Part shown: positions 1 to 59,494 of the stretch, one piece after another
Layout: each line of letters begins with the position of its first letter
Numbering within the stretch: position 1 is the first letter of the stretch
DNA from: an uncultured bacterium
Lineage (GTDB): Bacteria; Fidelibacterota; Marinisomatia; Marinisomatales; UBA1611
Reading direction: 5' to 3'
NCBI GenBank assembly: GCA_964511215.1
Contig: CAZEER010000002.1
Coordinates: forward strand, 1-59,494
Length of the DNA: 59,494 nt
Notes under the pieces: model-generated
What the model was told of the DNA's origin: nothing
The model's database searches: none
Seen by the model: only the letters and a program-made list of their open reading frames with translations
Position numbers and translations under genes: made by a program

Positions 1-819
1 ACAAAATTATTTTTTTTAAAAGAAAAACCAGATTATGTATTTGTGGCTGCTGCAAGAGTAGGCGGAATTTTGGCCAATAATACTTTTAAGGGTCAGTTCT
101 TGTATGAAAATTTGGTAATCCAAAATAATATTATTCATTATGCCCATAAAGTTGGTGTGAAGAAATTGCTTTTTCTTGGTTCAGCATGTATATACCCAAA
201 GCTTGCCAAGCAACCTATAAAAGAGCAAGCATTACTTACAGGTGAGTTGGAACCAACAAATGAACCTTATGCGATAGCAAAAATTGCTGGTATTAAGTTA
301 TGCCAAAGTTATTTTGAGGAATATAATGAAAATTTTATCTCAGTTATGCCAAATAATTTATATGGTGAAAATGACAACTTTGATCTTAAAACATCTCATG
401 TAGTTCCGGCTTTGATTCGGAAGATGCATAGTGCAAAAAAAAATGCAAAAAAAGATGTGGAAATCTGGGGCAGTGGTGATCCATTAAGAGAATTTTTACA
501 TGTTGATGATTTAGCAGATGCAGTTGTGTTTTTGATGATTAATCTTGAAGCAAAAGAATTATACAAAATGGATATTGCGCATGTCAACATTGGCTCTGGA
601 AATGAATTAAGTATAAGGCAATTAGCAATTTTAATTAGCAAAATAGTTGGGTTTAAGGGCAATTTAATTTTTAATAATAATATGCTAGATGGTACAATGA
701 GAAAGGTCCTTGATACATCTGTTTTAAATAGTTTAGGATGGAAGCCTAAGATTGGTTTAAATGACGGTTTAAATAGCGTATATAGTTGGTATAAAAAATA
801 TTATTGCGAAAAAATATAG
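1..819 (+). CDS. fcl: GDP-L-fucose synthase (GDP-4-keto-6-deoxymannose 3,5-epimerase/4-reductase), 5'-truncated by the window edge
   Basis: Frame 1 is open from base 1 (TKLFFLKEKPDYVFVAAARVGGI...), so the GTG at 43 is not the real start. AARVGGI, LGSACIYPK, YAIAKIAG (YxxxK) and the NLYGENDNF order are collinear with Fcl/WcaG. Confidence 0.9.
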   Translation, partial: TKLFFLKEKPDYVFVAAARVGGILANNTFKGQFLYENLVIQNNIIHYAHKVGVKKLLFLGSACIYPKLAKQPIKEQALLTGELEPTNEPYAIAKIAGIKLCQSYFEEYNENFISVMPNNLYGENDNFDLKTSHVVPALIRKMHSAKKNAKKDVEIWGSGDPLREFLHVDDLADAVVFLMINLEAKELYKMDIAHVNIGSGNELSIRQLAILISKIVGFKGNLIFNNNMLDGTMRKVLDTSVLNSLGWKPKIGLNDGLNSVYSWYKKYYCEKI

Positions 820-820
820 T

Positions 821-840
821 GGTAGTTATTATGGTAGTTA
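821..840 (+). promoter_or_regulatory. direct-repeat pair GGTAGTTA-N4-GGTAGTTA (ops-like / operator-like motif)
   Basis: Exact octamers at 821-828 and 833-840, starting 2 nt after the fcl stop. Confidence 0.5.
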
Positions 841-917
841 AATATAAGTTAAATAATAACAGTAAATAATAGATAATATGAATTTTAATAAAAAATATAA
901 AAATTTTATATAATAAT

Positions 918-925
918 GGTAGTTA
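918..925 (+). promoter_or_regulatory. single GGTAGTTA motif copy upstream of galE
   Basis: Exact octamer 25 nt before the galE TTG. Confidence 0.4.
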
Positions 926-949
926 ATTAATCTTTATGGAATATATAAA

Positions 950-1930
950 TTGAATTTACTTATTACGGGTGGTGCGGGTTATATTGGATCGCACGTTGTT
1001 TTGGCTGCTCTTGACCAAGGATGTCATGTAACTGTTTTTGATAATTTATCTACAGGTGTTGAACAAAATATTAATAATAAAACTCGTTTTGTATTTGGAT
1101 CGATTTCTTCGAAAAATGAACTATTAAAATTATTTAAAAATAATAAATATGATGCGGTTATTCATCTCGCAGGGAGTAAAGCGGCAGGTGATTCCATGCT
1201 AAATCCTTTAAAGTATGCTGAAGATAATATAATGCATGGGCTTAATCTTATAAATGCTTGTGTAGAGCATGGTATTAAAATTTTCATTTTTTCTTCTTCC
1301 GCAGCAGTCTACGGTAAACCACAATACATTCCAATTGATGAAACTCATCCATTAAAGCCATATAATTATTACGGTTATACTAAACTTGTTATTGAAGAAA
1401 ACCTCAAATGGTTCAGTATGCTAAAAAAAATTCAATTTGCATCATTAAGATATTTTAATGCTGCAGGATATGATATAAATAATAGGATTAATGGTATTGA
1501 AATAAATCCACAAAATCTTATACCAATAGTTATGGAAACTGCAATTGGGAAACGAAAAAAAGTAAAAATATATGGGAATGATTATAAAACTCTAGATGGA
1601 ACTGGGGTACGCGATTATGTACATGTAAATGATCTAGCAAAGGCTCATTTGAACGCAATAGATTATATTCTTAAAAATGAAAAAGATCTCACTATTAATT
1701 TAGGTACAGAAACTGGATATTCAGTTTTAGAAATAATAAATAAAACTATGCATAAAAGTAATAAAATTATAGGATATGATTTTAAAAATAGACGAGTTGG
1801 AGACTCAGATGTACTTATATCAAAATCATCCTTAGCAAAAGAATTAATTAATTGGGAGGCAACATACTCTGACTTAGATACTATAATTAGTTCTACGTGG
1901 CAGGTATATAAGAAAAAATTATGTTTATAA
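950..1930 (+). CDS. galE: UDP-glucose 4-epimerase
   Basis: TTG start with no in-frame ATG upstream. Rossmann LITGGAGYIGSH, YGYTKLVIE (YxxxK) and DGTGVRDYVHVNDLA; 326 aa collinear with GalE. Confidence 0.85.
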   Translation: MNLLITGGAGYIGSHVVLAALDQGCHVTVFDNLSTGVEQNINNKTRFVFGSISSKNELLKLFKNNKYDAVIHLAGSKAAGDSMLNPLKYAEDNIMHGLNLINACVEHGIKIFIFSSSAAVYGKPQYIPIDETHPLKPYNYYGYTKLVIEENLKWFSMLKKIQFASLRYFNAAGYDINNRINGIEINPQNLIPIVMETAIGKRKKVKIYGNDYKTLDGTGVRDYVHVNDLAKAHLNAIDYILKNEKDLTINLGTETGYSVLEIINKTMHKSNKIIGYDFKNRRVGDSDVLISKSSLAKELINWEATYSDLDTIISSTWQVYKKKLCL

Positions 1931-1995
1931 ATATGTTATCTTGAAATAAAGATAATAAATAGGATATTATTTTAAATGCTAAAGAAAATTCAATT

Positions 1996-3294
1996 ATGAA
2001 AAAAAATAAATATGAAATAAAAATAGCTATAATTGGACTTGGATATGTAGGCTTACCCCTTGCAGTGGAGTTCTGTAAAAAATTCTCTGTTGTTGGTTTT
2101 GATTTAAATGAAAAACGAATTGATGAGCTTAATAATAATTATGATAGGACTAATGAAGTCGAAGAAAATGTACTTATTAAATCAAAAAGTCTTATTATTT
2201 CATCAGAAGTTGAATCTATCATTGATGCTAATGTTTATATCGTCACAGTTCCTACACCAATAGATGCTAATAAAAAACCAAATCTCAATCCATTAAAATT
2301 GGCATCGAAAACAGTAGGTGGTGTCCTAGCTGTAAATGACATTGTAATCTATGAATCTACAGTATTTCCTAATTGTACTGAGGAAATATGTGTTCCAATT
2401 TTAGTGAAATATTCCAAATTGAAATATAATGAAGAATTTTTTTGTGGATATAGTCCTGAAAGAATTAACCCTGGAGATAAAGAGCACACTCTTACCAAAA
2501 TAAAAAAAATTACTTCAGGTTCAGATAAAAAAACGGCTCAATTTGTGGATGAGCTTTATGATTGCATAATCGAAGCGGGTACTCTTAAAGTTTCTTCTAT
2601 TGCTGTTGCTGAGGCAGCAAAGGTAATTGAGAACACCCAAAGAGATGTAAATATTGCTCTTGTTAATGAACTAGCTCTTATTTTTAATAAAATGGACTTA
2701 GACTCGAAAGAAATTTTTGATGCTGCATCAACAAAATGGAATTTTATTCCCTTTCGCCCAGGATTAGTTGGAGGACATTGCATTGGTGTAGATCCATATT
2801 ATCTAACCTATAAGGCTAATGATGTTGGGTACGATCCTAAAATTATTTTGGCTGGAAGAAGAATTAATGATGCAATGGGTAATTTTATTGCTGATAGTAC
2901 TATTCAAGAATTAGTAAAGCAAGGGATCCATCCCAAGGGTGCAAAAGTTGCAATATTTGGCATTTCATTTAAAGAAAACTGCCCCGATTTTCGTAATACT
3001 AAAGTTTTATCTATTATTGATCAGTTGAGATATTATAAGTGTAAAATAGTAATATCTGATCATCGGGTTGACTCTATGACTGTTAAAGAAAAACTAGGTT
3101 TGGACCTATGTAGATTAACTGAAGTTAAAAATCAAAATGCTATTATTGTTGCAGTAAGCCACAAAGAATATTATAATTTTAAACAAAATGATTGGAAAAG
3201 AATGCTGCAATCTGGGGGTGTTATAATCGATGTAAAATCAATCTATGACAAAGATACATTTGCTAATAAAAATATTAGATATTGGAGATTATAG
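1996..3294 (+). CDS. UDP-N-acetyl-hexosamine / nucleotide-sugar 6-dehydrogenase (TviB/WbpO/Cap5O type)
   Basis: KIAIIGLGYVGLPLAVEF NAD fold, GYSPERINPGD, catalytic Cys region GLVGGHCIGVDPYYL; 432 aa. Confidence 0.8.
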   Translation: MKKNKYEIKIAIIGLGYVGLPLAVEFCKKFSVVGFDLNEKRIDELNNNYDRTNEVEENVLIKSKSLIISSEVESIIDANVYIVTVPTPIDANKKPNLNPLKLASKTVGGVLAVNDIVIYESTVFPNCTEEICVPILVKYSKLKYNEEFFCGYSPERINPGDKEHTLTKIKKITSGSDKKTAQFVDELYDCIIEAGTLKVSSIAVAEAAKVIENTQRDVNIALVNELALIFNKMDLDSKEIFDAASTKWNFIPFRPGLVGGHCIGVDPYYLTYKANDVGYDPKIILAGRRINDAMGNFIADSTIQELVKQGIHPKGAKVAIFGISFKENCPDFRNTKVLSIIDQLRYYKCKIVISDHRVDSMTVKEKLGLDLCRLTEVKNQNAIIVAVSHKEYYNFKQNDWKRMLQSGGVIIDVKSIYDKDTFANKNIRYWRL

Positions 3295-3302
3295 AAAATT
3301 TA

Positions 3303-4256
3303 ATGGAAAAGATTCTTATAACAGGCAGCGCTGGTTTTATAGGGATGCATTTATGTAAATATTTATTGAATGATGGATATGATGTTTTAGGTATTGATAA
3401 TATTAATAATTATTATAACAGTATATTGAAAAAGAATAGGCTTAAAGTTTTACGAGGTTATGATAACTTTGAGTTTATTAAAGCAGATATATCAGATCTT
3501 AGAAATTTGGAATCTATATTTAATACATATGAGCCGAATAAAGTTGTTAACCTTGCAGCGCAGGCAGGTGTTAGATATAGCTTGAAAAATCCTCACGCAT
3601 ATATTCAATCTAATATAGTTGGTTTTATGAATATTGCCGAATGTTGTAGAAAATATGCAGTAAATGGATTGATTTATGCTTCAAGTTCATCTGTGTATGG
3701 ATTAAATGATGACATCCCTTTTAAAGTTATTGATAGAGTAGATAAGCCAATTTCAATTTATGCGGTTTCAAAAAAAACAAATGAACATATAGCCCATGCT
3801 TATAACCACCTTTACGATTTAAGATCAACAGGGTTGAGATTTTTTTCAGTTTATGGCCCATGGGGAAGACCAGATATGGCTATTTATATATTTACTGATA
3901 AAATTCAAAAAGGTCAAACAATAAACGTATTCAATCATGGGAATATGTACCGTGATTTCACTTACATTGATGATATAATACAAGGTACCGTAGCTAGTAT
4001 AGAGAATAATTATAAATACGAATTATTCAATTTAGGAAATAATAGATGTGAAAATATCATGGAATTAATTGAATTGATTGAAGAAAATTTAAAAATCAAA
4101 GCAAAAATTAAGTTTATGGATATACAGCCTGGTGATGTAGAAAAAACTTTTGCTGATATAAAGTATTCTAAAGATATGTTAGGGTATGAGCCTCATACTT
4201 CAATACATGAAGGTATTCCAAAGTTTATTGATTGGTATAAATCCTATATTATATAG
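3303..4256 (+). CDS. NAD-dependent epimerase, UDP-glucuronate/UDP-HexNAcA 4-epimerase-like (TviC/Cap1J type)
   Basis: The ORF opens at TTG 3282, but ATG 3303 gives MEKILITGSAGFIGMH. YAVSKKTNE (YxxxK) and RFFSVYGPWGRPDMA. Functional partner of the preceding dehydrogenase. Confidence 0.8.
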   Translation: MEKILITGSAGFIGMHLCKYLLNDGYDVLGIDNINNYYNSILKKNRLKVLRGYDNFEFIKADISDLRNLESIFNTYEPNKVVNLAAQAGVRYSLKNPHAYIQSNIVGFMNIAECCRKYAVNGLIYASSSSVYGLNDDIPFKVIDRVDKPISIYAVSKKTNEHIAHAYNHLYDLRSTGLRFFSVYGPWGRPDMAIYIFTDKIQKGQTINVFNHGNMYRDFTYIDDIIQGTVASIENNYKYELFNLGNNRCENIMELIELIEENLKIKAKIKFMDIQPGDVEKTFADIKYSKDMLGYEPHTSIHEGIPKFIDWYKSYII

Positions 4257-4314
4257 ATATTGATTTTATTTAAAACAATTTAATTAAATAGTTTAAATTA
4301 TCCATTTAACTTAA

Positions 4315-4333
4315 GGTAGTTGTTTGGTAGTTA
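4315..4333 (+). promoter_or_regulatory. direct-repeat pair GGTAGTTG-N3-GGTAGTTA
   Basis: Copies at 4315-4322 and 4326-4333 in the 349-bp spacer before the export genes. Confidence 0.5.
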
Positions 4334-4503
4334 ATTCATGATACGCCTATAATAACTTGAAATATTTTATATAATTTTCAATGTATTACTGTTAATAAAA
4401 TTAACTTTTTAATTAAAACCCACTATATAATTCATATGTTGGCAATTAAGATATTATGTAAATTAAAGTAAATTATTTATCAGCAGATATCTTAATTTCA
4501 TAT

Positions 4504-4523
4504 GGTAGTTATAAAGGTAGTTG
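4504..4523 (+). promoter_or_regulatory. direct-repeat pair GGTAGTTA-N4-GGTAGTTG
   Basis: Copies at 4504-4511 and 4516-4523, about 85 nt before the ATG at 4606. Confidence 0.5.
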
Positions 4524-4605
4524 AAATATATTTCTTTAAAGTTATATTTAGATATTCAATGCATAGTATTTTTTCATTCAAAAAGGAAACTATTAAAAGG
4601 TATAT

Positions 4606-5418
4606 ATGAGTAGTATTTATCAAAAAGGTAGAGACGGATATTATTATTATCAGACTTATGTGCTGAATAAAGAAACAGGAAAGAAGAATAAAAAAGTTTT
4701 CCACTCTCTTGGGACTAGAGATTTATCTGAAGCTAAAATAAAACAGGATATTTTAGATAAGAAGTATGAGAAAAAACTAATTCAGGGTAAACGAAAATAT
4801 TTTATAGCCTTTTACAGTAAACTAAGATTTATTTTTGTAGTTGTAGTTACTATATGTATAACAATTATTATTTTAACTCTATTTGATGCTAAAGAGCAGG
4901 GTAATTCCTCTTTTAGTAATAATAATGCTCATATTGAAAAAAATAAAAATAAAAATGTAATTGATGTCAAGCAGGATAGTAAAATAGAAAAATTATTATT
5001 ACCTGAGAAAAAGGTTAATTCTGCAATAAATACAATCATAGCTAAGAAAACAGAGGTTGAAGTTTCTAAAGTAATTAATAAATCACAGCCTAGTATACCA
5101 GAATATTCAATTGCAAGGATTCAACCTTTATCTGATTTGTTTAAACAAGGTAAAATTTTTATAAATGTAAAAAAAGATACAGATGAAAAAAGTTTAGAAT
5201 TATTATGCGAGAAAGTTGCCTCTGATTATTCTGAGTTTGCAAATATAATTATTTGTTTATACGCTGATAATAATGTAGGGAAGGAAATGGCTAGTGGGAA
5301 AGTAAGTAAAATTAATAGCAATGAGCAGAGAGAGGCCTGGCTTGCTATGTACACATATAATCCTGTAGAAGGTAGCTACTTTGATGGAAAACCAGGAAGA
5401 TATCTAGGGAGTTATTAA
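4606..5418 (+). CDS. hypothetical single-pass membrane protein with an integrase-Arm-like N-terminal domain
   Basis: N-terminus IYQKGRDGYYYYQTYVLNKETGKKNKKVFHSLGTRDLSEAKIKQ resembles Arm-type DNA-binding domains of tyrosine integrases. One hydrophobic helix (FIFVVVVTICITIIILTLF) is followed by about 170 aa with no family I recognise. Directly abuts the wza-like start. Confidence 0.5.
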   Translation: MSSIYQKGRDGYYYYQTYVLNKETGKKNKKVFHSLGTRDLSEAKIKQDILDKKYEKKLIQGKRKYFIAFYSKLRFIFVVVVTICITIIILTLFDAKEQGNSSFSNNNAHIEKNKNKNVIDVKQDSKIEKLLLPEKKVNSAINTIIAKKTEVEVSKVINKSQPSIPEYSIARIQPLSDLFKQGKIFINVKKDTDEKSLELLCEKVASDYSEFANIIICLYADNNVGKEMASGKVSKINSNEQREAWLAMYTYNPVEGSYFDGKPGRYLGSY

Positions 5419-8400
5419 ATGAAAAATACATTTTTGATATTTCTTTTAATATTGCAATTTTTATTTTCTCAGACAACGCAACAAATAAAGCGCGCCAAAG
5501 AAATGATGAAAAAAACAGGCATTTCAGAATCAGAGGCACGTACTATGGCCAAATCTCAGGGGTATACTGATAAACAGATTAATGATGCAGTAAAAAAGGC
5601 TAAAGGAAAGAAAGAGGAATCGTATAGCTTAGATAAAACTCAGGAAACTAGAAAAGCTGGAGTCCCTGATCTTGGGAAATCTAATAACTCTGTCGATGAA
5701 AATCCTTTGGAACTTCAAGGGAATGTAATTGAAGATTTAGAAAATGAATTGTCTGCCGATGTGGAGTCCATGGATGTGGATTTCATTGATGAGGATATCA
5801 AGGTAGCAACAGAAGATCAAGATAAAAGAGTGAATCTACAATATTTTGGTTATGCAATATTTCAAAGAGATCCAGCATTATTTCAGGCTACCTCTGTTGG
5901 AGCTGTTGATCCAGAGTATGTTATCGGTCCCGGTGATGAGATTATTTTAATGTTATGGGGTGAGACTCAATTCAGGCAAGTGCTTAGTGTAAATCGAGAA
6001 GGATTTATATTTATTCCTGAAATTGGTCAAGTGTTTGTGAATGGTCTTAACCTTAATTTATTAGAGTCAAAACTGTTTCGAGTATTATCTCAATCTTATT
6101 CAAGCCTAAGTCCACAAGGTAGAAAAGCAACAACATTTCTTGATGTAAGTTTAGGTAATCTTCGCCCTCTGCGTATCCAAGTTATTGGTGAAGTCGCTCA
6201 GCCAGGAGCGTATACAATAAGTCCATCAGCTACACTTTTTTCTGCTCTGTATTATTTTAATGGCCCCACAGTCATGGGTTCATTGCGAGATATTCGATTA
6301 ATAAGAAATGGTAAAGAAATTGCGACTATAGATTTTTATGATTACTTACTTACTGGTAAAAAGCCTAATGATCAAAAATTGCAATTAGGAGATGTTATTT
6401 TCATACCAAAACGAATGAAAACAGTATCGATTGAAGGAGAGGTTAATAGGCCGGGGATTTATGAATTAAAACCTGGAGAAACATTAAAAACAATGTTATC
6501 TATTGGTGGAGACTTAAAGGTTACCGCATATTTAGATCGCGCCCAAATTGACAGAATTGTACCATTTGACAAAAGATTAGAGACAGGGATGGATCGGATG
6601 TATATTGATGTAAACCTAGCTGAATTTTTAGAAGGTGACCAACCATTTGATCTTCTTGATGGTGATAAGATTCAAATTTTTTCAGTTTTGGATGTTCGAC
6701 AAAATGTTGTTGATATCAAAGGCGCTGTTACGCGACCAGGGACATATGATTTAGGAGATTCATTAAGACTTGGTGAATTAATAAATAAGGCTGACGGATT
6801 GCTGGGAGATGCTTATCTTGATAGAATAGATTTAATAAGGACTCTACCAGATTTTAATGAGGAACTAATTAAGTTAAATCTTGATATGGTATTATCTGGA
6901 AATTTAGAGCAAGATATAAAATTGCAAAGTATGGATCAGGTACGAGTGTACAGTATGTCGGAGATGGTCGCAAAAACGTTTGTATCTATTGAAGGTCATG
7001 TAAAAAAACCAGGGGCTTATCCCTTAAAACAAAATATGACTTTATATGATCTAATTTTTAGTGCTGGTGGATATTTGGATGAGGAATTCAAAAAAGATGC
7101 TTATTTAAATAGAGCTGATCTTGTGCGAAAAAGAGATGATAGAAAGAAAACAATCATTCCTTTTAACCTTGGATTAGTTTTAGATAAAGAGGACCTCGCA
7201 TCAACGCTTTTGCAATCAGGAGATTATATAAAAATCTATAGTTTAGAAGAAATTAGAGGTGGCAATGGTACAGTATCAATTAGAGGGCATGTCAAATTCC
7301 CTGGAACATATGAGCTTTATGAAGATAATATGCGTATTAGTGACCTATTATTTAAAGTTGGAGGATTTAATGATGAAAAATTCAAGGCTCTTGTTTTTTT
7401 GGATCGGGCTGACCTGATACGTTTTGATTCAAATTACATTAATAAAAGAGTCATACCTTTTAGCCTTGGGAATATTTTGTCGGACTATGAAGATGAGCAA
7501 AATTTCAGGTTAAATGCAGAGGATGAGATTGTAATTTATTCAAATAAAATTTTTAATGACATTGCAACTGTTAATATTGCTGGTGCGATAAATAATCCTG
7601 GACTTTACGATCTGAAAAATGGGATGACAATTATTGATCTAATCTTAGAGTCTGGAGGTATTCAAAAGGGAGTTTATAAATATTCCATAGAAATTGCGAG
7701 ACTTAACCCGGAAAATGTAAATGATGAAAGCTATGCAAAAACTATTATGCTAGGGATGTATAGTGATTTTACTATTGGTAATATTGACTATGATATATCA
7801 GAAGAATCAGGTAAAGTAAATATTAATCGTCAAAATGATTTTCTACTGGAAGCCTATGATCATGTTACAATCCATGCCGATCCAGAATATCTTTTACAGC
7901 GTAAAGTGTCTATTTCGGGCGCAGTATATTTTCCTGGGGAATATATAATAACGAATTCATCAGAAACTATTTCAGATATTATTAGTAGAGCAGGAAATTT
8001 AAGGCCTAACGCATATCCAATAGCTTCAACTTTTACTCGTCTCGGTCAGATGATTCAGGTTGATTTAGAGGAAATTATTAAGAAACCCTATTCGAAATTA
8101 GATGTGCCTGTTATTGATGGGGATGAAATTTTTGTAGCTGTGCATCCAACAATAATGCAAGTGGTGGGAGAAGTAAGCTCACCAGGGTTTTATAAATTTT
8201 CACCTGGGGGTCGAGTAAATGATTATATTAATCAAGCTGGCGGTTTTTCTCAAGATGCAGAAAAAGGGAACATCTGGATTCGATATCCGTCAGGCGAATC
8301 CAAGAGATACAATAGATTTTTTGGGAATCCAAAAGTTTTAGATGGATCAATAATTACTGTTGGTCGAAAAAAAGAGGAAGAGCCATTTGATAAAACTGAA

Positions 8401-8475
8401 TTTGCTAAAGAAATATCTTCTATTTTGGCAGATTTTGCACAAGTTTTTATATTATTTGTCGCAGTACAACAATGA
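5419..8475 (+). CDS. polysaccharide export outer-membrane protein, giant Wza-like with eight SLBB-type repeats
   Basis: Signal peptide MKNTFLIFLLILQFLFSQ. Poly_export-like YVIGPGDEIILMLWGE. Eight repeats of V.I.G.V..PG.Y.(L) ... GG (e.g. VSIEGEVNRPGIYELK, VSIEGHVKKPGAYPLK). Hydrophobic C-terminal helix FAQVFILFVAV. Confidence 0.85.
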   Translation: MKNTFLIFLLILQFLFSQTTQQIKRAKEMMKKTGISESEARTMAKSQGYTDKQINDAVKKAKGKKEESYSLDKTQETRKAGVPDLGKSNNSVDENPLELQGNVIEDLENELSADVESMDVDFIDEDIKVATEDQDKRVNLQYFGYAIFQRDPALFQATSVGAVDPEYVIGPGDEIILMLWGETQFRQVLSVNREGFIFIPEIGQVFVNGLNLNLLESKLFRVLSQSYSSLSPQGRKATTFLDVSLGNLRPLRIQVIGEVAQPGAYTISPSATLFSALYYFNGPTVMGSLRDIRLIRNGKEIATIDFYDYLLTGKKPNDQKLQLGDVIFIPKRMKTVSIEGEVNRPGIYELKPGETLKTMLSIGGDLKVTAYLDRAQIDRIVPFDKRLETGMDRMYIDVNLAEFLEGDQPFDLLDGDKIQIFSVLDVRQNVVDIKGAVTRPGTYDLGDSLRLGELINKADGLLGDAYLDRIDLIRTLPDFNEELIKLNLDMVLSGNLEQDIKLQSMDQVRVYSMSEMVAKTFVSIEGHVKKPGAYPLKQNMTLYDLIFSAGGYLDEEFKKDAYLNRADLVRKRDDRKKTIIPFNLGLVLDKEDLASTLLQSGDYIKIYSLEEIRGGNGTVSIRGHVKFPGTYELYEDNMRISDLLFKVGGFNDEKFKALVFLDRADLIRFDSNYINKRVIPFSLGNILSDYEDEQNFRLNAEDEIVIYSNKIFNDIATVNIAGAINNPGLYDLKNGMTIIDLILESGGIQKGVYKYSIEIARLNPENVNDESYAKTIMLGMYSDFTIGNIDYDISEESGKVNINRQNDFLLEAYDHVTIHADPEYLLQRKVSISGAVYFPGEYIITNSSETISDIISRAGNLRPNAYPIASTFTRLGQMIQVDLEEIIKKPYSKLDVPVIDGDEIFVAVHPTIMQVVGEVSSPGFYKFSPGGRVNDYINQAGGFSQDAEKGNIWIRYPSGESKRYNRFFGNPKVLDGSIITVGRKKEEEPFDKTEFAKEISSILADFAQVFILFVAVQQ

Positions 8476-8633
8476 AAATATTAAACAAAAATCTGACCAT
8501 GTTATTTCAAGGAAAGAATAAAAATTACTATTTATTTTAGATTGAAAAGAAAATAAATGAATATTTGTGAATATTATATCTTGTTAATGTTTTGCAAAAA
8601 GAGTAAAATTTTTACTCAAAACGTGTTGTTATA

Positions 8634-9179
8634 ATGCTTAATAGTCTCATTACTTCAAAAACTCGCTTAAAACTTCTGATGAAATTCTTTATAAACTCTG
8701 GAACTACATCTTATCTTCGCGAACTTGCAACTGAGTTTGGTGAGTCAACCAACAGTATTCGTTTAGAATTGAATCGTTTAACAGCAGCAAAGTTGCTTTC
8801 ATCGGAAAATGCTGGTAGGACTGTACAATATCAGGCAAATAAAAAACACAGTTTGTTTAATGAAATTAATAGTCTAGTAAAAAAATATATAGGGATAGAT
8901 AAAATTATTGATAAACTAGTAAAAAGAATTGGCTTTGTTGACGCAGCTTATTTAATTGGAGATTATTCTCGTGGTATAGATTCTGGTTTGATTGATTTAG
9001 TATTGGTGGGAGAAATAAATATAAATGTACTTCATGAGATATCTGATAGAAGAGGTGCAGAAATCAAACGCAAAATTCGTTATTTAGTTTTAACAAATAA
9101 GGAACTATTGGAACTGTGGTCTCAACTAGGTATGGATCAAGCATTATTAATTTGGGGAAACCCAATAAAAAACACGTAA
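8634..9179 (+). CDS. winged-helix (ArsR-like) transcriptional regulator with a degenerate nucleotidyltransferase-like C-terminal domain
   Basis: LITSKTRLKLLMKFFIN...SYLRELATEFGESTNSIRLELNRL is the wHTH pattern common next to polysaccharide loci in Bacteroidota-like genomes. C-terminus YLIGDYSRGIDSGLIDLVLVGE looks like a minimal NTase fold lacking a clear DxD. Confidence 0.7.
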   Translation: MLNSLITSKTRLKLLMKFFINSGTTSYLRELATEFGESTNSIRLELNRLTAAKLLSSENAGRTVQYQANKKHSLFNEINSLVKKYIGIDKIIDKLVKRIGFVDAAYLIGDYSRGIDSGLIDLVLVGEININVLHEISDRRGAEIKRKIRYLVLTNKELLELWSQLGMDQALLIWGNPIKNT

Positions 9180-9198
9180 ATATAATTAGTGTTTTTTT
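9167..9198 (+). terminator. possible weak intrinsic terminator overlapping the regulator stop codon
   Basis: AAAAAACAC (9167-9175) pairs perfectly with GTGTTTTTT (9189-9197) across a 13-nt loop and is followed by a T-run. The stem is almost all A-U, so stability is low. Confidence 0.3.
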
Positions 9199-9340
9199 GT
9201 TTTTTACGGGTTAGCAATGGGACTTACAAGGCGGAGCTACATCCTTGATTCAACTACTAATAGATTTATGTTGCAACTTTCTTTCTTTCTTCTATTATTA
9301 CTTCTAGTAAATAGTAACATTGTCTAAATAAATTCAAAAA

Positions 9341-10363
9341 ATGCAAACAAAAAAGGATAATAAGGATATAAAATTATTTGAGGGTAATCTTCAAGAAGTC
9401 TTTTTAATCCTTGTGCAGCAAGTTAGAATAGTTATTCTTACTCCCACAATTTTATGTACAGTGGTTATAATATATGCGTTATTTTTTACAGAACGTTATT
9501 ACACGTCAACTGCTAAAATCATGTCATCAAAGAATAACAAAAATAATTCTGGAGCTATGGGTATAGCGGCACAGTTTGGTATCAATCTTCCTCTTGGTCA
9601 ATCTAATGAAATATGGGTTTACCCAGAAATATTAAAGAGTCGAACTATGGCTCGTACTATTCTGAATAGAAATTTTGATACTAAAAAATTTGGTTCTCAA
9701 AAATCATTAATGCAGATTAAGACTTATGGGAAAAATGATCGCCCGACTGATATGACTATTAAGGAAAGTTTGGCTGTTGATAAATTCATAAAATCAATAG
9801 ATATTAAGGAGGACAGGACGACAGGAATTTTTTCTCTTTCCACAAGCTCATTTGAGCCAGAATTAGCTGCAAATATAATTACAGCTTTAATTCAGGAATT
9901 AGATACTCATCAAAAAGAGCACAATAAGGCTATAGCGAGTAAAACCAGACATTTTATCGATGACCGAATTATTACTGTTGAAAAAGATCTAAGAAATGCT
10001 GAAGAAAGTCTTAGAGATTTTACAATTAGTAATCGACGTATAGAAAACTCACCTTTATTATTACTAGAGCAGGAACGCTTATCAAGGGAAGTCACAGTTC
10101 TTACAGGCGTATTTACAATGTTAAAACAACAATTGGAGACTGCGAAAATTGAAGAGGTTAAAGAATCAAATTATGTTATTATAATTGACCCTCCTGAAAT
10201 TCCAGTTATAGCTAGTGGTCCGAATAGGAGAAAAATGGTAATATTTTCGGGTTTTTTAGGCCTTGGTCTTGGAGTTTTGATTGCTTTATTAGTTAATGTA
10301 TTTCAAGAGCATCAAAAAAGAATCAAAAGTATTTTTGATCTGACCGTAAAAAATTTATTTTAA
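9341..10363 (+). CDS. Wzz-like chain-length determinant (polysaccharide co-polymerase), no kinase domain
   Basis: N-terminal TM (VILTPTILCTVVIIYALFF), central coiled-coil-like region, proline motif DPPEIPVIASGPNRRK and a C-terminal TM (VIFSGFLGLGLGVLIALLV). Confidence 0.75.
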   Translation: MQTKKDNKDIKLFEGNLQEVFLILVQQVRIVILTPTILCTVVIIYALFFTERYYTSTAKIMSSKNNKNNSGAMGIAAQFGINLPLGQSNEIWVYPEILKSRTMARTILNRNFDTKKFGSQKSLMQIKTYGKNDRPTDMTIKESLAVDKFIKSIDIKEDRTTGIFSLSTSSFEPELAANIITALIQELDTHQKEHNKAIASKTRHFIDDRIITVEKDLRNAEESLRDFTISNRRIENSPLLLLEQERLSREVTVLTGVFTMLKQQLETAKIEEVKESNYVIIIDPPEIPVIASGPNRRKMVIFSGFLGLGLGVLIALLVNVFQEHQKRIKSIFDLTVKNLF

Positions 10364-10458
10364 ATAAATAAAAAATCTACCAGGAGTGATCTATAAATAA
10401 AAAAGTAATAGTTAGTGGTGGTGCTGGTTTTATTGGCAGCCACTTAGTAGATGCACTA

Positions 10459-11379
10459 GTGCAAAAAGAGTTTGAAGTAATTGTTTTAGATAATTTAAGC
10501 ACTGGTCGCCTACAAAATATTAATCACCTTATTAATGATTTACAGTTTGTTCATTGTGATATTTCTAAAAATGGAGATTGGGAAAAGTTATTTAAGGGTG
10601 TAGATAAGGTTTTCCATTTAGCTTCCTTAGCTGATATTGTTCCATCTATTGAAAATCCCAAGGATTATTATGAATCCAATGTTAATGGTACTTTTAATAT
10701 ACTAGAAGCATGTAGAAATTATAAAATAAATAAGTTGGTTTATTCAGCCTCCTCATCATGTTATGGTATCCCTGATGATTACCCAACTAAAGAATCTGCT
10801 CCAATTCGACCGCAATATCCTTATGCCCTAACAAAATACCTTGGAGAACAGCTTGTTATGCATTGGAATCAAGTTTATAAGCTTCCTGCCGTGTCCCTTA
10901 GGTTTTTCAATGTATACGGTCCTCGTTCTAGGACATCGGGAACATACGGAGCTGTATTTGGAGTATTTCTAGCTCAGAAATTAGCTAGGAAGCCTTATAC
11001 GGTGGTTGGTGATGGTAGGCAAACTAGAGATTTTACTTTTGTATCAGATATTGTTGATGCAATCATTGTTTCTTCTGAAAGTTTTATAAGTGGAGAAATT
11101 ATAAATATTGGCTCTGATAATACGTATAGTGTTAATCGTTTAGTTGAATTGTTGGGTGGTGATGTAGTTTATATCCCCAAAAGACCTGGTGAACCTGATT
11201 GTACTTGGGCGAATATTTCTAAGGCAAAGAAATTATTAGATTGGTATCCAAAAATAACCTTGGAAGAAGGAGTGAAAATTTTAAAAGAAAATATTGAATA
11301 TTGGAATGAGGCTCCCCTTTGGGATAAAAATTCCATTGAGCAAGCAACTAAAAAATGGTTTGAATATCTAGGAAAATGA
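10459..11379 (+). CDS. NAD-dependent sugar epimerase/dehydratase (extended SDR); real start probably upstream at a non-canonical codon
   Basis: YALTKYLGE (YxxxK), RFFNVYGPR. The NAD motif VSGGAGFIGSH is encoded in frame upstream (10411-10443) of the first canonical start (GTG 10459). In-frame stop at 10387-10389. AGGAG at 10382-10386 is followed by ATA at 10393. Confidence 0.8.
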   Translation: MQKEFEVIVLDNLSTGRLQNINHLINDLQFVHCDISKNGDWEKLFKGVDKVFHLASLADIVPSIENPKDYYESNVNGTFNILEACRNYKINKLVYSASSSCYGIPDDYPTKESAPIRPQYPYALTKYLGEQLVMHWNQVYKLPAVSLRFFNVYGPRSRTSGTYGAVFGVFLAQKLARKPYTVVGDGRQTRDFTFVSDIVDAIIVSSESFISGEIINIGSDNTYSVNRLVELLGGDVVYIPKRPGEPDCTWANISKAKKLLDWYPKITLEEGVKILKENIEYWNEAPLWDKNSIEQATKKWFEYLGK

Positions 11380-12896
11380 ATTCGAAAATAAAAACCATTA
11401 AAGAAATTCAGCAGATTGTAAAATGCCTAAAATTAGAAGCAAAAAAAGTTGTTCATTGTCATGGTGTTTTTGATTTATTACATATTGGGCATATTAAACA
11501 TTTTGAAGAAGCTAAATCAATCGGTGATGTTCTAGTTGTTACAGTGACACCTGATGAATTTGTTAATAAAGGTCCAAATCGCCCTGCTTTTACAACTTCA
11601 CTACGATTGCAGGCCCTAGCTTCACTAGAATCAATAGACTATGTTGTAGCTAATCAATTTCCAACTGCTGTCCAGACAATAAAACTACTACAACCTTCTA
11701 TTTATTGTAAGGGAAAGGATTATAAAAATCACAAAAATGATTTAACGGGCGAAATAGATAATGAAGCAAAAGCTATAGATGATGTAGGTGGTTTAATTTA
11801 TTATACAGATGATATAATGTTTAGTTCAAGTAACTTGCTGAACAAATATGGTGAAGTATTTGATGATTCCCAAAAGTCATTTATTGGTAATATAATTAAT
11901 AAGCAAAGCCTAGATTTTATTACAGATAAGTTAGATGAAATTCAGAACTTAAAAGTATTAGTGATTGGAGAAACGATCATTGATCAGTACGTATTTTGTG
12001 AAGCTTTAGGAAAATCCGGAAAAGAGCCAGTATTAGTTTTAAGAGATCTAAAAATGGAACAATACTCAGGTGGTGCAGCTGCTATCGCCCGTCACTTATC
12101 TGGTTTTTGTAAGGATGTAACTATTTTAAGTGTGCTAGGTGAAAAAAAAGAGTTTGAAGAATTTGTTCGTTTAAGTTTTCCGGATAATGTAAAATCATAT
12201 TTTATTTATAAAAAGAATTCTCCGACCATAATAAAAAAACGCTATGTAGATAGTATATCAAATAGTAAAACTTTAGGTATTTACACTTTAGATGATTCTA
12301 AAATGAATGAAGAAGACCAGAAAAAATTAACTGGTTATTTTTCTGATTGTGTTAAAAATCATGATTTGATTATTATTTCTGATTATGGGCATGGTTTTAT
12401 TTCACCTGATTTTGCTAAGGCGATTTCGAATCAATCAGTTTTCACAACTTTGAATGCACAGGTAAATGCTGCGAATATTGGATATCATACCATGAATAAT
12501 TATTTTGGGATGGATTGTGTAATTATTAATGAAACAGAATTACGACATGAATTACGTGATCGTGAAAACGAACTAGAAGTCCTTATGGTAGAGTTGTCTG
12601 AGAAACTTAAAGCTAAAAATTTAGTTGTAACTCGGGGTAGCTCGGGAGCAAAGCTTTATGAAGCTAATAATTCACATTTTTATTGCCCTGCTTTTGCTAG
12701 TAAAATAGTAGACAAAATTGGTGCAGGAGATGCTATGTTGGCCTTGTTATCTTGTTCGCTCAAAGTAGGCTTAGATCCAAACCTTTCTTTATTTATTGGC
12801 TCTTTAGCTGCAGGGCAGTCTGTTGAAACTATAGGCAATAGTGTACCTGTTAATAAGACTAAACTATTAAAAACATTAGCTCATACAATGAAATGA
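11376..12896 (+). CDS. bifunctional sugar-phosphate nucleotidyltransferase / pfkB sugar kinase (HldE/RfaE-like, reversed domain order)
   Basis: N-terminus HCHGVFDLLHIGHIKHFEEAK (HxGH cytidylyltransferase fold). C-terminal half VLVIGETIIDQY...DKIGAGDAML (pfkB kinase signatures). ATGA overlap with the upstream gene. Confidence 0.8.
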   Translation: MNSKIKTIKEIQQIVKCLKLEAKKVVHCHGVFDLLHIGHIKHFEEAKSIGDVLVVTVTPDEFVNKGPNRPAFTTSLRLQALASLESIDYVVANQFPTAVQTIKLLQPSIYCKGKDYKNHKNDLTGEIDNEAKAIDDVGGLIYYTDDIMFSSSNLLNKYGEVFDDSQKSFIGNIINKQSLDFITDKLDEIQNLKVLVIGETIIDQYVFCEALGKSGKEPVLVLRDLKMEQYSGGAAAIARHLSGFCKDVTILSVLGEKKEFEEFVRLSFPDNVKSYFIYKKNSPTIIKKRYVDSISNSKTLGIYTLDDSKMNEEDQKKLTGYFSDCVKNHDLIIISDYGHGFISPDFAKAISNQSVFTTLNAQVNAANIGYHTMNNYFGMDCVIINETELRHELRDRENELEVLMVELSEKLKAKNLVVTRGSSGAKLYEANNSHFYCPAFASKIVDKIGAGDAMLALLSCSLKVGLDPNLSLFIGSLAAGQSVETIGNSVPVNKTKLLKTLAHTMK

Positions 12897-13459
12897 AAAA
12901 CAAAGATTTCTTAAAAAAATATTTTACTGATTTCTCTGAATTAGTTAAACCTCAAGATGATATAATTGAAAAATTACAAGATGTTGTATCCTTATTGAAA
13001 AAAACTAAAATAAAAAATAAAAAAACTCTTATTTTTGGTAATGGTGGCAGCGCCGCTATATCTAGTCATTTTAGTGTAGACTTAACAAAAAATGCTAAAC
13101 TAAGATGTGTTAATTTTAATGAGGCTGACCTTATTACTTGTTTTTCAAATGACTATGGGTATGAGCATTGGGTTGAAAAGGCCGTAGAGTTTTATGGTGA
13201 TCAAGGTGACTTGTTGATTGTCATTTCTTCAAGTGGTAGTTCACAAAATATGCTTAATGGTATAAAAGCTGCCCGTAAAAATAAATTTGAATCCATTATT
13301 ACACTCTCAGGGTTTGAAAGTAATAACCCACTGCGCAATAGTGGTGATATTAATCTTTGGATTGATAGTAAAGCCTATAATTTTGTAGAAAATATTCATC
13401 AATTATGGCTTTTAGCTGTAGTTGATTTGGTAATAGGCTCACGTGAATATTCAGCATAA
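12893..13459 (+). CDS. gmhA: SIS-domain sugar-phosphate isomerase, phosphoheptose isomerase-like
   Basis: LIFGNGGSAAISSHFSVDL and ISSSGSSQN match GmhA-type SIS motifs. 188 aa; ATGA overlap. Confidence 0.75.
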   Translation: MKNKDFLKKYFTDFSELVKPQDDIIEKLQDVVSLLKKTKIKNKKTLIFGNGGSAAISSHFSVDLTKNAKLRCVNFNEADLITCFSNDYGYEHWVEKAVEFYGDQGDLLIVISSSGSSQNMLNGIKAARKNKFESIITLSGFESNNPLRNSGDINLWIDSKAYNFVENIHQLWLLAVVDLVIGSREYSA

Positions 13460-13469
13460 AATATAAATT

Positions 13470-14450
13470 ATGAAAAAAATTTTTATTACTGGGGGTGCTG
13501 GCTATGTTGGTGCAGTTTTGGTGCCAAAACTTCTTGAAAATGGGTATATTGTATCTGTTCTTGATCTAATGATTTATGGCGATAAAGTTTTACAACCTCA
13601 CCCTAACTTAGACATTATAAAAGGGGACATACGAGACCAGAAATTATTGATGAAAGTCATTCCTGATAACGAAATTTTAATCCATTTAGCATGTATATCT
13701 AATGACCCGAGTTTTGAATTAAATCCCAGATTAGGTAAATCAATTAATTTAGATGCTTTTAGGCCTCTTATTGAAATTTCAAAAAACTGTGGTGTCAAAA
13801 GGTTTATCTATGCTTCATCTTCTAGTGTTTATGGTGTTAAAAGTGTTCCAAATGTAACTGAGGATATGCTTTTAGAACCCTTAACAGATTATTCTAGATT
13901 TAAAGCTGATTGTGAAAAGATTTTAAATGAATATCAATCTGAAAACTTTACTGCTGTCACAATAAGACCGGCAACTGTTTGTGGCTATTCCCCCAGGCAG
14001 AGACTGGATGTTGTTGTTAATATTTTAACTAATTTAGCATTTCATAAAAGAAAAATTTCTGTTTTTGGCGGTGATCAACTCAGACCCAATATTCATATCG
14101 ATGATATGGTTGAAGCCTATGTGAAATTAATAGAGGCCCCTATGCATAAAATTGCAGGGAAAGTATTTAATGCAGGTTTTGAAAATCAAACGGTAAAAAC
14201 ATTAGCAAGAACTGTTCAATCAGTTGTAGGCAATGATGTGAAATTAGTTACCACGCAAACAGAAGATAATAGATCATATCATATTTCATCAGAAAAGATA
14301 AAAGATGAATTAGGATTTGTTGCAACACGTAGTATAAAAGATGCTGTGAAGGATTTATGCAATGCTTTTGAAAAAGGTTTGTTGCCTAATTCGCTACATG
14401 ATGAAATTTATTTTAATATAAAGCGTATGCAAAACATTTCACTCTCCTAA
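13470..14450 (+). CDS. NAD-dependent epimerase/dehydratase family protein (extended SDR)
   Basis: IFITGGAGYVGAVL, ASSSSVYG, YSRFKADCE (YxxxK). Confidence 0.8.
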   Translation: MKKIFITGGAGYVGAVLVPKLLENGYIVSVLDLMIYGDKVLQPHPNLDIIKGDIRDQKLLMKVIPDNEILIHLACISNDPSFELNPRLGKSINLDAFRPLIEISKNCGVKRFIYASSSSVYGVKSVPNVTEDMLLEPLTDYSRFKADCEKILNEYQSENFTAVTIRPATVCGYSPRQRLDVVVNILTNLAFHKRKISVFGGDQLRPNIHIDDMVEAYVKLIEAPMHKIAGKVFNAGFENQTVKTLARTVQSVVGNDVKLVTTQTEDNRSYHISSEKIKDELGFVATRSIKDAVKDLCNAFEKGLLPNSLHDEIYFNIKRMQNISLS

Positions 14451-14452
14451 AA

Positions 14453-16093
14453 ATGAGAATCGGTATTGATTTTGATAATACAATCGTTCGCTATGATAAA
14501 TTATTTAGAGCGATTGCAATAAAAAAAAAAATAATTAGTGATGATTGGAAGGGACAATCCAAAAAGAGTATTAGAAATTATTTGCGTCAAAAAGAAGATG
14601 GTGAAAAGATTTGGATGAAATTACAAGGACAAGTTTATGGTAGATATATGCATCTTGCAGAGTTAATGCCTGGAGTTAGTAATTTCTTATTTGTTTGTAA
14701 CCATCGTGGTTATAAAGTCTTTATTGTTAGTCATAAAACCGAATTTGGTCATTATGACTCTGATAGGGTTTCACTGCGAGTTGAAGCCGTTAAATGGATG
14801 CAGAAAAAAGGTTTTTTTAAAAATTCTCATTTTGGCTTGAATGAGGATAACATATATTTTGCTAGCACGAGGGAAAAGAAAGTAAGCATTATATCAGAAT
14901 TAGATTGTGAATGGTTTGTAGATGACTTGCCCGAAGTTTTTAATGAATCTCATTTTCCAAAATCAACAAAAAAAATTCTTTTTGGATGTTATGAATCGAG
15001 CAATATAGATAATGGTATTATTTTGAATAACTGGAGTGATATTTCCTATAGCATATTAGGTCACTATTCTAATGATGATGTTGCACTGATGGCCAAAAAT
15101 ATATCTAATTTTTCATTGAAAAATATTGAAAAAATATCAGGACGCGGGAATAGTATGGTTTATAAAATATTGGATGAAAAAAACAATAATTTTGTTCTTA
15201 AAATTTATCCTGATTTGATTGTTGATAGTAGATTAAGATTGGAGGTCGAGTTTTCTACTCTTGAATTATTGCACAAACATGGCTTTGCGGATGTCCCTAA
15301 ACCAGTTAATAAAAATGATGAACTAAATATAGGTCTTTATGAATGGTGTAAAGGTGACGAAATTAAAAACCCGGATAAAATGGATATTGATCATGCAATT
15401 CAATTTGTTAAAAGATTATATGATCTTTCAAAAAAATTAATAAATAAAAATGGATTTTATCCTGCGTCTGAAGCCTGCCTTTCAATGGAAGAGGTAGTCT
15501 TTCAGATAGAAAACCGATTGAATAATTTAAAAAAATATGCGTCAGAATATAATGAGATGATTGATTTTCTTGACCATACCCTAATCCCGATTTGGGAAAG
15601 AGTAAAAAATTATAGTTTTTCTTTATGGCCAAAAGAATCAATCACAAATAATTTAGCTGTTGATAAACAGATTTTAAGTCCATCAGACTTTGGATTCCAT
15701 AATTGCTTAAAGTCGAAAAACGGGTCCTTAATATTTTTAGATTTTGATTATTTTGGATGGGATGATCCAGTCAAATTAGTTGCTGATTTTATATGGCATC
15801 CAGGGATGAATTTAGAACCTGAAAGAAAGAAACAATGGAGATCAGAACTGATTTATTTCTTTTCGAAAGATAAATCATTTGAAAATAGACTTCTCGCGGC
15901 CATGCCAATTTATGGGATTCGTTGGGTTTTAATTATATTAAATGAATATTTACCAAGTCTAGCAAAAAAACGCAGAGATGCAATTGGGAAAAAGAATTAT
16001 AATTTCAAAAATTCCCAAAAAATTCAACTAGAGAAAGCACGAAAATATATTAATCAGGTAGAATCGATTTTGCCTCAATTTGTAAAAAGTTAA
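14453..16093 (+). CDS. fusion protein: HAD-like phosphatase domain + APH/choline-kinase-like phosphotransferase domain
   Basis: N-terminus MRIGIDFDNTIV (DxDxT HAD motif I). C-terminal half SPSDFGFHNCL...FLDFDYFGWDDP (HxDxxxxN-like and DxD of the eukaryotic-like kinase/APH fold). Confidence 0.65.
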   Translation: MRIGIDFDNTIVRYDKLFRAIAIKKKIISDDWKGQSKKSIRNYLRQKEDGEKIWMKLQGQVYGRYMHLAELMPGVSNFLFVCNHRGYKVFIVSHKTEFGHYDSDRVSLRVEAVKWMQKKGFFKNSHFGLNEDNIYFASTREKKVSIISELDCEWFVDDLPEVFNESHFPKSTKKILFGCYESSNIDNGIILNNWSDISYSILGHYSNDDVALMAKNISNFSLKNIEKISGRGNSMVYKILDEKNNNFVLKIYPDLIVDSRLRLEVEFSTLELLHKHGFADVPKPVNKNDELNIGLYEWCKGDEIKNPDKMDIDHAIQFVKRLYDLSKKLINKNGFYPASEACLSMEEVVFQIENRLNNLKKYASEYNEMIDFLDHTLIPIWERVKNYSFSLWPKESITNNLAVDKQILSPSDFGFHNCLKSKNGSLIFLDFDYFGWDDPVKLVADFIWHPGMNLEPERKKQWRSELIYFFSKDKSFENRLLAAMPIYGIRWVLIILNEYLPSLAKKRRDAIGKKNYNFKNSQKIQLEKARKYINQVESILPQFVKS

Positions 16094-16858
16094 ATGTTGG
16101 ACGATTGTAACGAAAAACTACTTATTGAAAGAGCTCTAAAGTTGAGGCAAAAAACGTTTCAAGCTTTTGTTGATCATGGAGAAGCCCACCTTGGGGGTAG
16201 CTTTTCTATGATTGAATTATTGATTTCACTTTATGATGTAATTCTTGAGAAAAATGATAAATTCATTTTAAGTAAAGCGCATGCCTCATTCCCTTTATGC
16301 TTATTGTTGAGGGAAAAAGGATTTAATCCAGAACTTACAACACACTTGGAGCTTGATCAGAAAAATGGGGTTCATTGTACAACAGGGAGCTTGGGTCATG
16401 GGCTTCCTATTGCTACAGGTATGGCTTATGCGAGAAAGCAATTAAAGATTAAAGGAAAAATTTATGTTATGATCAGTGATGGTGAGTGTCAAGAAGGTAC
16501 TACCTGGGAGTCATTGCTTATTGCTGCTAAGCATAAATTGGATAATTTGGTGCTTTTGATTGATTATAATAAAATTCAGGCGTTAACTACCCTGGAAGAA
16601 GGTTTGCCTTTGGACAATCTGAGTCAAAAAATTGAAGCATTTAATTGGGAATGTCGAGAAATAATGGATGGGCACTCTTTTGAAGAAATTATACCCACGA
16701 TGTCTTTAGATAATAAAAGACAGAAACCCTGTGCAATTATTGCTCATACAGTTAAAGGAAAGGGCATTAAATCATTTGAAAATGATCCAGCATGGCATGC
16801 AAGAAAGATTAAAGGTACTGAATTAGAAATTGGTAAAAAAGAACTAGGAATAATTTGA
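16094..16858 (+). CDS. transketolase, N-terminal (ThDP pyrophosphate-binding) subunit
   Basis: HLGGSFSMIELLISLY, GSLGHGLPIATGMA, SDGECQEGTTWES. Confidence 0.85.
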   Translation: MLDDCNEKLLIERALKLRQKTFQAFVDHGEAHLGGSFSMIELLISLYDVILEKNDKFILSKAHASFPLCLLLREKGFNPELTTHLELDQKNGVHCTTGSLGHGLPIATGMAYARKQLKIKGKIYVMISDGECQEGTTWESLLIAAKHKLDNLVLLIDYNKIQALTTLEEGLPLDNLSQKIEAFNWECREIMDGHSFEEIIPTMSLDNKRQKPCAIIAHTVKGKGIKSFENDPAWHARKIKGTELEIGKKELGII

Positions 16859-17367
16859 GAAGAACATTCGGTAAAATTATATCTCAATTAGCACATGATG
16901 ATGAAAAAATTTTTGTTATAGTTGGGGATATTGGTTTCAGAGTTTTTGATGATTTTAGAGAAAAATATCCTGAGAGATTTATTAACATGGGTATTTGCGA
17001 ACAAAGTATCATTAGTGTATCAGCGGGTATGGCGTTAGAGGGTTTAAAACCCTGGGTGTATACTATAACACCATTTTTAATTGAACGTCCTTTTGAGCAA
17101 ATAAAATTAGATATTGATCAACAAAAAGTTAATGTAAAATTAATAGGATTTGCAGATTATCCCACACTTGGACCAACACATTCAGAATTAGATGGGAAAA
17201 GATTAATGAGTCTATGTCAAAATATTACGTCTTTTTACCCCGGAGATGGGGTGGAGACTGAATCAATGGTTATGGAGGCCTATAATAAAGATGGCCCAGC
17301 CTTTATCAGTTTGAAAAGTGATCCGAATCTTAGCAAGCATATAACAAGTAACAATAAAATTTTTTAA
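16855..17367 (+). CDS. transketolase pyrimidine-binding subunit, short form lacking the usual C-terminal domain
   Basis: RFINMGICEQSIISVSAGMALEG..PFEQIKLDI. Only 170 aa versus roughly 300 aa for typical split-transketolase C subunits. TTGA overlap with the N subunit. Confidence 0.75.
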   Translation: MRRTFGKIISQLAHDDEKIFVIVGDIGFRVFDDFREKYPERFINMGICEQSIISVSAGMALEGLKPWVYTITPFLIERPFEQIKLDIDQQKVNVKLIGFADYPTLGPTHSELDGKRLMSLCQNITSFYPGDGVETESMVMEAYNKDGPAFISLKSDPNLSKHITSNNKIF

Positions 17368-17404
17368 AAATAATTTATTTAATTACAATATTTTAAGGAA
17401 CAAT

Positions 17405-18070
17405 ATGGGAAAATTAGTTAATTATGTTACAGAACTCCATAAAGCCACATCTAGAAAATATATTGATCGTATGATAGATGATAAGGTAACGTGCATGCTG
17501 AAAGCTAAAGAGTACGAAAAAGATTATTGGGATGGAGATCGACGTTATGGTTATGGTGGATATCGGTACTTACCTGGTCGCTGGAAACCGGTAGCCGAAA
17601 AACTTATTGAAAATTATGGATTAACAAATAATTCTAGTGTTTTAGATGTTGGATGTGGTAAGGCTTACCTCCTTTATGAAATTAAGTTGCTATTGCCAAA
17701 TATAAGAGTATCTGGTTTCGATATATCGGACCATGGTATATCTTGCGCGAAAGAAGAGGTAATAGATTCATTATTCATTCATAAGGCTCAAGAGCAATTT
17801 CCTTTTGATGATAATGAATTTGATTTAGTGATATCACTTGGATGTTTTCATAATTTGCAGATTTTTGAATTAGAGGTAGCTTTGAAAGAAACTGAAAGGG
17901 TTGGGAGGCAAGGTTATGTTATGTTGGAAAGCTATAGGAATGAGCAAGAACAATTTAATCTCCAATGCTGGGCATTAACTTGTGAATCATTCTTTGATCA
18001 TAAAGAGTGGCCTTGGATTTATAAGCATTTTGGTTATAGTGGTGACTATGAATTTATATATTTTGAATAA
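17405..18070 (+). CDS. class I SAM-dependent methyltransferase
   Basis: VLDVGCGKAYLLYE (motif I) and FDLVISLGCFHN. Confidence 0.8.
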   Translation: MGKLVNYVTELHKATSRKYIDRMIDDKVTCMLKAKEYEKDYWDGDRRYGYGGYRYLPGRWKPVAEKLIENYGLTNNSSVLDVGCGKAYLLYEIKLLLPNIRVSGFDISDHGISCAKEEVIDSLFIHKAQEQFPFDDNEFDLVISLGCFHNLQIFELEVALKETERVGRQGYVMLESYRNEQEQFNLQCWALTCESFFDHKEWPWIYKHFGYSGDYEFIYFE

Positions 18071-18084
18071 TTTTTAGATTGAAA

Positions 18085-19116
18085 ATGAAAGCTGCAATTT
18101 TAAATAAGTCAAAAAAACCACTTGTTCTGGCTGAAATAAATACTCCTGATGAATTAGGATTTGGTCAGGTTTTAGTTGACGTACATTATAGTGGAATTTG
18201 TGGTGCGCAGATTAATGAAATCGATGCTGTTAAAGGAGATGATAAATTTTTACCACATTTATTAGGTCATGAGGGATCTGGTATAGTTTCTGCAGTAGGT
18301 CCGGGTGTTAAGACTGTAAAAAAGAATGATCATGTAGTTTTGCATTGGAGACATAGTTCTGGTATTCAGTCTGAGCCTCCAAAATATGATTGGAATGGGA
18401 AAATAGTTAATGCTGGCTGGGTTACTACATTTAATGAGCAGGCCATTATATCAGAAAATAGGTTAACTGTAATTCCTGATGATTTTGATATGCGAATAGC
18501 GCCACTATTTGGATGTGCAGTTACTACAGCATTTGGTGTAATTAATAATGATGCAAAATTAAAAGTGGGCCAGTCTGTGCTGATTTTTGGCATTGGAGGA
18601 GTAGGACTTAATATTGTACAGGCTTCTTCAATGGTGTCCTCTTATCCAATTATTGGTGTTGATCTATTGGTAGAAAAGCTTGAAATTGGAATGCAATATG
18701 GCCTGACCCATGCTATTGATGGTAAAAATAATGATATTTTAAATAAGGTTAGGAATATTGTTGGTGAAAAAGGCGCTGATGTGGTGATAGATACTACGGG
18801 AAATACTAAAGTAATAGAATTGGCATATCACCTTACTCATCCAGATGGAAAAACAATTTTGGTAGGTGTACCAAAGATAGGAGAAAATATATCAATTTAC
18901 TCTTTGCCATTACATTTTAATAAGGTTTTAACAGGGTCTCACGGAGGGAATGCGGTTCCTGATATAGAGATTCCTCGGTATATTCGACTTATAAATGCAG
19001 AAAAAATGACTCTCGATGGCATAATCACACATGAATTTCAGCTTTGGGATATTAATGATGCATTAGAGCTTTTTAGAAGTGGGGAGGCGGGTAGAATAAT
19101 TATTCGAATGAATTAA
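18085..19116 (+). CDS. zinc-dependent alcohol dehydrogenase family (MDR) oxidoreductase
   Basis: GHEGSGIVSAVGPGV, IFGIGGVGLNIVQ. The ORF opens at TTG 18079; ATG 18085 is the more likely start. Confidence 0.85.
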   Translation: MKAAILNKSKKPLVLAEINTPDELGFGQVLVDVHYSGICGAQINEIDAVKGDDKFLPHLLGHEGSGIVSAVGPGVKTVKKNDHVVLHWRHSSGIQSEPPKYDWNGKIVNAGWVTTFNEQAIISENRLTVIPDDFDMRIAPLFGCAVTTAFGVINNDAKLKVGQSVLIFGIGGVGLNIVQASSMVSSYPIIGVDLLVEKLEIGMQYGLTHAIDGKNNDILNKVRNIVGEKGADVVIDTTGNTKVIELAYHLTHPDGKTILVGVPKIGENISIYSLPLHFNKVLTGSHGGNAVPDIEIPRYIRLINAEKMTLDGIITHEFQLWDINDALELFRSGEAGRIIIRMN

Positions 19117-19172
19117 TTAATGATGACTAGTCCATATAAATTAATAATATATAATAAAATGAGAAAATAATT

Positions 19173-20300
19173 ATGCATGTACCATTTTTTGATTTAAAAG
19201 TAAGGGATCCTCAGATTAAAGAGGAATTATTAGAAGCAGTCGAGAGAGTGCTTAATCATGGCCGAATTCTTTTTGGTCCCGAAGTAGATGAATTTGAACA
19301 GAGAGTCGCTCTAGCAGCAGGTACAAAATACTGTTTGGGTAGTGCTTCGGGAAGTAGTGCGTTATATCTTGCTTTAAAATGTTTAGACATTGGTCCAGGA
19401 GATGAAGTCATAACAACACCTCTAACATGGATCATCACAGGAAATGCCATAGCAGAATGTGGCGCTATACCAGTGTTTGTTGATATTCGAGATGATTTCA
19501 ATATTGATCCAGATTGTATAAGATCAGCAATAACAGAAAAAACTAAAGCTATCATACCGGTTCATTTTACCGGACTCATGTGTGAGATGGATAAGATATC
19601 AGAAATAGCATCTGATAATAATCTTTATATAATTGAAGATGCTGCTCAAGCATATGGAGCTGAATATAAATCACAAAAAGCTGGCTCTTTTTCTTCAGTT
19701 GGTATTTTTAGTATGAATTCTATGAAAGTACTTGGAGGTTATGGTGAAACGGGCGCTGCAGTAACTAATGATGAGAGGTGTTATGAAAAATTAAAAATTT
19801 TAAGATATACAGGTACAAAATCTGATCCGAAAAAAATTATAACTAATGAAGCAATTTATGTATCACTGAATCATAAAATTGATACCATCCAAGCAGCAAT
19901 GCTTCTAGTTATGATGAAGTACCTTCCCGGTAGAATGGAAAGGCGAACTGAAATAGCAAAAAGATATAATGATGCACTTGGAGACTTTGTTATTTGCCCA
20001 AAATTAAAAAGTAATAATATTCACGCTTTGTATACATATGCGATTCAAGCAGAAAAAAGAGATTCGTTAATGGAATATTTGCACAAAAATAAAATAGAAA
20101 CAAAAATTTATCATAAACCTCTAGTGTCAGATGCTCCTGTTTTTAGGCAATATGTCAGAAATGACACACCTAATGCAATAAAGGTTTTAAATAGGTTTCT
20201 GAGTTTGCCAGCTCATGAAAAATTGAGTGATGACCAAGTTGATTATGTCATTGAAAAAGTAAAAAAATTTTATAGCAAAAAATCTAAAATAGGATACTAA
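19173..20300 (+). CDS. DegT/DnrJ/EryC1/StrS-family PLP-dependent sugar aminotransferase
   Basis: GPEVDEFEQ, SGSSALYLAL, IIEDAAQAYGA, FSMNSMKVL (PLP lysine region). Confidence 0.85.
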   Translation: MHVPFFDLKVRDPQIKEELLEAVERVLNHGRILFGPEVDEFEQRVALAAGTKYCLGSASGSSALYLALKCLDIGPGDEVITTPLTWIITGNAIAECGAIPVFVDIRDDFNIDPDCIRSAITEKTKAIIPVHFTGLMCEMDKISEIASDNNLYIIEDAAQAYGAEYKSQKAGSFSSVGIFSMNSMKVLGGYGETGAAVTNDERCYEKLKILRYTGTKSDPKKIITNEAIYVSLNHKIDTIQAAMLLVMMKYLPGRMERRTEIAKRYNDALGDFVICPKLKSNNIHALYTYAIQAEKRDSLMEYLHKNKIETKIYHKPLVSDAPVFRQYVRNDTPNAIKVLNRFLSLPAHEKLSDDQVDYVIEKVKKFYSKKSKIGY

Positions 20301-20301
20301 A

Positions 20302-21546
20302 ATGAAAAACTTTAATTATCAAGAAACATGTAAATTATGTAAAACGGATACAATTGAGAAAGTATTAGATCTTGTTGCGTTACCTGTTGGTGATAGGTAT
20401 GTTCCAGAAAAAGATAAAATGAAAGTTACGGATACCTACCCTTTAGATATAATGATGTGTGGTAATTGTGGTCACTACCAAAACAATGGATATGTAAATC
20501 CTGATTTAATTTATGGTCATTACCTATCAAGACCTGCTACAACAAATCCAGTTTTGTCTGATATATATAAAGAATATGTGAATGATTTATTAACGTTATA
20601 TGTTAAAAGCAAAGACCCTTTTGCTGTTGAAGCAGGAAGCAATGATGGCGCATTTATTGGTTATTTGCAAGAACGTGATGTTAGGGTATTGGGTGTGGAG
20701 CCATCTCCTAATTTATCAAAACAAGCGAATGATTTTGAAATTCCAACTATTCAAGATTATTTTAGCTTGAGATGTGCAAAACAAATTAAAAAAGACTATG
20801 GAGAAGTTGATATTTTTGTAGCAAATCATACTTTTTCGAATATCATAGACTTGGATGATTTTGTTGGTGGGGTAAAACATTTATTATCGCAAAATGGTGT
20901 TTTTTCAATGCAGACACACTACCATCTTGATGTGATCGAAAAAAATCTAATTGAAAATTTCACCCATGAACATCTTTCAGGGTTTTATGTAAAGCCGTTG
21001 GTTACTTTCTTTAAAAGCTATGGATTAGAATTGTTTCATGTTCAAAGAGTTCCAGCCAAAGAGGGTTCGATTCGCTGTTTTATCCAAAATGAAGGTGGTC
21101 CCAATGTAGTGAATTCTTCAGTTCAAGAAATCCTATCATATGAAAAGTCGATTGGAATGAATAAGAAAAATCGTCATGATTCAATTGCTCATTTCATTGA
21201 TAGCATAAAGATACAACTTCATAACCTATTGGATGATAAAATTAAATCTGGAAAAACTGTAGCTGCATTTGGGACATCAACAGGAGCAACAACCTTTTCC
21301 TTCAATTATGATTTAGGAAAAATAATTTCTTTTTTTGTGGATGATGATCCCTATAGGCATAATCTAGTTAGTCCAGGGTTCCATATCCCCGTTTTACCAT
21401 CAAAAGCTATTTATGATAGGAAGCCAGATTATGTTATTATTCTTGCACCTCTTTATGCAGAAATAATTATGAAGAAAAATATGGAATATTTAAAACAAGG
21501 TGGGACATTTATAAAAATTTGGCCAGAATTTGAAGTTGTCACTTAA
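20302..21546 (+). CDS. NDP-sugar C-methyltransferase-like protein (Zn-ribbon + SAM MTase + C-terminal domain; TylCIII/EryBIII architecture)
   Basis: CKLCKTD...CGNCGH zinc ribbon, AVEAGSNDGAFIGYL SAM motif and about 130 aa of C-terminal domain. Confidence 0.75.
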   Translation: MKNFNYQETCKLCKTDTIEKVLDLVALPVGDRYVPEKDKMKVTDTYPLDIMMCGNCGHYQNNGYVNPDLIYGHYLSRPATTNPVLSDIYKEYVNDLLTLYVKSKDPFAVEAGSNDGAFIGYLQERDVRVLGVEPSPNLSKQANDFEIPTIQDYFSLRCAKQIKKDYGEVDIFVANHTFSNIIDLDDFVGGVKHLLSQNGVFSMQTHYHLDVIEKNLIENFTHEHLSGFYVKPLVTFFKSYGLELFHVQRVPAKEGSIRCFIQNEGGPNVVNSSVQEILSYEKSIGMNKKNRHDSIAHFIDSIKIQLHNLLDDKIKSGKTVAAFGTSTGATTFSFNYDLGKIISFFVDDDPYRHNLVSPGFHIPVLPSKAIYDRKPDYVIILAPLYAEIIMKKNMEYLKQGGTFIKIWPEFEVVT

Positions 21547-21570
21547 AATTTTATTTGAAGATAGTTGTAA

Positions 21571-22212
21571 TTGGATAATAAAAGTAAAAAAAAGATAGCA
21601 AAACAATACGACGAGCTAGTCAAGAAGTATGGCGATAATATTGATGCTTTGCATACTAATAATGCTAGATATAATAAGGAGCATCAAGATATTAAATTCC
21701 AATTTGTTTATGATCAACTTGGAAATTATGATAGTTTACTTGATGTGGGTTGTGGTCTTGGACATTTAGCTGATTTTTGCAAGGATAGAGGGTGGCATGG
21801 CAAATATACAGGTATAGATTTAAGTGGAGAAATGGTAGATATTGTTAAAAAGAAACTTAAAACAGATAAAATATTAAAATTAGACATTCTCGAAGAAAAA
21901 TATGAAGACAAGCACGATGTTGTTGCATCAATATCAACATTGCAAGAAAAGCCACCTTTTGAAGAATCTTATAGTTATTTACAAAATATGATTGCTAAAA
22001 TGTTTCAAATAGCTAAAAAATGTGTAGTATTAGATATATTTTCAAATAAGTTTTCTGATTATCTAAATCCTAATAATCTTTATGTAAATCCATCAGTTTT
22101 TTTGAATGATCTTTATAAACTTACAAATCGATTAATAATCCTGAACCATTATAATCCATACCAGCTAACTGTTATTCTATACAAAAAACAATTAAATGGA
22201 TGGTCAATTTAA
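21571..22212 (+). CDS. class I SAM-dependent methyltransferase
   Basis: TTG start; LLDVGCGLGHLADF motif I. Confidence 0.7.
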   Translation: MDNKSKKKIAKQYDELVKKYGDNIDALHTNNARYNKEHQDIKFQFVYDQLGNYDSLLDVGCGLGHLADFCKDRGWHGKYTGIDLSGEMVDIVKKKLKTDKILKLDILEEKYEDKHDVVASISTLQEKPPFEESYSYLQNMIAKMFQIAKKCVVLDIFSNKFSDYLNPNNLYVNPSVFLNDLYKLTNRLIILNHYNPYQLTVILYKKQLNGWSI

Positions 22213-22227
22213 GGAGTTGATAAAATT

Positions 22228-22725
22228 ATGCCTGAAATAATAAAAAATAATGAAGATTTACTTTTTATTAATGATGAACTTGTTGATAAAATTAAAATGG
22301 AATCACAAAAATCAGATAGAAACATCGCGAGGTTATTAATGCATAAAAGCCATGATGATTTAGTCCAAGAAATGTTAATTGCGATGTGTAAAGATAGTTG
22401 TATAATCCCAAATAGATGTGAAGGTAAATCAGAATCTTTGCAAATTATTGAAGGCAGATTATTAATAGTTATATTTGATGAATGTGGGGTTCCTATCAAA
22501 AAAGTTGAGATGAGCCAATTTGGGTCAGGTAAAGTATCTCTCTACAGGATGTCATCAACACCTTGGCATACAATGATTCCTCTTTCAAATAGCGTTGTTG
22601 TTCATGAGGTCATAGAGGGTCCGTTTTCCAACGTATCTGATCCAATTCCTGACTGGATTCCAAATGATCATGGGAAATTAGCATCATTTATACGCGATTT
22701 AAAAATAAATGCGATTGAACCTTAA
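22228..22725 (+). CDS. WbuC-type cupin-fold protein (metal-site histidines replaced)
   Basis: AGGAG SD upstream. Aligns with the 23939 paralog (EMLI, ES..IIEG, HT.I, VHE..EGPF), but the HxH position reads NRC. Confidence 0.65.
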   Translation: MPEIIKNNEDLLFINDELVDKIKMESQKSDRNIARLLMHKSHDDLVQEMLIAMCKDSCIIPNRCEGKSESLQIIEGRLLIVIFDECGVPIKKVEMSQFGSGKVSLYRMSSTPWHTMIPLSNSVVVHEVIEGPFSNVSDPIPDWIPNDHGKLASFIRDLKINAIEP

Positions 22726-23929
22726 AAATAAATGCCGGATTTGTAGAAATGATAATCTACAAGTGCTTATTAATGCTGGTTCGCAACCATTATGCAATCG
22801 GTATAAAATTGATTTAATCAGTAATGATTATAAAAATGAATTAGTAATTGTACAATGTCGCACCTGCGCATTGATACAGTTGCTGAATACGGTACCTGAT
22901 GATGAAATTATTCCTAAAGTTACTTGGTTAAAGTATAATGAGCCTGAAGATCATCTAAGTAACTTAGCAGACATTTTATCAAAATTAGATTTTTCAACAC
23001 ATTCGCCATCAGCCCTTGGAATCACATATAAAGATGATTCGCTTTTGTACCGTTTAAGTAAAAAAGGAATATCAAAAACCTTCAGAATAGACCCTCTTAT
23101 AGATTTAGGTATTCACCAAGAAGGTATTGCAGGAGAAACAATAATTCCCAAAATAACAAAAAATGCGATTCAACGCTTGATTAGTAAAAATGGTAAAGTA
23201 GATTTAATTATTGCACGCCACATCTTTGAACATACAACAAATACTCAGGAATTTTTGAAGGTGATATCGCGAATACTTAAACCTGATGGTTACATTGTTT
23301 TTGAAGTACCAGATTGCATAGTACAGCTTCATAATTTTGATTATACCATGCTTTGGGAAGAACACACAATTTATTTTACTTCTGAAACGTTAAGAAATTC
23401 ATTTCATTATACATCTTTTGATCTAGTGAGTTTAGAAGAGTATGAATACTCCATAGAAAATGCATTGGTTGCAATTATTCAAAAAAAAGATAATAAGTTA
23501 ATTCGCAAAAGTTATGACAATGGTTTAGAGAAAAATCTAAAAATTGGCTACCTATATGCTGAAAAATTCTTATTTTATAAAAATCTTCTAAAAGATGTAT
23601 TACGAAATTATAAAATGAATGATGAGAAGATTGCTGTATTTGGAGCAGGGCACTTATCAATTATGTTTATTAATTTAATGGAGGTAGCATCATATATTGA
23701 ATTTATAGTAGATGATGATATCAATAAACAGAAGGTTTATATGCCTGGGTCAGGGCTAGCTATAAAGGGTTCAAAATCTTTAATTACGCATAGTATAAAC
23801 TTATGCTTATTAAGTCTGAGTCCAGATAGTGAGCGAAAAGTTTTGAAAAATAATAAAAACTTTTTGATTAAAGGTGGGTTATTTAAATCAATATTCCCAA
23901 ATAGAAAAAATTCGATTTTTAGTGCCTAG
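22709..23929 (+). CDS. C-methyltransferase-like protein, paralog 2 (Zn-ribbon present, SAM motif I degenerate)
   Basis: CRICRND...CRTCALIQ zinc ribbon. The motif-I position reads ALGITYKDDSLL. DLIIARHIFEHT and IVFEVPD are retained. Confidence 0.6.
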   Translation: MRLNLKNKCRICRNDNLQVLINAGSQPLCNRYKIDLISNDYKNELVIVQCRTCALIQLLNTVPDDEIIPKVTWLKYNEPEDHLSNLADILSKLDFSTHSPSALGITYKDDSLLYRLSKKGISKTFRIDPLIDLGIHQEGIAGETIIPKITKNAIQRLISKNGKVDLIIARHIFEHTTNTQEFLKVISRILKPDGYIVFEVPDCIVQLHNFDYTMLWEEHTIYFTSETLRNSFHYTSFDLVSLEEYEYSIENALVAIIQKKDNKLIRKSYDNGLEKNLKIGYLYAEKFLFYKNLLKDVLRNYKMNDEKIAVFGAGHLSIMFINLMEVASYIEFIVDDDINKQKVYMPGSGLAIKGSKSLITHSINLCLLSLSPDSERKVLKNNKNFLIKGGLFKSIFPNRKNSIFSA

Positions 23930-23938
23930 GTTCTTAAT

Positions 23939-24469
23939 ATGGAATATGATAAGATAAATAACGAAGTTTTATATTCAACAAATGATATTACAAAAATAAA
24001 TATTTCAGATATTGAAGTATTGAAAGAGAGGGCAAGTCTCAACCGGCGCAGAAGAATAAGATTATGTGTGCATAAATCAATCAATGACAACATTCATGAA
24101 ATGCTTATAGTACATGAAAAAAGTTGCTATGTCAGGCCACACAAACACCTTAACAAAGTAGAGTCATTCCATATTATTGAAGGTAGTGCGAATATAATTT
24201 TATTCAATGATGTTGGAGTAATTAGTCAAGTAATTGAAATGGGTGACTTCAGTACTGGTAAAAACTTTTTTTATCGTTTACCTCCTTCTCATTATCATAC
24301 TATAATAATTAAGAGTGATGTTTTAGTCTTCCATGAAACTACAAACGGGCCTTTTCGTCCTGATGAAACTATTTGGGCAGACTGGGCGCCCGATGAATCT
24401 GATGATAAAAAGATTTTACAATACATTAAAAAATTAAATGAAAAAATTAAACAAGAATATACTACTTAA
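23939..24469 (+). CDS. WbuC-family cupin-fold metalloprotein
   Basis: Cupin motif 1 intact: PHKHLNKVESFHIIEG (HxH-x4-E-x6-G). HYHTIII and HETTNGPF. Confidence 0.7.
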   Translation: MEYDKINNEVLYSTNDITKINISDIEVLKERASLNRRRRIRLCVHKSINDNIHEMLIVHEKSCYVRPHKHLNKVESFHIIEGSANIILFNDVGVISQVIEMGDFSTGKNFFYRLPPSHYHTIIIKSDVLVFHETTNGPFRPDETIWADWAPDESDDKKILQYIKKLNEKIKQEYTT

Positions 24470-25007
24470 CGAAAGCGAAACGCTTTCAATCCCAAATAAA
24501 ATAAAATCTGAAGGTATTGTTTATGAGGATGGATACAAAAAAATAGAAAAAATTACTGCTAAATTTGACGATTTTAATAAAGAATATTTTGTGTCAGATT
24601 TTGGTGAAAAATCTGCGTTACTTGCATCTTGTAATGACCATATTTTGCTTACGAGGCAATATAGGTTATTAATAAATGACTTATCTTATGAGATTCCGGG
24701 AGGAAAAGTAAATAATGATGAAGTAGCAGAGGAGGCTGCCATTAGAGAGTGTTATGAAGAAACTGGTTTATTATTCAATAACTTGGAACCTTTGATTACT
24801 TATGACCCAGATTTGGAATATACTAAAAATCGGACACATGTGTTTTTTGTCAATGATTCAAGAAATATATATAATAGAAATTCGAAAAAGTACGAATGGT
24901 TACCCTATAAAAAATGCATAGAGATGATAAATAAGCGAGTAATAATGGATAGTCTTTCTATAATTGCAATTTTAGCATTTAGTTTAAAAGCAAAGATAAA
25001 AACATAA
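24438..25007 (+). CDS. NUDIX hydrolase
   Basis: Nudix box GGKVNNDEVAEEAAIRECYEETGL (Gx5Ex7REUxEExGU). Confidence 0.8.
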   Translation: MKKLNKNILLNESETLSIPNKIKSEGIVYEDGYKKIEKITAKFDDFNKEYFVSDFGEKSALLASCNDHILLTRQYRLLINDLSYEIPGGKVNNDEVAEEAAIRECYEETGLLFNNLEPLITYDPDLEYTKNRTHVFFVNDSRNIYNRNSKKYEWLPYKKCIEMINKRVIMDSLSIIAILAFSLKAKIKT

Positions 25008-25016
25008 TTTAATCAT

Positions 25017-26102
25017 ATGTCAAAAAATAAAATATATTGGTGGAGAACACAATTCACTGAGCAAGAAATAAATAAAATAGGCGAATCTATAAGGAATGAG
25101 TCAGTTAGTATGGGTAAGGTTACGGAGGAATTTGAATTACAACTCGCGGGAAAATTGAATTTACCTTATGTTGTTTGTGTTACTAGTGGGTCAACTGCAC
25201 TATTAATGGCATTAATGGCTTTGGGCATTAAACAAGGAGATGAAATAATTATTCCAAATCGCACTTGGGTTGCTACAGCACATGCGCCATTAATGTTAGG
25301 GGCAAAACCTGTTTTAGTTGATGTTTTACCAGATCGTCCAATAATTGATACAAAAAATATAGAAAGAAAAATTAATCAAAAGACTAAAGCTATAATGCCA
25401 GTACAGCTAAATGGAAGGGCAGTGGAAATGGATGTAATATGGGAATTAGCGGGGAAATACAACCTTTCAGTTATTGAGGATTCAGCTCAAGGACTTTTTT
25501 CAAAATACAAAGGTATTTATAATGGAACAAATTCAGATGCGGGATGTTTTTCTTTTTCTATCGCTAAATTAATTCCGACAGGCCAAGGTGGATTTATTGG
25601 TACAAAAGACAAGTCCATTTATAAAAATTTAAAGTTAATGAGGACACATGGGGTAGATGATGTAAATGCTGGGACACCATATACAATGATGGGTTTTAAT
25701 TTTAGATATACAGACCTACAAGCTTCAATTGGTTTAATTCAATTAAAAAAAATCAATCAAAGAATTACAAATTTGATAGAAATACATGAAAAATATCGAT
25801 CTGGGTTTGAAAATAATTCAAAAATTGAATTCATGAATGTAGATGTAGAAAATGGTGAAATCCCATTGTATTCAGAAATATTGATTGATGAAAGGGAAAA
25901 GGTGATTGATTTTTTAAAATCAAAAAATATTGAGACTCGGCCATTTTATCCTGATTTAGATACAGCGAGTCATCTCAAAAGTGAAGAACCATTCCCTAAT
26001 TCTCGACTTTTTGGAAGTAATGGTTTAGTGCTTCCATCTGGTCCAGATCAATCATTAGATGATATTGATAGGGTGATATCTGTCATAAATAATTATATTT
26101 AA
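25017..26102 (+). CDS. DegT/DnrJ/EryC1/StrS-family PLP-dependent sugar aminotransferase
   Basis: SGSTALLMALMAL, VIEDSAQGL, FSFSIAKLI (PLP lysine). Confidence 0.85.
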   Translation: MSKNKIYWWRTQFTEQEINKIGESIRNESVSMGKVTEEFELQLAGKLNLPYVVCVTSGSTALLMALMALGIKQGDEIIIPNRTWVATAHAPLMLGAKPVLVDVLPDRPIIDTKNIERKINQKTKAIMPVQLNGRAVEMDVIWELAGKYNLSVIEDSAQGLFSKYKGIYNGTNSDAGCFSFSIAKLIPTGQGGFIGTKDKSIYKNLKLMRTHGVDDVNAGTPYTMMGFNFRYTDLQASIGLIQLKKINQRITNLIEIHEKYRSGFENNSKIEFMNVDVENGEIPLYSEILIDEREKVIDFLKSKNIETRPFYPDLDTASHLKSEEPFPNSRLFGSNGLVLPSGPDQSLDDIDRVISVINNYI

Positions 26103-26110
26103 ACAAAGCA

Positions 26111-27049
26111 ATGAACTTTTTGATACTGGGGACATCTGAATTTGATATTTATTGTGCCAACGCTATTTTAGCTTCAAAAAATGAAATCTGTATAATGGTT
26201 TCGATGCCTAAAAAATTACGACCTGAAAATTCTTACAATATAGAATTATTTTCTGCAAAAAATAATATTCCATACATTGAAATAGAAGATATAAACTCTA
26301 AAAGTTCAATAAGACTTCTCAAATCATATAATGTCGATTATATTGTTGGTTCATGGCCTAAAATTATAAGGAAAGAAGCTCTTGAAATTCCAAATAAATT
26401 CATTATTGGGACTCATCCGACTGATTTACCTTTCAATAGAGGAAGGCATCCGTTACATTGGTTAATAGCTTTGGGGATATCTAAAACAAAACTATCATTT
26501 TTCAAGATAGATGAAGGTGTGGACACGGGTGAGGTATTGTTGCAACTCCCGTTTAGAATTGAAAAAAATGAAAGCATCAGGGAGCTAAATTATAAAATGA
26601 ACCAAGTAGCTTATGTTGGTATGTTAGAGCTATGTGGTCTACTAGAATCAAATGTTCAAGCAAAAAAACAAAATCATAAACAATCAAATTATTGGAGAAA
26701 ACGAACTCCACATGATGTCACACTTGACTTAAGAATGAGCGCAGATTTAATTAAACGTTTAGTTAAATCTTTTTCGCTTCCTTACTCATGTGCCAATTTA
26801 ATTTTTAGAAATGAAGTTATTAAGATTACTGATATAAATATTCTCGTTTCTGTTTTGGATGATGAGGAACTACGACGAATTGAACCAGGTAGAATAATTA
26901 AAGCTGGGGGAAATAAAATTACTGTAAAAGTTGATGATCAATTAGTTGAATTAATTTCACTTTTACCGTTATCTAAACAGCTATTAGAATCAAAATATAT
27001 ACATCCCCCTACTACTTATTTTCAAAAATACAAATTAGGAATAAATTAA
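26111..27049 (+). CDS. formyltransferase-family protein (sugar N-formyl/acyl-transferase-like)
   Basis: IIGTHPTDLPFNRGRHP aligns with the N-x-H-x-SLLP-xx-RG motif of Fmt/PurN/ArnA. VDTGEVLLQ (Asp loop). C-terminal beta-barrel-like extension. Confidence 0.65.
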   Translation: MNFLILGTSEFDIYCANAILASKNEICIMVSMPKKLRPENSYNIELFSAKNNIPYIEIEDINSKSSIRLLKSYNVDYIVGSWPKIIRKEALEIPNKFIIGTHPTDLPFNRGRHPLHWLIALGISKTKLSFFKIDEGVDTGEVLLQLPFRIEKNESIRELNYKMNQVAYVGMLELCGLLESNVQAKKQNHKQSNYWRKRTPHDVTLDLRMSADLIKRLVKSFSLPYSCANLIFRNEVIKITDINILVSVLDDEELRRIEPGRIIKAGGNKITVKVDDQLVELISLLPLSKQLLESKYIHPPTTYFQKYKLGIN

Positions 27050-27079
27050 TTTTCTAACTGATTTTTATAATTAGTATCA

Positions 27080-28333
27080 ATGAAAAGAATAATTTCGTTT
27101 TTTAAAAAATCCCCTATTGTAGTAGTAGCTTTTTTCGGTGTTTTAATGATAAGAATTTTGAAACCATTTTATATTATCCGTTTTGGTGTAATTGATATTG
27201 GAAGAATAGGTGGATCTTATTCTGGGAATATGTATTTAAGTGCAAAAGCACAAGGTAAATATAAAAGTAATTTTTTAGATTTTTTTTATTTTATAAAACA
27301 TACAAACCATTCTAATACTCAATGGGAGCGTATGTGGCATAGGGTTCTTCCTGTTTTTCCATTTACGACATTGGCTATATATTTAGAAAGAGTAAATAAA
27401 ATCTTTCCAGGATTTCAAATACATAAGATTCCTGAAATTGATATAGTACCTACTTTAGATGAATATCGCAAAAATATTAAAGATGATCTTTCTAAATTGT
27501 ATAATGATAAAATTGATTCAATAATTAAAACTAAAAAACCTAATTTGTATTTTACTCCTGAAGAAGAAAGTTATGCTGAAAAAGAGATGTTGAAATTTGG
27601 ACTATCTGCAGATGATAGTTTTATATGTTTTCATGCAAGGGATTCATCTTATTTAAAACAAGTTGTGGGAAGCTATAATTTTTCTTATCACGACTTTAGA
27701 GATTCAAATATAGATAACTATATTCAAGCTGTCGAAGGAATGATAAATAGAGGCTATCGTGCTTTTCGAATGGGCGCGATTGCTGAAAAACCTTTAAAGG
27801 AGAAAAATATAAAGTTAATTGATTATGCTTTTAATAAGAACAAATCTGACTTTTTGGATATATATCTAATATCAAAAAGCAAGTTTTTTATTTGTTCTGA
27901 TACTGGTTTATCATTTCCTGCTGAAGTTTTTAAAGTGCCAATAGTCTTTGTGAACTGGGCAGTAATTCTAAGATTACCCGTTTATGCACATAATTGTTTG
28001 ATAATTTTTAAGAAATTTTTTTCTAGAACTAAAAAAAGATTCCTAAGTTTTTCAGAAATGATGGATTTAGATCTTTTTACTGGGAAAGCAAATGAAGAAT
28101 TGTCCAACCAGAATTTAGAAGTAATTGAAAATACTCCGGATGAAATATTTTCTCTAGCAGTAGAAATGGATGAACGTTTAAGCGGGAAATGGACTGTGAA
28201 AGAGGATGATAAAATATTGCAAGAAAAATTTTGGAGTATATTTGGTCCTGGACAAATATTAAATACAGATATAAGAGTAGGGACTAAGTTTTTAAGGGAT
28301 AATAGATTTCTGCTTGAGAGTATTAAGGATTAA
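27080..28333 (+). CDS. hypothetical protein, possible GT-B-like transferase (resembles the TIGR04372-type family as I remember it)
   Basis: N-terminus LMIRILKPFYIIRFGVIDIGRIGG and central FICFHARDSSYL...DFRDSNIDNY. Assignment from memory only. Confidence 0.4.
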   Translation: MKRIISFFKKSPIVVVAFFGVLMIRILKPFYIIRFGVIDIGRIGGSYSGNMYLSAKAQGKYKSNFLDFFYFIKHTNHSNTQWERMWHRVLPVFPFTTLAIYLERVNKIFPGFQIHKIPEIDIVPTLDEYRKNIKDDLSKLYNDKIDSIIKTKKPNLYFTPEEESYAEKEMLKFGLSADDSFICFHARDSSYLKQVVGSYNFSYHDFRDSNIDNYIQAVEGMINRGYRAFRMGAIAEKPLKEKNIKLIDYAFNKNKSDFLDIYLISKSKFFICSDTGLSFPAEVFKVPIVFVNWAVILRLPVYAHNCLIIFKKFFSRTKKRFLSFSEMMDLDLFTGKANEELSNQNLEVIENTPDEIFSLAVEMDERLSGKWTVKEDDKILQEKFWSIFGPGQILNTDIRVGTKFLRDNRFLLESIKD

Positions 28334-30096
28334 TGAGAGCTTTAATATTTTTCAAATATATTATTAGAGAATTCCCAAATCTTTTGGTAGCGAGCTCTTT
28401 GATATTAATTCTGACAGGGATTATAGAAACTATAGCTCTCTTTTTTATTGCGCCAATTGTTGATCTTTTAATTTCCTCAGAATTGAATGAATCTAGTGTT
28501 ATAAGTCAAAAAATTATTTCCTTCCTGAGCTCAATCGGTCTTCCAAGTACAATTTGGGTTGTTTTTAGTGTTTATATACTTCTAAATATTATTAAGAGTG
28601 TATTTCAAATTTGTTCAAATTTTTTTATTCTAAAATTAAAATATGCATTATGTAAAGATATTACCTTAGGGGCATATGATGATTTTTTTAGCGGAGGCTG
28701 GAAATTTTTCAGAACAAATAAACAAGGTCATCTATTAAATACATTTCTTCGTGAAACGGCCATTGTTGGTGATGGTTTTGCTGGTATGGCCCGATTTGCA
28801 GCATCAGCATTTCAATTAATAATTTTCGTAATTGTGCCTTTTTATGTCTCTTGGGAAGTAATGTCTCTAAGCATATTATCTGCGATATTAATTGCTATTC
28901 CTTTATTACTTATTGGAAAAATTAGCCATTCACTCGGTGAAAAGAATACCTCAACCTCAAACGATTTAAGTCATTTTATTCAGGAATATTTTTCAGCAGC
29001 TAAATCTGTAATAGGATTTGCAAAACAAAAATCGAGTTTAAAAGGGTTAGAATCCGTTTATGATAAGCATATAGATGCAACACTCAAATCACAAACATTT
29101 ACTTCTGCAATTACTATTAGCTATAGTTCTTTAGGTTTACTGGGAATAATGGTTACTTTGTTATCAGCTCAATGGTTCTCCTTACCAATCGCAGAAACTT
29201 CAATTTTGGTTGTTGCTTTAATAAAAATAGTACCAATCATAGGATTTATTACAGGTGAAAAAAATTTGATGGATAATTCGTTCCCTAGTTATGAACAAAT
29301 TATGCGTCTAAGAGATGAAGCAAAAAAGGTTAGTTTTATTAATGGCGTAAAAAAATTTAGCGAGCTAAAAGATTCGATAATAATAAAGGATTTATCCTTT
29401 CATTATAATAATGATGAGAAAGTATTGAAAAATATTAATATAAAAATATCAAAAGGTGAAATGATAGCTCTAGTGGGAAAATCGGGATCAGGTAAAACAA
29501 CATTGGTTGATATACTAATGGGATTTAATGAACCATATAGTGGGGAAATAGTAATAGATGGCATTTCTATGAATGAATATTCTCAAAATTCAATCCGAAG
29601 AAAGATAGGATATGTTCCTCAAGATAGTACCTTATTTAATATGTCAGTTTTTGATAATCTAACTTGGGCCAAAAATGATGCGACACTTAAAGAAATTCAA
29701 AGAGCTTGTAAGTTAGCTCACGCAGATGAGTTTATAAATAATCTCCCAGATAAATACTTTACCTTAGTAGGTGATAGAGGAGTTAGGTTGTCAGGGGGGC
29801 AGTTACAGAGACTTGCATTAGCTAAAGCAATTATAAAAAAACCAGATATATTAATATTGGATGAAGCGACAAGCTCTCTTGATAGTGAGTCAGAAAAGAA
29901 AATTCAAAATGCAATAGAAAATATTTCAAAAGAATCAACATTAATTGTCATTGCCCACAGACTATCTACAATCATTAATGCAACTAATATTTATGTATTG
30001 AAGAAGGGGATGATAGATGAATACGGTAATTATGGGCAATTAAAAAGTAATAAAAGTACTTTTTATAATATGCTGGAAGCTCAGAAGTTTAGGTAG
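28333..30096 (+). CDS. ABC exporter, fused permease/ATPase (MsbA/PglK type)
   Basis: Six predicted TM helices. Walker A GKSGSGKTT, signature LSGGQLQR, Walker B ILILDEATS. Confidence 0.85.
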   Translation: MRALIFFKYIIREFPNLLVASSLILILTGIIETIALFFIAPIVDLLISSELNESSVISQKIISFLSSIGLPSTIWVVFSVYILLNIIKSVFQICSNFFILKLKYALCKDITLGAYDDFFSGGWKFFRTNKQGHLLNTFLRETAIVGDGFAGMARFAASAFQLIIFVIVPFYVSWEVMSLSILSAILIAIPLLLIGKISHSLGEKNTSTSNDLSHFIQEYFSAAKSVIGFAKQKSSLKGLESVYDKHIDATLKSQTFTSAITISYSSLGLLGIMVTLLSAQWFSLPIAETSILVVALIKIVPIIGFITGEKNLMDNSFPSYEQIMRLRDEAKKVSFINGVKKFSELKDSIIIKDLSFHYNNDEKVLKNINIKISKGEMIALVGKSGSGKTTLVDILMGFNEPYSGEIVIDGISMNEYSQNSIRRKIGYVPQDSTLFNMSVFDNLTWAKNDATLKEIQRACKLAHADEFINNLPDKYFTLVGDRGVRLSGGQLQRLALAKAIIKKPDILILDEATSSLDSESEKKIQNAIENISKESTLIVIAHRLSTIINATNIYVLKKGMIDEYGNYGQLKSNKSTFYNMLEAQKFR

Positions 30097-30205
30097 TCGG
30101 ATAAAAAAATTTCACATTATAGATTAAAAAATCAACTATTTTATAAAATGATTTCAATTTTTAAAGAGAATAGGTAAGAGATTGATTCTCAAATATATTT
30201 TTAGC

Positions 30206-30625
30206 ATGAAAACTTATATCTTTTTCTTCAGCCTTTTTTTTATTTCATGTGATGATTTACAATATTACGAAAAAATATATGGCATTTGGCATGGAAACTT
30301 TAATGATGAATCTCTTGAATTTAGATTCAAAAAAAACAATACTTGTGTATTGAAATTTTCAGATTTAAATACTGGTAAAGTCAAGATATTTAAAGGAAAC
30401 TTCGAGATTCAATCTTCTAAGAACCCTGTCCCGTTATCAATCAGGAACATTAATAACTTAGATCATCCCTTATATACTATTATTGAGTTTGAAGAAATTA
30501 ATATAATTAAATTAGCAATTTTTTCACCACGATGGAGATTGCGGCCTATTTCATTTGAAAGTGATAATCTTATGAGGCTGGAACGCGCTAATCTTAATTT
30601 AAGCCATTATGAAAAAATTAGGTAA
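30206..30625 (+). CDS. hypothetical lipoprotein
   Basis: MKTYIFFFSLFFISC lipobox-like signal. The ORF opens at TTG 30182; ATG 30206 is more plausible. Confidence 0.5.
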   Translation: MKTYIFFFSLFFISCDDLQYYEKIYGIWHGNFNDESLEFRFKKNNTCVLKFSDLNTGKVKIFKGNFEIQSSKNPVPLSIRNINNLDHPLYTIIEFEEINIIKLAIFSPRWRLRPISFESDNLMRLERANLNLSHYEKIR

Positions 30626-30652
30626 TCATTTAAAGAAAAAAGGAGAAAAGGA

Positions 30653-31333
30653 GTGTTTCAACCATTCGATAAATTTTTAGAAATCTCATCAATAAATATA
30701 CCTATATTAGAATTTGTTACTAATTTGCTAGCTTCTGCAATGCTATCGTTGATATTAAAAAATGTATATGTTCGATATGGAAAATGTTTATCAAACCGAA
30801 AGGCATTTGGTAATAATTTTATAATTATAACATTGACAACCATGTTAATTATTACTGTTGTGAAATCGTCTTTAGCATTATCATTAGGGCTTGTAGGTGC
30901 TTTATCAATAATAAGGTTTAGAGTTGCAATAAAAGAGCCAGAAGAACTTGCATATTTATTTTTAACTATTGCTATTGGTTTAGGTTTTGGTGCTGATCAA
31001 GGAGCTATTACAACCGTTGCATTTATAATTATTTGTTTGATTTTAGTTATTATTAGTAAAATGACTTATGTTGAGGATATAGAAAAAAATATTAGCTTAA
31101 CAATTTCTTCGGATAATCCAAAAAATGTTAATATCAAAAAAATTAAAGAAGTCTTAAGTACCCATTGCTCAGAAATAGATCTTAGACGCATAGATGAGAC
31201 AGAAGAAATTATAGAGGCATCTTTTTTAGTTGGGTTTAATGATCTCAACAGTCTAAATGAAGCCAAAATTAAATTACAAAAATTAGACAAGTCTTTAAAA
31301 CTTACTTTTTTGGATACAAATGGGCTTATATAA
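30653..31333 (+). CDS. DUF4956-family integral membrane protein
   Basis: GTG start after AAGGAG. SLGLVGALSIIRFRVAIKEPEELAYLF is the hallmark DUF4956 stretch; 4-5 TM helices. Confidence 0.7.
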   Translation: MFQPFDKFLEISSINIPILEFVTNLLASAMLSLILKNVYVRYGKCLSNRKAFGNNFIIITLTTMLIITVVKSSLALSLGLVGALSIIRFRVAIKEPEELAYLFLTIAIGLGFGADQGAITTVAFIIICLILVIISKMTYVEDIEKNISLTISSDNPKNVNIKKIKEVLSTHCSEIDLRRIDETEEIIEASFLVGFNDLNSLNEAKIKLQKLDKSLKLTFLDTNGLI

Positions 31334-34012
31334 ATGATAATTAAACATTCAGATAAAAACCACCTATTTGTTGATTGGTTTAGTTTTGTTTTTTCTAAAA
31401 ATAAACATAACAAAAAACGTGTAAAAGTTTATGTATTACTAATTTTTAGTGCTCTGATGTGTTTTTTTTTAGGGATAGCAATTGCCAAGGCAGGGCTTAT
31501 TGGAAAGTTGATAATTCCCAAAACAAATCATTTGATGGCTTACAGCAAGAATTATGTAAGTGGGCTTTTTTCAAAATCTGAAAATATAATGATTAATATA
31601 AAATTTGAGGACCTTCAAAAACTTCGAAAAAAAAGATATACAGCGATAAATAACCAAAAGTTAGTAACTGAAGCTGATGATTATGTACCTGGAGTTATTG
31701 ATTACAATAATCAAAGTGTAAATGCAAAACTTCGTTTGAAAGGAGATAATCTTGATCATCTGGAGGGAGAAAAATGGTCATTTAGAATCAAAATTCAAGG
31801 AGATCAAACAGTTTTTGGCATGAAAATTTTTTCAATTCATCATCCAAAAACTCGAAATTTTATACATGAATGGATTTTTCATCAATCACTAAAGTTAGAA
31901 GAGCTAATTGGTCTGCGATACAAATTTATTAATGTATCCTTAAATGGTAAAAACTTAGGAGTATATGCTTTAGAAGAGCATTTTGAAAAACGGTTAATTG
32001 AAAATAATAAACATAGAGAGGGGCCAATTATTCGATTTAATGAAAATTTATATTGGGATGAAAAAATTCAACAGGAAATTCCTTTTAATGATGGTCAAGG
32101 TGTAAAAACAAAAAACAGTGTAAGACGTAATGGTGTAGGTGAATATTTATCGAGTGAGATAACTACTTTTCAAGCAAAGCGTTGGCTTTCAGATTCCACG
32201 ATAGTTTTACATAATAAAGCTGTTCATTTATTAGAAGATTTTAGGCAAGGAAAATTAAAAACTAGTGATGTTTTTGACACCAAAAAATTGGCAAAATTCT
32301 TGGCTCTTACGGATGTAATGGGCGCGCATCATGCTGCTTATTGGCAAGGCCAAAGGTTCTACTATAACCCAATAATTTCAAGGCTCGAACCGATAGGCTT
32401 TGATGGAGATAGTGGCACTCCTATAAACTCATTGTGTGTAAACCTTGATATGCGAGAAATACAAATAGGTTCCAATGCAAAACTTGAATCAGAGAAAGAG
32501 CTTCCATATTTTAATTTTTTTGAAATGCTATTCAGCGATATTGCTTTCTATAATGAATATGTTAAATCGTTAGAAAAGTTTTCCCAATCAAAATTTTTGA
32601 ATAATCTTTTTCATCAAATTGATAAAGAATTAAAAAATAATTTGAATATTATTCATGGCGAGTTCCCAAATTTTTTGTTTTCAAGTTCAACATATTATAG
32701 GAATCAAGAATACATCAAGACAGTATTAAAGCCAGTCAAAGGTATCCATGCATATTGCAAAAATGGAAAAAACAACAATATAAAATTAGAGATAGGCAAT
32801 ATTCATATTTTGCCTATTCAAATTTTTAATATTTCATATAAGGATTCGCTCAATTTTTCTATAGAAGGACAGATTCTACAGGCAAAACACCCTTCAAAAC
32901 CTGTAAGTTTTAGTACTATTAGCCTTGAGTTTCCTTTAGGACCTAATTTTAAAAATAATATTGCTTCTAATTTAAAAGTTCATTACAGGGTACTTGGATC
33001 AAATTATGATATGGTGGAATTTGTTTATCCATGGGAGCAATCAAATAATGGAATAGCCCAAAATGATATAATGCGACAAAAGCCTAACGTTAATGAATTT
33101 GAATTTCTAAAAATAGATAATGAGCATAAAAAAATATTTTTTAAGAGTGGCAATTGGGTTATAAAGAAAAATTTAATTGTTCCACCAAATTATGAGCTAA
33201 TTGCTAACGATGGTGTTGGACTTAATTTGTTAGGTTTTACTAAAATAATTTCCTATTCGCCTCTATATTTTTCTGGTTCTGAAGATCGCCCAATCATAAT
33301 TAATTCTACAGATTCAAAAGGACAGGGTATTTTTGTCCTTGAAACCGGTAAAGTATCGATGCTGGAAAATGTTGTCTTTAGCAATTTGTCTGCACCATCA
33401 CACAATGGGTGGGAATTAACTGGATCTGTAACATTCTATGAATCCCCATTTCAAATGTATAATTGTAAATTTAAGGATAGTAGGTCAGAAGATGCTTTAA
33501 ATGCAGTCCGCTCTGAATTTAAAATTGATGGGTGTTCATTTGAAGGTTCTTACTCTGATGCATTTGATGCTGATTTTTCTAAAGGAGAGGTGAGAAATAC
33601 TATTTTTAAAAATTCAAAAAATGATGCCTTAGATGTCTCGGGTAGCGTCTTAGATATTTATGATATATTTGTATATGATTCGGGGGATAAGGGAGTGAGC
33701 ATAGGAGAGAATAGCAGCGTAGAGGCTAGCTTAATATTTATCAATGGAGCTCAGATTGGTATCGCAAGCAAAGATCAATCAAGTTTAATTTGCAATAATA
33801 TTGAGATTTCTAATTCAAAAGTTGGTTTAGCCTTATATCAAAAAAAGCCTGAATTTGGACCCTCTTCAATTAAAATGACACAATTATCAATGGAAAATGT
33901 TGGCATGCCATATTTTGTTGAGTCTCAATCAGAATTAATTTTGAATGGGCAGGTAATTGATTCTCATAAGCAAAATTTTAAAAAATTTATTTTATCCTTA
34001 CAAAATATTTAA
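31334..34012 (+). CDS. CotH-family (atypical kinase fold) protein with an N-terminal membrane anchor and C-terminal parallel beta-helix repeats
   Basis: TM VYVLLIFSALMCFFLGIAIA. CotH-like core AKLRLKGDNLDHLEGEKWSFRIKI...VSLNGKNLGVYALEEHF. C-terminal 250 aa show repeated N/D-x-x-F/I-x-N/D-S turns typical of pectin-lyase-fold beta-helices. Confidence 0.7.
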   Translation: MIIKHSDKNHLFVDWFSFVFSKNKHNKKRVKVYVLLIFSALMCFFLGIAIAKAGLIGKLIIPKTNHLMAYSKNYVSGLFSKSENIMINIKFEDLQKLRKKRYTAINNQKLVTEADDYVPGVIDYNNQSVNAKLRLKGDNLDHLEGEKWSFRIKIQGDQTVFGMKIFSIHHPKTRNFIHEWIFHQSLKLEELIGLRYKFINVSLNGKNLGVYALEEHFEKRLIENNKHREGPIIRFNENLYWDEKIQQEIPFNDGQGVKTKNSVRRNGVGEYLSSEITTFQAKRWLSDSTIVLHNKAVHLLEDFRQGKLKTSDVFDTKKLAKFLALTDVMGAHHAAYWQGQRFYYNPIISRLEPIGFDGDSGTPINSLCVNLDMREIQIGSNAKLESEKELPYFNFFEMLFSDIAFYNEYVKSLEKFSQSKFLNNLFHQIDKELKNNLNIIHGEFPNFLFSSSTYYRNQEYIKTVLKPVKGIHAYCKNGKNNNIKLEIGNIHILPIQIFNISYKDSLNFSIEGQILQAKHPSKPVSFSTISLEFPLGPNFKNNIASNLKVHYRVLGSNYDMVEFVYPWEQSNNGIAQNDIMRQKPNVNEFEFLKIDNEHKKIFFKSGNWVIKKNLIVPPNYELIANDGVGLNLLGFTKIISYSPLYFSGSEDRPIIINSTDSKGQGIFVLETGKVSMLENVVFSNLSAPSHNGWELTGSVTFYESPFQMYNCKFKDSRSEDALNAVRSEFKIDGCSFEGSYSDAFDADFSKGEVRNTIFKNSKNDALDVSGSVLDIYDIFVYDSGDKGVSIGENSSVEASLIFINGAQIGIASKDQSSLICNNIEISNSKVGLALYQKKPEFGPSSIKMTQLSMENVGMPYFVESQSELILNGQVIDSHKQNFKKFILSLQNI

Positions 34013-34036
34013 AATAGATATCATAAAATTTTAAAT

Positions 34037-34720
34037 ATGAGCATTAAAGATTACAGATATGAGAGGAAGTTTTTAGTTACACACTTAACAGAGAATGAAA
34101 TAGAATCCATTATAAAAGGTCACATCGCACTTTTTTCAGAAATCTATAGTTCGAGGTATATCAATAATATTTATTTTGATTCTATTAATTTGCAAAATTA
34201 TTTTGATTCTGTAGATGGTATAAGTGATCGTACAAAAATACGTATAAGGTGGTATGGAAAATTATTTGGTGTAATTTCCAACCCTATTCTTGAATTTAAA
34301 GTTAAAGCAGGTCAACTAAATAAAAAGAGCTCATTTATTTTAAAGTCATTTAGACTTGATTGTGATTTTAAAATCTCATCTATTTTTGAAACAATAGACT
34401 CATCTGACATGCCTAAAAATATTAAACAAAAGATAAAATTATATCAGCCAGTGCTTTTAAACCGCTATCGCCGTAAATATTTCCAATCTTTTGATAAAAA
34501 TTATAGAATAACAATTGATAAAAATTTATCTTATTATAAAATAAATAAACATACAAATAATTTCTTAAACAAATCGGTAGATCATTTAAGTAAAATTGTT
34601 GAATTAAAATATCATTCAAGCAAAGATTCTTACGCGGAAGCTATAGTAAGCAGTTTACCATTTAGATTGAATAAAAATTCAAAATATGTTAATGGACTTG
34701 AATCAAAAACTTTTTTTTGA
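34037..34720 (+). CDS. VTC-domain (polyphosphate-polymerase-like, CYTH/triphosphate-tunnel fold) protein
   Basis: N-terminal YERKFLV (ExK tunnel motif). Alternating charged strands KIRIRWY, LEFKVK, RITIDKN, VELKYH. Confidence 0.7.
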   Translation: MSIKDYRYERKFLVTHLTENEIESIIKGHIALFSEIYSSRYINNIYFDSINLQNYFDSVDGISDRTKIRIRWYGKLFGVISNPILEFKVKAGQLNKKSSFILKSFRLDCDFKISSIFETIDSSDMPKNIKQKIKLYQPVLLNRYRRKYFQSFDKNYRITIDKNLSYYKINKHTNNFLNKSVDHLSKIVELKYHSSKDSYAEAIVSSLPFRLNKNSKYVNGLESKTFF

Positions 34721-34764
34721 ATCAGAAAAAATATTTAATAAAGTAAAAATTTTAGGAGTTATAA

Positions 34765-35751
34765 ATGCTAGATAATAAAACTATACTTGTAACAGGTGGG
34801 ACAGGCTCATTTGGGAAGAGGTTTATTAAAAACACTTTCCTAAATTATAAACCGAAAGAAGTTATTGTTTACAGTCGTGATGAGCTTAAGCAATTTGAGA
34901 TGCGTGATTTATTCCCAACTGAGAACTTTCCAATCAAATATTTTATAGGTGATGTCAGGGATAAAGAGAGGATATATCGGATAGCAAATGGAGTTGATTG
35001 TATAATTCATGCAGCAGCCTTAAAGCAAGTACCAACTGCTGAATCTAATCCATTTGAAACTGTCAAAACTAATATTAATGGTGCACAAAATGTTATAGAG
35101 GCCGCCTTGGAAAATAATGTAAAACGTGTTGTTGCGCTTTCAACTGATAAGGCATGTAGTCCTATAAACTTATATGGTGCAACTAAATTGGCATCAGATA
35201 AAATGTTTGCTGCCGCAAATCATTGGCAAGGTAGCCATAAAACTATATTTTCTGTTGTGAGATATGGTAATGTGGTTGGTAGCCGAGGTAGTGTTATTCC
35301 GTTTTTTTTGAAAAAGAAAAGCGAAGGAGTTATACCTATAACTGATAAGCGTATGACTCGATTCTGGATCACACTAGATCAAGGAGTGCAGTTTGTTTTT
35401 GATTCCTTACAAAGAATGCAAGGTGGTGAACTTTTTGTCCCAAAAATCCCCAGTATGAACATAATGGACCTTGTAGAGGCTATTGCTCCAGAGGCTGAGA
35501 TTGAAATTATTGGTATACGACCTGGAGAAAAACTCCATGAATTAATGATATCTTCTGATGACGCTGTCAATACAGTTGAATATGAAAATTATTTTGTTAT
35601 TCAACCATCTCATCCGTGGTGGGATAATTTAGATTATATCAAGATTAGTGGTGGTAAACCAGTAAATGATGGGTATAGTTATTCAAGTGGCACTAATTCA
35701 GAATGGCTCACAATTCCTGAGATAAAACAAATGATTAAAAATGAGTTATGA
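34765..35751 (+). CDS. pseB: UDP-N-acetylglucosamine 4,6-dehydratase (inverting)
   Basis: AGGAG SD. ILVTGGTGSFGK, YSRDELKQ, YGATKLASDK; 328 aa collinear with PseB/FlaA1. Confidence 0.85.
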   Translation: MLDNKTILVTGGTGSFGKRFIKNTFLNYKPKEVIVYSRDELKQFEMRDLFPTENFPIKYFIGDVRDKERIYRIANGVDCIIHAAALKQVPTAESNPFETVKTNINGAQNVIEAALENNVKRVVALSTDKACSPINLYGATKLASDKMFAAANHWQGSHKTIFSVVRYGNVVGSRGSVIPFFLKKKSEGVIPITDKRMTRFWITLDQGVQFVFDSLQRMQGGELFVPKIPSMNIMDLVEAIAPEAEIEIIGIRPGEKLHELMISSDDAVNTVEYENYFVIQPSHPWWDNLDYIKISGGKPVNDGYSYSSGTNSEWLTIPEIKQMIKNEL

Positions 35752-36923
35752 AAAAAATAATTCCATATGGGTTACATAAGTTAGATAGAGATGATATTGA
35801 TTCGGTGATAGAGATCTTGGCAAGTGGTGGTAGCATTACTCAAGGACAGGAGGTTGAGAAATTTGGGAGAGCTATAGCTGATTATTCTGGTGCAAAATAT
35901 GGTGTAGCAGTTTCTAATGGCACCGCAGCCTTACATCTTTCAGTAGCCGCACTAGATATTGGTGAGGGTGATGAAATTTTAACAACACCAATTACATTTT
36001 GTGCAACAGCTAATGCTGCTTTATATCAGGGTGCAGATGTGAAATTTGTTGATGTAGATCAGAATACAATAAATTTGGATATTAGTTTAATTGAGGAGAA
36101 GATAACTGAAAAAACAAAAGCAATTATGCCTGTAGATTTTCGCGGACACCCGGCAAACCTGCCTGAAATTAAAAACCTTGCTGATAAATATAATATTGCA
36201 GTAATAGAAGATGGTTCACATTCTATAGGCTCAAACTATATTGACAATGGGAAAGAGCATAGTTGTGGAGATGGTGTTCATGCAGATCTTTGTACATTCA
36301 GCTTTCATCCTGTAAAACATATAACTACTGGTGAAGGTGGTGCCATTGTAACAAATAACAAAGATCTATTTAATAAAATTAATCTATTACGGAAACATGG
36401 TATAGATCGAAGAAATGAAATGTTTAACCAAGCCGATAGAGTTGGGCCTTGGATTTATGAAATGGAGTATCTGGGGTTTAATTATAGAATAACAGATTTT
36501 CAAGCTGCTTTAGGCATAAGTCAACTAAAAAAAATTGATGAAAATAAAACACGTCGTCGAAATATTGTTGAATTTTATAATGAAAAGTTGCTAAGTATTG
36601 ATGAACTGATTTTGCCTTTTGAAGATGAGAATGTTGATAGTAATTTTCATTTATACGTTCTTCAAGTAAAGAATAATCCTCGGTTTGACAGGTATGACCT
36701 TTTTGAAAAACTTCAAAATCTTCACTATGCACCTATGGTTCATTATATTCCAGTCCATTTATTAAAATACTACAAAAAACGCTATGGTACGAAGAGGGGT
36801 GATTTTCCTAATGCAGAAGAATTCTATGATCGTGCGATTTCAATTCCGTTATATCCCTCCTTAACTGATTCGGAAGTTGAGCAGGTAGTATCTGATATAG
36901 TAAATATTGTTAAATCATATTAA
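35748..36923 (+). CDS. pseC: UDP-4-amino-4,6-dideoxy-N-acetyl-beta-L-altrosamine transaminase
   Basis: IPYGLHKLDRDDIDSV, SNGTAALHL, FSFHPVKHITTGEGG. ATGA overlap with pseB. Confidence 0.8.
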   Translation: MKKIIPYGLHKLDRDDIDSVIEILASGGSITQGQEVEKFGRAIADYSGAKYGVAVSNGTAALHLSVAALDIGEGDEILTTPITFCATANAALYQGADVKFVDVDQNTINLDISLIEEKITEKTKAIMPVDFRGHPANLPEIKNLADKYNIAVIEDGSHSIGSNYIDNGKEHSCGDGVHADLCTFSFHPVKHITTGEGGAIVTNNKDLFNKINLLRKHGIDRRNEMFNQADRVGPWIYEMEYLGFNYRITDFQAALGISQLKKIDENKTRRRNIVEFYNEKLLSIDELILPFEDENVDSNFHLYVLQVKNNPRFDRYDLFEKLQNLHYAPMVHYIPVHLLKYYKKRYGTKRGDFPNAEEFYDRAISIPLYPSLTDSEVEQVVSDIVNIVKSY

Positions 36924-37797
36924 AATAAAAGTTACTATTCCAAAAAAACTGGTTCTGGGGACAGCTCAGTTTGGGAATGATTATGGAATCACTAATATTA
37001 ATGGGAAGCCCAATAAAAGTGAAGTTTTTAAAATAATTACAAGTGCATGGGAAAAAGGTGTACGGAAATTTGATACTGCGTCCTCTTATGGATCAGAATC
37101 CTTTATTGGTGAATTTATTGTTGCGAATGGTCTAGAAAATAATCAGCTAGATGTTTTAACAAAAATCCCCAGTATAAGTGATAAAAATGATTATAGGACA
37201 ATAATAAAAAAAAACATAGAAGATTCCTTAAAATATCTTAAGTGCAATATAGATGTATTATTTTTTCATAGTCCTAAAGATTCAAAGTTATTGTTGCACG
37301 ACCCTATATTTTTTGAAACATTATTGAATGAATATCCTATAACTAGTTTTGGTTCTTCGGTTTATGACCCAAGTCAGATACAAATGCTTTCGGATTGTAA
37401 ATTTGACTTAGCATTCCAATTTCCTTTTAATGTTTTGGATAGAAGATTTGAAGATATTAACATGTTTGAAGGGAAAAGATATGCCAGGTCGATTTTTCTT
37501 CAAGGTCTTCTCTTACCATCGAATCCTTTACGTGTTAGTGCCCCAAAAGAACTAATAAAGTTAAAAAAAGATTATGATCTTTTTTTGAAGAAACACAACT
37601 TTAATGCGATGAGTATTGCAATCCATTTTGTTATGAATAATACTTGTAATGACTATTTTTTAGTTGGTGTAGAATCAGTAACCCAGCTCGAGGAAATATT
37701 TAATTGTGAAATGCAAGAAATGAATTATGATAATAAGGTAAAATCCTTTATTTCTGAGATTGATAAAATTTGGCTTGATCCAAGAAAATGGTGCTAA
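36907..37797 (+). CDS. aldo/keto reductase family oxidoreductase
   Basis: LVLGTAQFGNDYG, FDTASSYG. Start uncertain (TTG 36907). Confidence 0.7.
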   Translation: MLNHIKIKVTIPKKLVLGTAQFGNDYGITNINGKPNKSEVFKIITSAWEKGVRKFDTASSYGSESFIGEFIVANGLENNQLDVLTKIPSISDKNDYRTIIKKNIEDSLKYLKCNIDVLFFHSPKDSKLLLHDPIFFETLLNEYPITSFGSSVYDPSQIQMLSDCKFDLAFQFPFNVLDRRFEDINMFEGKRYARSIFLQGLLLPSNPLRVSAPKELIKLKKDYDLFLKKHNFNAMSIAIHFVMNNTCNDYFLVGVESVTQLEEIFNCEMQEMNYDNKVKSFISEIDKIWLDPRKWC

Positions 37798-38381
37798 ATA
37801 ATAAAATTTCATTTGAAGTACATGATTTGGAATGTGAATTTAGAGCGTTGACTAAGGATGATATTTGCAAAGATTATATAAATGGTTTGAAGGAAGAAGA
37901 AGGAGGAGGATATATCCAGAATATTCCCTCTGGATTGAGTGTTGAGACTCAGAAAAAATATATTAAATCCATACTTTTAAGTAAGCATAATGCTATTAAT
38001 GGTATTTTCGTGGATGGGAAACTAGTGGGTACAGCTGGGATCCAAACTGATACTAATTTTAACAAAGTTATTGATAAGCCTTTAGTCTCAATTGCAACAA
38101 TCGGAATCTTAATTTTCAATAGTGAATATCGTGGACTAGGATTAGGAAGTATACTTGTTTGGGCATCAATAATCTTGGCAGATAATTGTATAGGAGTTCA
38201 GTGGTTTGGAGCAGCAATGGATAAGTGCAATTTAAAATCTTTAAGATCCTTTTTATCATGTGGTTTTAGAAAAATTCATGAAAGAGGTAATCACGTAAGA
38301 GTGTTGCTAGAATTTCAGGAATTAATTAAGCCCTGTTCTATAAAAAATATAACAATCAATGGTGAAAAATTAAATGAATAG
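37788..38381 (+). CDS. GNAT-family N-acetyltransferase
   Basis: Motif A YRGLGLGSILV. Confidence 0.65.
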   Translation: MVLNNKISFEVHDLECEFRALTKDDICKDYINGLKEEEGGGYIQNIPSGLSVETQKKYIKSILLSKHNAINGIFVDGKLVGTAGIQTDTNFNKVIDKPLVSIATIGILIFNSEYRGLGLGSILVWASIILADNCIGVQWFGAAMDKCNLKSLRSFLSCGFRKIHERGNHVRVLLEFQELIKPCSIKNITINGEKLNE

Positions 38382-38434
38382 CGGAAAATATATTTGTCAA
38401 GAGTAACCAACCAGATTATCAAAAAATTAATCTT

Positions 38435-40459
38435 ATGACTTTAGCTATTATTCAAGCCCGAGTTGGTTCCAGTCGTTTATGGGGAAAAGTATTAAAAAAA
38501 ATTGATGGTATTTCATTAATTGAGTTACTATTAAAACGCTTATCACAATCAGAAAAAGTTGATAAAATTATTGTGGCTACCAGCATAAATGTTGAAAATG
38601 ATTTATTATCAAAACTAGTAAAAGATCTAGGCTTTGATGTTTTTAGAGGTAGTGAGGAGGATGTCCTTGATAGATATTTTAATGCTGCAAAATTATTCAA
38701 TCCTTCAGCAATCATAAGAATAACGGGAGATTGCCCATTAATCGATCATTCAATAGTTGATTCAATGATTGAATGTTATTATGAAAATAAAGTTGATTAC
38801 TTAAGTAATATTGATCCTCCAACATACCCAGATGGTTTGGATATAGAAATATTTTCGTTTAAAGCTCTGAAAGTTGCATTTAATAATGCAACAAAACCAT
38901 ATGAAAGAGAACATGTAACCCCTTATATTCGAAAAAGTAAATCTCTAAAATTGTTGAACTTTTTTTATGAATCAGATCATTCACAAAAGAGGTGGACTGT
39001 TGATGATATGGACGACTTTGAGGTTGTGGAAAAAATTTTTAAACATTTTAATTATAATTATAATGTTTCTTGGACAGATGTATTACAACTTAGTACAACT
39101 AACCCTGAATATTTTTTTAAAAATAAATACTCACTTAGAAATCAAGGTTCAAAAATGAGTAAAGGAGAAAAGCTATATAAAAGGGCAAAAAAGATTATAC
39201 CTGGAGGCACAAGTTTATTGTCTAAGCGTCCTGAAATGTTTCTTCCTGATTTTTGGCCGACTTATTTTAGTAAAGCTAAGGGTGTTAATGTGTGGGATTT
39301 AGATTCTAAGAAATATATTGATATGTCTATAATGGGTATTGGTACTAACATTCTTGGGTATGGACATCTGGGTGTGGACAATGCAGTAAGGGAAGTAATA
39401 AATAAGGGTAACATGTCAACATTAAATTGTCCAGAAGAGGTCGAATTAGCAGAACGTTTAATTGCATTACACCCCTGGGCTGATATGGTGAGGTTCGCAC
39501 GTACAGGAGGAGAGGCTAATGCAATGGCTATTAGGATTGCTAGAGCAGCGTCAGGGAAAGACAAAGTTGCGGTATGTGGGTACCATGGATGGCATGACTG
39601 GTACCTAGCAGCAAACCTCAATGAAGATAATAACTTGGATGGACATTTGATTCCAGGGTTAATACCAAATGGTGTTCCTAAAGCCTTACAAGGTTCAGTA
39701 GTCCCATTTGAATATAATAACTTTAATAACTTAGAGGAAATTACGAATACAAATGATATTGGAATCATTAAAATGGAAGTGTCACGAACTATTGGTCCTG
39801 AGGCCGGCTTTTTGGAATCTGTTCGTAAACTAGCTGATGAAAAGAATATTATATTGATTTTTGACGAATGCACATCAGGTTTTAGAGAAACATTTGGTGG
39901 ATTACATAAAAAATTTAATGTAAATCCAGATATCATGATGTTGGGTAAAACGCTTGGTAATGGCTATGCAATTACTACTGTTTTAGGGAGAGAGGAAATA
40001 ATGAAGTACGCCCAAGATACCTTTATTAGTAGCACCTTTTGGACAGAGCGAATTGGTCCAGTAGCAGCACTACAGTCTCTTAAAGAAATGGAAAAAGAGA
40101 AATCTTGGGAAAAAATTACAAAAACTGGTGAGGTAATTGTTAAAAAATGGAAAGTACTTGCAAATAAATACCAACTCCCAATAACCATCACTGGTTTACC
40201 AGCTTTATCCTCTTTTACCTTCCCATTGAAAAATTGGCTTAAATATAAAACTTTTATAACCCAAGAAATGTTGAATAAAGGCTATTTAGCATCAAATAGT
40301 ATATATACCTCAATTGAGCATAAAAATGATATTATTGTTGAATATTTTAGTAACTTGGATCCTGTTTTTGGAATGATTGCGGATTGTGAAAATGGTCGAG
40401 ATATTGATGAATTATTAAAAGGGCCAATATGCCATGAGGGCTTTAAGAGGTTAAATTGA
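38435..40459 (+). CDS. fusion: SpsF/PseF-like cytidylyltransferase domain (aa 1-240) + class-III aminotransferase, glutamate-1-semialdehyde aminomutase-like (aa 241-674)
   Basis: LAIIQARVGSSRLWGKVL and ITGDCPLID (CTP_transf_3 type). Then IPGGTSLLSKRP, TGGEANAMAIRIARA, DECTSGFR, MLGKTLGNG (PLP lysine). An in-frame ATG at 39155 marks the junction, with no stop between the domains. Confidence 0.75.
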   Translation: MTLAIIQARVGSSRLWGKVLKKIDGISLIELLLKRLSQSEKVDKIIVATSINVENDLLSKLVKDLGFDVFRGSEEDVLDRYFNAAKLFNPSAIIRITGDCPLIDHSIVDSMIECYYENKVDYLSNIDPPTYPDGLDIEIFSFKALKVAFNNATKPYEREHVTPYIRKSKSLKLLNFFYESDHSQKRWTVDDMDDFEVVEKIFKHFNYNYNVSWTDVLQLSTTNPEYFFKNKYSLRNQGSKMSKGEKLYKRAKKIIPGGTSLLSKRPEMFLPDFWPTYFSKAKGVNVWDLDSKKYIDMSIMGIGTNILGYGHLGVDNAVREVINKGNMSTLNCPEEVELAERLIALHPWADMVRFARTGGEANAMAIRIARAASGKDKVAVCGYHGWHDWYLAANLNEDNNLDGHLIPGLIPNGVPKALQGSVVPFEYNNFNNLEEITNTNDIGIIKMEVSRTIGPEAGFLESVRKLADEKNIILIFDECTSGFRETFGGLHKKFNVNPDIMMLGKTLGNGYAITTVLGREEIMKYAQDTFISSTFWTERIGPVAALQSLKEMEKEKSWEKITKTGEVIVKKWKVLANKYQLPITITGLPALSSFTFPLKNWLKYKTFITQEMLNKGYLASNSIYTSIEHKNDIIVEYFSNLDPVFGMIADCENGRDIDELLKGPICHEGFKRLN

Positions 40460-40662
40460 AAAAAAGAAAAAATAAAGATTTGCAATATTATCTAGATATT
40501 ATTGATCAAATTGAAAAGGTGAGGACAAAAAATAATGTCAATTGGATGGATCTACTCCGACTCGCATTTATTCATGCTCCAGATGAAGCAAAATTATTAA
40601 TGAAGAAAATTGATCATGACGATAATCAGATTTCGAGATTAGTAAAAAAGCTTTCAGAATAA
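40456..40662 (+). CDS. hypothetical small protein (68 aa)
   Basis: TTGA overlap with the upstream gene and a tight fit between neighbours. No family recognised. Confidence 0.4.
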   Translation: MKKRKNKDLQYYLDIIDQIEKVRTKNNVNWMDLLRLAFIHAPDEAKLLMKKIDHDDNQISRLVKKLSE

Positions 40663-40675
40663 TTTTATAGAATTA

Positions 40676-41167
40676 ATGATTAAGACTGATAATTCTTTTA
40701 AGCTCAGAAATGTATATAACTCAGATAAAAATCAATTATTTGAGTGGGCGAATGATATTGAAACAAGAAAGTGGTCTTTCCATTCTGAGGCTATTACGGT
40801 ATTAGAACATAAAAAATGGTTTAATAGTAAATATATTGATAAAAATGTGATATTATGGATATTTGAATACGAAAACACTTCTTCAGGGTTAGTGAGGTTA
40901 GAAAAATACAATGGGAAAGTTATTCTTCACTATCAAATAGCTCCAGAAATGAGAGGGAAAAAATTGGCGAGTGTTATGCTAGGGGAAGCATTAAAAAAAT
41001 TAAAAAAATGCTGGTTGGAAAATGAAGTGTATGCATTTACATATCCTGAGAATTTAGCATCAATTAAATCTTTGAAAAAAGCTGGCTTCAATCTCTTTAG
41101 TGATGATGGAGGCAAACATTGTTATCTTTATAGATGGAGTAACAAGATTAAAATAGAACAAAAATGA
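40676..41167 (+). CDS. pseH: GNAT N-acetyltransferase, PseH-like
   Basis: LFEWANDIETRKWSF...EHKKWF N-terminal pattern and MRGKKLASVML motif A. Position directly before pseI. Confidence 0.6.
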   Translation: MIKTDNSFKLRNVYNSDKNQLFEWANDIETRKWSFHSEAITVLEHKKWFNSKYIDKNVILWIFEYENTSSGLVRLEKYNGKVILHYQIAPEMRGKKLASVMLGEALKKLKKCWLENEVYAFTYPENLASIKSLKKAGFNLFSDDGGKHCYLYRWSNKIKIEQK

Positions 41168-42210
41168 TACACATTGGTAATCAAAAAATAGGTCTAGATC
41201 AGAAACCTTTTGTGATAGCGGAAATGTCAGGGAATCATAATCAATCATTGGAAAAAGCTTTGAAAATTACCGAGGCAATAGCTAGGTGTGGAGCAGATGC
41301 AATCAAACTTCAAACTTATACTGCAGATACATTGACGCTTGATATAAAAGAGAATGAATTTCTAATAAAAGATGAAAAAAGTATTTGGAAAGGAAAGGCG
41401 CTATATGATTTATATAAGGGTGCCTACACACCGTGGGATTGGCATGAGCCTATTATGCATAAAGCAAATGATCTTGGTCTAATGTGTTTTAGTACTCCAT
41501 TTGATGAAACAGCAGTAGATTTTCTTGAGGATTTAAACGTTCCGGCCTACAAAATTTCATCTTTTGAAAATATACATTTACCCTTAATTAAAAAAGTTGT
41601 TTCAACAGGAAAACCTATTATTATATCAACTGGTATGGCTAGTCTTTCTGATATTGAAGAAATAACAAATATTTTAAAATATGGTTCAATTGATAACTTT
41701 GTATTATTGAAATGTTCAAGTACATATCCTGCTGCCACTAAAGACAGCAATGTAATTACTATACCCTATATGCGAAAACTATTTTCATGTGAGGTTGGTT
41801 TATCAGATCATACTTTAGGTCTTGGTGCTTCTATAGCTGCTATAGCTCATGGTGCGACTGTAATTGAAAAACACTTTACCTTATCAAGAGATGATGGAGG
41901 TGTAGATGCTGCTTTTTCAATGGAGCCTGAAGAAATGAAACAATTAATTACTGAATTAAATCGTGCTTGGGAGTCTCTTGGTGATGTTAATTTTGGTCCA
42001 ACAGAAAATGAAAAAAACTCACTGCAGTTTCGACGATCCTTGTACATTTCAGAGGATATAAAAAATGGTGAACTACTAAATGAAAAAAACCTAAGAATAA
42101 TTAGGCCGGGTTTAGGTCTCCATCCAAAGTTTTTTGATATTATTTTGGGTATGAAGGTAAACCGTGATGTGAAGAAAGGAACCCCAGTTAGTTGGGATTT
42201 AATCAGGTAA
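41164..42210 (+). CDS. pseI: pseudaminic acid synthase (NeuB family with C-terminal SAF domain)
   Basis: PFVIAEMSGNHNQSLEKA, IKLQTYTADTLT, YKISSFE, GLSDHTLG, IEKHFTLSR. ATGA overlap. Confidence 0.85.
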   Translation: MIHIGNQKIGLDQKPFVIAEMSGNHNQSLEKALKITEAIARCGADAIKLQTYTADTLTLDIKENEFLIKDEKSIWKGKALYDLYKGAYTPWDWHEPIMHKANDLGLMCFSTPFDETAVDFLEDLNVPAYKISSFENIHLPLIKKVVSTGKPIIISTGMASLSDIEEITNILKYGSIDNFVLLKCSSTYPAATKDSNVITIPYMRKLFSCEVGLSDHTLGLGASIAAIAHGATVIEKHFTLSRDDGGVDAAFSMEPEEMKQLITELNRAWESLGDVNFGPTENEKNSLQFRRSLYISEDIKNGELLNEKNLRIIRPGLGLHPKFFDIILGMKVNRDVKKGTPVSWDLIR

Positions 42211-42263
42211 TATAATATAAATACATTTATAACTTTATTTAATGGATTCAGATTACTATAGAT

Positions 42264-43505
42264 ATGAAACCAAAATTATCGGCTAAAGCAAACAAGTTCA
42301 AAAGATCAATTTCACCGGTAAGACAAATAATGAGCTATGCAGATCCTAACTATGTGAAAAGTATCGGAATAAATCCAGATCATTTAATTTCATTTGCTGG
42401 TGGCTGGGTAAACCATAAAGGTCCAAAAGAGTTACAAAGAGCTTATGAAGAAATTACTGTAAATAGTGAATTATTTCATCAATCTGGTGGTTATCCTCCT
42501 ACACTAGGAAATCTTGAGTTCAAAAAAGCTGTTATTGATTTCGAAAAATGCATATATGGCATGGATGATCTTGATGAAAATCAAATTGCTGTTGGGTTAG
42601 GATCTACACAACTGGCTATGGATTTATTAGAAGTTATTCTTAATCCTGGTGACAAGATTCTATTACTAGATCCATCATACTGTAATTACCCCACTCAAGT
42701 CATTACCGGTATTTTAGATGCAAGCATTTTACGTTTTCCTGTGTTAGATAATAGTACTTGGGAATATTTACCAGATACCATAATAAATCAATTCCATGAA
42801 TTTATACTAGAAAACAGACCAAAAATGATATTGTTAATATCGCCAGATAATCCTACTTCAAAAGTATTATCTAATAAATTTGTTACTGCTGCACTAGAAG
42901 CTGCAATTGAAATTGGTAGTTTTCTTGTTATTGATTTTGCTTATAAGGAAATTGTTTTTGATGAAGCATATCCTAAATACTACTCGTGGGGACCAAATGA
43001 TAATTTTATTTCCTTAAGATCTAACTCTAAGTGGTGTCGTGGGTTAGGTCGTCGATTGGGGTGGGTGGAAGCACCTGATTATGTGGTTGAATCAATGGAA
43101 TCTATTCAGAATTCTACAATATTGTGCCCAGACATGTTGCACCAGATGGCAATGACCAGCTATATCAAAACAGCTATAAACAATAATACATTGCTGACCT
43201 ATATCAAGGATATTAATAAACAGTATCAAACTGCCGCTAGACAAACTGTAGCGTCTATTAACAAAAACCTTGGTTTGCCTATATTAGAACCAGAAGGTGG
43301 TTTGTATACATGTATGAAAGTTAGTTGTGATGGCGGGAAGTTTGTTGATGATATGTTGAAAAATACTGGAGTATTATTTATACCTGGCTGGGGTTTTGGT
43401 AGATCAGTTAAGAATGCAGTAAGGATTTCATATGGCCCCCTAGTTAATGACATTGAAAAAATCAGTGTTGGTTTTAAAAGAGTTGCAGACTATTTAAACA
43501 AATGA
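42264..43505 (+). CDS. class I/II (aspartate-aminotransferase fold) PLP-dependent aminotransferase
   Basis: LDPSYCNYP, SPDNPTS, LRSNSKWCRGLGRRLGW (SxSK PLP-lysine motif). Confidence 0.8.
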   Translation: MKPKLSAKANKFKRSISPVRQIMSYADPNYVKSIGINPDHLISFAGGWVNHKGPKELQRAYEEITVNSELFHQSGGYPPTLGNLEFKKAVIDFEKCIYGMDDLDENQIAVGLGSTQLAMDLLEVILNPGDKILLLDPSYCNYPTQVITGILDASILRFPVLDNSTWEYLPDTIINQFHEFILENRPKMILLISPDNPTSKVLSNKFVTAALEAAIEIGSFLVIDFAYKEIVFDEAYPKYYSWGPNDNFISLRSNSKWCRGLGRRLGWVEAPDYVVESMESIQNSTILCPDMLHQMAMTSYIKTAINNNTLLTYIKDINKQYQTAARQTVASINKNLGLPILEPEGGLYTCMKVSCDGGKFVDDMLKNTGVLFIPGWGFGRSVKNAVRISYGPLVNDIEKISVGFKRVADYLNK

Positions 43506-44434
43506 GAAAAGTGTTAATAACTCGTCGGTTACCAAATATAGCAGAAAATATTCTTTCTAATAGCTTCGAGGTTAATCAAATAAAAGAGAATAAGCCGTTG
43601 AATCGTGAAAAATTAATCAGTGCAGTGCAAAAATATGATGCAATTTTGAGTACAGTGACCGAAAAATTTGATAGAACTGTATTATCAAAGAGTAAAAGAC
43701 TAAAGGTTATTTCAAATTATGCAGTTGGTCTAGATAACATTGACCGTGGCTTTGCTCAATCATTAGGTATAACAACATATAATACTCCAGATTCAGTAAC
43801 GAATAGTACTGCTGATCATACTTTGGCTTTATTATTATCATTGATTAGAATGATTCCTGCTGCGATGAAGTATGTGAAAAATGATAAATGGGAAATGTGG
43901 GATCCTGAAATATTTTTAGGAGAAGAATTAACAGGTAAGACATTAGGGATAATTGGTTTTGGTAAAATTGGACAGGCTGTAGCGCGCAGGGCTATAGGGT
44001 TCGGGTTAAAAATAGTTTACAATAATCATTCAATAAAAAATGTAGATCCTGCAATTCAACCATTTGTTAAGTCTTTAAAATTTAATGAAGTACTGCAAAG
44101 TGCAGATTATCTATCCTTGCACTTGCCTTTAACACATAAGACAAAAGAAATAATAAATAAGACAACGATTATGAAAATGAAAAAAAAGCCGATACTCATT
44201 AATATGGCTAGAGGAGACATTGTTAAAACAGATGATTTAGTTGAAGCTTTGAAATCCGGAAAAATTAGAGGCGCTGGACTTGATGTAACTTCTCCGGAAC
44301 CGCTTTCTGGTGATAATCCATTATGTCATCTAAACAATTGCATTGTAGTTCCCCACATAGGGACAGCTACTCAAGAATGCCGTAATAATATGGCGCGGTT
44401 AGCTGCTCAGAATATAATTAACCACTTTTATTAA
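43502..44434 (+). CDS. D-isomer-specific 2-hydroxyacid dehydrogenase (glyoxylate/hydroxypyruvate reductase-like)
   Basis: GKTLGIIGFGKIGQAVARRA, NMARGDIV, LDVTSPEP, PHIGTAT. ATGA overlap. Confidence 0.85.
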   Translation: MRKVLITRRLPNIAENILSNSFEVNQIKENKPLNREKLISAVQKYDAILSTVTEKFDRTVLSKSKRLKVISNYAVGLDNIDRGFAQSLGITTYNTPDSVTNSTADHTLALLLSLIRMIPAAMKYVKNDKWEMWDPEIFLGEELTGKTLGIIGFGKIGQAVARRAIGFGLKIVYNNHSIKNVDPAIQPFVKSLKFNEVLQSADYLSLHLPLTHKTKEIINKTTIMKMKKKPILINMARGDIVKTDDLVEALKSGKIRGAGLDVTSPEPLSGDNPLCHLNNCIVVPHIGTATQECRNNMARLAAQNIINHFY

Positions 44435-44444
44435 GATTAGCATT

Positions 44445-44702
44445 ATGAATGATGAACAGATTATTAAAAAATTGTCTGATATTTTTATTGATACTTTAGA
44501 TGTTACAAAATTTGAATTGAGTATAACAATGGATGAAATCCCTGAATGGGACTCATTGAAACATCTTCAGTTACTTTCATCCATTGAAGAGACTTTTGGA
44601 ATTGAAATACAATTTGAAGATGCATTAGAAATGATTTCAGTGAAATCAATAATGAGTAAAATAAAAAAGTATGTTGCGAAAGGTAAAAGTAATGATTTAT
44701 AA
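44445..44702 (+). CDS. acyl carrier protein
   Basis: 85 aa; phosphopantetheine site context EWDSLKHLQLL. Confidence 0.75.
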   Translation: MNDEQIIKKLSDIFIDTLDVTKFELSITMDEIPEWDSLKHLQLLSSIEETFGIEIQFEDALEMISVKSIMSKIKKYVAKGKSNDL

Positions 44703-46299
44703 AAATTTTTTGCTACCGCATCAGTTGATTAAGAATGATATTAATATACTTTACAAAAATATAGGAGAACTTTATGCTACAAAAGCAAATGAAACGCCAG
44801 ATAAAATATTTCTTATATGCCCAGGAAAACAAAAGGATACATTTTCATATAATAGTTTTAAGAATAAATATCTATTAGTTGCAAAGTATTTAACTCAGTT
44901 AGGGTTAACTAAAGGAAATCGATTCAATCTTATTTTCTCCAATTCACCTGAATTTTTATTATTTTATTTTGCTGGTTTGACCCTTGGTATTACGGTAGTT
45001 CCAATTAATCCAGATATTGCCCCTGAAGAAATGAAATATGTTATTGAGAATAGTCAATCAAAAGCTGTATTCTATCAATCAGAGTTGCATTTTAAAATAG
45101 AACAAATAATGAATAGTATTTCATCTAACGTTATCGTAAAAGCCATGCAACATATACCTGATTTTGAACCTTTAAAATTAAGTGATTTAGATGTTAAGAA
45201 ATTATCTATCCCAGAAATAGAATTAATAGATGAAGCTGTTATTATTTATACATCAGGCACTTCAGGTAATCCTAAAGGTGTGGTTTTATCACATTTAAAC
45301 CTGTTAGCTGATGCAAAAGCGATCTCAGAGTGGTTTCAATTCTCTACGGAGACTCGCACTTTATGCATCCTACCACTTTTTCATAATAATGGGCAAATAA
45401 CAACTTTTCTGGCGCCCCTTTATGCAGGTGGATCAACTGTAATTGTCAAAGGCAAAGCCAGCTTGATATCTTTCTGGGGTTTAGTTGAAAAATATAAAGC
45501 TTCTTGGACAAGTGTAATGGCATCGATCCTTTCTATTTTATTAAGCCTTCCAATAAAGAGAAAAGATAAAACACTTCAAGGTATTCTTTGTGGAGGACAA
45601 AAATTAACAAAAACAGCACAAGAAAAATTCGAAAGTAGGTTTGGAGTACCAATTTTTGAAGGTTATGGGCTTACTGAAACAACATCATTTTCATGCATAA
45701 ATAACTATCCTGAAAAAAAAAGGAAAATTGGTTCGATTGGAAAACCATTGCCAATAAATGAAATGAATATATTAGATAAAAATGGGAAAGAATTAGGGCC
45801 GAATATTGAAGGAGAAATATGCATACGTGGTTACAATGTAGCTTGTGAATACCTTGGTTTAATTGAGAAGAATAAGGAATCCTTTTCTAATGGTTGGTTT
45901 CACAGTGGTGATTATGGCAGGAAAGATGAGGATGGTTATTTTTATTTTCACGGAAGGAAAGATTCTCTAATTATTAAAGGAGGTGAAAATATATATCCCG
46001 CTGAATTGGAGAATGTTATATATAAACATCCCGCTGTTGCCGAGTGTGCAGTAATAGGAGTACCGGATCAATTATTAGGTGAGGATATCTGTGCTTTTGT
46101 TAAGTTTAATGAGAATACACGCGTTTCTAAACAAGAATTAAAAGATTTTTGTAAAGATAAAATAGCTGCTTATAAGCAGGCAAAAAGTATTATTATTATT
46201 GATGAATTAACAGATTTAGATGAAATACCAAAAGGTCCAACTAAAAAAATTCTTTACAGAAAACTTCAAAAATATTATACCAATAAGACTGAAATATAA
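44692..46299 (+). CDS. AMP-dependent acyl-CoA/acyl-ACP synthetase (adenylate-forming ligase)
   Basis: IIYTSGTSGNPKGVVLSH, GYGLTET, GWFHSGDYG, PKGPTKKILYR. The ORF opens at 44671; ATG 44692 (MIYKNF) overlaps the ACP stop by 11 nt and seems more likely. Confidence 0.85.
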   Translation: MIYKNFLLPHQLIKNDINILYKNIGELYATKANETPDKIFLICPGKQKDTFSYNSFKNKYLLVAKYLTQLGLTKGNRFNLIFSNSPEFLLFYFAGLTLGITVVPINPDIAPEEMKYVIENSQSKAVFYQSELHFKIEQIMNSISSNVIVKAMQHIPDFEPLKLSDLDVKKLSIPEIELIDEAVIIYTSGTSGNPKGVVLSHLNLLADAKAISEWFQFSTETRTLCILPLFHNNGQITTFLAPLYAGGSTVIVKGKASLISFWGLVEKYKASWTSVMASILSILLSLPIKRKDKTLQGILCGGQKLTKTAQEKFESRFGVPIFEGYGLTETTSFSCINNYPEKKRKIGSIGKPLPINEMNILDKNGKELGPNIEGEICIRGYNVACEYLGLIEKNKESFSNGWFHSGDYGRKDEDGYFYFHGRKDSLIIKGGENIYPAELENVIYKHPAVAECAVIGVPDQLLGEDICAFVKFNENTRVSKQELKDFCKDKIAAYKQAKSIIIIDELTDLDEIPKGPTKKILYRKLQKYYTNKTEI

Positions 46300-46334
46300 T
46301 TGTCTGAACGAAAAAATATTAAACTAAAAAATAA

Positions 46335-47144
46335 ATGCTGGATGTGAAGAAATCGATTGAAGAAGTATTAAAAAAAATAGGTATAGAAGAAGGTGATATT
46401 GTTCTTATACATTCAGATTCTACGGCAATTAAGAAAATTACTGGTTTACAGTGGGCAAGAGTATTGAATTTAATTAATGATTGTTTTATAAATATGATAG
46501 GGGAGAGTGGAACACTTATAGTACCAACATTTAATTGGGATTTCTGTAAGGGCAAGACTTATTCTCACAAAACAACTCCATCTCAAGTAGGGATGTTTTC
46601 CAATTATGTGCTTTTTAATAAAAATTCCATACGTTCTTTGCATCCAATATATTCATTTGCTGGTATTGGGCCGGCAGCAAAAGATATTTTTTCAAATATT
46701 TCAAAGTCATCTTATGGGAAAAATTCTGTTTTTCATAAACTTCATCAAAAGAATGCGAAAATCATTTCATTTTGTATTGATCCCAATATTATGGGTAGGG
46801 GTTATACAACCACCTTTATACATTATGTTGAGCAAATGAAATCGATTGATTATCGGTTCATAAAGCATTTTAGTGGCACGGTTAATCTGGGTGATATAGA
46901 ATATGATGACATTTTTGATTTATATGTTCGTTTTAAAGATGATCCTGTGGAACTTGACGGGAAGAAGATTCTCCACCAATTGCTAAATACCAGAAAATTA
47001 AAAAGAGAATTTATTGATGATATATATCCCGTAAGTCAGATTAGCTGTAATGACTTATATGATGAGATAATGAAAATGCTTTATGAAGCTCCATATTCAT
47101 TACTTCAAAATCCACCTAAAAAATCTCAAAGGAGTGTGAACTGA
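46335..47144 (+). CDS. AAC(3)-fold (aminoglycoside 3-N-acetyltransferase family) N-acyltransferase
   Basis: GDIVLIHSDSTAI...GESGTLIVPTFNWDF pattern of the Antibiotic_NAT fold; 269 aa. Confidence 0.65.
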   Translation: MLDVKKSIEEVLKKIGIEEGDIVLIHSDSTAIKKITGLQWARVLNLINDCFINMIGESGTLIVPTFNWDFCKGKTYSHKTTPSQVGMFSNYVLFNKNSIRSLHPIYSFAGIGPAAKDIFSNISKSSYGKNSVFHKLHQKNAKIISFCIDPNIMGRGYTTTFIHYVEQMKSIDYRFIKHFSGTVNLGDIEYDDIFDLYVRFKDDPVELDGKKILHQLLNTRKLKREFIDDIYPVSQISCNDLYDEIMKMLYEAPYSLLQNPPKKSQRSVN

Positions 47145-47146
47145 TT

Positions 47147-48319
47147 ATGAATCTAATTTTGGAAGAATGTCGGGTATGTAAAGGCCAAAAAACCTACAAG
47201 CATTCCCTGACATCCTCTCTTCCCGTTTATATATGGCCATTGCCACAAGCTAAGGAGAATCTATTTCTTGATGCTGGTCTGTTCATCTGTGATGATTGTA
47301 GCCATGTTCAGTTGCAGTCGCTAGATGATACCTTGATTAATTCCTTCTATGAAGATGAATATTTCGTTCTTGAAGATAATGTCCTAGATCTAGATAGAGT
47401 CGACTTGCTTATTTCGGTATTCGGAAAAGAAATGTTGGAAGGCGCTAAATTTCTTGATATAGGTGGGGGCAACAATCCCTTTGCCGAACCACTGAGTGTC
47501 CGAGGGGTTAGCTCTGAAAGCTGGGTTGTGGATATTAATCCCAAACCCTCTGCTGCCGAAAAAGCGACCCAAATTGTTACCGGGCGGTTCGAGGATGTGC
47601 CCTTACCAAATGGATATTTCAATTTTGTTACCTCTTTTTTATCTATGGAGCATTTCAATTATCCTCCAGCGGTGGTTGCACGGATGGCGGAGGTTTTGCA
47701 GCCCGGTGGTCTAGCGGTGATCGAAGTGCCCAATCTTACAGGATTGATAGACTTAATTCCGCATTATCTGGTCTTCCACCAGCATGTCAGCATTTTTTCT
47801 ATCGGCGCACTTGACAGTCTATTCAGTCTTCACGGGTTTCGGCGTCAGACTATTCTTCGGGAAGACCATTCGATCATGGTGGCCTATGAAAATGTACACG
47901 CTCCCAGAAAACTATGTGTTCCTACCATTGACCCAAAAGCAGAACTAGACAGGTTTCGTTCTCGCATGCGACAAATTGACGAGGATCTCAAGAAATTGAA
48001 CTTTACCTCAAAATTGGGTGGTCTTGGTCTTTATAGTGCCGGTGGCAGTAGCAGCTTGTTTCTCGCTAATTTTCCTTGGCTGAGGGAATATCTGTCATTG
48101 GTATTCGATAGGGATGAGCGTAAGCAGGGTCGAATAGTCCCTGGAACAGATTTGGTTATTCTACCTCCGGAAAAAATAAAATCATCTGGTATAGATAAAC
48201 TCCTGTTTATTGATTCTGCCATTTACGATAATGTGGCTCCGGGCTTATCCATTGATTGCGTCAATCTTTCCCCTTATCTAGTAGCTTCCGTTGATCATAG
48301 AAAGGGAAACTCACATTAA
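47147..48319 (+). CDS. C-methyltransferase-like protein, paralog 3 (Zn-ribbon + SAM MTase), higher-GC gene
   Basis: CRVCKGQ...CDDCSHVQ; FLDIGGGNNPF; LAVIEVPN. About 45% GC versus under 30% for its neighbours. Confidence 0.65.
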   Translation: MNLILEECRVCKGQKTYKHSLTSSLPVYIWPLPQAKENLFLDAGLFICDDCSHVQLQSLDDTLINSFYEDEYFVLEDNVLDLDRVDLLISVFGKEMLEGAKFLDIGGGNNPFAEPLSVRGVSSESWVVDINPKPSAAEKATQIVTGRFEDVPLPNGYFNFVTSFLSMEHFNYPPAVVARMAEVLQPGGLAVIEVPNLTGLIDLIPHYLVFHQHVSIFSIGALDSLFSLHGFRRQTILREDHSIMVAYENVHAPRKLCVPTIDPKAELDRFRSRMRQIDEDLKKLNFTSKLGGLGLYSAGGSSSLFLANFPWLREYLSLVFDRDERKQGRIVPGTDLVILPPEKIKSSGIDKLLFIDSAIYDNVAPGLSIDCVNLSPYLVASVDHRKGNSH

Positions 48320-48456
48320 TTAGAATGATATAACATGATCAGATTTTTAAGTGAATCCATTTTAGCTATGAATAAATGTGTTATAATTAATTCAGATGAA
48401 ATGTTACATGAAAGATTAATACAGGAAATAAACATAATTTTATAAAGGAGAATATC

Positions 48457-49122
48457 ATGACAAAGGAATATTTGTATAATCGTTTTGAACTTACTGAAGA
48501 ATATAAAAATGACATTATAGAAATGCTTCGTTATAATACCAATGTAGAAATTGGTGGTCATAGGATCTTTGATGGCCAGAGAACGCACCTGATGCAAAGT
48601 CCATGGGAACTTGCTGATTTTATTTTTGAATTGAAAAAGCATGAAATAAATACAGGACATAAATTAAGTTCATTCTTAGAAGTTGGATTTTCATCAGGCA
48701 TAAACAATTCGGTACTAAATAAGTTTTTTAATTTTAAGCATATAGTTGGTTTAGATTATTTTGCATCATCAATTAATGCAGATTGTCTTCTCGGGAATAT
48801 GATTTATAAAAACCTTACTTTAATCTGTGGTAATACTCAATCAAGTTATGTAATAGATTTAGCAAATAAGCTTGGTCCTTACGATTTAATATTTATTGAT
48901 GCTGAACACACGTACGAAGGTATTAAAGCGGATTTCAACAATTATTTACCAATGCTATCGGATAATGGAGTAATAGGATTTCATGATGTAGAATGTCCTG
49001 ATTGGCCAGGAATAAATAAATTTTGGAATGAGCTCGAAAGCACCAATAAATACAATATGAAAAAATTTGTAAAAAAGGGGTTTCTATTACAATACGGTAT
49101 AGGAATGCTAACGGAAAAATGA
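48457..49122 (+). CDS. class I SAM-dependent methyltransferase (Methyltransf_24/CmcI-like)
   Basis: AAGGAG SD. LEVGFSSG, DLIFIDAEHTYEGIKADF, NGVIGFHD. Confidence 0.7.
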   Translation: MTKEYLYNRFELTEEYKNDIIEMLRYNTNVEIGGHRIFDGQRTHLMQSPWELADFIFELKKHEINTGHKLSSFLEVGFSSGINNSVLNKFFNFKHIVGLDYFASSINADCLLGNMIYKNLTLICGNTQSSYVIDLANKLGPYDLIFIDAEHTYEGIKADFNNYLPMLSDNGVIGFHDVECPDWPGINKFWNELESTNKYNMKKFVKKGFLLQYGIGMLTEK

Positions 49123-49340
49123 TTTATGCATAGCCAACTAGGTAAACATCATATTTGAATTAAAATAATTTCTAAAGAAATACTTTCTCTAGGAGAAAAT
49201 ATTGCAAAAAATTTCATACTGAAACCAATTACGAGGAACCAATTACTATAAAACAGTCTAATTTCAATGATATAGGAAAGACGCTTCATTCATGGGCCCA
49301 AGATTTATTCCCCATCTGCAGGAGCATCACTGGCCCCGGG

Positions 49341-50561
49341 GTGAGGGAGACCTTAAAATATATTCAAGATATATTACCAGAATTAAAAATATATTCTGTT
49401 TCTTCTGGAGCTCAAGCTTTTGACTGGACTGTCCCGAATGAGTGGATTATTCATGATGCTTTCATTGCAGATGAGTCCGGTAAAAGAATCGTCGATTATC
49501 AGAAACATAATCTGCACATTTTGGGTTACTCTGAACCGGTGGACAAGTGGCTAACATTGGATAAACTTGACTCACATTTGTTTTCACTTCCGGATCAGCC
49601 CAATGGGATTCCTTATGTAACATCCTATTATGAAAGACGATGGGGGTTTTGCTTGACCCACAATCAACGAAAAACTCTACAACCTGGAAACTACCATGTT
49701 GTGATAAATTCAGATTTGAAACCCGGGATAATGAATTACGGGGAGTTGATACTTCCTGGAGATTCAGTTAAGGAAGTCTTTCTTTCAACCTACATCTGCC
49801 ATCCATCCATGGCCAACAATGAACTTTCCGGGCCTGTTGTAACCACAGCATTGGCGCGGTGGTTATCATCTTTAGAAAGGAGACGTTATACCTACCGAAT
49901 TGTCTTCATACCTGAAACGATTGGATCTATTGTCTACCTGAGCAGAAACCTTGATCATCTGAAACAGCATGTCATTGCCGGTTTCAATATTACCTGTATT
50001 GGAGACGATCGCTGTTATTCCTACCTACCATCGCGGGATGGCAACACGTTCTCAGATAGAGCTGCTTTGCATGTACTAATGCATATTGATCCAGAATTTA
50101 ATCGTTACACCTGGTTGGATCGGGGCAGTGACGAACGCCAGTACTGTGCACCGGGGATAGATCTTCCTATTGCTACAATCATGCGTAGTAAATACGGAGA
50201 GTACCCTGAATACCATACTTCTTTGGATGATTTGAGCCTGGTAACATCATCAGGACTGGAAGGAGGTTTTACAGCGCTGAAGAAAACACTCGAGATCATA
50301 GAGAAAAATGTCTGTCCAAAAACTACAGTATTGGGAGAACCACAGTTGGGTAAACGAGGACTTTACCCAAAGCTTAGCACCAAAACCTCTGGAGAACAAG
50401 TTCGCGCCATGATGAATCTGATTTCTTATTGTGATGGTCAGAATAGCCTTTTGGAAATTGCTGAATTGATCGAAGAACCTTTTTGGGAACTAGCCCCGAT
50501 AGTGGAAAAACTGGTTGATAATGGCCTTTTATCGGTTAATACAACCAAAGGAGAAAGTTGA
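49341..50561 (+). CDS. DUF2172/DUF4910 aminopeptidase-like (M28-fold) protein with a C-terminal winged helix; N-terminus extends upstream of any canonical start
   Basis: FDWTVPNEW, HNLHILGYSEP, CHPSMANNELSGP, and C-terminal GQNSLLEIAELIEEP wHTH. The conserved LFPICRSITGPG is encoded in frame at 49305-49340, before the GTG at 49341. In-frame stop at 49173. Confidence 0.65.
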   Translation: MRETLKYIQDILPELKIYSVSSGAQAFDWTVPNEWIIHDAFIADESGKRIVDYQKHNLHILGYSEPVDKWLTLDKLDSHLFSLPDQPNGIPYVTSYYERRWGFCLTHNQRKTLQPGNYHVVINSDLKPGIMNYGELILPGDSVKEVFLSTYICHPSMANNELSGPVVTTALARWLSSLERRRYTYRIVFIPETIGSIVYLSRNLDHLKQHVIAGFNITCIGDDRCYSYLPSRDGNTFSDRAALHVLMHIDPEFNRYTWLDRGSDERQYCAPGIDLPIATIMRSKYGEYPEYHTSLDDLSLVTSSGLEGGFTALKKTLEIIEKNVCPKTTVLGEPQLGKRGLYPKLSTKTSGEQVRAMMNLISYCDGQNSLLEIAELIEEPFWELAPIVEKLVDNGLLSVNTTKGES

Positions 50562-50715
50562 TACACAGATCCACTGTTACAAAAAAAGAGTCTCTGGTGT
50601 TCTACCGTTTGCATTACGAGAAGATGAAAAAGGGTGATATGTTGATTGCAAAGAACTTGTGCATTGTTCGTCAGGAGCCGCTATTATCACTCATAATTTT
50701 AGGATTACTACAGTT

Positions 50716-51615
50716 TTGAAAATCCTAATTACTGGTTCCAATGGAATGCTCGGAAGTACGCTATGCTATTATTATCATAATAAATATGATATTTTTGCAT
50801 TTCATAGGGATAATGTTTTTTATTCATTAGGAAAAGATTACAGTATTGATTTGACTAATTTTTCTAAAGTAGATCAATACCTTGATCAAATAGAACCGGA
50901 TGTAATTATTCACTGTGCAGGTCTAACAAACGTTGATAAATGTGAAATTAGTCCTAAAGTTTCTTTTGATGTTAATGTCAGAATTACTGAAAACATTGCA
51001 AGAAAATGTTCAAATAAGACACAATTTATTTACATATCAAGTGACCAAGTTTACGGAAACTGTAAAGATAATAAAGAGAAGAATACTAAAATCCAGCCAA
51101 TTAATCAGTATGGGAGATCGAAATTAGCTGGCGAAAAAATTGTTTCAGAGTTATGTGAAAAACATATAATAATTAGAACAAATATCTTTGGTTGGAACTT
51201 TAACCCCAATAAAACTAGCTCGGCAGAATGGATTTATAATTCTCTAAATAACAAGCAAGAGATTACTCTTTACTGTGATTATACTTTTTCTCCAATATAC
51301 ACTTTTAATCTAGCAGCAATAATAATAAAGCTCATAAAAATTAGATTCTATGGTATAATTAATATCGGTTCCCCAAAACCATGTTCAAAATATGAATTTG
51401 GTATTGTTCTTGCTAGGGAATTTGGATTAGATCAATCTTTAATAAAAAAAGGTTTTGTTTCTGAAAATTCTTTTGTTGCACAAAGACCCAAAAACCTTGA
51501 GCTTAACACTGAAAAGCTTTCAGCTTTAAAAATTAGATCTCCTAACTATAATCTTTCAATAAAACATTTTTCCGCAAATAGAAGCGACGGTAAAATTTTA
51601 AAACATGTTAAATAA
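50716..51615 (+). CDS. RmlD-like SDR (dTDP-4-dehydrorhamnose reductase family)
   Basis: TTG 50716 gives LKILITGSNGMLGS. IIHCAGLTNVDKCE, YISSDQVYG, YGRSKLAGE. The ORF opens at GTG 50659, but those 19 aa look non-native. Confidence 0.75.
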   Translation: MKILITGSNGMLGSTLCYYYHNKYDIFAFHRDNVFYSLGKDYSIDLTNFSKVDQYLDQIEPDVIIHCAGLTNVDKCEISPKVSFDVNVRITENIARKCSNKTQFIYISSDQVYGNCKDNKEKNTKIQPINQYGRSKLAGEKIVSELCEKHIIIRTNIFGWNFNPNKTSSAEWIYNSLNNKQEITLYCDYTFSPIYTFNLAAIIIKLIKIRFYGIINIGSPKPCSKYEFGIVLAREFGLDQSLIKKGFVSENSFVAQRPKNLELNTEKLSALKIRSPNYNLSIKHFSANRSDGKILKHVK

Positions 51616-53191
51616 GATTTATAAAAGAGAAAATTTTAAAAATAGGCTTGCTGTACTTCGTGGAGCTAAAATTTTAAAAAATGAGAACAATCCTTTTTAT
51701 GTTGTAGATAGCGTAAGTGCCCTTACTGATATTAATTTGAATATTGATGATAAAATTTTTTCTTCAAACCTAGTTGGATCACATCAATCAATAATTGAAG
51801 TACTACTTAGGCAAATTTTATTAAAAAATTATTCATTATACTGTAATAGAATTATGAGATCCATCGGGAATGGAAAGCCAGTAGTTATTCCAATACCTAA
51901 AGTTTGGCAAAATCATTTTTCTAGAAATGGTTTAGTTTTTAATAAAAATCTTTGTTTGGCATTTCTTTTTTTTATTTCGGTAAAAGATTTATTTAAAGGA
52001 TTGATTCAATCTATACTTTATATAACACCTTTTAATGATTTTGTGAGTATTAAATGCCCTTATGTGATGTTTTTTGATCAAGAAGAAAAAAATTTGCCAA
52101 TTGCAGGAATCAAGAGTAAAAATAATTTAGTTTCCTGGTATAGAAAATCAAAAATTAACAAACCTCATATTAAAAAGTTTTTAATACATGGAAAGTTTAA
52201 TAAAAATTATGTTCCTCCAAATGAATTAATCGTAACTCAGTTTATTTTTCCCAGATTAAGTAGTTTCTACAAATGTTTAGTGTTTTCCTACAAAAATATT
52301 ATTGCTTTTTTAACAGCGATTTTAGGGTTAATAAATGGTAATTGGTGGGCCGGGTTTCTTTATAAAGAGAGTATATTATTGAACTATCTGAGTACTGTAG
52401 AAAAAGATGAATTAGCTGAGGATTATTATTTTTCTAATTCTACGTGGTATTATAAACCTTTATGGACAAATGAGATTGAGAATAAAGGTATCTCAATCAT
52501 TATGTATAATTATTCAATAAATATGGCAAAATTTTGGAGATGGGATAAAGTAGAGCCAGATACATATGGATGTAATACAATGACTTGGAAAAACATAGTA
52601 ACCTGGGATGCCAAACAGAATGAATTCTTTAAAAAATATTGTCCCGAAGCTAAATATTATGTATTGGGTTCAATAGATTTTAAGAATTATGATGTTATTA
52701 AAATTGAAGAAAAAACAAAAAAACGCCTTGTGATTTTTGATGTAACACCATTTAGACCATTATTTTATACTTCTTTGGGGTATGCTATTCCACCATATTA
52801 TAGTGAAAAAATTAATTTAGACTTTTTATCAACATTATTATATGTTTTTGATGATAGTAAATGGGAGATTATTTTTAAGCAAAAGAAAAAATTAATTAGT
52901 CAATGGGTTTCCCCGGGTTTTATTATAAGACAAAAAAAATTAATATCTTCATCTGTTACTGAAGTTGATCAGAATATTTCTGCCAAAGCAATAATTGAAA
53001 ATGCTAATGCTGTAATTAGTATGCCTTTTACATCAACATCATATCAGGCGGCAGAGCTTAATATACCATCTGCTTACTTTGATGTGTCAGGAATGATTCA
53101 GATAAATAATTTTTATGGAATAACTACAATAAAAAATCAAAATGAATTGGTACAATGGAAAGATTGGTTAGATCTAAAGAATAATATTTGA
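51605..53191 (+). CDS. putative polysaccharide-biosynthesis transferase with a PFTS motif (LIC12162-like family as I remember it)
   Basis: The C-terminal region VISMPFTSTSYQAAELNIP contains the literal PFTS motif. 528 aa, GT-B-like C-terminal half. Confidence 0.5.
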   Translation: MLNKIYKRENFKNRLAVLRGAKILKNENNPFYVVDSVSALTDINLNIDDKIFSSNLVGSHQSIIEVLLRQILLKNYSLYCNRIMRSIGNGKPVVIPIPKVWQNHFSRNGLVFNKNLCLAFLFFISVKDLFKGLIQSILYITPFNDFVSIKCPYVMFFDQEEKNLPIAGIKSKNNLVSWYRKSKINKPHIKKFLIHGKFNKNYVPPNELIVTQFIFPRLSSFYKCLVFSYKNIIAFLTAILGLINGNWWAGFLYKESILLNYLSTVEKDELAEDYYFSNSTWYYKPLWTNEIENKGISIIMYNYSINMAKFWRWDKVEPDTYGCNTMTWKNIVTWDAKQNEFFKKYCPEAKYYVLGSIDFKNYDVIKIEEKTKKRLVIFDVTPFRPLFYTSLGYAIPPYYSEKINLDFLSTLLYVFDDSKWEIIFKQKKKLISQWVSPGFIIRQKKLISSSVTEVDQNISAKAIIENANAVISMPFTSTSYQAAELNIPSAYFDVSGMIQINNFYGITTIKNQNELVQWKDWLDLKNNI

Positions 53192-53403
53192 AATAAATAT
53201 TAATTGAATATTAACAAGACATTAATTAATAAATAAAAAATAACAGATTCATACTTAATTTTACAAAACAAACAATATAAATTATAACACCTAACTGTTG
53301 ATTAATGTTGAAAACATATGATTTATTCATTGAAAAAAATGAGAACTATCTAAACCAATAATTTCCATAATTTTTTAACTTTTTCTGAAATCGTAATTAA
53401 TAA

Positions 53404-55011
53404 ATGAAAGTAACTCTATTGGATTGTACACTACGTGATGGTGGCTATTATAATAAATGGGATTTTGATGAAAAGATAGTTAAACATTACCTGAAAGCTA
53501 TGAGTGCATCTTGTGTCGATTTTGTAGAATTAGGGTTTCGTTTCCAATCTAAGAATACCTTTTTCGGGCCCTATGCATACACTACTGATAATTTTATTAA
53601 TAGTTTAGAACTACCACCTGGGCCAAAATATGGTGTTATGATTAATGGTAAAGATTTTATTACCTCGGAGGATAAAAAAAACTCGTTAATCAATAGTAGT
53701 TTTCAAAAAAAGGAAAAATCGCCCATTTCCTTAATTAGAATAGCAATGAATTTTGATTCTGTTCTTACTTCAAGATCCATTGTAGAATGTCTCAAGGATA
53801 AGGGGTATTTAATTGGCTTAAATATGATGCAATCCCATGGTAAGATTCACGAAGAATATGTAAATGTAGCAAAGGCTCTATCATCATGGGATTCTATTGA
53901 TGTTTTATTTTTTGCCGATTCATTGGGTAATATGACCCCTAAGGATATCAAAAATATATGTTTATCAATCAGAGACGGTTGGGATGGTGAATTAGGTATT
54001 CACACTCATAATAATAAAACTTATGCTTTAATTAATTCAATCACTGCAATCGAAAATGGAGTAAGTTGGGTTGATGGGACTATAACAGGGATGGGTCGTG
54101 GTGCAGGTAATGCACCAACAGAGAGTTTGATTTTAGAAATGTCTAATTCAGGCTACCATAATGGTAATGTGAAAAAGATTCAATCAACTATAGAAGATTT
54201 CACAATATTGAAAAATAAATATAAGTGGGGTCCAAATCTCTATTATCATTATTCTGCTAATCATGAAATACATCCTTCATTTGTTCAAACTCTTCTTGAG
54301 GGTAGAAGATATGGTGCAAATCAGATTATGGGTGCACTAGCTTTCCTTGCAGATAAAGATTCATCTTCATTTAGTGCAAATGCATTGCGCAAAGCTATTT
54401 ATGGAAATCACTCACATTATAATGGTGATTGGGATGCAAGTGGATGGTTAAGTGGAGAAACTGTTCTTATAGTAGGGGCGGGTCCCTCAGTGAAAAAATA
54501 CAAAGATTACATTCTGCAATACATTGAAAAACAATCTCCGACTGTTTTTCATCTTAATATAAATCCTCATTTGCCAAGTACAAATGTAAAAGCATCAATT
54601 GTATGTAATGAAACTCGAATTTTGCTTGATGCATCGCGATACAAATATTTAAATCATCCAATCATTATGCCCAAAAAGAGAATAGGCATGTTAATACAAG
54701 ATGAGTTAAAAGAATTAGATATTCTCGATTATGGACTTATTCTAGAATCAGAAGCTTTCAAAATTAAATCAAATTTTTGTATACTGGGTTGGCCATTAGC
54801 TATAGCGTATGCATTATCAATTATCACTATTGGTGAGCCAAAAGCTATCCATCTAGTTGGTTTTGATGGTTATGATGCTGATGATCCTAGACAAAAACAA
54901 ATGAATGATATATTAAAAAAATATAAGAATACAAAAGAGAGTGTTCCGTTATTATCTTTAACACCCACAAATTATAGAATAAAACAAGGCTCTATATTTT
55001 CAGTAATATAA
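53404..55011 (+). CDS. HMGL-like (pyruvate carboxyltransferase/4-hydroxy-2-oxovalerate aldolase-type) domain fused to a C-terminal domain of unknown function (DUF115/Maf-like?)
   Basis: TLLDCTLRDGGY, GIHTHNN, GMGRGAGNAPTE (TIM-barrel aldolase). C-terminal 200 aa carry VLIVGAGPSVKKY and HLVGFDGYD. Confidence 0.7.
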   Translation: MKVTLLDCTLRDGGYYNKWDFDEKIVKHYLKAMSASCVDFVELGFRFQSKNTFFGPYAYTTDNFINSLELPPGPKYGVMINGKDFITSEDKKNSLINSSFQKKEKSPISLIRIAMNFDSVLTSRSIVECLKDKGYLIGLNMMQSHGKIHEEYVNVAKALSSWDSIDVLFFADSLGNMTPKDIKNICLSIRDGWDGELGIHTHNNKTYALINSITAIENGVSWVDGTITGMGRGAGNAPTESLILEMSNSGYHNGNVKKIQSTIEDFTILKNKYKWGPNLYYHYSANHEIHPSFVQTLLEGRRYGANQIMGALAFLADKDSSSFSANALRKAIYGNHSHYNGDWDASGWLSGETVLIVGAGPSVKKYKDYILQYIEKQSPTVFHLNINPHLPSTNVKASIVCNETRILLDASRYKYLNHPIIMPKKRIGMLIQDELKELDILDYGLILESEAFKIKSNFCILGWPLAIAYALSIITIGEPKAIHLVGFDGYDADDPRQKQMNDILKKYKNTKESVPLLSLTPTNYRIKQGSIFSVI

Positions 55012-55015
55012 TTCT

Positions 55016-55753
55016 ATGGATAAATATAAGGATCTAAAACATCTTTGTTTTGATAAAGATGGAGTTTTAATTGATGTCCATGCGTATTGGTCTCATACAA
55101 CTAAAATTAGAGCAGACTTTTTTAAAAATAAATTTCATTTAACAGATCTTCAAACTTCTAAATTGATTGAAGCCATGGGCATTAATACAACAACAGAAAA
55201 GATAAAAAGATCTGGACCGATAGGCTATAAGCCAAGAGAAAAAGTTATAGATTCTCTTAGAAAAAAATTAGAAGAATTTTTGATCAAAACAGATTATCCA
55301 GACATTGTAGAAGATTTTAAAAATATAGATGAATATCAGCAAAGAAAGGGCGATTTTAAGATATTACTTATAGAAGGAGTTAGAGAATTTCTAGAAAAAA
55401 ATAAAAACAAGTTTTCAATGAGTGTTTTTACATCAGATAGGAAAAAGAATGCTGAATTATCTCTAAAAAATTGTGATATCCTTAATTATTTTGATATTGT
55501 TTTAGGTGGAGATGATGTTCAATCATCTAAACCGAACCCCGAGGGTATTTTAATCGCATGCGATAAATTAGATTGTGATACTAGCCATACTGCATATTTA
55601 TCTGATACTTCGAGTGATTTACTTATGGCAAAGCAGGCTAATTTACCTGTCAAAATTGGTCTGCTTACTGGACTTGGTAATAAAAAACAGCTAAAGATGT
55701 ATGGGGATTTAATTTGTGATAATTTAACGGAGCTTAATAATTATTTTTTGTGA
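55016..55753 (+). CDS. HAD-superfamily hydrolase (subfamily IA, phosphatase-like)
   Basis: CFDKDGVLIDV (DxDG), FTSDRK, SSKPNPEG, LSDTSSDL. Confidence 0.8.
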   Translation: MDKYKDLKHLCFDKDGVLIDVHAYWSHTTKIRADFFKNKFHLTDLQTSKLIEAMGINTTTEKIKRSGPIGYKPREKVIDSLRKKLEEFLIKTDYPDIVEDFKNIDEYQQRKGDFKILLIEGVREFLEKNKNKFSMSVFTSDRKKNAELSLKNCDILNYFDIVLGGDDVQSSKPNPEGILIACDKLDCDTSHTAYLSDTSSDLLMAKQANLPVKIGLLTGLGNKKQLKMYGDLICDNLTELNNYFL

Positions 55754-56592
55754 TGGATTTATACAATGCAACAGTAGAAATACATAGAAATAACAAAATA
55801 TCAACTATCTTTAGAGTTTATCCAGATTTTCCGATTAGAAAGTTTATACCAGGTCAATATGGAAGCCTTGGATTAATAAATGATAAAGGAGATAGGTTAA
55901 TTAAAAGAGCGTATTCAATTTCTTCATCCATCATTGATTTATCTACTAATAAACTACAGGATCAGAGGAGAATAAAATATTTAGAGTTTTATATTAATCG
56001 TGTAAAAGAGCACAATAAAAGAGAACAGATTACACCTAAATTATTTAAATTGAAAACTGGAGATAGATTATTTTGTGGGGAAAAAATTATTGGCAATTAT
56101 ATTTACCAGGATCATAAAGAATGGAAAAATATTTTCTTGATTAGCACTCATACAGGCGAGTCTCCAAATAACTCAATTATAAACAAATTATTATTAGATG
56201 GTAAAGATATTAATATCTGTAATTTAAATGTTGGTAAAATTTTTTCATCTATTTATAGTGAGGAGCATAAATTTTTAGAAAAAAAAATAAATAATTATAA
56301 ATTCATACAATACGAGGATAATACTGAAAACTATTTAGAGTTAACTTGCTATATTGAAGGGTTTTTAAATAATGATACTTCGATAACTAAAGCAATTGGT
56401 TTTGAATTTAATAAAGAAAATACTTTGATTATGTTATGTGGGGATCCAAAAATGATTGGTGCCCCAATTAAGAAAGGGAATTGGGAATATGTATATCCGA
56501 GAAATGGCTTAATAAAACTATTGCAGAAGAGCTCTTTAGAATTAACAACAAGATTTAAATTAGGAAGTATAGTGTATGAATCATACTGGTAG
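55750..56592 (+). CDS. ferredoxin/flavodoxin-NADP+ reductase-like flavoprotein (Fpr type)
   Basis: RAYSISS FAD motif, MLCGDPKMI, C-terminal ...VYESYW (aromatic terminal residue as in Fpr). NADP-loop HTGESP is atypical. Confidence 0.65.
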   Translation: MMDLYNATVEIHRNNKISTIFRVYPDFPIRKFIPGQYGSLGLINDKGDRLIKRAYSISSSIIDLSTNKLQDQRRIKYLEFYINRVKEHNKREQITPKLFKLKTGDRLFCGEKIIGNYIYQDHKEWKNIFLISTHTGESPNNSIINKLLLDGKDINICNLNVGKIFSSIYSEEHKFLEKKINNYKFIQYEDNTENYLELTCYIEGFLNNDTSITKAIGFEFNKENTLIMLCGDPKMIGAPIKKGNWEYVYPRNGLIKLLQKSSLELTTRFKLGSIVYESYW

Positions 56593-57595
56593 TAATATGC
56601 AAGATAGGTTTGAACTACAAAAATCAATTATGGAGGATGGTAAGCTTTTTAAATTAATTTGTGGCGCTGGGAATGAGGATGCTGAAGAAGTTTATAAACT
56701 TTGTTTAGTCTATACATTGGCAGGGACTAATGCGATTGACATGTCTGCTAATGTTGAAGTAGTAAGATCTGCAGTGGAGGGGGTAAATGCTGCAGAAGAG
56801 CTTTTAGAAAAATATAATTTAAAAAACTACGTTCGTCCATATTTGACGGTTTCAATTGGGATGCCTGGAGATCACCATGTTAGAAAAGCTAAGATACTAA
56901 ATGATAAATGTACAGAGTGTGACGCGTGTATTCCTGTATGTCCAACGGATGCTATTCCAGATATTTTAAATATAATTGAAAGTAGGTGTATTGGTTGTGG
57001 TGCATGTGGAGTTGCATGTCAAGATGATGCAATTGGCTATAGTCATAAAGAAATAGAAATTGAATCTGTGCTTGAAGACTGTGTTAACTTAGGCGTAGAA
57101 AACATTGAATTGCATGCTTCTGTTATTGATGATAAACCAGTGTTAAATGAATGGAATATTGTAAATAAAATAAATCCTAATGGCTTTAATAGTGTTTGCA
57201 TTGATAGAGGTTATCTCTCTAATCATGCTCTCCAAGTTAGAATAAAGAATATGTTGGAAATCTGCGAAGATCGGATGATCGTTCAAGCAGATGGAATTCC
57301 TATGTCGGGTGGTTCAGATGATTTTAGAACTACACTTCAAGCCGTAGCATGTGCTGATATTGTTGATAAATTTTCCTTACCTGTGCATATACTTTTATCT
57401 GGAGGGACGAACAGTCAGAGTATCAAACTTTCACAAGCATGCAGTGTACCATTTGCAGGTGTCTCAATTGGAACATATGCTAGGCATTTAGTTTATCCAT
57501 TTATTAATAATGCTAATTTTCCTAATCAAGAAATTTTAGATAATGCTGTTGGTGCAGCAAAACAACTAGTTGATACTTGTCTAAATCCGTCATGA
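56576..57595 (+). CDS. 4Fe-4S dicluster protein, LdpA-like architecture
   Basis: LFKLICGAGNED...VYTLAGTNAIDMSAN, CTECDACIPVCP and CIGCGACGVACQ, then VQADGIPMSGG and LLSGGTN, collinear with cyanobacterial LdpA as I recall it. Alternative start at ATG 56597. Confidence 0.6.
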   Translation: MNHTGSNMQDRFELQKSIMEDGKLFKLICGAGNEDAEEVYKLCLVYTLAGTNAIDMSANVEVVRSAVEGVNAAEELLEKYNLKNYVRPYLTVSIGMPGDHHVRKAKILNDKCTECDACIPVCPTDAIPDILNIIESRCIGCGACGVACQDDAIGYSHKEIEIESVLEDCVNLGVENIELHASVIDDKPVLNEWNIVNKINPNGFNSVCIDRGYLSNHALQVRIKNMLEICEDRMIVQADGIPMSGGSDDFRTTLQAVACADIVDKFSLPVHILLSGGTNSQSIKLSQACSVPFAGVSIGTYARHLVYPFINNANFPNQEILDNAVGAAKQLVDTCLNPS

Positions 57596-58356
57596 ATAAG
57601 GGTTTAAGGCAGAAAATAAAAATGAATCAGCCTGTTATTGGGACATGGAATACTATGGACTCGGTACTGTCAACTGAAGTTTTAGCAAGTAGTGGAATTG
57701 ATTTTTTGATTATTGATTTTGAACATGGGCCATTTCAAATTGCCAATGTACACAATTTTATTAATGCATCCTTGCTATATAATTGCTCTCCTATTGTAAG
57801 AGTACCAAAAAACACTCAATGGATGTCGCTTCAAGCGCTTGATCAAGGAGCAAATGGAATCATGATGCCTGGAATAAAAAATAAGCGTAGTGCTAAAAAA
57901 TTTATTGATCAAATAAAATATGCACCCGTTGGAAAAAGAGGATATTCACCTTTCACAAAGTCTGGAGGATTCTCAAACGAAAATTTAAATTATAAAAATG
58001 AAGCAAATGAATTAACCACATCAATTATTATTATAGAAGATATGGATGGGTTAAATAATATTGATGAAATATTAGAAGTTGATGCCCTAGATGTAATTTA
58101 CTTTGGTGCTTATGATTTATCACAAGTTTTAGGCTTTCCTGGTGACGTTTACAATAACAGGTTGCTCGACTTACTTAAGCCTGCTATTGAAAAAGTAACA
58201 AAAATAGGGAAATTTGCTGGAGGTTTTGTACCTCAAAATAAAGATGAATTAATATTTGTAAAAGAGCTAGGTATCAATTTTATTACATATGGAGTAGATA
58301 CTAATATTTTACATAAATCATTAAAAGCAATTAATGATTGGTTTAAATTTAATTAA
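57592..58356 (+). CDS. HpcH/HpaI-family class II (pyruvate) aldolase
   Basis: IGTWNTMDS...GIDFLIIDFEHGP, RVP, GIMMPG, FGAYDLS. ATG 57592 forms an ATGA overlap with the upstream stop. The ORF also opens at TTG 57577. Confidence 0.8.
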   Translation: MNKGLRQKIKMNQPVIGTWNTMDSVLSTEVLASSGIDFLIIDFEHGPFQIANVHNFINASLLYNCSPIVRVPKNTQWMSLQALDQGANGIMMPGIKNKRSAKKFIDQIKYAPVGKRGYSPFTKSGGFSNENLNYKNEANELTTSIIIIEDMDGLNNIDEILEVDALDVIYFGAYDLSQVLGFPGDVYNNRLLDLLKPAIEKVTKIGKFAGGFVPQNKDELIFVKELGINFITYGVDTNILHKSLKAINDWFKFN

Positions 58357-58371
58357 TTTGAATAATTATTA

Positions 58372-59109
58372 TTGAAAGTAGTAGGTCTAATTCCTTCTAG
58401 GTTAAAATCATCGCGATTGCCAGGAAAACCACTTAAAAATATTTGTGGTCTACCAATGATTGTACATGTATATAAAAGATGTCTTTTATCAGAGCTATTA
58501 GATGACGTGTTTGTTGTAACTGATAGTAACCAAATTAAATCTGCTGTTGAGAGTTTTGATGGTGAAGTTATTATGTCATCAAAAGAGCATCAAACAGGGA
58601 CAGATAGGATTGCTGAGGCAGCAAAAAACATTTCAGCCGATATTATTGTTAATATACAAGGGGATGAAGCTTTAGTTGTCCCGAGTCATATTGATAAGGT
58701 AACAAAAGCATTAATTAACGATCCAAAGTTGAATATTGCGATACTTGTTAATACTTTTTATAAGAAAGATTCTCTTTCTGATATAAAAGTAGTATTAAAT
58801 AATAGATCAGAGGTTTTGTATCTATCACGTAGTGATATCCCAAATGATTATCATAATAAAAACCAAGAAATGTTAAAAGCATATCACATTGTTCCTTTCA
58901 GAAAAAAATTCCTCTTAGAGTATACTAAAATGCCAAAAAGTTTTTTAGAATTAATAGAAAATAATGAATATTTGAGAATACTTGAAAATGGATATAACAT
59001 TAAAGCAGTAAAAGTCAATAGTTCTGCCATTAGCGTAGATACGTATGATGATTTGGAAATTGTAAGAAAATTAATGATAGCAGATAAGTATTTCAATTTA
59101 TACTCATAA
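58372..59109 (+). CDS. kdsB: 3-deoxy-manno-octulosonate cytidylyltransferase-like (CMP-ulosonic acid synthetase)
   Basis: IPSRLKSSRLPGKPL..ICGLPMIVHVYKR, HQTGTDRIAEA, IVNIQGDEALV; collinear with KdsB. TTG start. Confidence 0.75.
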   Translation: MKVVGLIPSRLKSSRLPGKPLKNICGLPMIVHVYKRCLLSELLDDVFVVTDSNQIKSAVESFDGEVIMSSKEHQTGTDRIAEAAKNISADIIVNIQGDEALVVPSHIDKVTKALINDPKLNIAILVNTFYKKDSLSDIKVVLNNRSEVLYLSRSDIPNDYHNKNQEMLKAYHIVPFRKKFLLEYTKMPKSFLELIENNEYLRILENGYNIKAVKVNSSAISVDTYDDLEIVRKLMIADKYFNLYS

Positions 59110-59494
59110 AAAAATTAGTTATAGATTCGTTAAATGAAACCAATTGGAATGAAACAAATATATGTTCATTAGTAATTGAACTTGATACTAAAAAATATAT
59201 TGATACTATAAAATAGATAAGATAATTGATCATAATTATTGATATTATTCTGGTTTTAATGATGTTGAAATTGATCGTAATACATTCGAGAAATTTAATT
59301 AAAAGCTAACAGTCATACTTAATATGAAGGTATGAATAAGGATATCAGCTTATTCGCGTTATAATTCTATAATTTTACATATTCTAATTGTAAAAGGAAT
59401 TCAATCTCATGGCAGAAAGTAAATAAGATTATAGAATAACAATCTTTATTTGATATGGTTTTTTTCACATCGTTGACTAATAGAAAGAATTTTT

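What the first reader, a model, noticed from the sequence alone, without database searches (positions are those of the whole stretch)
4257..4605. ops-like GGTAGTT(A/G) direct-repeat pairs in the leader of the export operon
The largest spacer between genes in the window (349 bp) holds two tandem pairs: GGTAGTTG-ttt-GGTAGTTA (4315-4333) and GGTAGTTA-taaa-GGTAGTTG (4504-4523). The register is 11-12 bp, one helical turn, and all copies are in the + orientation. Three more copies sit in the fcl-galE spacer. From base composition (0.15^3 x 0.35^4) I expect about 3 GGTAGTT heptamers per strand across the whole 59.5 kb. By eye I saw only two isolated coding copies (13235, 42915). In contrast, 7 copies lie within under 500 bp of non-coding DNA. 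Two hypotheses follow. (a) The GGTAG core matches the core of the enterobacterial ops element (GGCGGTAGCGTG as I recall it), which recruits the NusG paralog RfaH in leaders of long LPS/capsule operons. A unidirectional locus of at least 55 kb would plausibly need processive antitermination. (b) The repeats are helical-phase operator sites for a locus-encoded DNA-binding protein, either the Arm-like protein at 4606 or the wHTH regulator at 8634.
Basis: partly seen in the sequence, partly recalled or inferred. Interest (0 to 1): 0.65.

Follow-up and report, generated by a model that had tools for sequence, protein, structure and literature searches.

The report
Conserved tandem repeats at glycan promoters
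The GGTAGTT repeat pairs are real, are conserved in front of the same surface-sugar export operon in about 90 related uncultured marine bacteria (Marinimicrobia), and look like promoter-bound docking sites for a regulatory protein rather than ops-type antitermination signals.

Summary
GGTAGTT occurs 13 times in the window against 4.1 expected. Seven copies lie on the + strand in two spacers. Three of them form tandem pairs with an 11-12 bp period, against 0.03 pairs expected.

The window is a Marinimicrobia (SAR406) glycan locus. In 91 related loci the motif piles up in the 500 bp before homologs of ORF 4606-5418, at 10.7 copies per kb against about 0.1 per kb elsewhere.

The promoter-proximal pair has a fixed layout. 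Its second repeat overlaps a TTGACA-like -35, and a TAnhnT hexamer follows 20-21 nt later in 36 of 62 distinct modules. Some clades carry pairs on the opposite strand, each with its own TATAAT.

The ops/RfaH reading is not supported. The GC stem of ops is missing, copies are tandem and occur in both orientations, they mostly sit upstream of the predicted start site, and no NusG-like ORF turned up in the window.

The operator reading is supported. The best candidate binder is the always-adjacent 270-aa protein. It has a basic, highly conserved N-terminal beta-beta-beta-alpha domain (weakly integrase-arm-like), one membrane helix and a periplasmic domain, which is a ToxR-like layout. The wHTH at 8634 is present in only 6 of 26 informative loci. 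Binding and the transcription start site remain untested.

The parts
821..840 (+). Tandem pair GGTAGTTA-ttat-GGTAGTTA (period 12), directly after the fcl stop codon in the fcl-galE spacer
   Evidence: The same arrangement (a pair plus a single site before galE) is conserved in L006.
918..925 (+). Single GGTAGTTA 25 nt before the galE start, just after a promoter-like TTAATA(885)-18-TATAAT(909-914)
   Evidence: Conserved in L006.
4315..4333 (+). Distal tandem pair GGTAGTTG-ttt-GGTAGTTA (period 11). It overlaps a promoter-like TTGGTA(4324-4329)-18-TATAAT(4348-4353).
   Evidence: Unchanged in L015 although the flanking spacer carries SNPs.
4504..4523 (+). Proximal tandem pair GGTAGTTA-taaa-GGTAGTTG (period 12). 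Its second repeat overlaps the -35 of the predicted operon promoter.
   Evidence: A pair in this position occurs in most of the 72 distinct upstream regions.
4521..4548 (+). Predicted sigma-70-type promoter: TTGAAA (4521-4526), 16-nt spacer, TATATT (4543-4548). The inferred start site is near 4555 and the leader is about 50 nt.
   Evidence: 10 of 12 matches; a TAnhnT hexamer starts 20-21 nt after repeat 2 in 36 of 62 distinct proximal modules, with consensus GTAGTTGACAT...TGTAAATT. This is a prediction only; no RNA data exist.
4606..5418 (+). First gene of the export operon: a 270-aa protein. Residues 1-38 form a beta-beta-beta unit followed by a long helix from residue 40. The membrane helix is at about residues 68-94, followed by a variable linker and a conserved alpha/beta C-domain at about residues 165-270. 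This is the candidate binder of the repeats.
   Evidence: It is adjacent to the motif cluster in all related loci.
5419..8475 (+). 1018-aa outer-membrane polysaccharide export protein (Poly_export plus multiple SLBB domains). It always directly follows the 4606 homolog.
8634..9179 (+). 181-aa protein with a weak ArsR-like wHTH match at the N-terminus and a C-terminal half that looks nucleotidyltransferase-like by eye.
   Evidence: A homolog is present in only 6 of 26 related loci that extend past the export gene. There is no GGTAG in its own upstream spacer.

Best explanation
The GGTAGTTR pairs are double-stranded-DNA regulatory sites: head-to-tail half-sites 11-12 bp apart. They mark the promoters of the glycan export operon (4606-5418, the SLBB export gene and downstream genes) and of the neighbouring sugar-precursor operon (galE, tviB, tviC) in marine Marinimicrobia.

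At the operon promoter the second half-site overlaps the -35 hexamer and the first lies about one helical turn upstream. Further pairs lie 50-350 bp upstream and, in a few genomes, inside the leader.

The most likely binder is the product of the first gene. Its basic, nearly invariant N-terminal beta-beta-beta-alpha domain would sit in the cytoplasm and bind the repeats as a head-to-tail dimer, much as integrase arm domains bind tandem arm sites. Its single membrane helix and periplasmic C-domain would tie that binding to the state of the envelope or of the export machine. This is a ToxR-like, membrane-tethered, self-regulated switch.

I lean towards positive control of the PhoB/ToxR class-II type, but the sign is not resolved.

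Shown here: the motif, its conservation, its position and its linkage to the gene. Inferred: the promoter assignment, the protein topology, DNA binding by this protein and the sign of control.
For: - Enrichment in the window.
- Conservation. In 91 related loci the GGTAGTT density is 10.7 per kb in the 100 bp before the homolog's ATG, 2-7 per kb out to -500, and about 0.1 per kb elsewhere. Pairs occur at 2.53 per kb in the upstream 600 bp against 0.024 per kb elsewhere, and 62 of 73 loci have at least one strict pair. This holds across lineages of 30-42% GC.
- Motif shape. Anchoring on GGTAG alone recovers T (88%), T (78%) and R (83%) after it. The period is 12 in 78 pairs and 11 in 50.
- Promoter geometry. 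A TAnhnT hexamer starts 20-21 nt after repeat 2 in 36 of 62 proximal modules, with a TTGACA-like consensus overlapping the repeat. Minus-strand pairs have TATAAT 16-17 nt downstream on their own strand in 8 of 10. The window promoter scores 10 of 12.
- Extra pairs stand before other glycan genes: galE in the window and L006, tviB in L014, L086 and L039, tviC in L020, and an oxidoreductase operon in L069.
- Linkage. The 4606 homolog is always followed by the SLBB export gene and always preceded by the motif cluster.
- The protein. The N-domain has 73% mean column identity against 52% for the whole protein. It is predicted as three strands plus a helix with pLDDT 85-90, followed by a membrane helix and an alpha/beta domain. 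It has 17 K/R against 7 D/E in its first 64 residues (read). Pfam DUF6538 is hit by 23 of 24 members, best E 8e-5, below threshold. hhalign against a lambda-type integrase arm-domain alignment gives probability 45% and E 2e-4 over the GYYxY...DPxTGK core.
- A paralog in L001 has only the membrane anchor and C-domain, so the N-domain is a separate module.
- The phage P4 record annotates integrase arm sites as adjacent 12-bp tandem repeats.
- Between the window and L015 the spacer carries 17 SNPs, none of them in either pair or in 4487-4571.
Against: - No binding data and no transcription start exist. No RNA run covers the locus.
- The arm-domain assignment is weak. Foldseek against PDB and BFVD gave nothing significant (best E 0.19), PHROGs gave nothing, and PDB sequence search gave nothing.
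- Adjacency could simply reflect that this is the first gene of the operon.
- The distance from pair to -10 is not constant: 15 nt at the window's distal pair, 16-17 nt at minus-strand pairs, 20-21 nt at proximal pairs.
- In L014/L086, L057/L065, L067 and L009 a pair lies 4-28 nt from a start codon, so it must be transcribed or lie at the start site. That fits a repressor or a transcribed element better than a class-II activator.
- The -35 is near consensus, which activator-dependent promoters usually are not.
- Genome-wide distribution could not be tested.
Confidence: 0.45

Rival explanations
1. The repeats are the same kind of DNA operator, but another transcription factor encoded elsewhere binds them, or in some genomes the wHTH protein at 8634 does. 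The 4606 protein would then be only an envelope component of the export machine.
For: All the evidence for a DNA-level promoter element is neutral about the binder. The arm-domain assignment of the 4606 N-domain is sub-threshold. The protein is translationally adjacent to the export gene, as a structural partner would be. A wHTH gene lies in the window's locus.
Against: The wHTH homolog is present in only 6 of 26 informative loci. The N-domain is the most conserved part of the 4606 family and carries invariant polar and aromatic residues on its strands, which matches an invariant ligand. It is basic and sits on the N-terminal side of the membrane helix. No other regulator gene is conserved next to the motif.
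Confidence: 0.35
2. An ops-like element. The + strand GGTAGTT copies are read on the non-template strand of a paused elongation complex and recruit a specialised NusG paralog that makes transcription of the locus (at least 55 kb) processive.
For: The GGTAG pentamer is shared with the E. coli ops core GCGGTAGC (PMC11685472). All seven window copies are on the coding strand. The locus is long and unidirectional. In a few related loci a pair lies within 4-28 nt of a start codon, so it is certainly transcribed or at the start site. No intrinsic terminator separates tviC from the spacer, so read-through could transcribe the pairs.
Against: - C precedes GGTAG in only 6% of sites and TT follows, so the ops hairpin stem cannot form.
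- Known ops and opsX elements are single sites. Here the units are tandem pairs with a helical period.
- 56 of 320 distinct sites are on the opposite strand, as pairs with their own TATAAT.
- The proximal pair sits upstream of a conserved -35/-10.
- The first gene of the operon is not a NusG paralog, and no NGN/KOW match was found in the window ORFs scanned.
Confidence: 0.05
3. An RNA-level element. The GGUAGUU pairs in the 5' leader bind an RNA-binding protein or act as ribosome-binding sequence to control translation or stability.
For: Strong strand bias: 264 + against 56 -. In L014/L086 the second repeat supplies AAGG 9 nt before the tviB ATG. Pairs lie 15-28 nt from the ATG in L057, L065, L067 and L009.
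Against: Most pairs lie upstream of the predicted -10. Minus-strand pairs exist. There is no Rfam match. No conserved pairing partner for the repeats was seen.
Confidence: 0.05
4. Recombination sites. The pairs would be arm-type or inverted-repeat targets of a site-specific recombinase that flips or deletes a promoter segment (phase variation), as at Bacteroides capsule promoters.
For: In the 40% GC clade a + pair (about -370) and a - pair (about -205) form an inverted repeat around roughly 140 bp that carries a TATAAT. The N-domain resembles integrase arm domains weakly.
Against: No flipped form was seen among 10 distinct loci or in the contigs of 4 DNA runs. No deletion joint between the window's two direct pairs appears in run X1. 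No recombinase gene is in the window or the flanks scanned. The window has only direct copies.
Confidence: 0.03

Closest known systems
RfaH/ops (Proteobacteria) and UpxY/opsX (Bacteroides) antitermination signals
   Same: They stand at the head of long polysaccharide operons, share the GGTAG pentamer with ops, and are mostly on the coding strand.
   Different: Those elements are single sites in the transcribed leader. They are read as a non-template DNA hairpin (GCGGTAGC or YGCGNAGCR) by a NusG paralog, which in Bacteroides is the first gene of the operon (PMC11685472). Here the sites are tandem pairs with an 11-12 bp period, lack the GC stem, occur on both strands, lie mostly upstream of a predicted -10, and the first gene is not NusG-like.
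PhoB/OmpR-type boxes (two 7-bp direct repeats with an 11-bp period at the -35 region)
   Same: Two head-to-tail heptamers one helical turn apart that overlap or replace the -35, with extra upstream boxes at some promoters (the PhoB comparison is from my own knowledge).
   Different: No response regulator or wHTH of that family is linked to the sites. The -35 TTG is kept, and the distance from pair to -10 varies from 15 to 21 nt.
ToxR/CadC/TcpP membrane-bound one-component regulators
   Same: The candidate binder has the same layout: an N-terminal cytoplasmic domain, a single membrane helix and a periplasmic domain with two invariant cysteines. ToxR also binds direct repeats near -35 (my own knowledge).
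   Different: The N-domain is not an OmpR-type winged helix but a roughly 38-residue three-stranded sheet plus a helix. DNA binding is not shown.
Integrase arm-type DNA-binding domains and their arm sites (lambda Int, P4 Int, Tn916 Int)
   Same: The order of secondary-structure elements is the same, beta-beta-beta-alpha. There is a shared GYYxY...(D/N)PxTGK...LG core with lambda-type Int and sub-threshold Pfam DUF6538 hits. Arm sites are short direct repeats set side by side; P4 has adjacent 12-bp arm repeats.
   Different: There is no recombinase catalytic domain and the domain is fused to a membrane anchor. Similarity is below every curated threshold and Foldseek finds nothing significant. 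The sites sit at promoters, not at an attachment site.

Membership tests
RfaH ops element | 12-nt consensus with the hairpin-forming core GCGGTAGC | tested here: not met
   Only GGTAG is shared. The base before it is C in 6% of 264 sites, and the bases after it are T (88%), T (78%) and R. The ops core is taken from PMC11685472.
RfaH ops element | A single site located in the transcribed leader, downstream of the start site | tested here: inconclusive
   Sites are tandem pairs, often several per region. The proximal pair lies upstream of a conserved -35/-10 prediction in 36 of 62 modules. A few loci have a pair 4-28 nt from the ATG. No start-site data exist.
RfaH ops element | Functional only on the non-template (coding) strand | tested here: not met
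   56 of 320 distinct GGTAG sites in the upstream regions are on the other strand, as pairs followed by their own TATAAT. In the window itself all seven are on +.
RfaH ops element | A specialised NusG paralog (NGN plus KOW) in the genome | not testable with these tools
   The window ORFs scanned gave no NGN/KOW match. They are all 30 ORFs from 43 to 34720, plus the eight ORFs under 270 aa between 37788 and 59109. The rest of the genome is not available.
Bacteroides UpxY/opsX | The first gene of the operon encodes the NusG paralog, and the leader carries a YGCGNAGCR hairpin plus a pause hairpin | tested here: not met
   The first gene (4606) has no NGN/KOW match. The motif lacks the GCG..AGC stem (PMC11685472).
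Tandem direct-repeat operator at a promoter (PhoB/OmpR-like working principle) | Two or more head-to-tail half-sites about one helical turn apart | tested here: met
   Period 12 in 78 pairs and 11 in 50. The window pairs have periods 12, 11 and 12.
Tandem direct-repeat operator at a promoter (PhoB/OmpR-like working principle) | A fixed position relative to the core promoter, overlapping -35 | tested here: inconclusive
   By prediction this is met for proximal modules and for window 4521-4548. However, promoter-like hits in the region are no more frequent than in shuffles (30 against 32.2), and there are no start-site data.
ToxR-like membrane-bound transcription regulators | A cytoplasmic N-terminal DNA-binding domain, one membrane helix and a periplasmic domain | tested here: met
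   The architecture comes from the alignment and the AlphaFold model. The N-in topology is inferred from the charge distribution.
ToxR-like membrane-bound transcription regulators | The DNA-binding domain is an OmpR-type winged helix | tested here: not met
   The model shows three strands and one helix. No Trans_reg_C or HTH family was hit.
Integrase arm-type DNA-binding domain | A three-stranded sheet packed on a C-terminal helix | tested here: met
   The AlphaFold model has E3-6, E13-20, E27-34 and a helix from residue 40, with mean pLDDT 84.7.
Integrase arm-type DNA-binding domain | Sequence or structure match to a curated arm-domain family | tested here: inconclusive
   Pfam DUF6538 is hit in 23 of 24 members, but with best E 8e-5 and below the gathering score. 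That DUF6538 is an integrase N-terminal domain is my recollection and was not verified. hhalign against lambda-type Int arm domains gives 45% probability over 15 columns and against P4 Int 2%. Foldseek's best E is 0.19, with integrases at ranks 16 and 23. PDB gave nothing.
Integrase arm-type DNA-binding domain | Attached to a tyrosine-recombinase catalytic domain | tested here: not met
   A profile search of 1.84 billion proteins listed its best 150 hits, and all are the same roughly 265-aa architecture or fragments of it. No integrase domain was found.

The most novel reading that the evidence does not exclude
Marinimicrobia control their main surface-glycan locus with a previously undescribed kind of membrane-tethered transcription factor. 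An integrase-arm-like beta-sheet DNA-binding domain, freed from any recombinase, is anchored in the inner membrane. It binds tandem GGTAGTTR 'arm sites' at the -35 of its own operon and of the precursor operon. Its periplasmic domain would read the state of the adjacent export channel, so that glycan export feeds back on transcription of a 55-kb locus.
Probability: 0.35. Interest if true: 0.75.

Novelty: new variant of a known kind. Interest (0 to 1): 0.6.

Why it matters
Marinimicrobia (SAR406) are abundant, uncultured ocean bacteria, and I know of no described promoter or regulator for them. This motif gives a conserved, testable cis-element, a predicted promoter and a candidate regulator for their largest cell-surface gene cluster. 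Surface glycans shape phage susceptibility, grazing and particle attachment. If the adjacent protein is the binder, it would add a new DNA-binding fold to the small class of membrane-bound one-component regulators. It would also be an example of an integrase arm domain reused for gene control. For genome annotation, the pair motif is a simple marker for the start of glycan operons in this phylum.

Tried and rejected
- RNA evidence. No metatranscriptome holds the window locus or L011, and laying three RNA runs gave no coverage. The start site therefore rests on prediction.
- Rfam scan of window 1-10000 at E<=1: no family.
- Foldseek. The full model hit only the C-domain weakly (DUF487, E 0.02). 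The N-domain gave nothing significant against PDB or BFVD.
- PDB sequence search with both profiles: nothing.
- PHROGs scan of the N-domain: nothing consistent.
- A profile search of 1.84 billion proteins with the N-domain found 307 matches at E<=0.001. The 150 best listed are all the same family, so no link to other architectures was seen among them.
- Helical phasing between successive pairs. The window's 189 bp looked like 18 turns, but over 40 distances there is no 10.5-bp periodicity (Rayleigh p 0.37). This idea was dropped.
- Invertible-promoter idea for the 40% GC clade: no flipped or deleted form in loci or contigs.
- Literature searches for the motif, DUF6538 and Marinimicrobia glycan regulation found nothing relevant.
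- A sigma-54 or ECF promoter reading of the pair was considered by eye and rejected. The pair is GG..GG rather than GG..GC, and the distance to a CGTC-like element is too short.

Full report
**Observation**

- GGTAGTTG 4315-4322 and GGTAGTTA 4326-4333, period 11.
- GGTAGTTA 4504-4511 and GGTAGTTG 4516-4523, period 12.
- GGTAGTTA at 821-828 and 833-840 (period 12), and at 918-925.

The heptamer occurs 13 times on both strands, against 4.10 +/- 2.03 in dinucleotide-preserving shuffles; none of 100 shuffles reached 13. The stricter unit, two copies 11-12 bp apart, occurs three times against 0.033 in 300 Markov simulations.

The six are 13235, 42915 and 44994 on +, and 16585, 49689 and 53609 on -. 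The 349-bp spacer is indeed the largest in the window, and every long ORF is on the + strand.

**Context**

The window has about 31% GC. It is one long glycan locus:
- GDP-fucose synthase, GalE, a TviB-like UDP-GlcNAc dehydrogenase and a TviC-like epimerase.
- The spacer.
- A 270-aa protein without a curated family (4606-5418).
- A 1018-aa Poly_export/SLBB outer-membrane export protein (5419-8475).
- A small wHTH protein (8634-9179) and a Wzz/GNVR chain-length protein.
- About 50 kb of sugar-modifying enzymes, methyltransferases, aminotransferases and an ABC transporter.

Homologs of the 270-aa protein number at least 379 clusters. All are from marine metagenomes, and the few that are named are Candidatus Marinimicrobia.

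**Conservation of the motif**

I fetched 14 loci from genomes and 80 from metagenomes through this protein. In 91 loci with the gene start, GGTAGTT reaches these densities:
- 10.7 per kb in the 100 bp before the ATG (94 sites, all on the gene's strand).
- 6.8 (+) and 3.2 (-) per kb at -200 to -101.
- 2-4 per kb out to -500.
- About 0.1 per kb elsewhere.

Strict pairs are about 100-fold enriched: 2.53 per kb in the upstream 600 bp against 0.024 per kb elsewhere. Of 73 loci, 62 have at least one strict pair, and the others have looser variants such as GGTAGC, GGTAGTC or period 10. The loci span 30-42% GC, so this is not a composition effect.

Anchoring only on GGTAG in the upstream regions gives 264 distinct sites on the gene's strand and 56 on the other, against about 25 expected per strand. 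It recovers T (88%), T (78%) and A/G (83%) after the pentamer, and a weak A-T before it. The period is 12 in 78 pairs and 11 in 50.

Between the window and its 97%-identical relative L015 the spacer carries 17 substitutions. None falls in either pair or in 4487-4571.

**Position relative to promoters**

When proximal modules are aligned on the last repeat, the consensus is GGTAGTkATAAnrGTAGTTGACATAT...TGTAAATT. A TAnhnT hexamer starts 20 or 21 nt after the second repeat in 36 of 62 distinct modules, against 0-5 at most other offsets. The last TT of the repeat plus Gnnn therefore forms a TTGACA-like -35, with a 16-17 nt spacer to a -10.

In the window the scan finds TTGAAA (4521-4526), a 16-nt spacer and TATATT (4543-4548), matching 10 of 12 positions. 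It also finds TTGGTA (4324)-18-TATAAT (4348-4353) over the distal pair, and TTAATA (885)-18-TATAAT just before the 918 site. The number of promoter-like hits in that AT-rich region is no higher than in shuffles, however, so the cross-locus statistic carries the weight.

The inferred start is near 4555, giving a leader of about 50 nt. Predicted leaders across loci fall into classes of 25-28 nt and 51-55 nt.

In the 40% GC clade, pairs on the opposite strand at about -205 are followed on their own strand by TATAAT 16-17 nt later in 8 of 10. The unit 'pair then -10' therefore exists in both orientations.

Distal + pairs show no fixed -10. In a few loci a pair lies too near a start codon to be upstream of a start site: 4 nt in L014/L086 before tviB, and 15-28 nt in L057/L065, L067 and L009. 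The sites thus act from several positions, as sites of DNA-binding regulators do.

Pairs also stand before other glycan genes: galE in the window and L006, tviB in L014/L086 and L039, tviC in L020, and an oxidoreductase/acetyltransferase operon in L069. No pair occurs in the other spacers of the window.

**The ops hypothesis**

The E. coli ops sites all encode the non-template hairpin GCGGTAGC, and Bacteroides opsX encodes YGCGNAGCR. These are single sites in the leader, and in Bacteroides the NusG paralog is the first gene of the operon (PMC11685472). Here:
- Only GGTAG is shared.
- The stem-forming C before it is present in 6% of sites, and TT follows.
- The unit is a tandem pair with a helical period.
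- One site in six is on the other strand.
- The main pair is upstream of the predicted -10.
- The first gene has no NGN/KOW domain, and none was found in the scanned ORFs: all 30 ORFs from 43 to 34720, plus the eight ORFs under 270 aa between 37788 and 59109.

I cannot exclude transcription through the pairs from upstream. No terminator-like site follows tviC, and no RNA data exist. I therefore leave this reading about 5%.

**Who binds**

Synteny is strict. In every locus that extends far enough, the 4606 homolog is followed directly by the SLBB export gene and preceded by the motif cluster. The 8634 wHTH homolog is present in only 6 of 26 loci that reach past the export gene, and its own upstream spacer has no GGTAG.

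The 4606 family has this layout:
- A nearly invariant N-terminus, MSSIYRKGRDGYYYYQTYVYNPETGKKDKRIFHSLGT, with 73% mean column identity against 52% for the whole protein.
- A hydrophobic helix at about residues 68-94.
- A variable linker.
- A conserved C-domain with two invariant cysteines.

AlphaFold models give three strands (3-6, 13-20, 27-34) and a helix from residue 40 that runs into the membrane helix. They also give a confident alpha/beta C-domain. The first 64 residues carry 17 K/R and 7 D/E, which fits a cytoplasmic, nucleic-acid-binding head. That topology is inferred.

A paralog in L001 has only a membrane anchor plus the C-domain, so the N-domain is a separable module.

Its kinship is weakly indicated:
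- Pfam DUF6538 is hit by 23 of 24 members, but below threshold (best E 8e-5).
- hhalign against an alignment of lambda-type integrase arm domains, built from tool-fetched phage records, gives 45% probability over the GYYxY...DPxTGK core.
- The match against P4 Int is 2%.
- Foldseek, PDB sequence search and PHROGs give nothing significant.
- A profile search of 1.84 billion proteins found 307 matches at E<=0.001; the 150 best listed are all this same architecture or fragments of it.

The order of secondary-structure elements, beta-beta-beta-alpha, is that of arm-type domains. Arm sites are short side-by-side direct repeats; the P4 record annotates adjacent 12-bp arm repeats. So the analogy is coherent, but membership is not established.

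**Mechanism proposed**

The pairs are dsDNA sites at glycan promoters. Most likely they are bound head-to-tail by the cytoplasmic N-domain of the membrane-anchored first gene product, whose periplasmic domain would couple binding to envelope or export status. That is a ToxR-like autoregulated switch built on a different DNA-binding fold.

Shown: the motif, its conservation, its position and its linkage. Inferred: the promoter, the topology, the binding and the sign of control.

I lean to activation, because the 'pair then -10' module recurs in a fixed orientation at several promoters. The consensus-like -35 and the pairs inside leaders would fit repression equally well.

My confidence that this is a DNA-level cis-regulatory element is about 0.85. 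My confidence that the 4606 protein is the binder is about 0.45.

**What led nowhere**

RNA runs, Rfam, fold searches, helical phasing between pairs, inversion or deletion variants and the literature all gave nothing.

**Verdict**

Interpretation (a) is not supported. Interpretation (b) is supported in kind, with the 4606 protein favoured over the 8634 protein. I found no description of the motif or the protein family, so I file this as a new variant of a known kind: tandem-repeat promoter operators with a membrane-tethered one-component regulator.

Noticed in passing
window 30653-34720: A trio of DUF4956 (30653-31333), a CotH-like 892-aa protein (31334-34012) and a VTC-domain protein (34037-34720) sits in the middle of the glycan locus. 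This looks like a polyphosphate- or kinase-related module, which is unusual among sugar enzymes.
   Followed up: no
window 8634-9179: A small protein with a weak ArsR-like wHTH match (NCBIfam E 3e-4, below cutoff) and a C-terminal half that looks nucleotidyltransferase-like by eye. A homolog lies between the export and chain-length genes in only 6 of 26 related loci.
   Followed up: partly
L001 5630-5810 (also L002-L005, L042, L050, L054, L055, L073): In the 40% GC clade a + pair and a - pair form an inverted repeat around roughly 140 bp. That segment carries a perfect TATAAT facing away from the operon, so it is either a divergent promoter or small RNA, or an invertible segment. No flipped form was seen in 10 loci or in the contigs of 4 DNA runs.
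   Followed up: partly
L001 4462-5100: A paralog with a signal or membrane anchor plus the conserved C-domain, but without the N-terminal domain. It lies about 900 bp upstream of the full-length gene in the 40% GC clade.
   Followed up: partly
L017, L022, L035, L047, L048, L001, L003 and L073: predicted leaders, about 45-25 nt before the ATG: The 53-nt class of predicted leaders holds a small hairpin, AAGGAA...TTCCTT, with compensatory variants AAGAA/TTCTT and GAGAA/TTCTC. The window's leader has only a weak counterpart.
   Followed up: no
L013, L014: These contigs carry this Marinimicrobia-type locus but are filed under MAGs named Nitrospinaceae and Methanobacteriota archaeon. They are probably mis-binned.
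   Followed up: no
L014/L086 about 3455-3480; L057, L065, L067, L009 just before the gene: Pairs directly abut start codons. In L014/L086 the pair ends 4 nt before the tviB ATG, with the second repeat supplying an AAGG 9 nt upstream. In the other loci the pair ends 15-28 nt before the 4606 homolog. These pairs must be transcribed or lie at the start site.
   Followed up: partly
window 5754-7365: One low-depth contig of DNA run X1 joins 5754 to 7365 inside the repetitive SLBB export gene, skipping 1610 bp. This is either a strain variant with fewer SLBB repeats or an assembly collapse.
   Followed up: no
window 4836-4849: TGTAGTTGTAGTTA lies inside the 4606 coding sequence. It encodes the VVVV run of the membrane helix and has a period of 6. 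It is a coding coincidence, not a regulatory pair.
   Followed up: yes

What the first reader, a model, noticed from the sequence alone, without database searches (positions are those of the whole stretch)
30182..34720. Uncharacterised DUF4956 / CotH-kinase / VTC-domain trio embedded in a glycan locus
Three abutting genes encode the trio. The first is a DUF4956 polytopic membrane protein (GALSIIRFR hallmark). The second is an 892-aa membrane-anchored CotH-family atypical-kinase-fold protein whose C-terminal quarter is a parallel beta-helix, a carbohydrate-binding/processing fold. The third is a VTC/CYTH triphosphate-tunnel protein (YERKFLV, KIRIRWY, LEFKVK, VELKYH). A small lipoprotein gene precedes them. 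In eukaryotes the VTC tunnel domain polymerises polyphosphate and threads it through a membrane subunit. CotH proteins are protein kinases in Bacillus spore coats. To my knowledge, no function has been shown for the bacterial VTC + DUF4956 + CotH association. Here it lies between an MsbA-type exporter and the pseudaminic-acid genes, on the same strand, with gaps of 0-44 nt. This suggests it modifies the exported glycan or its carrier, for example by phosphorylation or (poly)phosphate attachment, or builds a phosphate polymer at the envelope. It is the best candidate in this window for an undescribed system.
Basis: partly seen in the sequence, partly recalled or inferred. Interest (0 to 1): 0.8.

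Follow-up and report, generated by a model that had tools for sequence, protein, structure and literature searches.

The report
Membrane-spanning VTC–DUF4956–CotH envelope phosphate module
Three adjacent genes in a marine bacterium's sugar-coat locus form a widespread, functionally untested module, with one enzyme inside the cell, one membrane protein and one kinase-like enzyme outside, that probably adds phosphate to surface sugars where there is no ATP.

Summary
The ORFs lie at the stated coordinates and match DUF4956, CotH and VTC above Pfam's thresholds. The structure model confirms a CotH kinase fold followed by a parallel beta-helix.

The trio is a conserved module. Among 40 VTC loci from named genomes with long flanks, 38 carry VTC, DUF4956 and a CotH. 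They span many bacterial phyla and archaea.

Topology is uniform. VTC is cytoplasmic, DUF4956 is polytopic, and CotH is extracytoplasmic in 68 of 69 cases.

  - The association is already published next to Gram-positive Pel loci, with mutant phenotypes in Streptococcus intermedius.
  - DUF4956 is MgtC-like with an ACT-like domain, not Vtc1-like.
  - The window's CotH subfamily has His in place of the catalytic Asp.
  - Glycan linkage is frequent but not universal.
- **New here:**
  - The trio occurs outside Pel loci.
  - A conserved lipoprotein precedes it in some loci.
  - An extracytoplasmic metallophosphoesterase is a frequent fourth partner.
  - The closest relative shares a six-gene block that includes the ABC exporter.

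My best mechanism is inferred, not shown. VTC makes polyphosphate, DUF4956 passes it outward, and CotH/beta-helix transfers phosphate onto the glycan. Confidence is about 0.35. I rate it a new variant of a known but uncharacterised kind, interest 0.65.

The parts
27080..28333 (+). TIGR04372-family glycosyltransferase. It is the first gene of a six-gene block conserved in the closest relative.
   Evidence: NCBIfam TIGR04372: E=1.1e-62, 211 bits against a cut-off of 45. It is 44% identical to the first gene of L088, in the same order.
28333..30096 (+). Half-size-fused ABC exporter (TM domain plus ATPase) of the HepA/MsbA/PglK type. It is the probable flippase or exporter of the lipid-linked glycan, and it is syntenic with the module in the closest relative.
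   Evidence: Pfam ABC_membrane + ABC_tran. NCBIfam best hits are HepA_fam_ABC, MsbA and PglK, all below their equivalog cut-offs. It is 58% identical to the syntenic gene in L088.
30206..30625 (+). Small accessory lipoprotein (139 aa from ATG 30206; the ORF opens at TTG 30182). It has a signal peptide with a lipobox-like FISC and a conserved FSPRWRLRPI motif.
   Evidence: No Pfam or NCBIfam family. Homologues lie directly upstream of DUF4956 in L026, L053 and L029 (E=4e-33 to 6e-25) and in L088 (47% identity). The sequence was read.
30653..31333 (+). DUF4956 membrane protein. It has a five-helix MgtC-like bundle (residues about 18-142, N-terminus outside, C-terminus inside) and a cytoplasmic ACT-like beta-alpha-beta-beta-alpha-beta domain (146-221). 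The invariant core is VKSSLALSLGLVGALSI(I/V)RFR.A.K.PEE.
   Evidence: - Pfam PF16316 E=3e-18.
- 55-61% identity across phyla, with 55 invariant columns.
- AF2 model, pLDDT 75.8.
- Foldseek ACT-domain hits, TM-score 0.6-0.69 normalised to the target.
- Weak MgtC hit in 29 of 29 members.
- N-out topology inferred from signal-peptide fusions in Anaerolineales.
- Strong Shine-Dalgarno before GTG 30653.
31334..34012 (+). 892-aa membrane-anchored extracytoplasmic protein.
- TM anchor: nt 31415-31489.
- CotH kinase fold: nt 31571-32728.
- Beta-sandwich: nt 32744-33022.
- Parallel beta-helix: nt 33101-33958.
- Active site is non-canonical. His333 (nt 32330-32332) replaces the catalytic Asp, while the metal-binding Asp357 (nt 32402-32404) is kept.
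   Evidence: - Pfam CotH 25.6 bits.
- More than 1188 full-length homologues at 41-58% identity.
- AF2 model, pLDDT 85.
- Foldseek matches 5JDA at E=2e-11 and beta-helix glycanases, tailspikes and lyases.
- MAFFT and hhalign mapping of the catalytic residues.
- H333 is present in 32 of 34 members, and D357 is invariant.
- 14 invariant charged residues lie in the beta-helix.
- Codons checked.
34037..34720 (+). Stand-alone cytoplasmic VTC-type triphosphate-tunnel protein (227 aa). It has no SPX domain and no TM domain. The invariant tunnel residues are R7 E9 R10 K11, R65 K67 R69 R71, E86 K88, Y144 R146, R157, E189 K191, R210 and S215 K216.
   Evidence: - Pfam PF09359 E=1.5e-28, near full length.
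- Alignment A1.
- A PDB profile search hits only Vtc2, Vtc3 and Vtc4. RxRWY aligns to Vtc4 R264/R266 and ExK to K281.
- No hydrophobic segment in 78 of 79 family members.
- Family size is 7088 50%-identity clusters.
34765..42210 (+). Context, not part of the module: pseudaminic-acid pathway genes. These are PseB 34765-35751, PseC 35748-36923, an acetyltransferase, a CMP-transferase fusion 38435-40459 and PseI 41164-42210.
   Evidence: NCBIfam PseB 523.7 bits against a cut-off of 407.75, PseC 443.4 against 423.5, PseI 478 against 340.25. Pfam families.

Best explanation
This is a self-contained module that spans the cytoplasmic membrane and carries out phosphate chemistry on the cell envelope, outside the cytoplasm.

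**Steps shown by sequence, structure prediction and comparative genomics**
1. A soluble cytoplasmic VTC-type triphosphate-tunnel enzyme retains every tunnel residue that could be mapped onto yeast Vtc4.
2. A polytopic DUF4956 protein (MgtC-like five-helix bundle) places its ACT-like domain and its invariant basic loops on the cytoplasmic side.
3. A membrane-anchored, extracytoplasmic CotH-fold protein is fused to a glycan-type beta-helix.
4. The three genes travel together in about 95% of loci. They are frequently embedded among genes that build, flip, polymerise or O-acetylate surface polysaccharides.

**Steps inferred**
1. VTC polymerises phosphate from ATP into polyphosphate, as Vtc4 does.
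2. An oligomer of DUF4956 receives the chain at its positively charged cytoplasmic face and conducts it across the membrane. This would be functionally analogous to the Vtc1/3/4 channel but not homologous to it.
3. In the ATP-free periplasm, the CotH/beta-helix enzyme uses that chain as phosphoryl (or polyphosphoryl) donor. The acceptor would be the pseudaminic-acid-containing glycan flipped by the adjacent ABC exporter. The beta-helix would hold the glycan.
4. In other loci a secreted metallophosphoesterase trims the polymer.
For: - **Family and residue evidence.**
  - VTC matches Pfam at E=1.5e-28.
  - Its only relatives among solved structures are Vtc2, Vtc3 and Vtc4.
  - R69/R71 align with Vtc4 R264/R266, whose mutation together with E426N inactivates VTC (PMC9911596).
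- **Topology.**
  - 78 of 79 VTC proteins lack any hydrophobic segment.
  - 68 of 68 DUF4956 proteins are multi-TM.
  - 50 of 51 CotH/beta-helix proteins and 18 of 18 canonical CotH partners have an N-terminal signal or anchor.
  - Signal-peptide fusions fix the DUF4956 N-terminus outside, so the ACT-like domain and the basic loops are inside.
- **Obligate association.**
  - 38 of 40 long-flank loci carry all three families, in several gene orders.
  - They span many bacterial phyla and archaea.
- **A fourth partner.** An extracytoplasmic calcineurin-like metallophosphoesterase occurs in 21 of 80 loci. From memory, this parallels the lumenal polyphosphatase Ppn2 of the yeast vacuole.
- **Glycan linkage.**
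  - All 7 Pfam-annotated neighbourhoods of close CotH homologues are polysaccharide loci.
  - About 26% of 137 nearest-neighbour ORFs are GT, Wzx, Wzy, sugar-nucleotide or O-acyltransferase genes.
  - MBOAT and AlgX-like post-export modifiers recur.
  - The closest relative shares a six-gene block that includes the ABC exporter.
- **The CotH partner looks glycan-directed.**
  - The beta-helix resembles glycanases, lyases and tailspikes and has 14 invariant charged residues.
  - Canonical CotH partners carry CHB_HEX, PKD or LTD modules.
- **Genetics elsewhere.** Deleting the DUF4956 or CotH gene alters Pel polysaccharide level and aggregation in S. intermedius.
- **Logic.** A kinase-fold enzyme outside the cytoplasm has no ATP, and a co-inherited cytoplasmic polyP polymerase plus a membrane protein would supply a donor.
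Against: - No biochemical activity is known for any bacterial member of the three families.
- In S. intermedius the VTC deletion had no aggregation phenotype. The DUF4956 and CotH deletions changed Pel abundance in opposite directions. A simple linear donor pathway does not predict either result.
- DUF4956 shows no similarity to the Vtc1/3/4 channel, and its channel role is conjecture.
- MgtC relatives and ACT domains are usually regulatory.
- The window's CotH subfamily lacks the canonical catalytic Asp (His333). It could therefore be inactive as a kinase or do different chemistry.
- Sequence alone cannot separate a polyP polymerase from a triphosphatase within the tunnel fold. The bacterial family also keeps a Glu (E9) reminiscent of the CYTH ExExK motif.
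- 16 of 40 long loci show no glycan genes within 10 kb by my HMMs.
Confidence: 0.35

Rival explanations
1. The module is a surface polyphosphate system. It exists to make and export polyphosphate itself as an envelope or extracellular polymer (a 'pseudo-capsule'). The CotH/beta-helix protein and the metallophosphoesterase would anchor, size or remodel that polymer rather than phosphorylate a glycan.
For: - The trio is self-contained and occurs in 16 of 40 long loci with no detected glycan genes nearby.
- It also occurs in archaea.
- An extracytoplasmic phosphoesterase partner is common.
- Surface polyP is documented in gonococci, and the words 'export' and 'transport' do not occur in that paper's main text.
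- The VTC tunnel residues are intact.
Against: - Close homologues of the window's CotH are always in polysaccharide loci.
- CotH partners carry glycan-type modules: beta-helix, CHB_HEX, PKD.
- Pel phenotypes are seen in S. intermedius.
- This model assigns no clear role to a kinase fold.
Confidence: 0.2
2. The module is regulatory. DUF4956 (MgtC-like bundle plus ACT-like ligand-binding domain) and VTC would sense cytoplasmic phosphate, ATP or polyP status. They would signal across the membrane to tune production of the surface polysaccharide, with CotH as an effector kinase or pseudokinase.
For: - The MgtC relationship is weak but consistent, and the C-terminal domain is ACT-like.
- MgtC is known as a regulator of the F-ATPase and of phosphate signalling (as summarised in PMC12345266).
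- In S. intermedius the deletions change the amount of Pel, up for DUF4956 and down for CotH, rather than abolishing it.
- The catalytic Asp is lost in the window's CotH subfamily.
Against: - Full conservation of the catalytic tunnel residues in VTC (32 invariant columns) argues for catalysis rather than sensing.
- The extracytoplasmic metallophosphoesterase partner and the heavily conserved charged face of the beta-helix also suggest enzymes with substrates outside the cell.
- The module occurs with many unrelated glycan pathways (Wzx/Wzy, ABC, synthase), which would be unusual for a dedicated regulator.
Confidence: 0.15
3. The 892-aa protein is mainly a glycan-processing enzyme. The beta-helix would act as a lyase, hydrolase or epimerase that trims or matures the exported polymer, with the CotH-like domain as a non-catalytic scaffold. 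VTC and DUF4956 would be functionally separate neighbours.
For: - Foldseek matches the beta-helix to GH87, GH28, PL6 and phage depolymerases.
- 14 invariant Asp, Lys and Glu residues lie in the beta-helix.
- Polysaccharide loci often encode a dedicated glycanase, and DUF4832/SIR_1591 is an active hydrolase in the Pel-linked version.
- The catalytic Asp is replaced.
Against: - The CotH domain keeps invariant D357, K147, E214/E215, R134/K136/D138 and H333, which is too conserved for a dead scaffold.
- Loci with canonical CotH and no beta-helix still keep VTC + DUF4956. The conserved partnership is therefore with the CotH domain, not with the beta-helix.
Confidence: 0.1
4. The CotH protein is an extracytoplasmic protein kinase. 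It would phosphorylate surface or secreted proteins (S-layer, adhesins), as CotH phosphorylates spore-coat proteins, using ATP from an unknown source.
For: The only characterised CotH proteins are Ser/Thr protein kinases (PMC7821199). Canonical CotH partners keep D228 and D251.
Against: - No ATP is available outside the cytoplasm.
- No conserved candidate protein substrate appears among recurrent neighbours.
- The associated domains are glycan-type.
- The window's subfamily lacks the catalytic Asp.
Confidence: 0.08

Closest known systems
Gram-positive Pel-associated accessory cluster (cotH, 'polyphosphate polymerase', DUF4956, DUF4832), e.g. S. intermedius SIR_1591-1594 (bioRxiv 10.1101/768473 = PMC7112168; PMC12345266)
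   Same: - It has the same three protein families side by side.
- It is contiguous with an exopolysaccharide locus.
- CotH is predicted to be secreted.
- DUF4956 is described as an MgtC-like TM domain plus ACT.
- The mechanism is unknown.
   Different: - The window has no pel genes and no DUF4832.
- The host is diderm (Wza-like exporter, KdsB).
- The glycan pathway is ABC-exporter-linked and pseudaminic-acid-containing.
- CotH is fused to a beta-helix instead of FN3, and it has His in place of the catalytic Asp.
- A lipoprotein accompanies the trio.
- The S. intermedius authors reported not finding the trio's synteny outside the Pel locus. The census here shows it widely outside Pel loci.
Eukaryotic VTC complex (Vtc4 catalytic TTM domain with the Vtc1/Vtc3/Vtc4 TM channel; PDB 3G3Q, 8I6V; PMC9911596)
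   Same: - The tunnel domain belongs to the same Pfam family.
- The mapped catalytic residues are conserved: equivalents of R264, R266 and K281.
- A cytoplasmic catalytic domain is paired with a membrane component.
- A lumenal or external metallophosphatase accompanies it in many loci.
   Different: - The bacterial protein is a stand-alone 227-aa domain without SPX or TM segments.
- The membrane partner is DUF4956 (MgtC-like plus ACT-like), not Vtc1/DUF202.
- There is no evidence of inositol-pyrophosphate control.
- A CotH partner has no counterpart in the yeast complex.
- PolyP synthesis is untested.
Bacillus CotH spore-coat Ser/Thr kinase (PDB 5JD9/5JDA; D228 and D251 essential)
   Same: - The fold is shared (Foldseek E=2e-11).
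- The metal-binding Asp is conserved (D251 = D357).
- The conserved Lys/Arg and Glu positions of the N-lobe are retained.
   Different: - The catalytic Asp228 is replaced by His333.
- The protein is extracytoplasmic and membrane-anchored.
- It is fused to a beta-sandwich and a beta-helix.
- There is no spore context.
- The Pfam score is barely above threshold.
MgtC/SapB/YhiD family membrane proteins
   Same: The architecture is shared: a five-helix N-terminal bundle plus a small cytoplasmic ACT-like domain. A weak Pfam MgtC hit occurs in all 29 members tested, and JGI annotates some members as YhiD.
   Different: The hits fall below the Pfam threshold (E=0.003-0.03). DUF4956 has its own invariant motif (GALSI(I/V)RFR) and an obligate VTC/CotH neighbourhood. 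MgtC is not known to conduct polymers.
Secretory-pathway glycan kinases Fam20B and POMK, and periplasmic phosphotransferases LpxT and EptA (from memory; functional analogies only)
   Same: These are kinase-fold or transferase enzymes that add phosphate groups to glycans or lipids outside the cytosol. The bacterial examples use non-ATP donors.
   Different: No homology was tested here. Those systems use imported ATP or lipid-linked donors, not polyphosphate.

Membership tests
VTC / Vtc4-type triphosphate-tunnel polyP polymerase (PF09359) | Profile match above the curated threshold over the whole domain | tested here: met
   100.4 bits against a cut-off of 23, covering profile positions 2-233 of 235. 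CYTH PF01928 is not hit.
VTC / Vtc4-type triphosphate-tunnel polyP polymerase (PF09359) | Conserved basic and acidic tunnel residues, including equivalents of Vtc4 R264, R266, K281 and E426 | tested here: met
   - R69/R71 align to the RLRWY motif of Vtc4.
- E86/K88 align to ERK281.
- E189/K191 align to the Vtc2 MEIK motif.
- All are invariant in 34 sequences.
- The E426 mapping is indirect.
- Residue numbers for K281 are from memory. R264, R266 and E426 are from PMC9911596.
VTC / Vtc4-type triphosphate-tunnel polyP polymerase (PF09359) | Fusion to SPX and TM domains, and assembly with Vtc1-type (DUF202) subunits | tested here: not met
   The protein is a 227-aa stand-alone domain with no hydrophobic segment. 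The partner is DUF4956, which shows no Vtc1 similarity.
VTC / Vtc4-type triphosphate-tunnel polyP polymerase (PF09359) | Synthesis of polyP from ATP | not testable with these tools
   This needs an enzyme assay. No report for a bacterial member was found.
CotH kinase (PF08757) | CotH atypical kinase fold | tested here: met
   - Pfam 25.6 bits against 23.8.
- Foldseek to 5JDA/5JD9 at E=2e-11, TM-score 0.63 normalised to the target.
- hhalign to the canonical CotH profile gives probability 96%, E=4e-9.
CotH kinase (PF08757) | Catalytic Asp (B. subtilis D228) | tested here: not met
   - It aligns to His333 by both MAFFT and hhalign.
- His occurs in 32 of 34 subfamily members and Asn in 2.
- The position is invariant Asp in 16 canonical CotH sequences.
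CotH kinase (PF08757) | Metal-binding Asp (B. subtilis D251) | tested here: met
   It aligns to D357, which is invariant in 34 of 34 members.
CotH kinase (PF08757) | ATP-dependent Ser/Thr phosphorylation of protein substrates | not testable with these tools
   This needs biochemistry. The predicted extracytoplasmic location makes ATP use doubtful.
DUF4956 (PF16316) | Profile match above threshold, with the hallmark GALSI(I/V)RFR core | tested here: met
   66.5 bits against a cut-off of 30.6. The core is invariant in 29 sequences.
MgtC/SapB family (PF02308) | Profile match above the gathering threshold | tested here: not met
   15.4 bits against a cut-off of 31.4. The hit is weak but present in 29 of 29 members over the TM bundle. 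This points to a distant relationship only.
Pel-associated cotH/PPP/DUF4956/DUF4832 accessory cluster | The three families adjacent and co-oriented | tested here: met
Pel-associated cotH/PPP/DUF4956/DUF4832 accessory cluster | Contiguity with pelDEADAFG and presence of DUF4832 | tested here: not met
   No Pel or DUF4832 family appears among the window ORFs scanned. None appears among the 25 most frequent families of 137 neighbour ORFs.

The most novel reading that the evidence does not exclude
The module would be the prokaryotic counterpart of the eukaryotic VTC machine. It would be a polyphosphate synthase-translocase built from non-homologous membrane parts (MgtC-like DUF4956), delivering polyphosphate to the outside of the cytoplasmic membrane. 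There polyphosphate would serve as an ATP-independent phosphoryl donor for a CotH-fold transferase, possibly through a phospho-His333 intermediate, that phosphorylates or polyphosphorylates surface glycans. That would establish polyP as an extracytoplasmic energy and phosphate currency in bacteria and archaea. It would also define a new class of glycan modification.
Probability: 0.25. Interest if true: 0.9.

Novelty: new variant of a known kind. Interest (0 to 1): 0.65.

Why it matters
- **Energy outside the cell.** Bacteria have no ATP outside the cytoplasm, and how they power or supply phosphate chemistry there is only known for lipid-linked donors. This module pairs a Vtc4-like enzyme with a membrane protein and an external kinase fold. 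It is widespread: at least 413 species in the genome scan and thousands of sequence clusters. That makes the question directly testable.
- **Unexplained observations.** If the model holds, it could explain how polyP reaches the cell surface, which the gonococcal pseudo-capsule paper does not address. It would also give the first function for bacterial VTC and DUF4956 proteins and for non-sporulating CotH proteins. And it would add a new anionic modification to capsules, biofilm matrices and, given the locus here, marine bacterial surface glycans that shape phage and grazer interactions.
- **Value if the model fails.** The census corrects the published impression that the trio is confined to Pel loci. 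It also defines subfamilies (Asp versus His active site) and extra partners (metallophosphoesterase, lipoprotein) for experimental design.

Tried and rejected
- **PDB sequence searches.**
  - Single-sequence searches for CotH and DUF4956 found nothing.
  - The CotH profile also found nothing.
  - Only fold search recovered CotH.
- **DUF4956 against the Vtc1/Vtc4 channel.**
  - The Foldseek top 50 are ACT or ferredoxin-like domains only, and no hit reached E <= 0.001.
  - The DUF4956 profile against the PDB gave only noise.
  - I therefore rejected homology to the VTC channel.
- **Host identification failed.**
  - The window has no tRNA genes.
  - The best genome-collection match to VTC is only 54% identical.
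  - An LdpA-like gene hinted at cyanobacteria, but it scores far below the NCBIfam cut-off, so I dropped that idea.
- **Nguyen et al. 2016 (CotH structure paper) is not held**. Catalytic residues were taken from PMC7821199 and from a B. subtilis sequence recalled from memory and checked by position.
- **Anti-phage defence system:** no PADLOC hits, so rejected.
- **Promoter and terminator scan:** counts are at background level. This is uninformative beyond showing no terminator inside the block.
- **First census under-counted CotH.** My CotH/beta-helix HMM missed canonical CotH proteins, which made eight loci look like DUF4956+VTC pairs. A Pfam scan and a canonical-CotH HMM corrected this.
- **The per-locus glycan count is conservative.** It used home-made HMMs, and the Wzx model in particular recruited nothing.

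Full report
**1. The observation**

Profile searches recover the three families above Pfam's curated thresholds:
- DUF4956: 66.5 bits against a cut-off of 30.6.
- VTC: 100.4 bits against 23, nearly full length.
- CotH: 25.6 bits against 23.8, so it passes only narrowly.

NCBIfam has no model for any of them.

An AlphaFold model of the 892-aa protein, built on 34 homologues, has pLDDT 85.2. It shows:
- an N-terminal membrane helix;
- a domain whose best PDB match is the B. cereus CotH kinase (E=2e-11, TM-score 0.63 normalised to the target);
- a beta-sandwich;
- a C-terminal parallel beta-helix.

The beta-helix matches GH87 and GH28 glycanases, PL6 lyases, NosD and phage tailspike depolymerases.

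The flanks are as described. Upstream is a HepA/MsbA/PglK-like ABC exporter. Downstream, PseB, PseC and PseI score above NCBIfam equivalog cut-offs.

The whole 59-kb window is one co-oriented surface-polysaccharide island. It carries a Wza-like exporter, a Wzz-like protein, heptose genes, many sugar-nucleotide enzymes and KdsB. The host is therefore a diderm bacterium. It comes from marine metagenomes, and I could not name it.

**2. The trio is a conserved module**

Each protein has many homologues:
- The 880-aa CotH/beta-helix architecture has more than 1188 homologues at 41-58% full-length identity. They occur in KSB1, Poribacteria, Anaerolineae, Planctomycetota, Thermotogota and archaea.
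- DUF4956 is 55-61% identical across phyla, with 55 invariant columns.
- A profile of the VTC protein finds 7088 50%-identity clusters. The best 150 are all stand-alone proteins of 222-277 aa.

A scan of one genome per species with the VTC alignment gave 413 species hits, and 80 loci were fetched. In those loci I called ORFs and searched them with HMMs built from my alignments.

Eight loci at first looked like DUF4956+VTC pairs. They turned out to have a canonical CotH adjacent, carrying LTD + CHB_HEX or PKD modules. After that correction, 38 of 40 loci with at least 4.5 kb on both sides carry VTC + DUF4956 + a CotH.

Several gene orders occur among the 51 complete trios scored at that stage:

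| Gene order | Loci |
|---|---|
| DUF4956-CotH-VTC | 26 |
| CotH-DUF4956-VTC | 17 |
| DUF4956-VTC-CotH | 5 |
| Other orders | 3 |

Selection, not just shared ancestry of one operon, is therefore likely to maintain the association.

**3. Anatomy and topology**

*VTC.* The alignment shows the alternating basic and acidic invariant residues expected of a triphosphate tunnel.
- Its only relatives among solved structures are Vtc2, Vtc3 and Vtc4.
- R69/R71 align with the RLRWY motif of Vtc4, and E86/K88 with ERK.
- The R264A/R266A/E426N mutant of Vtc4 is the published catalytically impaired form (PMC9911596).

*DUF4956.* The model (pLDDT 75.8) has five helices followed by a beta-alpha-beta-beta-alpha-beta domain.
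- That domain's only structural matches are ACT or ferredoxin-like domains.
- There is no match to the VTC channel.
- All 29 members tested give a weak MgtC hit over the helical bundle. This agrees with the description of the S. intermedius protein.

*Topology* is strikingly uniform:
- 78 of 79 VTC proteins have no hydrophobic segment.
- 68 of 68 DUF4956 proteins are polytopic.
- 50 of 51 CotH/beta-helix proteins and 18 of 18 canonical CotH partners have an N-terminal signal or anchor.

In Anaerolineales, DUF4956 is fused behind a cleavable signal peptide and a lectin-like domain. This places the start of the bundle outside. With five helices, the ACT-like domain and the invariant basic loops (LSNRK 46-50, RFRxxIK 88-94) are then inside, next to VTC.

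**4. The CotH active site is not canonical**

I used a B. subtilis CotH sequence recalled from memory. It is 362 aa and has Asp at exactly the published positions 228 and 251. I added 15 canonical CotH sequences from the fetched loci.

In that canonical set, D228 and D251 are among only five invariant columns. Both MAFFT and profile-profile alignment (probability 96%, E=4e-9) give the same mapping onto the window's protein:
- D251 maps to the invariant D357.
- D228 maps to His333.

The subfamily has His at this position in 32 of 34 members and Asn in 2. Other N-lobe and catalytic-loop positions remain invariant: R134, K136, D138, K147, E214, E215, D327, R341 and Y343.

The domain is therefore under strong constraint, but it is unlikely to use the textbook kinase mechanism. 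The beta-helix carries 14 invariant Asp, Lys and Glu residues. That suggests a catalytic site or a highly specific binding site.

**5. Context and extra partners**

*Glycan linkage.*
- All seven Pfam-annotated neighbourhoods of window-type CotH homologues are polysaccharide loci:
  - the window itself;
  - Anaerolineaceae, with Wzx, Wzy and GT4;
  - KSB1, with GT2 and GT4;
  - L088;
  - L089 and L090, with GTs plus ATP-sulfurylase and sulfotransferase;
  - L091.
- Among 137 nearest-neighbour ORFs of 39 loci, the counts are 14 GT1/GT4, 8 GT2, 4 Wzx, 3 Wzy, 3 sugar dehydratases and 3 O-acyltransferases.
- With my own iterated HMMs, 24 of 40 long loci have at least one such gene within 10 kb and 14 have at least two, but 16 have none.

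Linkage is therefore frequent, not universal. The 16 of 40 figure is conservative, because my Wzx model recruited nothing.

*Recurrent partners.* Clustering all neighbour ORFs revealed a fourth partner. It is an extracytoplasmic, often C-terminally anchored calcineurin-like metallophosphoesterase, found in 21 of 80 loci and usually beside the CotH/beta-helix gene. The window has no copy. MBOAT and AlgX-like O-acetylation pairs also recur.

That relative, L088, shares a six-gene block with the window at 44-59% amino-acid identity: TIGR04372 glycosyltransferase, ABC exporter, lipoprotein, DUF4956, CotH, VTC.

**6. What is already known**

- The cluster cotH + 'polyphosphate polymerase' + DUF4956 + DUF4832 was described downstream of pelDEADAFG in streptococci, clostridia and bifidobacteria.
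- In S. intermedius, deleting the DUF4956 gene raised Pel and deleting the CotH gene lowered it. Both reduced aggregation by more than 50% in artificial sputum medium. Deleting the VTC gene gave no aggregation phenotype. The authors also stated that they could not find this synteny outside the Pel locus.
- C. perfringens NELoc-2 has VTC, a 'tubulin/FtsZ GTPase'-annotated membrane protein and CotH next to a chitin-synthase-like gene.
- No paper in the searchable library reports an enzymatic activity for any bacterial member.

The trio is thus a known but uncharacterised kind. The window's version differs from the described one in several ways:
- it has no pel genes;
- the host is diderm;
- the glycan pathway is ABC-linked and contains pseudaminic acid;
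- CotH is fused to a beta-helix;
- the active site has His in place of the catalytic Asp;
- a lipoprotein accompanies the trio.

**7. Mechanism**

What is shown is a three-part system spanning the membrane. A catalytically intact Vtc4-like tunnel enzyme sits inside, and a kinase-fold/glycan-fold enzyme sits outside, where ATP is absent. The system is inherited as a unit and is often placed among genes that act on exported polysaccharide.

My inference is as follows (confidence about 0.35):
1. VTC makes polyphosphate.
2. DUF4956 conducts it outward.
3. The external enzyme transfers phosphate from it to the glycan that the adjacent ABC exporter flips.

The metallophosphoesterase partner and documented surface polyP in gonococci fit extracytoplasmic polyP chemistry.

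The main counter-evidence:
- the S. intermedius genetics;
- the regulatory flavour of MgtC and ACT domains;
- the lost catalytic Asp;
- the loci without glycan genes.

Rival explanations are a surface-polyP export system, a regulatory module, a glycanase with a scaffold domain, and a surface protein kinase. I have scored them separately.

**8. Verdict**

- The finding is real and the family calls are right.
- The module is widespread, mechanistically unexplained and experimentally tractable.
- I rate it a new variant of a known (uncharacterised) kind, interest 0.65.

Noticed in passing
L020, L046, L060, L072, L080 (about 9.2-17.4 kb in each locus): Bacteroidota loci carry two CotH paralogues in one cluster. 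One is a canonical CotH (CHB_HEX_C + CotH, catalytic Asp kept). The other is a CotH/beta-helix protein (His variant). A Wzy_C-like membrane protein lies between them and a metallophosphoesterase follows.
   Followed up: partly
L049:7423-8823, L057:8584-9966, L059:8612-9955, L087:8516-9967: In Anaerolineales, DUF4956 is fused behind a cleavable signal peptide and a 3-keto-disaccharide-hydrolase/DUF1080 lectin-like domain. This fixes the N-terminus of the DUF4956 bundle outside the cell.
   Followed up: partly
21 of 80 loci, e.g. L027:8799-9977, L013:9070-9963, L020:16301-17365, L090:13803-14702: A divergent, signal-peptide-bearing calcineurin-like metallophosphoesterase is a recurrent fourth gene of the module. 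It often has a C-terminal TM anchor. The window has no copy.
   Followed up: partly
L010:8914-15580: This is the one long locus where VTC lacks both DUF4956 and CotH. VTC is instead flanked by a CYTH-domain protein and a 1579-aa NosD-like beta-helix protein with a type IX secretion sorting domain.
   Followed up: no
L012:3810-12391: This Gammaproteobacteria locus has two CotH/beta-helix-type genes and VTC but no DUF4956. A PMT_2 (GT-C) membrane protein occupies the upstream position, and a Sulfatase/phosphodiesterase-family gene lies downstream.
   Followed up: no
L089:2605-5990 and L090:16633-19991: The module sits next to ATP-sulfurylase and sulfotransferase genes, so it lies in loci for sulfated polysaccharides. 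This suggests it is one of several anionic-modification options.
   Followed up: no
L088:3216-3389: The closest relative of the window has a 57-aa PseB fragment (55% identical over 47 residues to the window's PseB) between the ABC exporter and the lipoprotein gene. It looks like a rearrangement scar within the island.
   Followed up: no
window 38435-40459: A 674-aa fusion joins a CMP-sugar cytidylyltransferase domain (CTP_transf_3, PseF-like) to a class-III aminotransferase (glutamate-1-semialdehyde-aminomutase-like). It lies within the pseudaminic-acid gene set and suggests a modified nonulosonic acid.
   Followed up: no
window 56576-57595: This Fe-S protein has an LdpA_C domain. It resembles the cyanobacterial clock protein LdpA but scores far below the NCBIfam cut-off (157 against 450), so it does not identify the host.
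   Followed up: partly
window 14453-17367: An APH-family phosphotransferase (546 aa) is followed by a split transketolase (N-terminal and pyrimidine-binding halves as separate genes). They sit inside the glycan island, next to heptose-pathway genes.
   Followed up: no
window 39262-39936 (- strand): A 224-aa antisense ORF lies wholly inside the 38435-40459 gene. It has no support and is probably spurious.
   Followed up: no

What the first reader, a model, noticed from the sequence alone, without database searches (positions are those of the whole stretch)
42264..47144. Self-contained ACP-dependent N-acylation cassette next to the pseudaminic-acid genes
Five consecutive genes form the cassette. 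They encode a class I/II aminotransferase, a D-2-hydroxyacid dehydrogenase (glyoxylate/hydroxypyruvate reductase-like), an 85-aa ACP (WDSL site), an adenylate-forming ligase and an AAC(3)-fold N-acyltransferase. One coherent reading runs as follows. An amino acid is transaminated to its 2-oxo acid and reduced to a D-2-hydroxy acid, for example serine to hydroxypyruvate to D-glycerate. The product is adenylated, loaded on the ACP and transferred to a free amino group of a sugar. With pseB/C/I immediately upstream, the target is likely N5 or N7 of the nonulosonic acid. Glyceroyl, hydroxybutyryl and similar N-acyl variants of Pse/Leg sugars are known chemically, and three methyltransferase genes follow downstream. 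The specific acyl group and acceptor are speculation.
Basis: inference. Interest (0 to 1): 0.6.

Follow-up and report, generated by a model that had tools for sequence, protein, structure and literature searches.

The report
Carrier-protein acyl-swap cassette for pseudaminic acid
Next to its pseudaminic-acid genes, an uncultured marine bacterium carries eight genes that most likely make a small hydroxy-acid (probably glycerate), load it on a carrier protein and put it on the sugar in place of an acetyl group, which gives a testable genetic basis for N-glyceroyl sugars whose origin is unknown.

Summary
The five genes are real and correctly named. They are not a self-contained unit. They are the front of an eight-gene block (42264-50561) built from two reusable modules.

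Module A is the aminotransferase, a glyoxylate/hydroxypyruvate-reductase-type dehydrogenase, the ACP and the ligase. Aminotransferase and dehydrogenase homologues share contigs at least 25 times. One relative encodes dehydrogenase, ACP and ligase as a single ORF in the window's gene order.

Module B is the AAC(3)-fold acyltransferase, two methyltransferases and a DUF4910 protein. DUF4910 is the family of Campylobacter jejuni Cj1295, which is needed for N5-(di-O-methylglyceroyl)-pseudaminic acid. In 160 related loci the acyltransferase sits beside a DUF4910 gene: 80 of 88 well-flanked loci, with 10 fusions. An ACP and Pse/NulO genes are often nearby.

The window's acyltransferase falls in a clade whose members have FkbH-ACP upstream, and FkbH makes glyceryl-ACP. 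Here FkbH is absent and module A stands in its place.

Best reading: serine to hydroxypyruvate to D-glycerate to glyceroyl-ACP, then N-acylation of Pse, probably O-methylated. All of this is inference and nothing is biochemically shown. The scan met related cassettes before on other DNA (e1-930359, e1-766585). This is a new variant of a predicted, uncharacterised kind.

The parts
42264..43505 (+). Class I/II PLP aminotransferase (413 aa). Proposed to make the 2-oxo acid, for example serine to hydroxypyruvate.
   Evidence: Pfam PF00155, E 2e-32. The nearest structures are archaeal aromatic/aspartate aminotransferases. It belongs to a highly conserved family, 57-90% identical in more than 120 clusters including archaea. 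Its hit list shares at least 25 contig lengths with the dehydrogenase list. It was not found in 60 relatives or in 400 genomes of the phylum.
43502..44434 (+). D-2-hydroxyacid dehydrogenase of the GHRB (glyoxylate/hydroxypyruvate reductase) type (310 aa).
   Evidence: NCBIfam glyoxylate reductase, E 8e-91. Closest PDB entries are 5aov, 2dbq and human GRHPR 2gcg/2h1s, E 6e-74 to 1e-60. It keeps the Arg/Glu/His triad, the Trp141 equivalent (W133) and the Arg-x-x-Met motif. It has Gly-Thr where others have Gly-Ser (criteria from PMC6303947).
44445..44702 (+). Stand-alone acyl carrier protein (85 aa) with a W-D-S-L phosphopantetheine site.
   Evidence: Translation. PP-binding scores 20.3 bits against a 20.8 cut-off. 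Relatives are mostly 75-85-aa ACPs, and some are fused to a ligase or to a dehydrogenase plus ligase. Two PPTase genes are present elsewhere in the genome.
44692..46299 (+). Adenylate-forming ligase (535 aa from ATG 44692; the ORF opens at 44671). Proposed hydroxy-acid:ACP ligase.
   Evidence: AMP-binding plus AMP-binding_C. The closest structures are oxalate-CoA ligases 5ie0/6qjz (E 1e-74), then FadD13 and MenE. The ACP-ligase fusion proteins P0347, P0338 and P0392 align from its first residues.
46335..47144 (+). AAC(3)-fold (Antibiotic_NAT) acyltransferase (269 aa). Proposed ACP-dependent amino-sugar N-acyltransferase.
   Evidence: Pfam PF02522, 86.6 bits. It is far below the AAC(3) resistance cut-offs, 52 against 270 bits. 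The fold is confirmed. 160 related loci show the DUF4910 partner, the ACP and the NulO genes. In the tree it sits in an FkbH-ACP clade.
47147..48319 (+). SAM methyltransferase with a C-methyltransferase-type C-terminal domain (390 aa), with higher GC than its neighbours.
   Evidence: Pfam Methyltransf_23 plus Methyltransf_14. It has a weak match to the sugar 3-C-methyltransferase 4rv9. GC is 43.3%, against about 31% for neighbouring genes. It lies between the acyltransferase and its usual direct neighbour, DUF4910.
48457..49122 (+). Methyltransf_24-type (TylF-related) methyltransferase (221 aa).
   Evidence: Pfam PF13578, E 3e-12. A 44%-identical homologue sits next to a TylF-like O-methyltransferase in the DUF4910-acyltransferase locus of a Nitrosarchaeum MAG (L041).
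49242..50561 (+). DUF4910/DUF2172/HTH_47 protein of the Cj1295 and CA_C2195 family. It is the near-obligate partner of the acyltransferase and the proposed de-N-acetylase or adaptor.
   Evidence: Pfam, 310 bits. Match to PDB 3k9t, E 3e-100. There is no ATG/GTG/TTG before a conserved N-terminal block. A GAGGA motif at 49233-49237 is followed by ATT 49242 and ATA 49248. The same sequence occurs in the independent contig L082. GC is 41.9%.
34765..42210 (+). Context: the pseudaminic-acid genes (PseB, PseC, an aldo-keto reductase, a GNAT, a cytidylyltransferase-aminotransferase fusion, a PseH-like GNAT, PseI) that supply the presumed acceptor.
   Evidence: PseB, PseC and PseI are above their NCBIfam equivalog cut-offs.

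Best explanation
Genes 42264-50561 form a two-module system that replaces an N-acetyl group of pseudaminic acid with a small hydroxy-acyl group.

Module A, the hydroxy-acid loader:
- The aminotransferase converts an amino acid, most likely serine, to its 2-oxo acid (hydroxypyruvate).
- The GHRB-type reductase reduces that to the D-2-hydroxy acid (D-glycerate; glycolate from glycine/glyoxylate is the second choice).
- The ligase adenylates the acid and loads it on the 85-aa ACP.

Module B, the acyl swap:
- The AAC(3)-fold enzyme transfers the acyl group from the ACP to a free amino group of Pse or of a nucleotide-linked precursor.
- The DUF4910 partner either frees that amino group by removing the acetyl or scaffolds the reaction. 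N5 is the likelier position, because its acetyl is inherited from UDP-GlcNAc.
- The two methyltransferases lying between these genes probably methylate the acyl hydroxyls, which would give an O-methylated glyceroyl group like the one on C. jejuni 11168 flagellin.

The genome has no flagellin or Maf gene, so the sugar probably goes into a capsule-type polysaccharide.

Shown here: gene content, folds, family placement, gene linkage and fusions. Inferred: every substrate, the use of acyl-ACP by the AAC(3)-fold enzyme, the role of DUF4910, and the acceptor nitrogen.
For: 1. Domains and fold.

2. Module A is a real unit.
- P0338 is a single ORF. It joins a dehydrogenase C-terminus (70% identical to the window's residues 230-309), an ACP (47%) and the ligase N-terminus (45%, from residue 1), in the window's gene order.
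- P0347 and P0392 are ACP-ligase fusions.

3. The dehydrogenase is of GHRB type and keeps the residues tied to small substrates (glyoxylate, hydroxypyruvate) (PMC6303947).

4. The ligase is closest to the oxalate-CoA ligases, which take short polar acids.

5. Module B linkage.
- DUF4910 lies within 7 kb in 80 of 88 loci that have at least 3 kb of flank.
- It is within 300 nt in 79 of 120 loci.
- There are 10 acyltransferase-DUF4910 fusion ORFs.
- Among the 88 loci, an ACP is present in 41, a NeuB-type synthase in 30 and a PseB-like gene in 41.

6. In the tree, the window's enzyme lies in a 12-row clade (SH-aLRT 98) made up mostly of FkbH-ACP-acyltransferase-DUF4910 loci.
- FkbH makes glyceryl-ACP (PMC7489565).
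- FkbH and AMP-ligase co-occur in only 1 of 15 FkbH loci.
- FkbH was not found in this genome, and the positive control worked.

7. Methyltransferases, some TylF-like, recur in FkbH-type and Campylobacter versions.

8. Experiment in the literature.
- Cj1295 is required for Pse5(2,3-di-O-methylglyceroyl)7Ac (PMC3068675).
- N-glyceroyl Pse exists in Tannerella forsythia and its genes are unknown (PMC5378307).
- Free-amine CMP-nonulosonates have been detected (bioRxiv 10.64898/2026.04.20.719630).
Against: - No enzyme of either module has been assayed anywhere.
- In C. jejuni 11168 the neighbouring N-acetyltransferase gene Cj1296/7 is out of frame while the di-O-methylglyceroyl sugar is still made (PMC3068675; cj1296 'consistently OFF', PMC13130089). 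So the acyltransferase may not be needed there. I also could not verify that Cj1296/7 is the AAC(3)-fold homologue.
- The crystal-structure paper on DUF4910 found no canonical metallopeptidase site, so an amidase role would need unusual chemistry (PMC4000134).
- Known serine:pyruvate/glyoxylate aminotransferases are class V as far as I recall, whereas this one is class I.
- The dehydrogenase has Gly-Thr, not the Gly-Ser motif linked to hydroxypyruvate preference.
- All characterised AAC(3)-fold enzymes use acetyl-CoA.
- The first methyltransferase resembles sugar C-methyltransferases and, like DUF4910, has foreign GC content. It may act on the sugar instead of the acyl group.
- PseG was not found, so the Pse route itself is not canonical.
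Confidence: 0.55

Rival explanations
1. The architecture is the same but the acyl group differs. It could be glycolyl (glycine to glyoxylate to glycolate), D-lactyl, D-malyl or D-2-hydroxyglutaryl instead of glyceroyl.
For: GHRB enzymes reduce glyoxylate as well as hydroxypyruvate and are promiscuous (PMC6303947). The ligase's nearest structures act on C2-C3 diacids. The aminotransferase's nearest structures are aspartate/aromatic enzymes. A possible N-glycolyl legionaminic acid has been reported (PMC5378307).
Against: The acyltransferase sits in a clade fed by FkbH, whose product is glyceryl-ACP. The Trp141 equivalent and the Arg-x-x-Met motif argue against large substrates. GHRB enzymes usually reject pyruvate.
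Confidence: 0.22
2. The pathway runs the other way and supplies an amino acid. A hydroxy acid is oxidised, transaminated to an unusual amino acid, adenylated and transferred as an N-aminoacyl group.
For: The gene content alone allows it. As far as I recall, N-aminoacyl decorations of nonulosonic acids are known. The aminotransferase's best NCBIfam neighbours include enzymes of non-proteinogenic amino-acid pathways, though all are far below their cut-offs.
Against: The ligase belongs to the acyl-CoA-synthetase branch, not to the amino-acid-adenylating enzymes. The dehydrogenase, not the aminotransferase, is the enzyme fused directly to the ACP and ligase. GHRB enzymes act as reductases in most cases. 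The acyltransferase clade is otherwise fed by FkbH.
Confidence: 0.08
3. The acceptor is not pseudaminic acid but another amino sugar of this large polysaccharide locus, or the acyl group goes to N7 at the UDP-4-amino-sugar stage in place of the PseH step.
For: The window holds two further DegT aminotransferases, C-methyltransferases and a formyltransferase upstream. In several related loci the acyltransferase-DUF4910 pair sits next to other dehydratase/reductase genes and no NeuB-type synthase. T. forsythia carries its glyceroyl at N7.
Against: The cassette starts 53 nt after pseI. 51 of 88 well-flanked loci have PseB-like or NeuB genes within 7 kb. The only experimental link of the DUF4910 family is to N5 of Pse. 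Two GNAT genes in the Pse block can cover the PseH step.
Confidence: 0.12
4. There is no dedicated function. The genes are housekeeping serine/glycerate and fatty-acid enzymes plus an aminoglycoside-resistance acetyltransferase that happen to be adjacent.
For: Automatic names in the databases read glyoxylate reductase, aspartate aminotransferase, long-chain-fatty-acid-CoA ligase and aminoglycoside 3-N-acetyltransferase.
Against: None reaches its equivalog cut-off. The aminotransferase gene was not found in 60 relatives or in 400 genomes of the phylum. Fusions tie the dehydrogenase, ACP and ligase together. The acyltransferase is tied to DUF4910 and to glycan genes in 160 loci.
Confidence: 0.03

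Closest known systems
Campylobacter jejuni NCTC 11168 flagellin-glycosylation genes around Cj1295, which give Pse5(2,3-di-O-methylglyceroyl)7Ac (Logan 2009; Hitchen 2010, PMC3068675)
   Same: A Cj1295-family (DUF4910) gene lies beside Pse genes. A Campylobacter relative (C. gastrosuis, L072/L075) has DUF4910, AAC(3)-fold acyltransferase, AMP-ligase, a small ORF, a second acyltransferase and a methyltransferase. Glycerate-derived, O-methylated N-acyl chemistry is the best fit here too.
   Different: No flagellin or Maf gene was found in this genome, so the target is probably a polysaccharide. Here the acyl supply is an aminotransferase, a GHRB reductase and a ligase. I could not compare with the C. 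jejuni sequences themselves. In 11168 the adjacent acetyltransferase gene is phase-OFF while the sugar is still made.
DUF4910/CA_C2195 gene neighbourhoods (Das et al. 2014, PMC4000134; PDB 3k9t)
   Same: The window's protein matches 3k9t at E 3e-100. That paper already noted linkage, and some fusions, with an aminosugar N-acetyltransferase, an ACP, methylases and NeuB-type genes.
   Different: That work assigned no function and did not describe the hydroxy-acid loader. It also did not describe the alternation between FkbH and the ligase, or the identity of the acyltransferase as an AAC(3) fold fed by an ACP.
FkbH-type glyceryl-ACP formation, as in methoxymalonyl-ACP and tetronate pathways (e.g. 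PMC7489565)
   Same: A stand-alone ACP carries a C3 hydroxy-acyl unit that can be O-methylated while tethered. The nearest relatives of the window's acyltransferase have FkbH-ACP directly upstream.
   Different: No FkbH gene was found in the window's genome. The proposed route starts from free glycerate made by transamination and reduction, and it uses ATP-dependent loading. The product goes to a sugar amine, not to a polyketide synthase.
AAC(3) aminoglycoside N-acetyltransferases, YokD and FrbF (Antibiotic_NAT fold)
   Same: The fold is the same (TM 0.73-0.77), and there is an invariant His/Glu pair (H163, E166) in the family alignment.
   Different: Identity is 13-20%. The score is far below the resistance-family cut-offs. 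The context is glycan biosynthesis, and the predicted donor is acyl-ACP, not acetyl-CoA.
Predicted ACP-dependent N-acylation of amino sugars in O-antigen loci, e.g. Flavobacterium psychrophilum wfpC-wfpG (PMC6519341)
   Same: A dedicated ACP plus acyl-building enzymes is followed by an N-acyltransferase acting on an amino sugar.
   Different: There the transferase is PglD-like (left-handed beta-helix), the acyl chain is built by ketosynthases, and the acceptor amine is made free by a transaminase, so no swap is needed.

Membership tests
Antibiotic_NAT / AAC(3) fold family (PF02522) | Pfam model matched above the gathering score over nearly its full length | tested here: met
   86.6 bits against a cut-off of 25, profile positions 1-228 of 232.
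Antibiotic_NAT / AAC(3) fold family (PF02522) | Three-dimensional fold of AAC(3), YokD and FrbF | tested here: met
   The model has pLDDT 93.3. Foldseek top hits are 6mb6, 7q1d, 3sma and 2nyg, with E down to about 3e-18 and TM 0.73-0.77.
AAC(3) aminoglycoside-resistance enzymes (NCBIfam NF033082 and related) | Score above the curated equivalog cut-off | tested here: not met
   52.5 bits against 270; 40.7 against 420; 28.2 against 480. It is not a member of the resistance families.
GHRB subfamily of D-2-hydroxyacid dehydrogenases | Closest relatives are GRHPR/GyaR, with the catalytic Arg-Glu-His, the Trp from the partner subunit and the Arg-x-x-Met motif | tested here: met
   5aov at E 6e-74 and human 2h1s at E 1e-60. 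R, E, H, W133 and R-N-N-M all align. The criteria come from PMC6303947. The NCBIfam glyoxylate reductase score is 305 bits, below the 455 cut-off.
GHRB subfamily of D-2-hydroxyacid dehydrogenases | Gly-Ser motif correlated with a preference for hydroxypyruvate | tested here: inconclusive
   The window has Gly-Thr at this position, so the hydroxyl is retained.
Type II acyl carrier protein | PP-binding domain with a D-S-L serine | tested here: inconclusive
   The W-D-S-L motif is present. Pfam gives 20.3 bits against 20.8, and NCBIfam 30.9 against 66. Homologues in related loci pass Pfam. About 1,000 relatives were found, most of the best-scoring ones 75-85 aa long.
ANL adenylate-forming enzymes that load a carrier protein | AMP-binding N- and C-domains | tested here: met
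   277 and 64.5 bits.
ANL adenylate-forming enzymes that load a carrier protein | The acceptor is a carrier protein, not CoA | not testable with these tools
   Supported only by ACP-ligase and dehydrogenase-ACP-ligase fusions in relatives and by the 11-nt overlap of the two genes.
Cj1295 / CA_C2195 family (DUF4910 + DUF2172 + HTH_47) | All three Pfam domains and similarity to 3k9t | tested here: met
   310.7, 128.9 and 88.6 bits. Match to 3k9t at E 3e-100 over residues 10-410.
C. jejuni di-O-methylglyceroyl-Pse system | Acts on flagellin glycan (Maf transferases and flagellin present) | tested here: not met
   No Flagellin_N match and no MAF_flag10 match above the cut-off in the 95%-complete genome.
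C. jejuni di-O-methylglyceroyl-Pse system | The product carries a 2,3-di-O-methylglyceroyl group at N5 of Pse | not testable with these tools
   This needs mass spectrometry or NMR of the glycan or of the CMP-sugar pool.
FkbH-type glyceryl-ACP supply | FkbH domain protein (TIGR01686) next to the ACP | tested here: not met
   None in the window's genome. The positive control found FkbH in the genomes of L025 and L002. The window works like these loci but is not a member.
Canonical pseudaminic-acid pathway (PseB, C, H, G, I, F) | All six enzymes recognisable | tested here: not met
   PseB, PseC and PseI are above their cut-offs. The PseH-like GNAT scores 36 against 93, and a cytidylyltransferase is present. 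PseG (TIGR03590) was not found in the genome.

The most novel reading that the evidence does not exclude
The window shows a second, FkbH-independent route to glyceroyl-ACP: serine to hydroxypyruvate to D-glycerate, then ATP-dependent loading by an oxalate-CoA-ligase-like enzyme. This route feeds the first acyl-ACP-dependent member of the AAC(3) fold. Together with DUF4910, that enzyme exchanges the GlcNAc-derived N5-acetyl of pseudaminic acid. If so, the two modules would be the long-sought genetic basis of N-glyceroyl (and perhaps N-glycolyl) nonulosonic acids, and of the function of DUF4910.
Probability: 0.35. Interest if true: 0.65.

Novelty: new variant of a known kind. Interest (0 to 1): 0.55.

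Why it matters
N-acyl variants of pseudaminic and legionaminic acids shape how bacterial surfaces are seen by phages, by lectins and by the immune system. For the glyceroyl variants the literature states that the enzymes are unknown (PMC5378307). The only genetic handle so far is Cj1295, a protein of unknown biochemistry.

This locus offers a compact, intact, eight-gene candidate. Every step in it can be tested with purified proteins.

The comparison across 160 loci shows that the acyltransferase-DUF4910 pair is a widespread acceptor-side module. It is fed by interchangeable donor modules: FkbH; ligase plus reductase; ketosynthase sets; and a LuxC/transketolase/radical-SAM set.

That modularity is useful for predicting glycan chemistry from metagenomes and for glyco-engineering. 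It also warns against annotating these AAC(3)-fold genes as aminoglycoside resistance.

Tried and rejected
I therefore could not fetch the contigs that carry homologues of the aminotransferase-dehydrogenase pair. I used identical 'longest contig' lengths in two hit lists as a proxy for co-location.
- The aminotransferase was sought in 60 relatives and in 400 genomes of the phylum: no orthologue. It was also sought in viral contigs: none.
- The promoter/terminator scan gave counts equal to the shuffles and no operon boundary.
- The methyltransferases could not be placed. One has only a weak hit to a sugar 3-C-methyltransferase and the other has no PDB relative.
- The protein atlas gave only generic aminotransferase clusters.
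- The plasmid search gave only distant AAC(3)-like hits.
- I considered and rejected aminoglycoside resistance, because the scores are below the cut-offs and the context is glycan biosynthesis. I rejected a long-chain fatty-acid ligase, because the closest structures are short-acid ligases and the gene is fused with or coupled to an ACP. I rejected an assembly error at the DUF4910 start, because the same sequence occurs in an independent contig.
- I could not obtain C. jejuni 11168 sequences. The equivalence of Cj1296/7 with this acyltransferase therefore rests on the published annotation and on the C. gastrosuis locus.

Full report
**Observation**

The window is a low-GC (about 31%) stretch in which every gene called here lies on the + strand. 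It is contig 2 of a 2.38-Mb, 95%-complete metagenome-assembled genome.

The five ORFs of the finding are present as described. They are a class I/II aminotransferase (42264-43505), a D-2-hydroxyacid dehydrogenase (43502-44434), an 85-aa carrier protein with a W-D-S-L site (44445-44702), an adenylate-forming ligase (ORF from 44671) and an Antibiotic_NAT/AAC(3)-family protein (46335-47144). PseB, PseC and PseI pass their NCBIfam equivalog cut-offs directly upstream, and pseI ends 53 nt before the aminotransferase gene.

Two details need correcting:
- Relatives in which an ACP is fused to the ligase align from the residues encoded at ATG 44692. The ligase therefore most likely starts there and overlaps the ACP stop codon by 11 nt.
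- Among the downstream genes scanned with Pfam, two are methyltransferases, not three (47147-48319 and 48457-49122).

**The acyltransferase and its partner**

An AlphaFold model of the 269-aa protein (pLDDT 93) superposes on AAC(3)-IIIb, AAC(3)-IIIa, FrbF and YokD at TM 0.73-0.77 with 13-20% identity. It scores far below the curated cut-offs of the resistance families. It has the fold, but it is not a resistance enzyme.

I collected 160 loci that encode relatives, 80 from species-representative genomes and 80 from metagenomes, and compared their neighbourhoods. The dominant neighbour is a DUF4910/DUF2172/HTH_47 protein:
- It lies within 7 kb in 80 of the 88 loci that have at least 3 kb of flank on both sides.
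- It lies within 300 nt in 79 of 120 loci.
- It is fused to the acyltransferase in ten ORFs of 585-750 aa.

These loci are not independent samples, so the counts describe the pattern and are not a test.

The window has such a gene at about 49242-50561 (310 bits; E 3e-100 to PDB 3k9t). It is separated from the acyltransferase only by the two methyltransferase genes. The 99%-identical metagenome contig L082 has the same order.

This is the family of C. jejuni Cj1295. Knocking out Cj1295 removes the 5-(2,3-di-O-methylglyceroyl) derivative of pseudaminic acid from flagellin (PMC3068675; PMC7099621). A structural-genomics paper had already noted that DUF4910 genes neighbour, and sometimes fuse with, an 'aminosugar N-acetyltransferase', an ACP and methylases. 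It assigned no function (PMC4000134).

Other frequent neighbours among the 88 well-flanked loci are an ACP (41), an AMP-ligase (26), a NeuB-type synthase (30) and a PseB-like dehydratase (41). 51 of the 88 have PseB-like or NeuB genes. For the acyltransferase it is not.

**What feeds the acyltransferase elsewhere**

Clustering the neighbours and naming the clusters shows interchangeable donor sets placed in front of ACP-acyltransferase-DUF4910:
- an FkbH-domain protein (TIGR01686, 277-292 bits; 15 loci);
- AMP-ligases;
- KSIII/FabG/acyltransferase sets;
- a conserved set of LuxC, FabA, radical SAM, FabG, split transketolase, ACP and PhyH.

FkbH and an AMP-ligase occur together in only 1 of the 15 FkbH loci. 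[quoted passage not shown]

In a maximum-likelihood tree of 142 acyltransferases, the window's protein lies in a 12-row clade (SH-aLRT 98). The other members with enough context are mostly FkbH-ACP-acyltransferase-DUF4910 loci (L002, L088, L090, L091). Three short contigs begin with the ACP, and the exception, L093, has a ketosynthase set and a ligase.

No FkbH was found in the window's genome, and a positive control on two FkbH-bearing genomes worked. So within a lineage of acyltransferases that is normally fed glyceryl-ACP, this locus has another set of genes where FkbH would be.

**The hydroxy-acid loader**

Those genes are the first four of the finding.

The dehydrogenase is closest to archaeal and human glyoxylate/hydroxypyruvate reductases (E 6e-74 to 1e-60). 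The 2HADH classification paper ties several residues to small substrates in the GHRB subfamily (PMC6303947). In the alignment the window's enzyme keeps these:
- the catalytic Arg/Glu/His;
- the tryptophan contributed by the partner subunit (human Trp141, here W133);
- the Arg-x-x-Met motif;
- a small hydrophobic residue (Val) at the Leu59 position.

The Gly-Ser motif that correlates with hydroxypyruvate preference is Gly-Thr here.

The ligase belongs to the acyl-CoA-synthetase branch. Its nearest solved structures are the oxalate-CoA ligases, followed by FadD13 and MenE. Nothing points to long chains or to amino-acid adenylation.

A search with the ACP against 1.8 billion representatives found mostly 75-85-aa stand-alone ACPs, but it also found informative longer proteins.
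- P0338 is a 374-aa fragment that lacks both protein ends. It joins, in one ORF, a dehydrogenase C-terminus 70% identical to the window's residues 230-309, an ACP (47%) and the first 190 residues of a ligase 45% identical to the window's. The order is that of the window's genes.
- P0347 and P0392 are ACP-ligase fusions.

The aminotransferase belongs to an unusually conserved family, 57-90% identical across bacteria and archaea. Its hit list shares at least 25 exact 'longest contig' lengths with the dehydrogenase's hit list, for example 28237, 21812, 31164, 17318, 168146, 1359727. The two genes therefore travel together. Almost none of these lengths appear in the acyltransferase list, so the loader also serves other acceptor modules.

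No orthologue of the aminotransferase was found in 60 relatives or in 400 genomes of the phylum. The cassette is strain-level accessory DNA.

**Mechanism proposed**

1. Serine is transaminated to hydroxypyruvate.
2. Hydroxypyruvate is reduced to D-glycerate.
3. D-glycerate is adenylated and loaded on the ACP. Two PPTase genes are present in the genome.
4. The AAC(3)-fold enzyme transfers the group to an amino group of Pse.

The N5-acetyl of Pse descends from UDP-GlcNAc (established pathway knowledge), so any other N5 group requires prior removal of the acetyl. That fits the obligatory second protein. It also fits the C. jejuni product, which is substituted at N5, and the recent detection of free-amine CMP-nonulosonates. 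I therefore favour N5, with DUF4910 as de-N-acetylase or scaffold.

The two methyltransferases sit exactly where the acyltransferase and DUF4910 are normally adjacent. Methyltransferases, some TylF-like, recur in FkbH-type loci and in the Campylobacter gastrosuis module. O-methylation of the glyceroyl hydroxyls is thus the simplest reading. O-methylation of an ACP-tethered hydroxy-acyl unit has precedent in methoxymalonyl-ACP synthesis.

The genome shows no flagellin and no Maf gene. The window holds a Wza-like exporter, an ABC transporter and other amino-sugar genes. The sugar is therefore probably part of a capsule-type polymer.

**Weak points**

- Every substrate is inferred.
- In C. jejuni 11168 the acetyltransferase gene next to Cj1295 is phase-OFF while the modified sugar is made. 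I could not check that this gene is the AAC(3)-fold homologue.
- The DUF4910 structure lacks a canonical metallopeptidase site.
- Serine aminotransferases are usually class V (my own knowledge).
- All characterised AAC(3)-fold enzymes use acetyl-CoA.
- The first methyltransferase has the architecture of sugar C-methyltransferases. Like DUF4910, it has 42-43% GC against 26-35% for its neighbours, so these two genes have a different history and may act on the sugar.
- PseG was not found.
- Glycolyl, from glyoxylate, is a serious alternative acyl group.

**Novelty**

The general idea has been predicted before: a dedicated ACP supplies an unusual N-acyl group to an amino sugar. The DUF4910/acetyltransferase/ACP neighbourhood was described in 2014. 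The scan itself has reported related cassettes on other DNA (e1-930359 in a CPR bacterium; e1-766585 in DPANN archaea).

New here:
- the evidence that a transaminase-reductase-ligase loader stands in for FkbH within one acyltransferase clade;
- the fused dehydrogenase-ACP-ligase as support;
- the quantified pairing of the AAC(3)-fold enzyme with DUF4910.

I rate it a new variant of a known, still uncharacterised kind. Interest is moderate. It makes an acknowledged open question, the genes for N-glyceroyl nonulosonic acids (PMC5378307), directly testable.

**Limits**

Contexts of the loader's homologues were therefore inferred indirectly.

Noticed in passing
window 49173-49343: The DUF4910 gene has no ATG/GTG/TTG upstream of a conserved N-terminal block (L-F-P-I-C-R-S-I-T-G). 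A GAGGA motif at 49233-49237 is followed by ATT 49242 and ATA 49248, which is where homologues begin. The independent contig L082 has the same sequence from 49163 to 49346, so this is probably a non-canonical start and not an error.
   Followed up: yes
window 47147-48319 and 49242-50561: The first methyltransferase and the DUF4910 gene have 43.3% and 41.9% GC (GC3 39% and 38%). Every other gene of the block has 26-35% GC (GC3 about 20-26%). The locus is a mosaic, with two genes of more recent or foreign origin.
   Followed up: partly
whole genome G000: No PseG (TIGR03590), no flagellin N-domain and no Maf (MAF_flag10 above the cut-off) were found in the 95%-complete genome. The Pse route seems non-canonical, and the sugar is unlikely to decorate flagella.
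   Followed up: partly
L137, L140, L146, L151, L155, L156 (marine metagenome contigs), about 2400-10800 in each: A conserved ten-gene variant reads LuxC, FabA, radical SAM/SPASM, FabG, split transketolase (N and C), ACP, PhyH dioxygenase, DUF4910, AAC(3)-fold acyltransferase. A 4,6-dehydratase-like gene and a GT2 follow. It presumably builds a quite different, elaborate N-acyl group.
   Followed up: no
L072:1991-7487 and L075:8880-14376 (Campylobacter gastrosuis): Two copies in one genome of a compact module: DUF4910, acyltransferase, AMP-ligase, a 75-aa ORF, a second acyltransferase, a 137-aa ORF and a methyltransferase. In L072 the module is flanked by housekeeping genes (formate-THF ligase, ABC-F, a two-component system), and no Pse genes were detected within about 10 kb of either copy.
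   Followed up: partly
L003-L007, L051, L053, L073, L097, L103: Single ORFs of 585-750 aa fuse the AAC(3)-fold acyltransferase to DUF4910. They occur in Anaerolineae, an Erysipelotrichaceae bacterium, a Deferribacterales MAG and others.
   Followed up: partly
window 36907-40459; L025:3068-6138; L103, L060, L064: An aldo-keto reductase, a CTP_transf_3 cytidylyltransferase and a class-III aminotransferase recur together beside Pse genes. In the window the last two are fused into one 674-aa ORF, while in Metabacillus arenae they are separate genes.
   Followed up: no
P0326 (884 aa) and P0341 (1127 aa): These proteins have 9 and 7 matched stretches to the window's ACP. They look like tandem arrays of this carrier-protein type.
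   Followed up: no
window 20302-21546 and 22709-23929: Two further TylC3/MtmC-type C-methyltransferase genes (zinc-binding domain plus Methyltransf_14) lie upstream, with two DegT aminotransferases and a formyltransferase. The locus therefore makes at least one other heavily tailored amino sugar.
   Followed up: no
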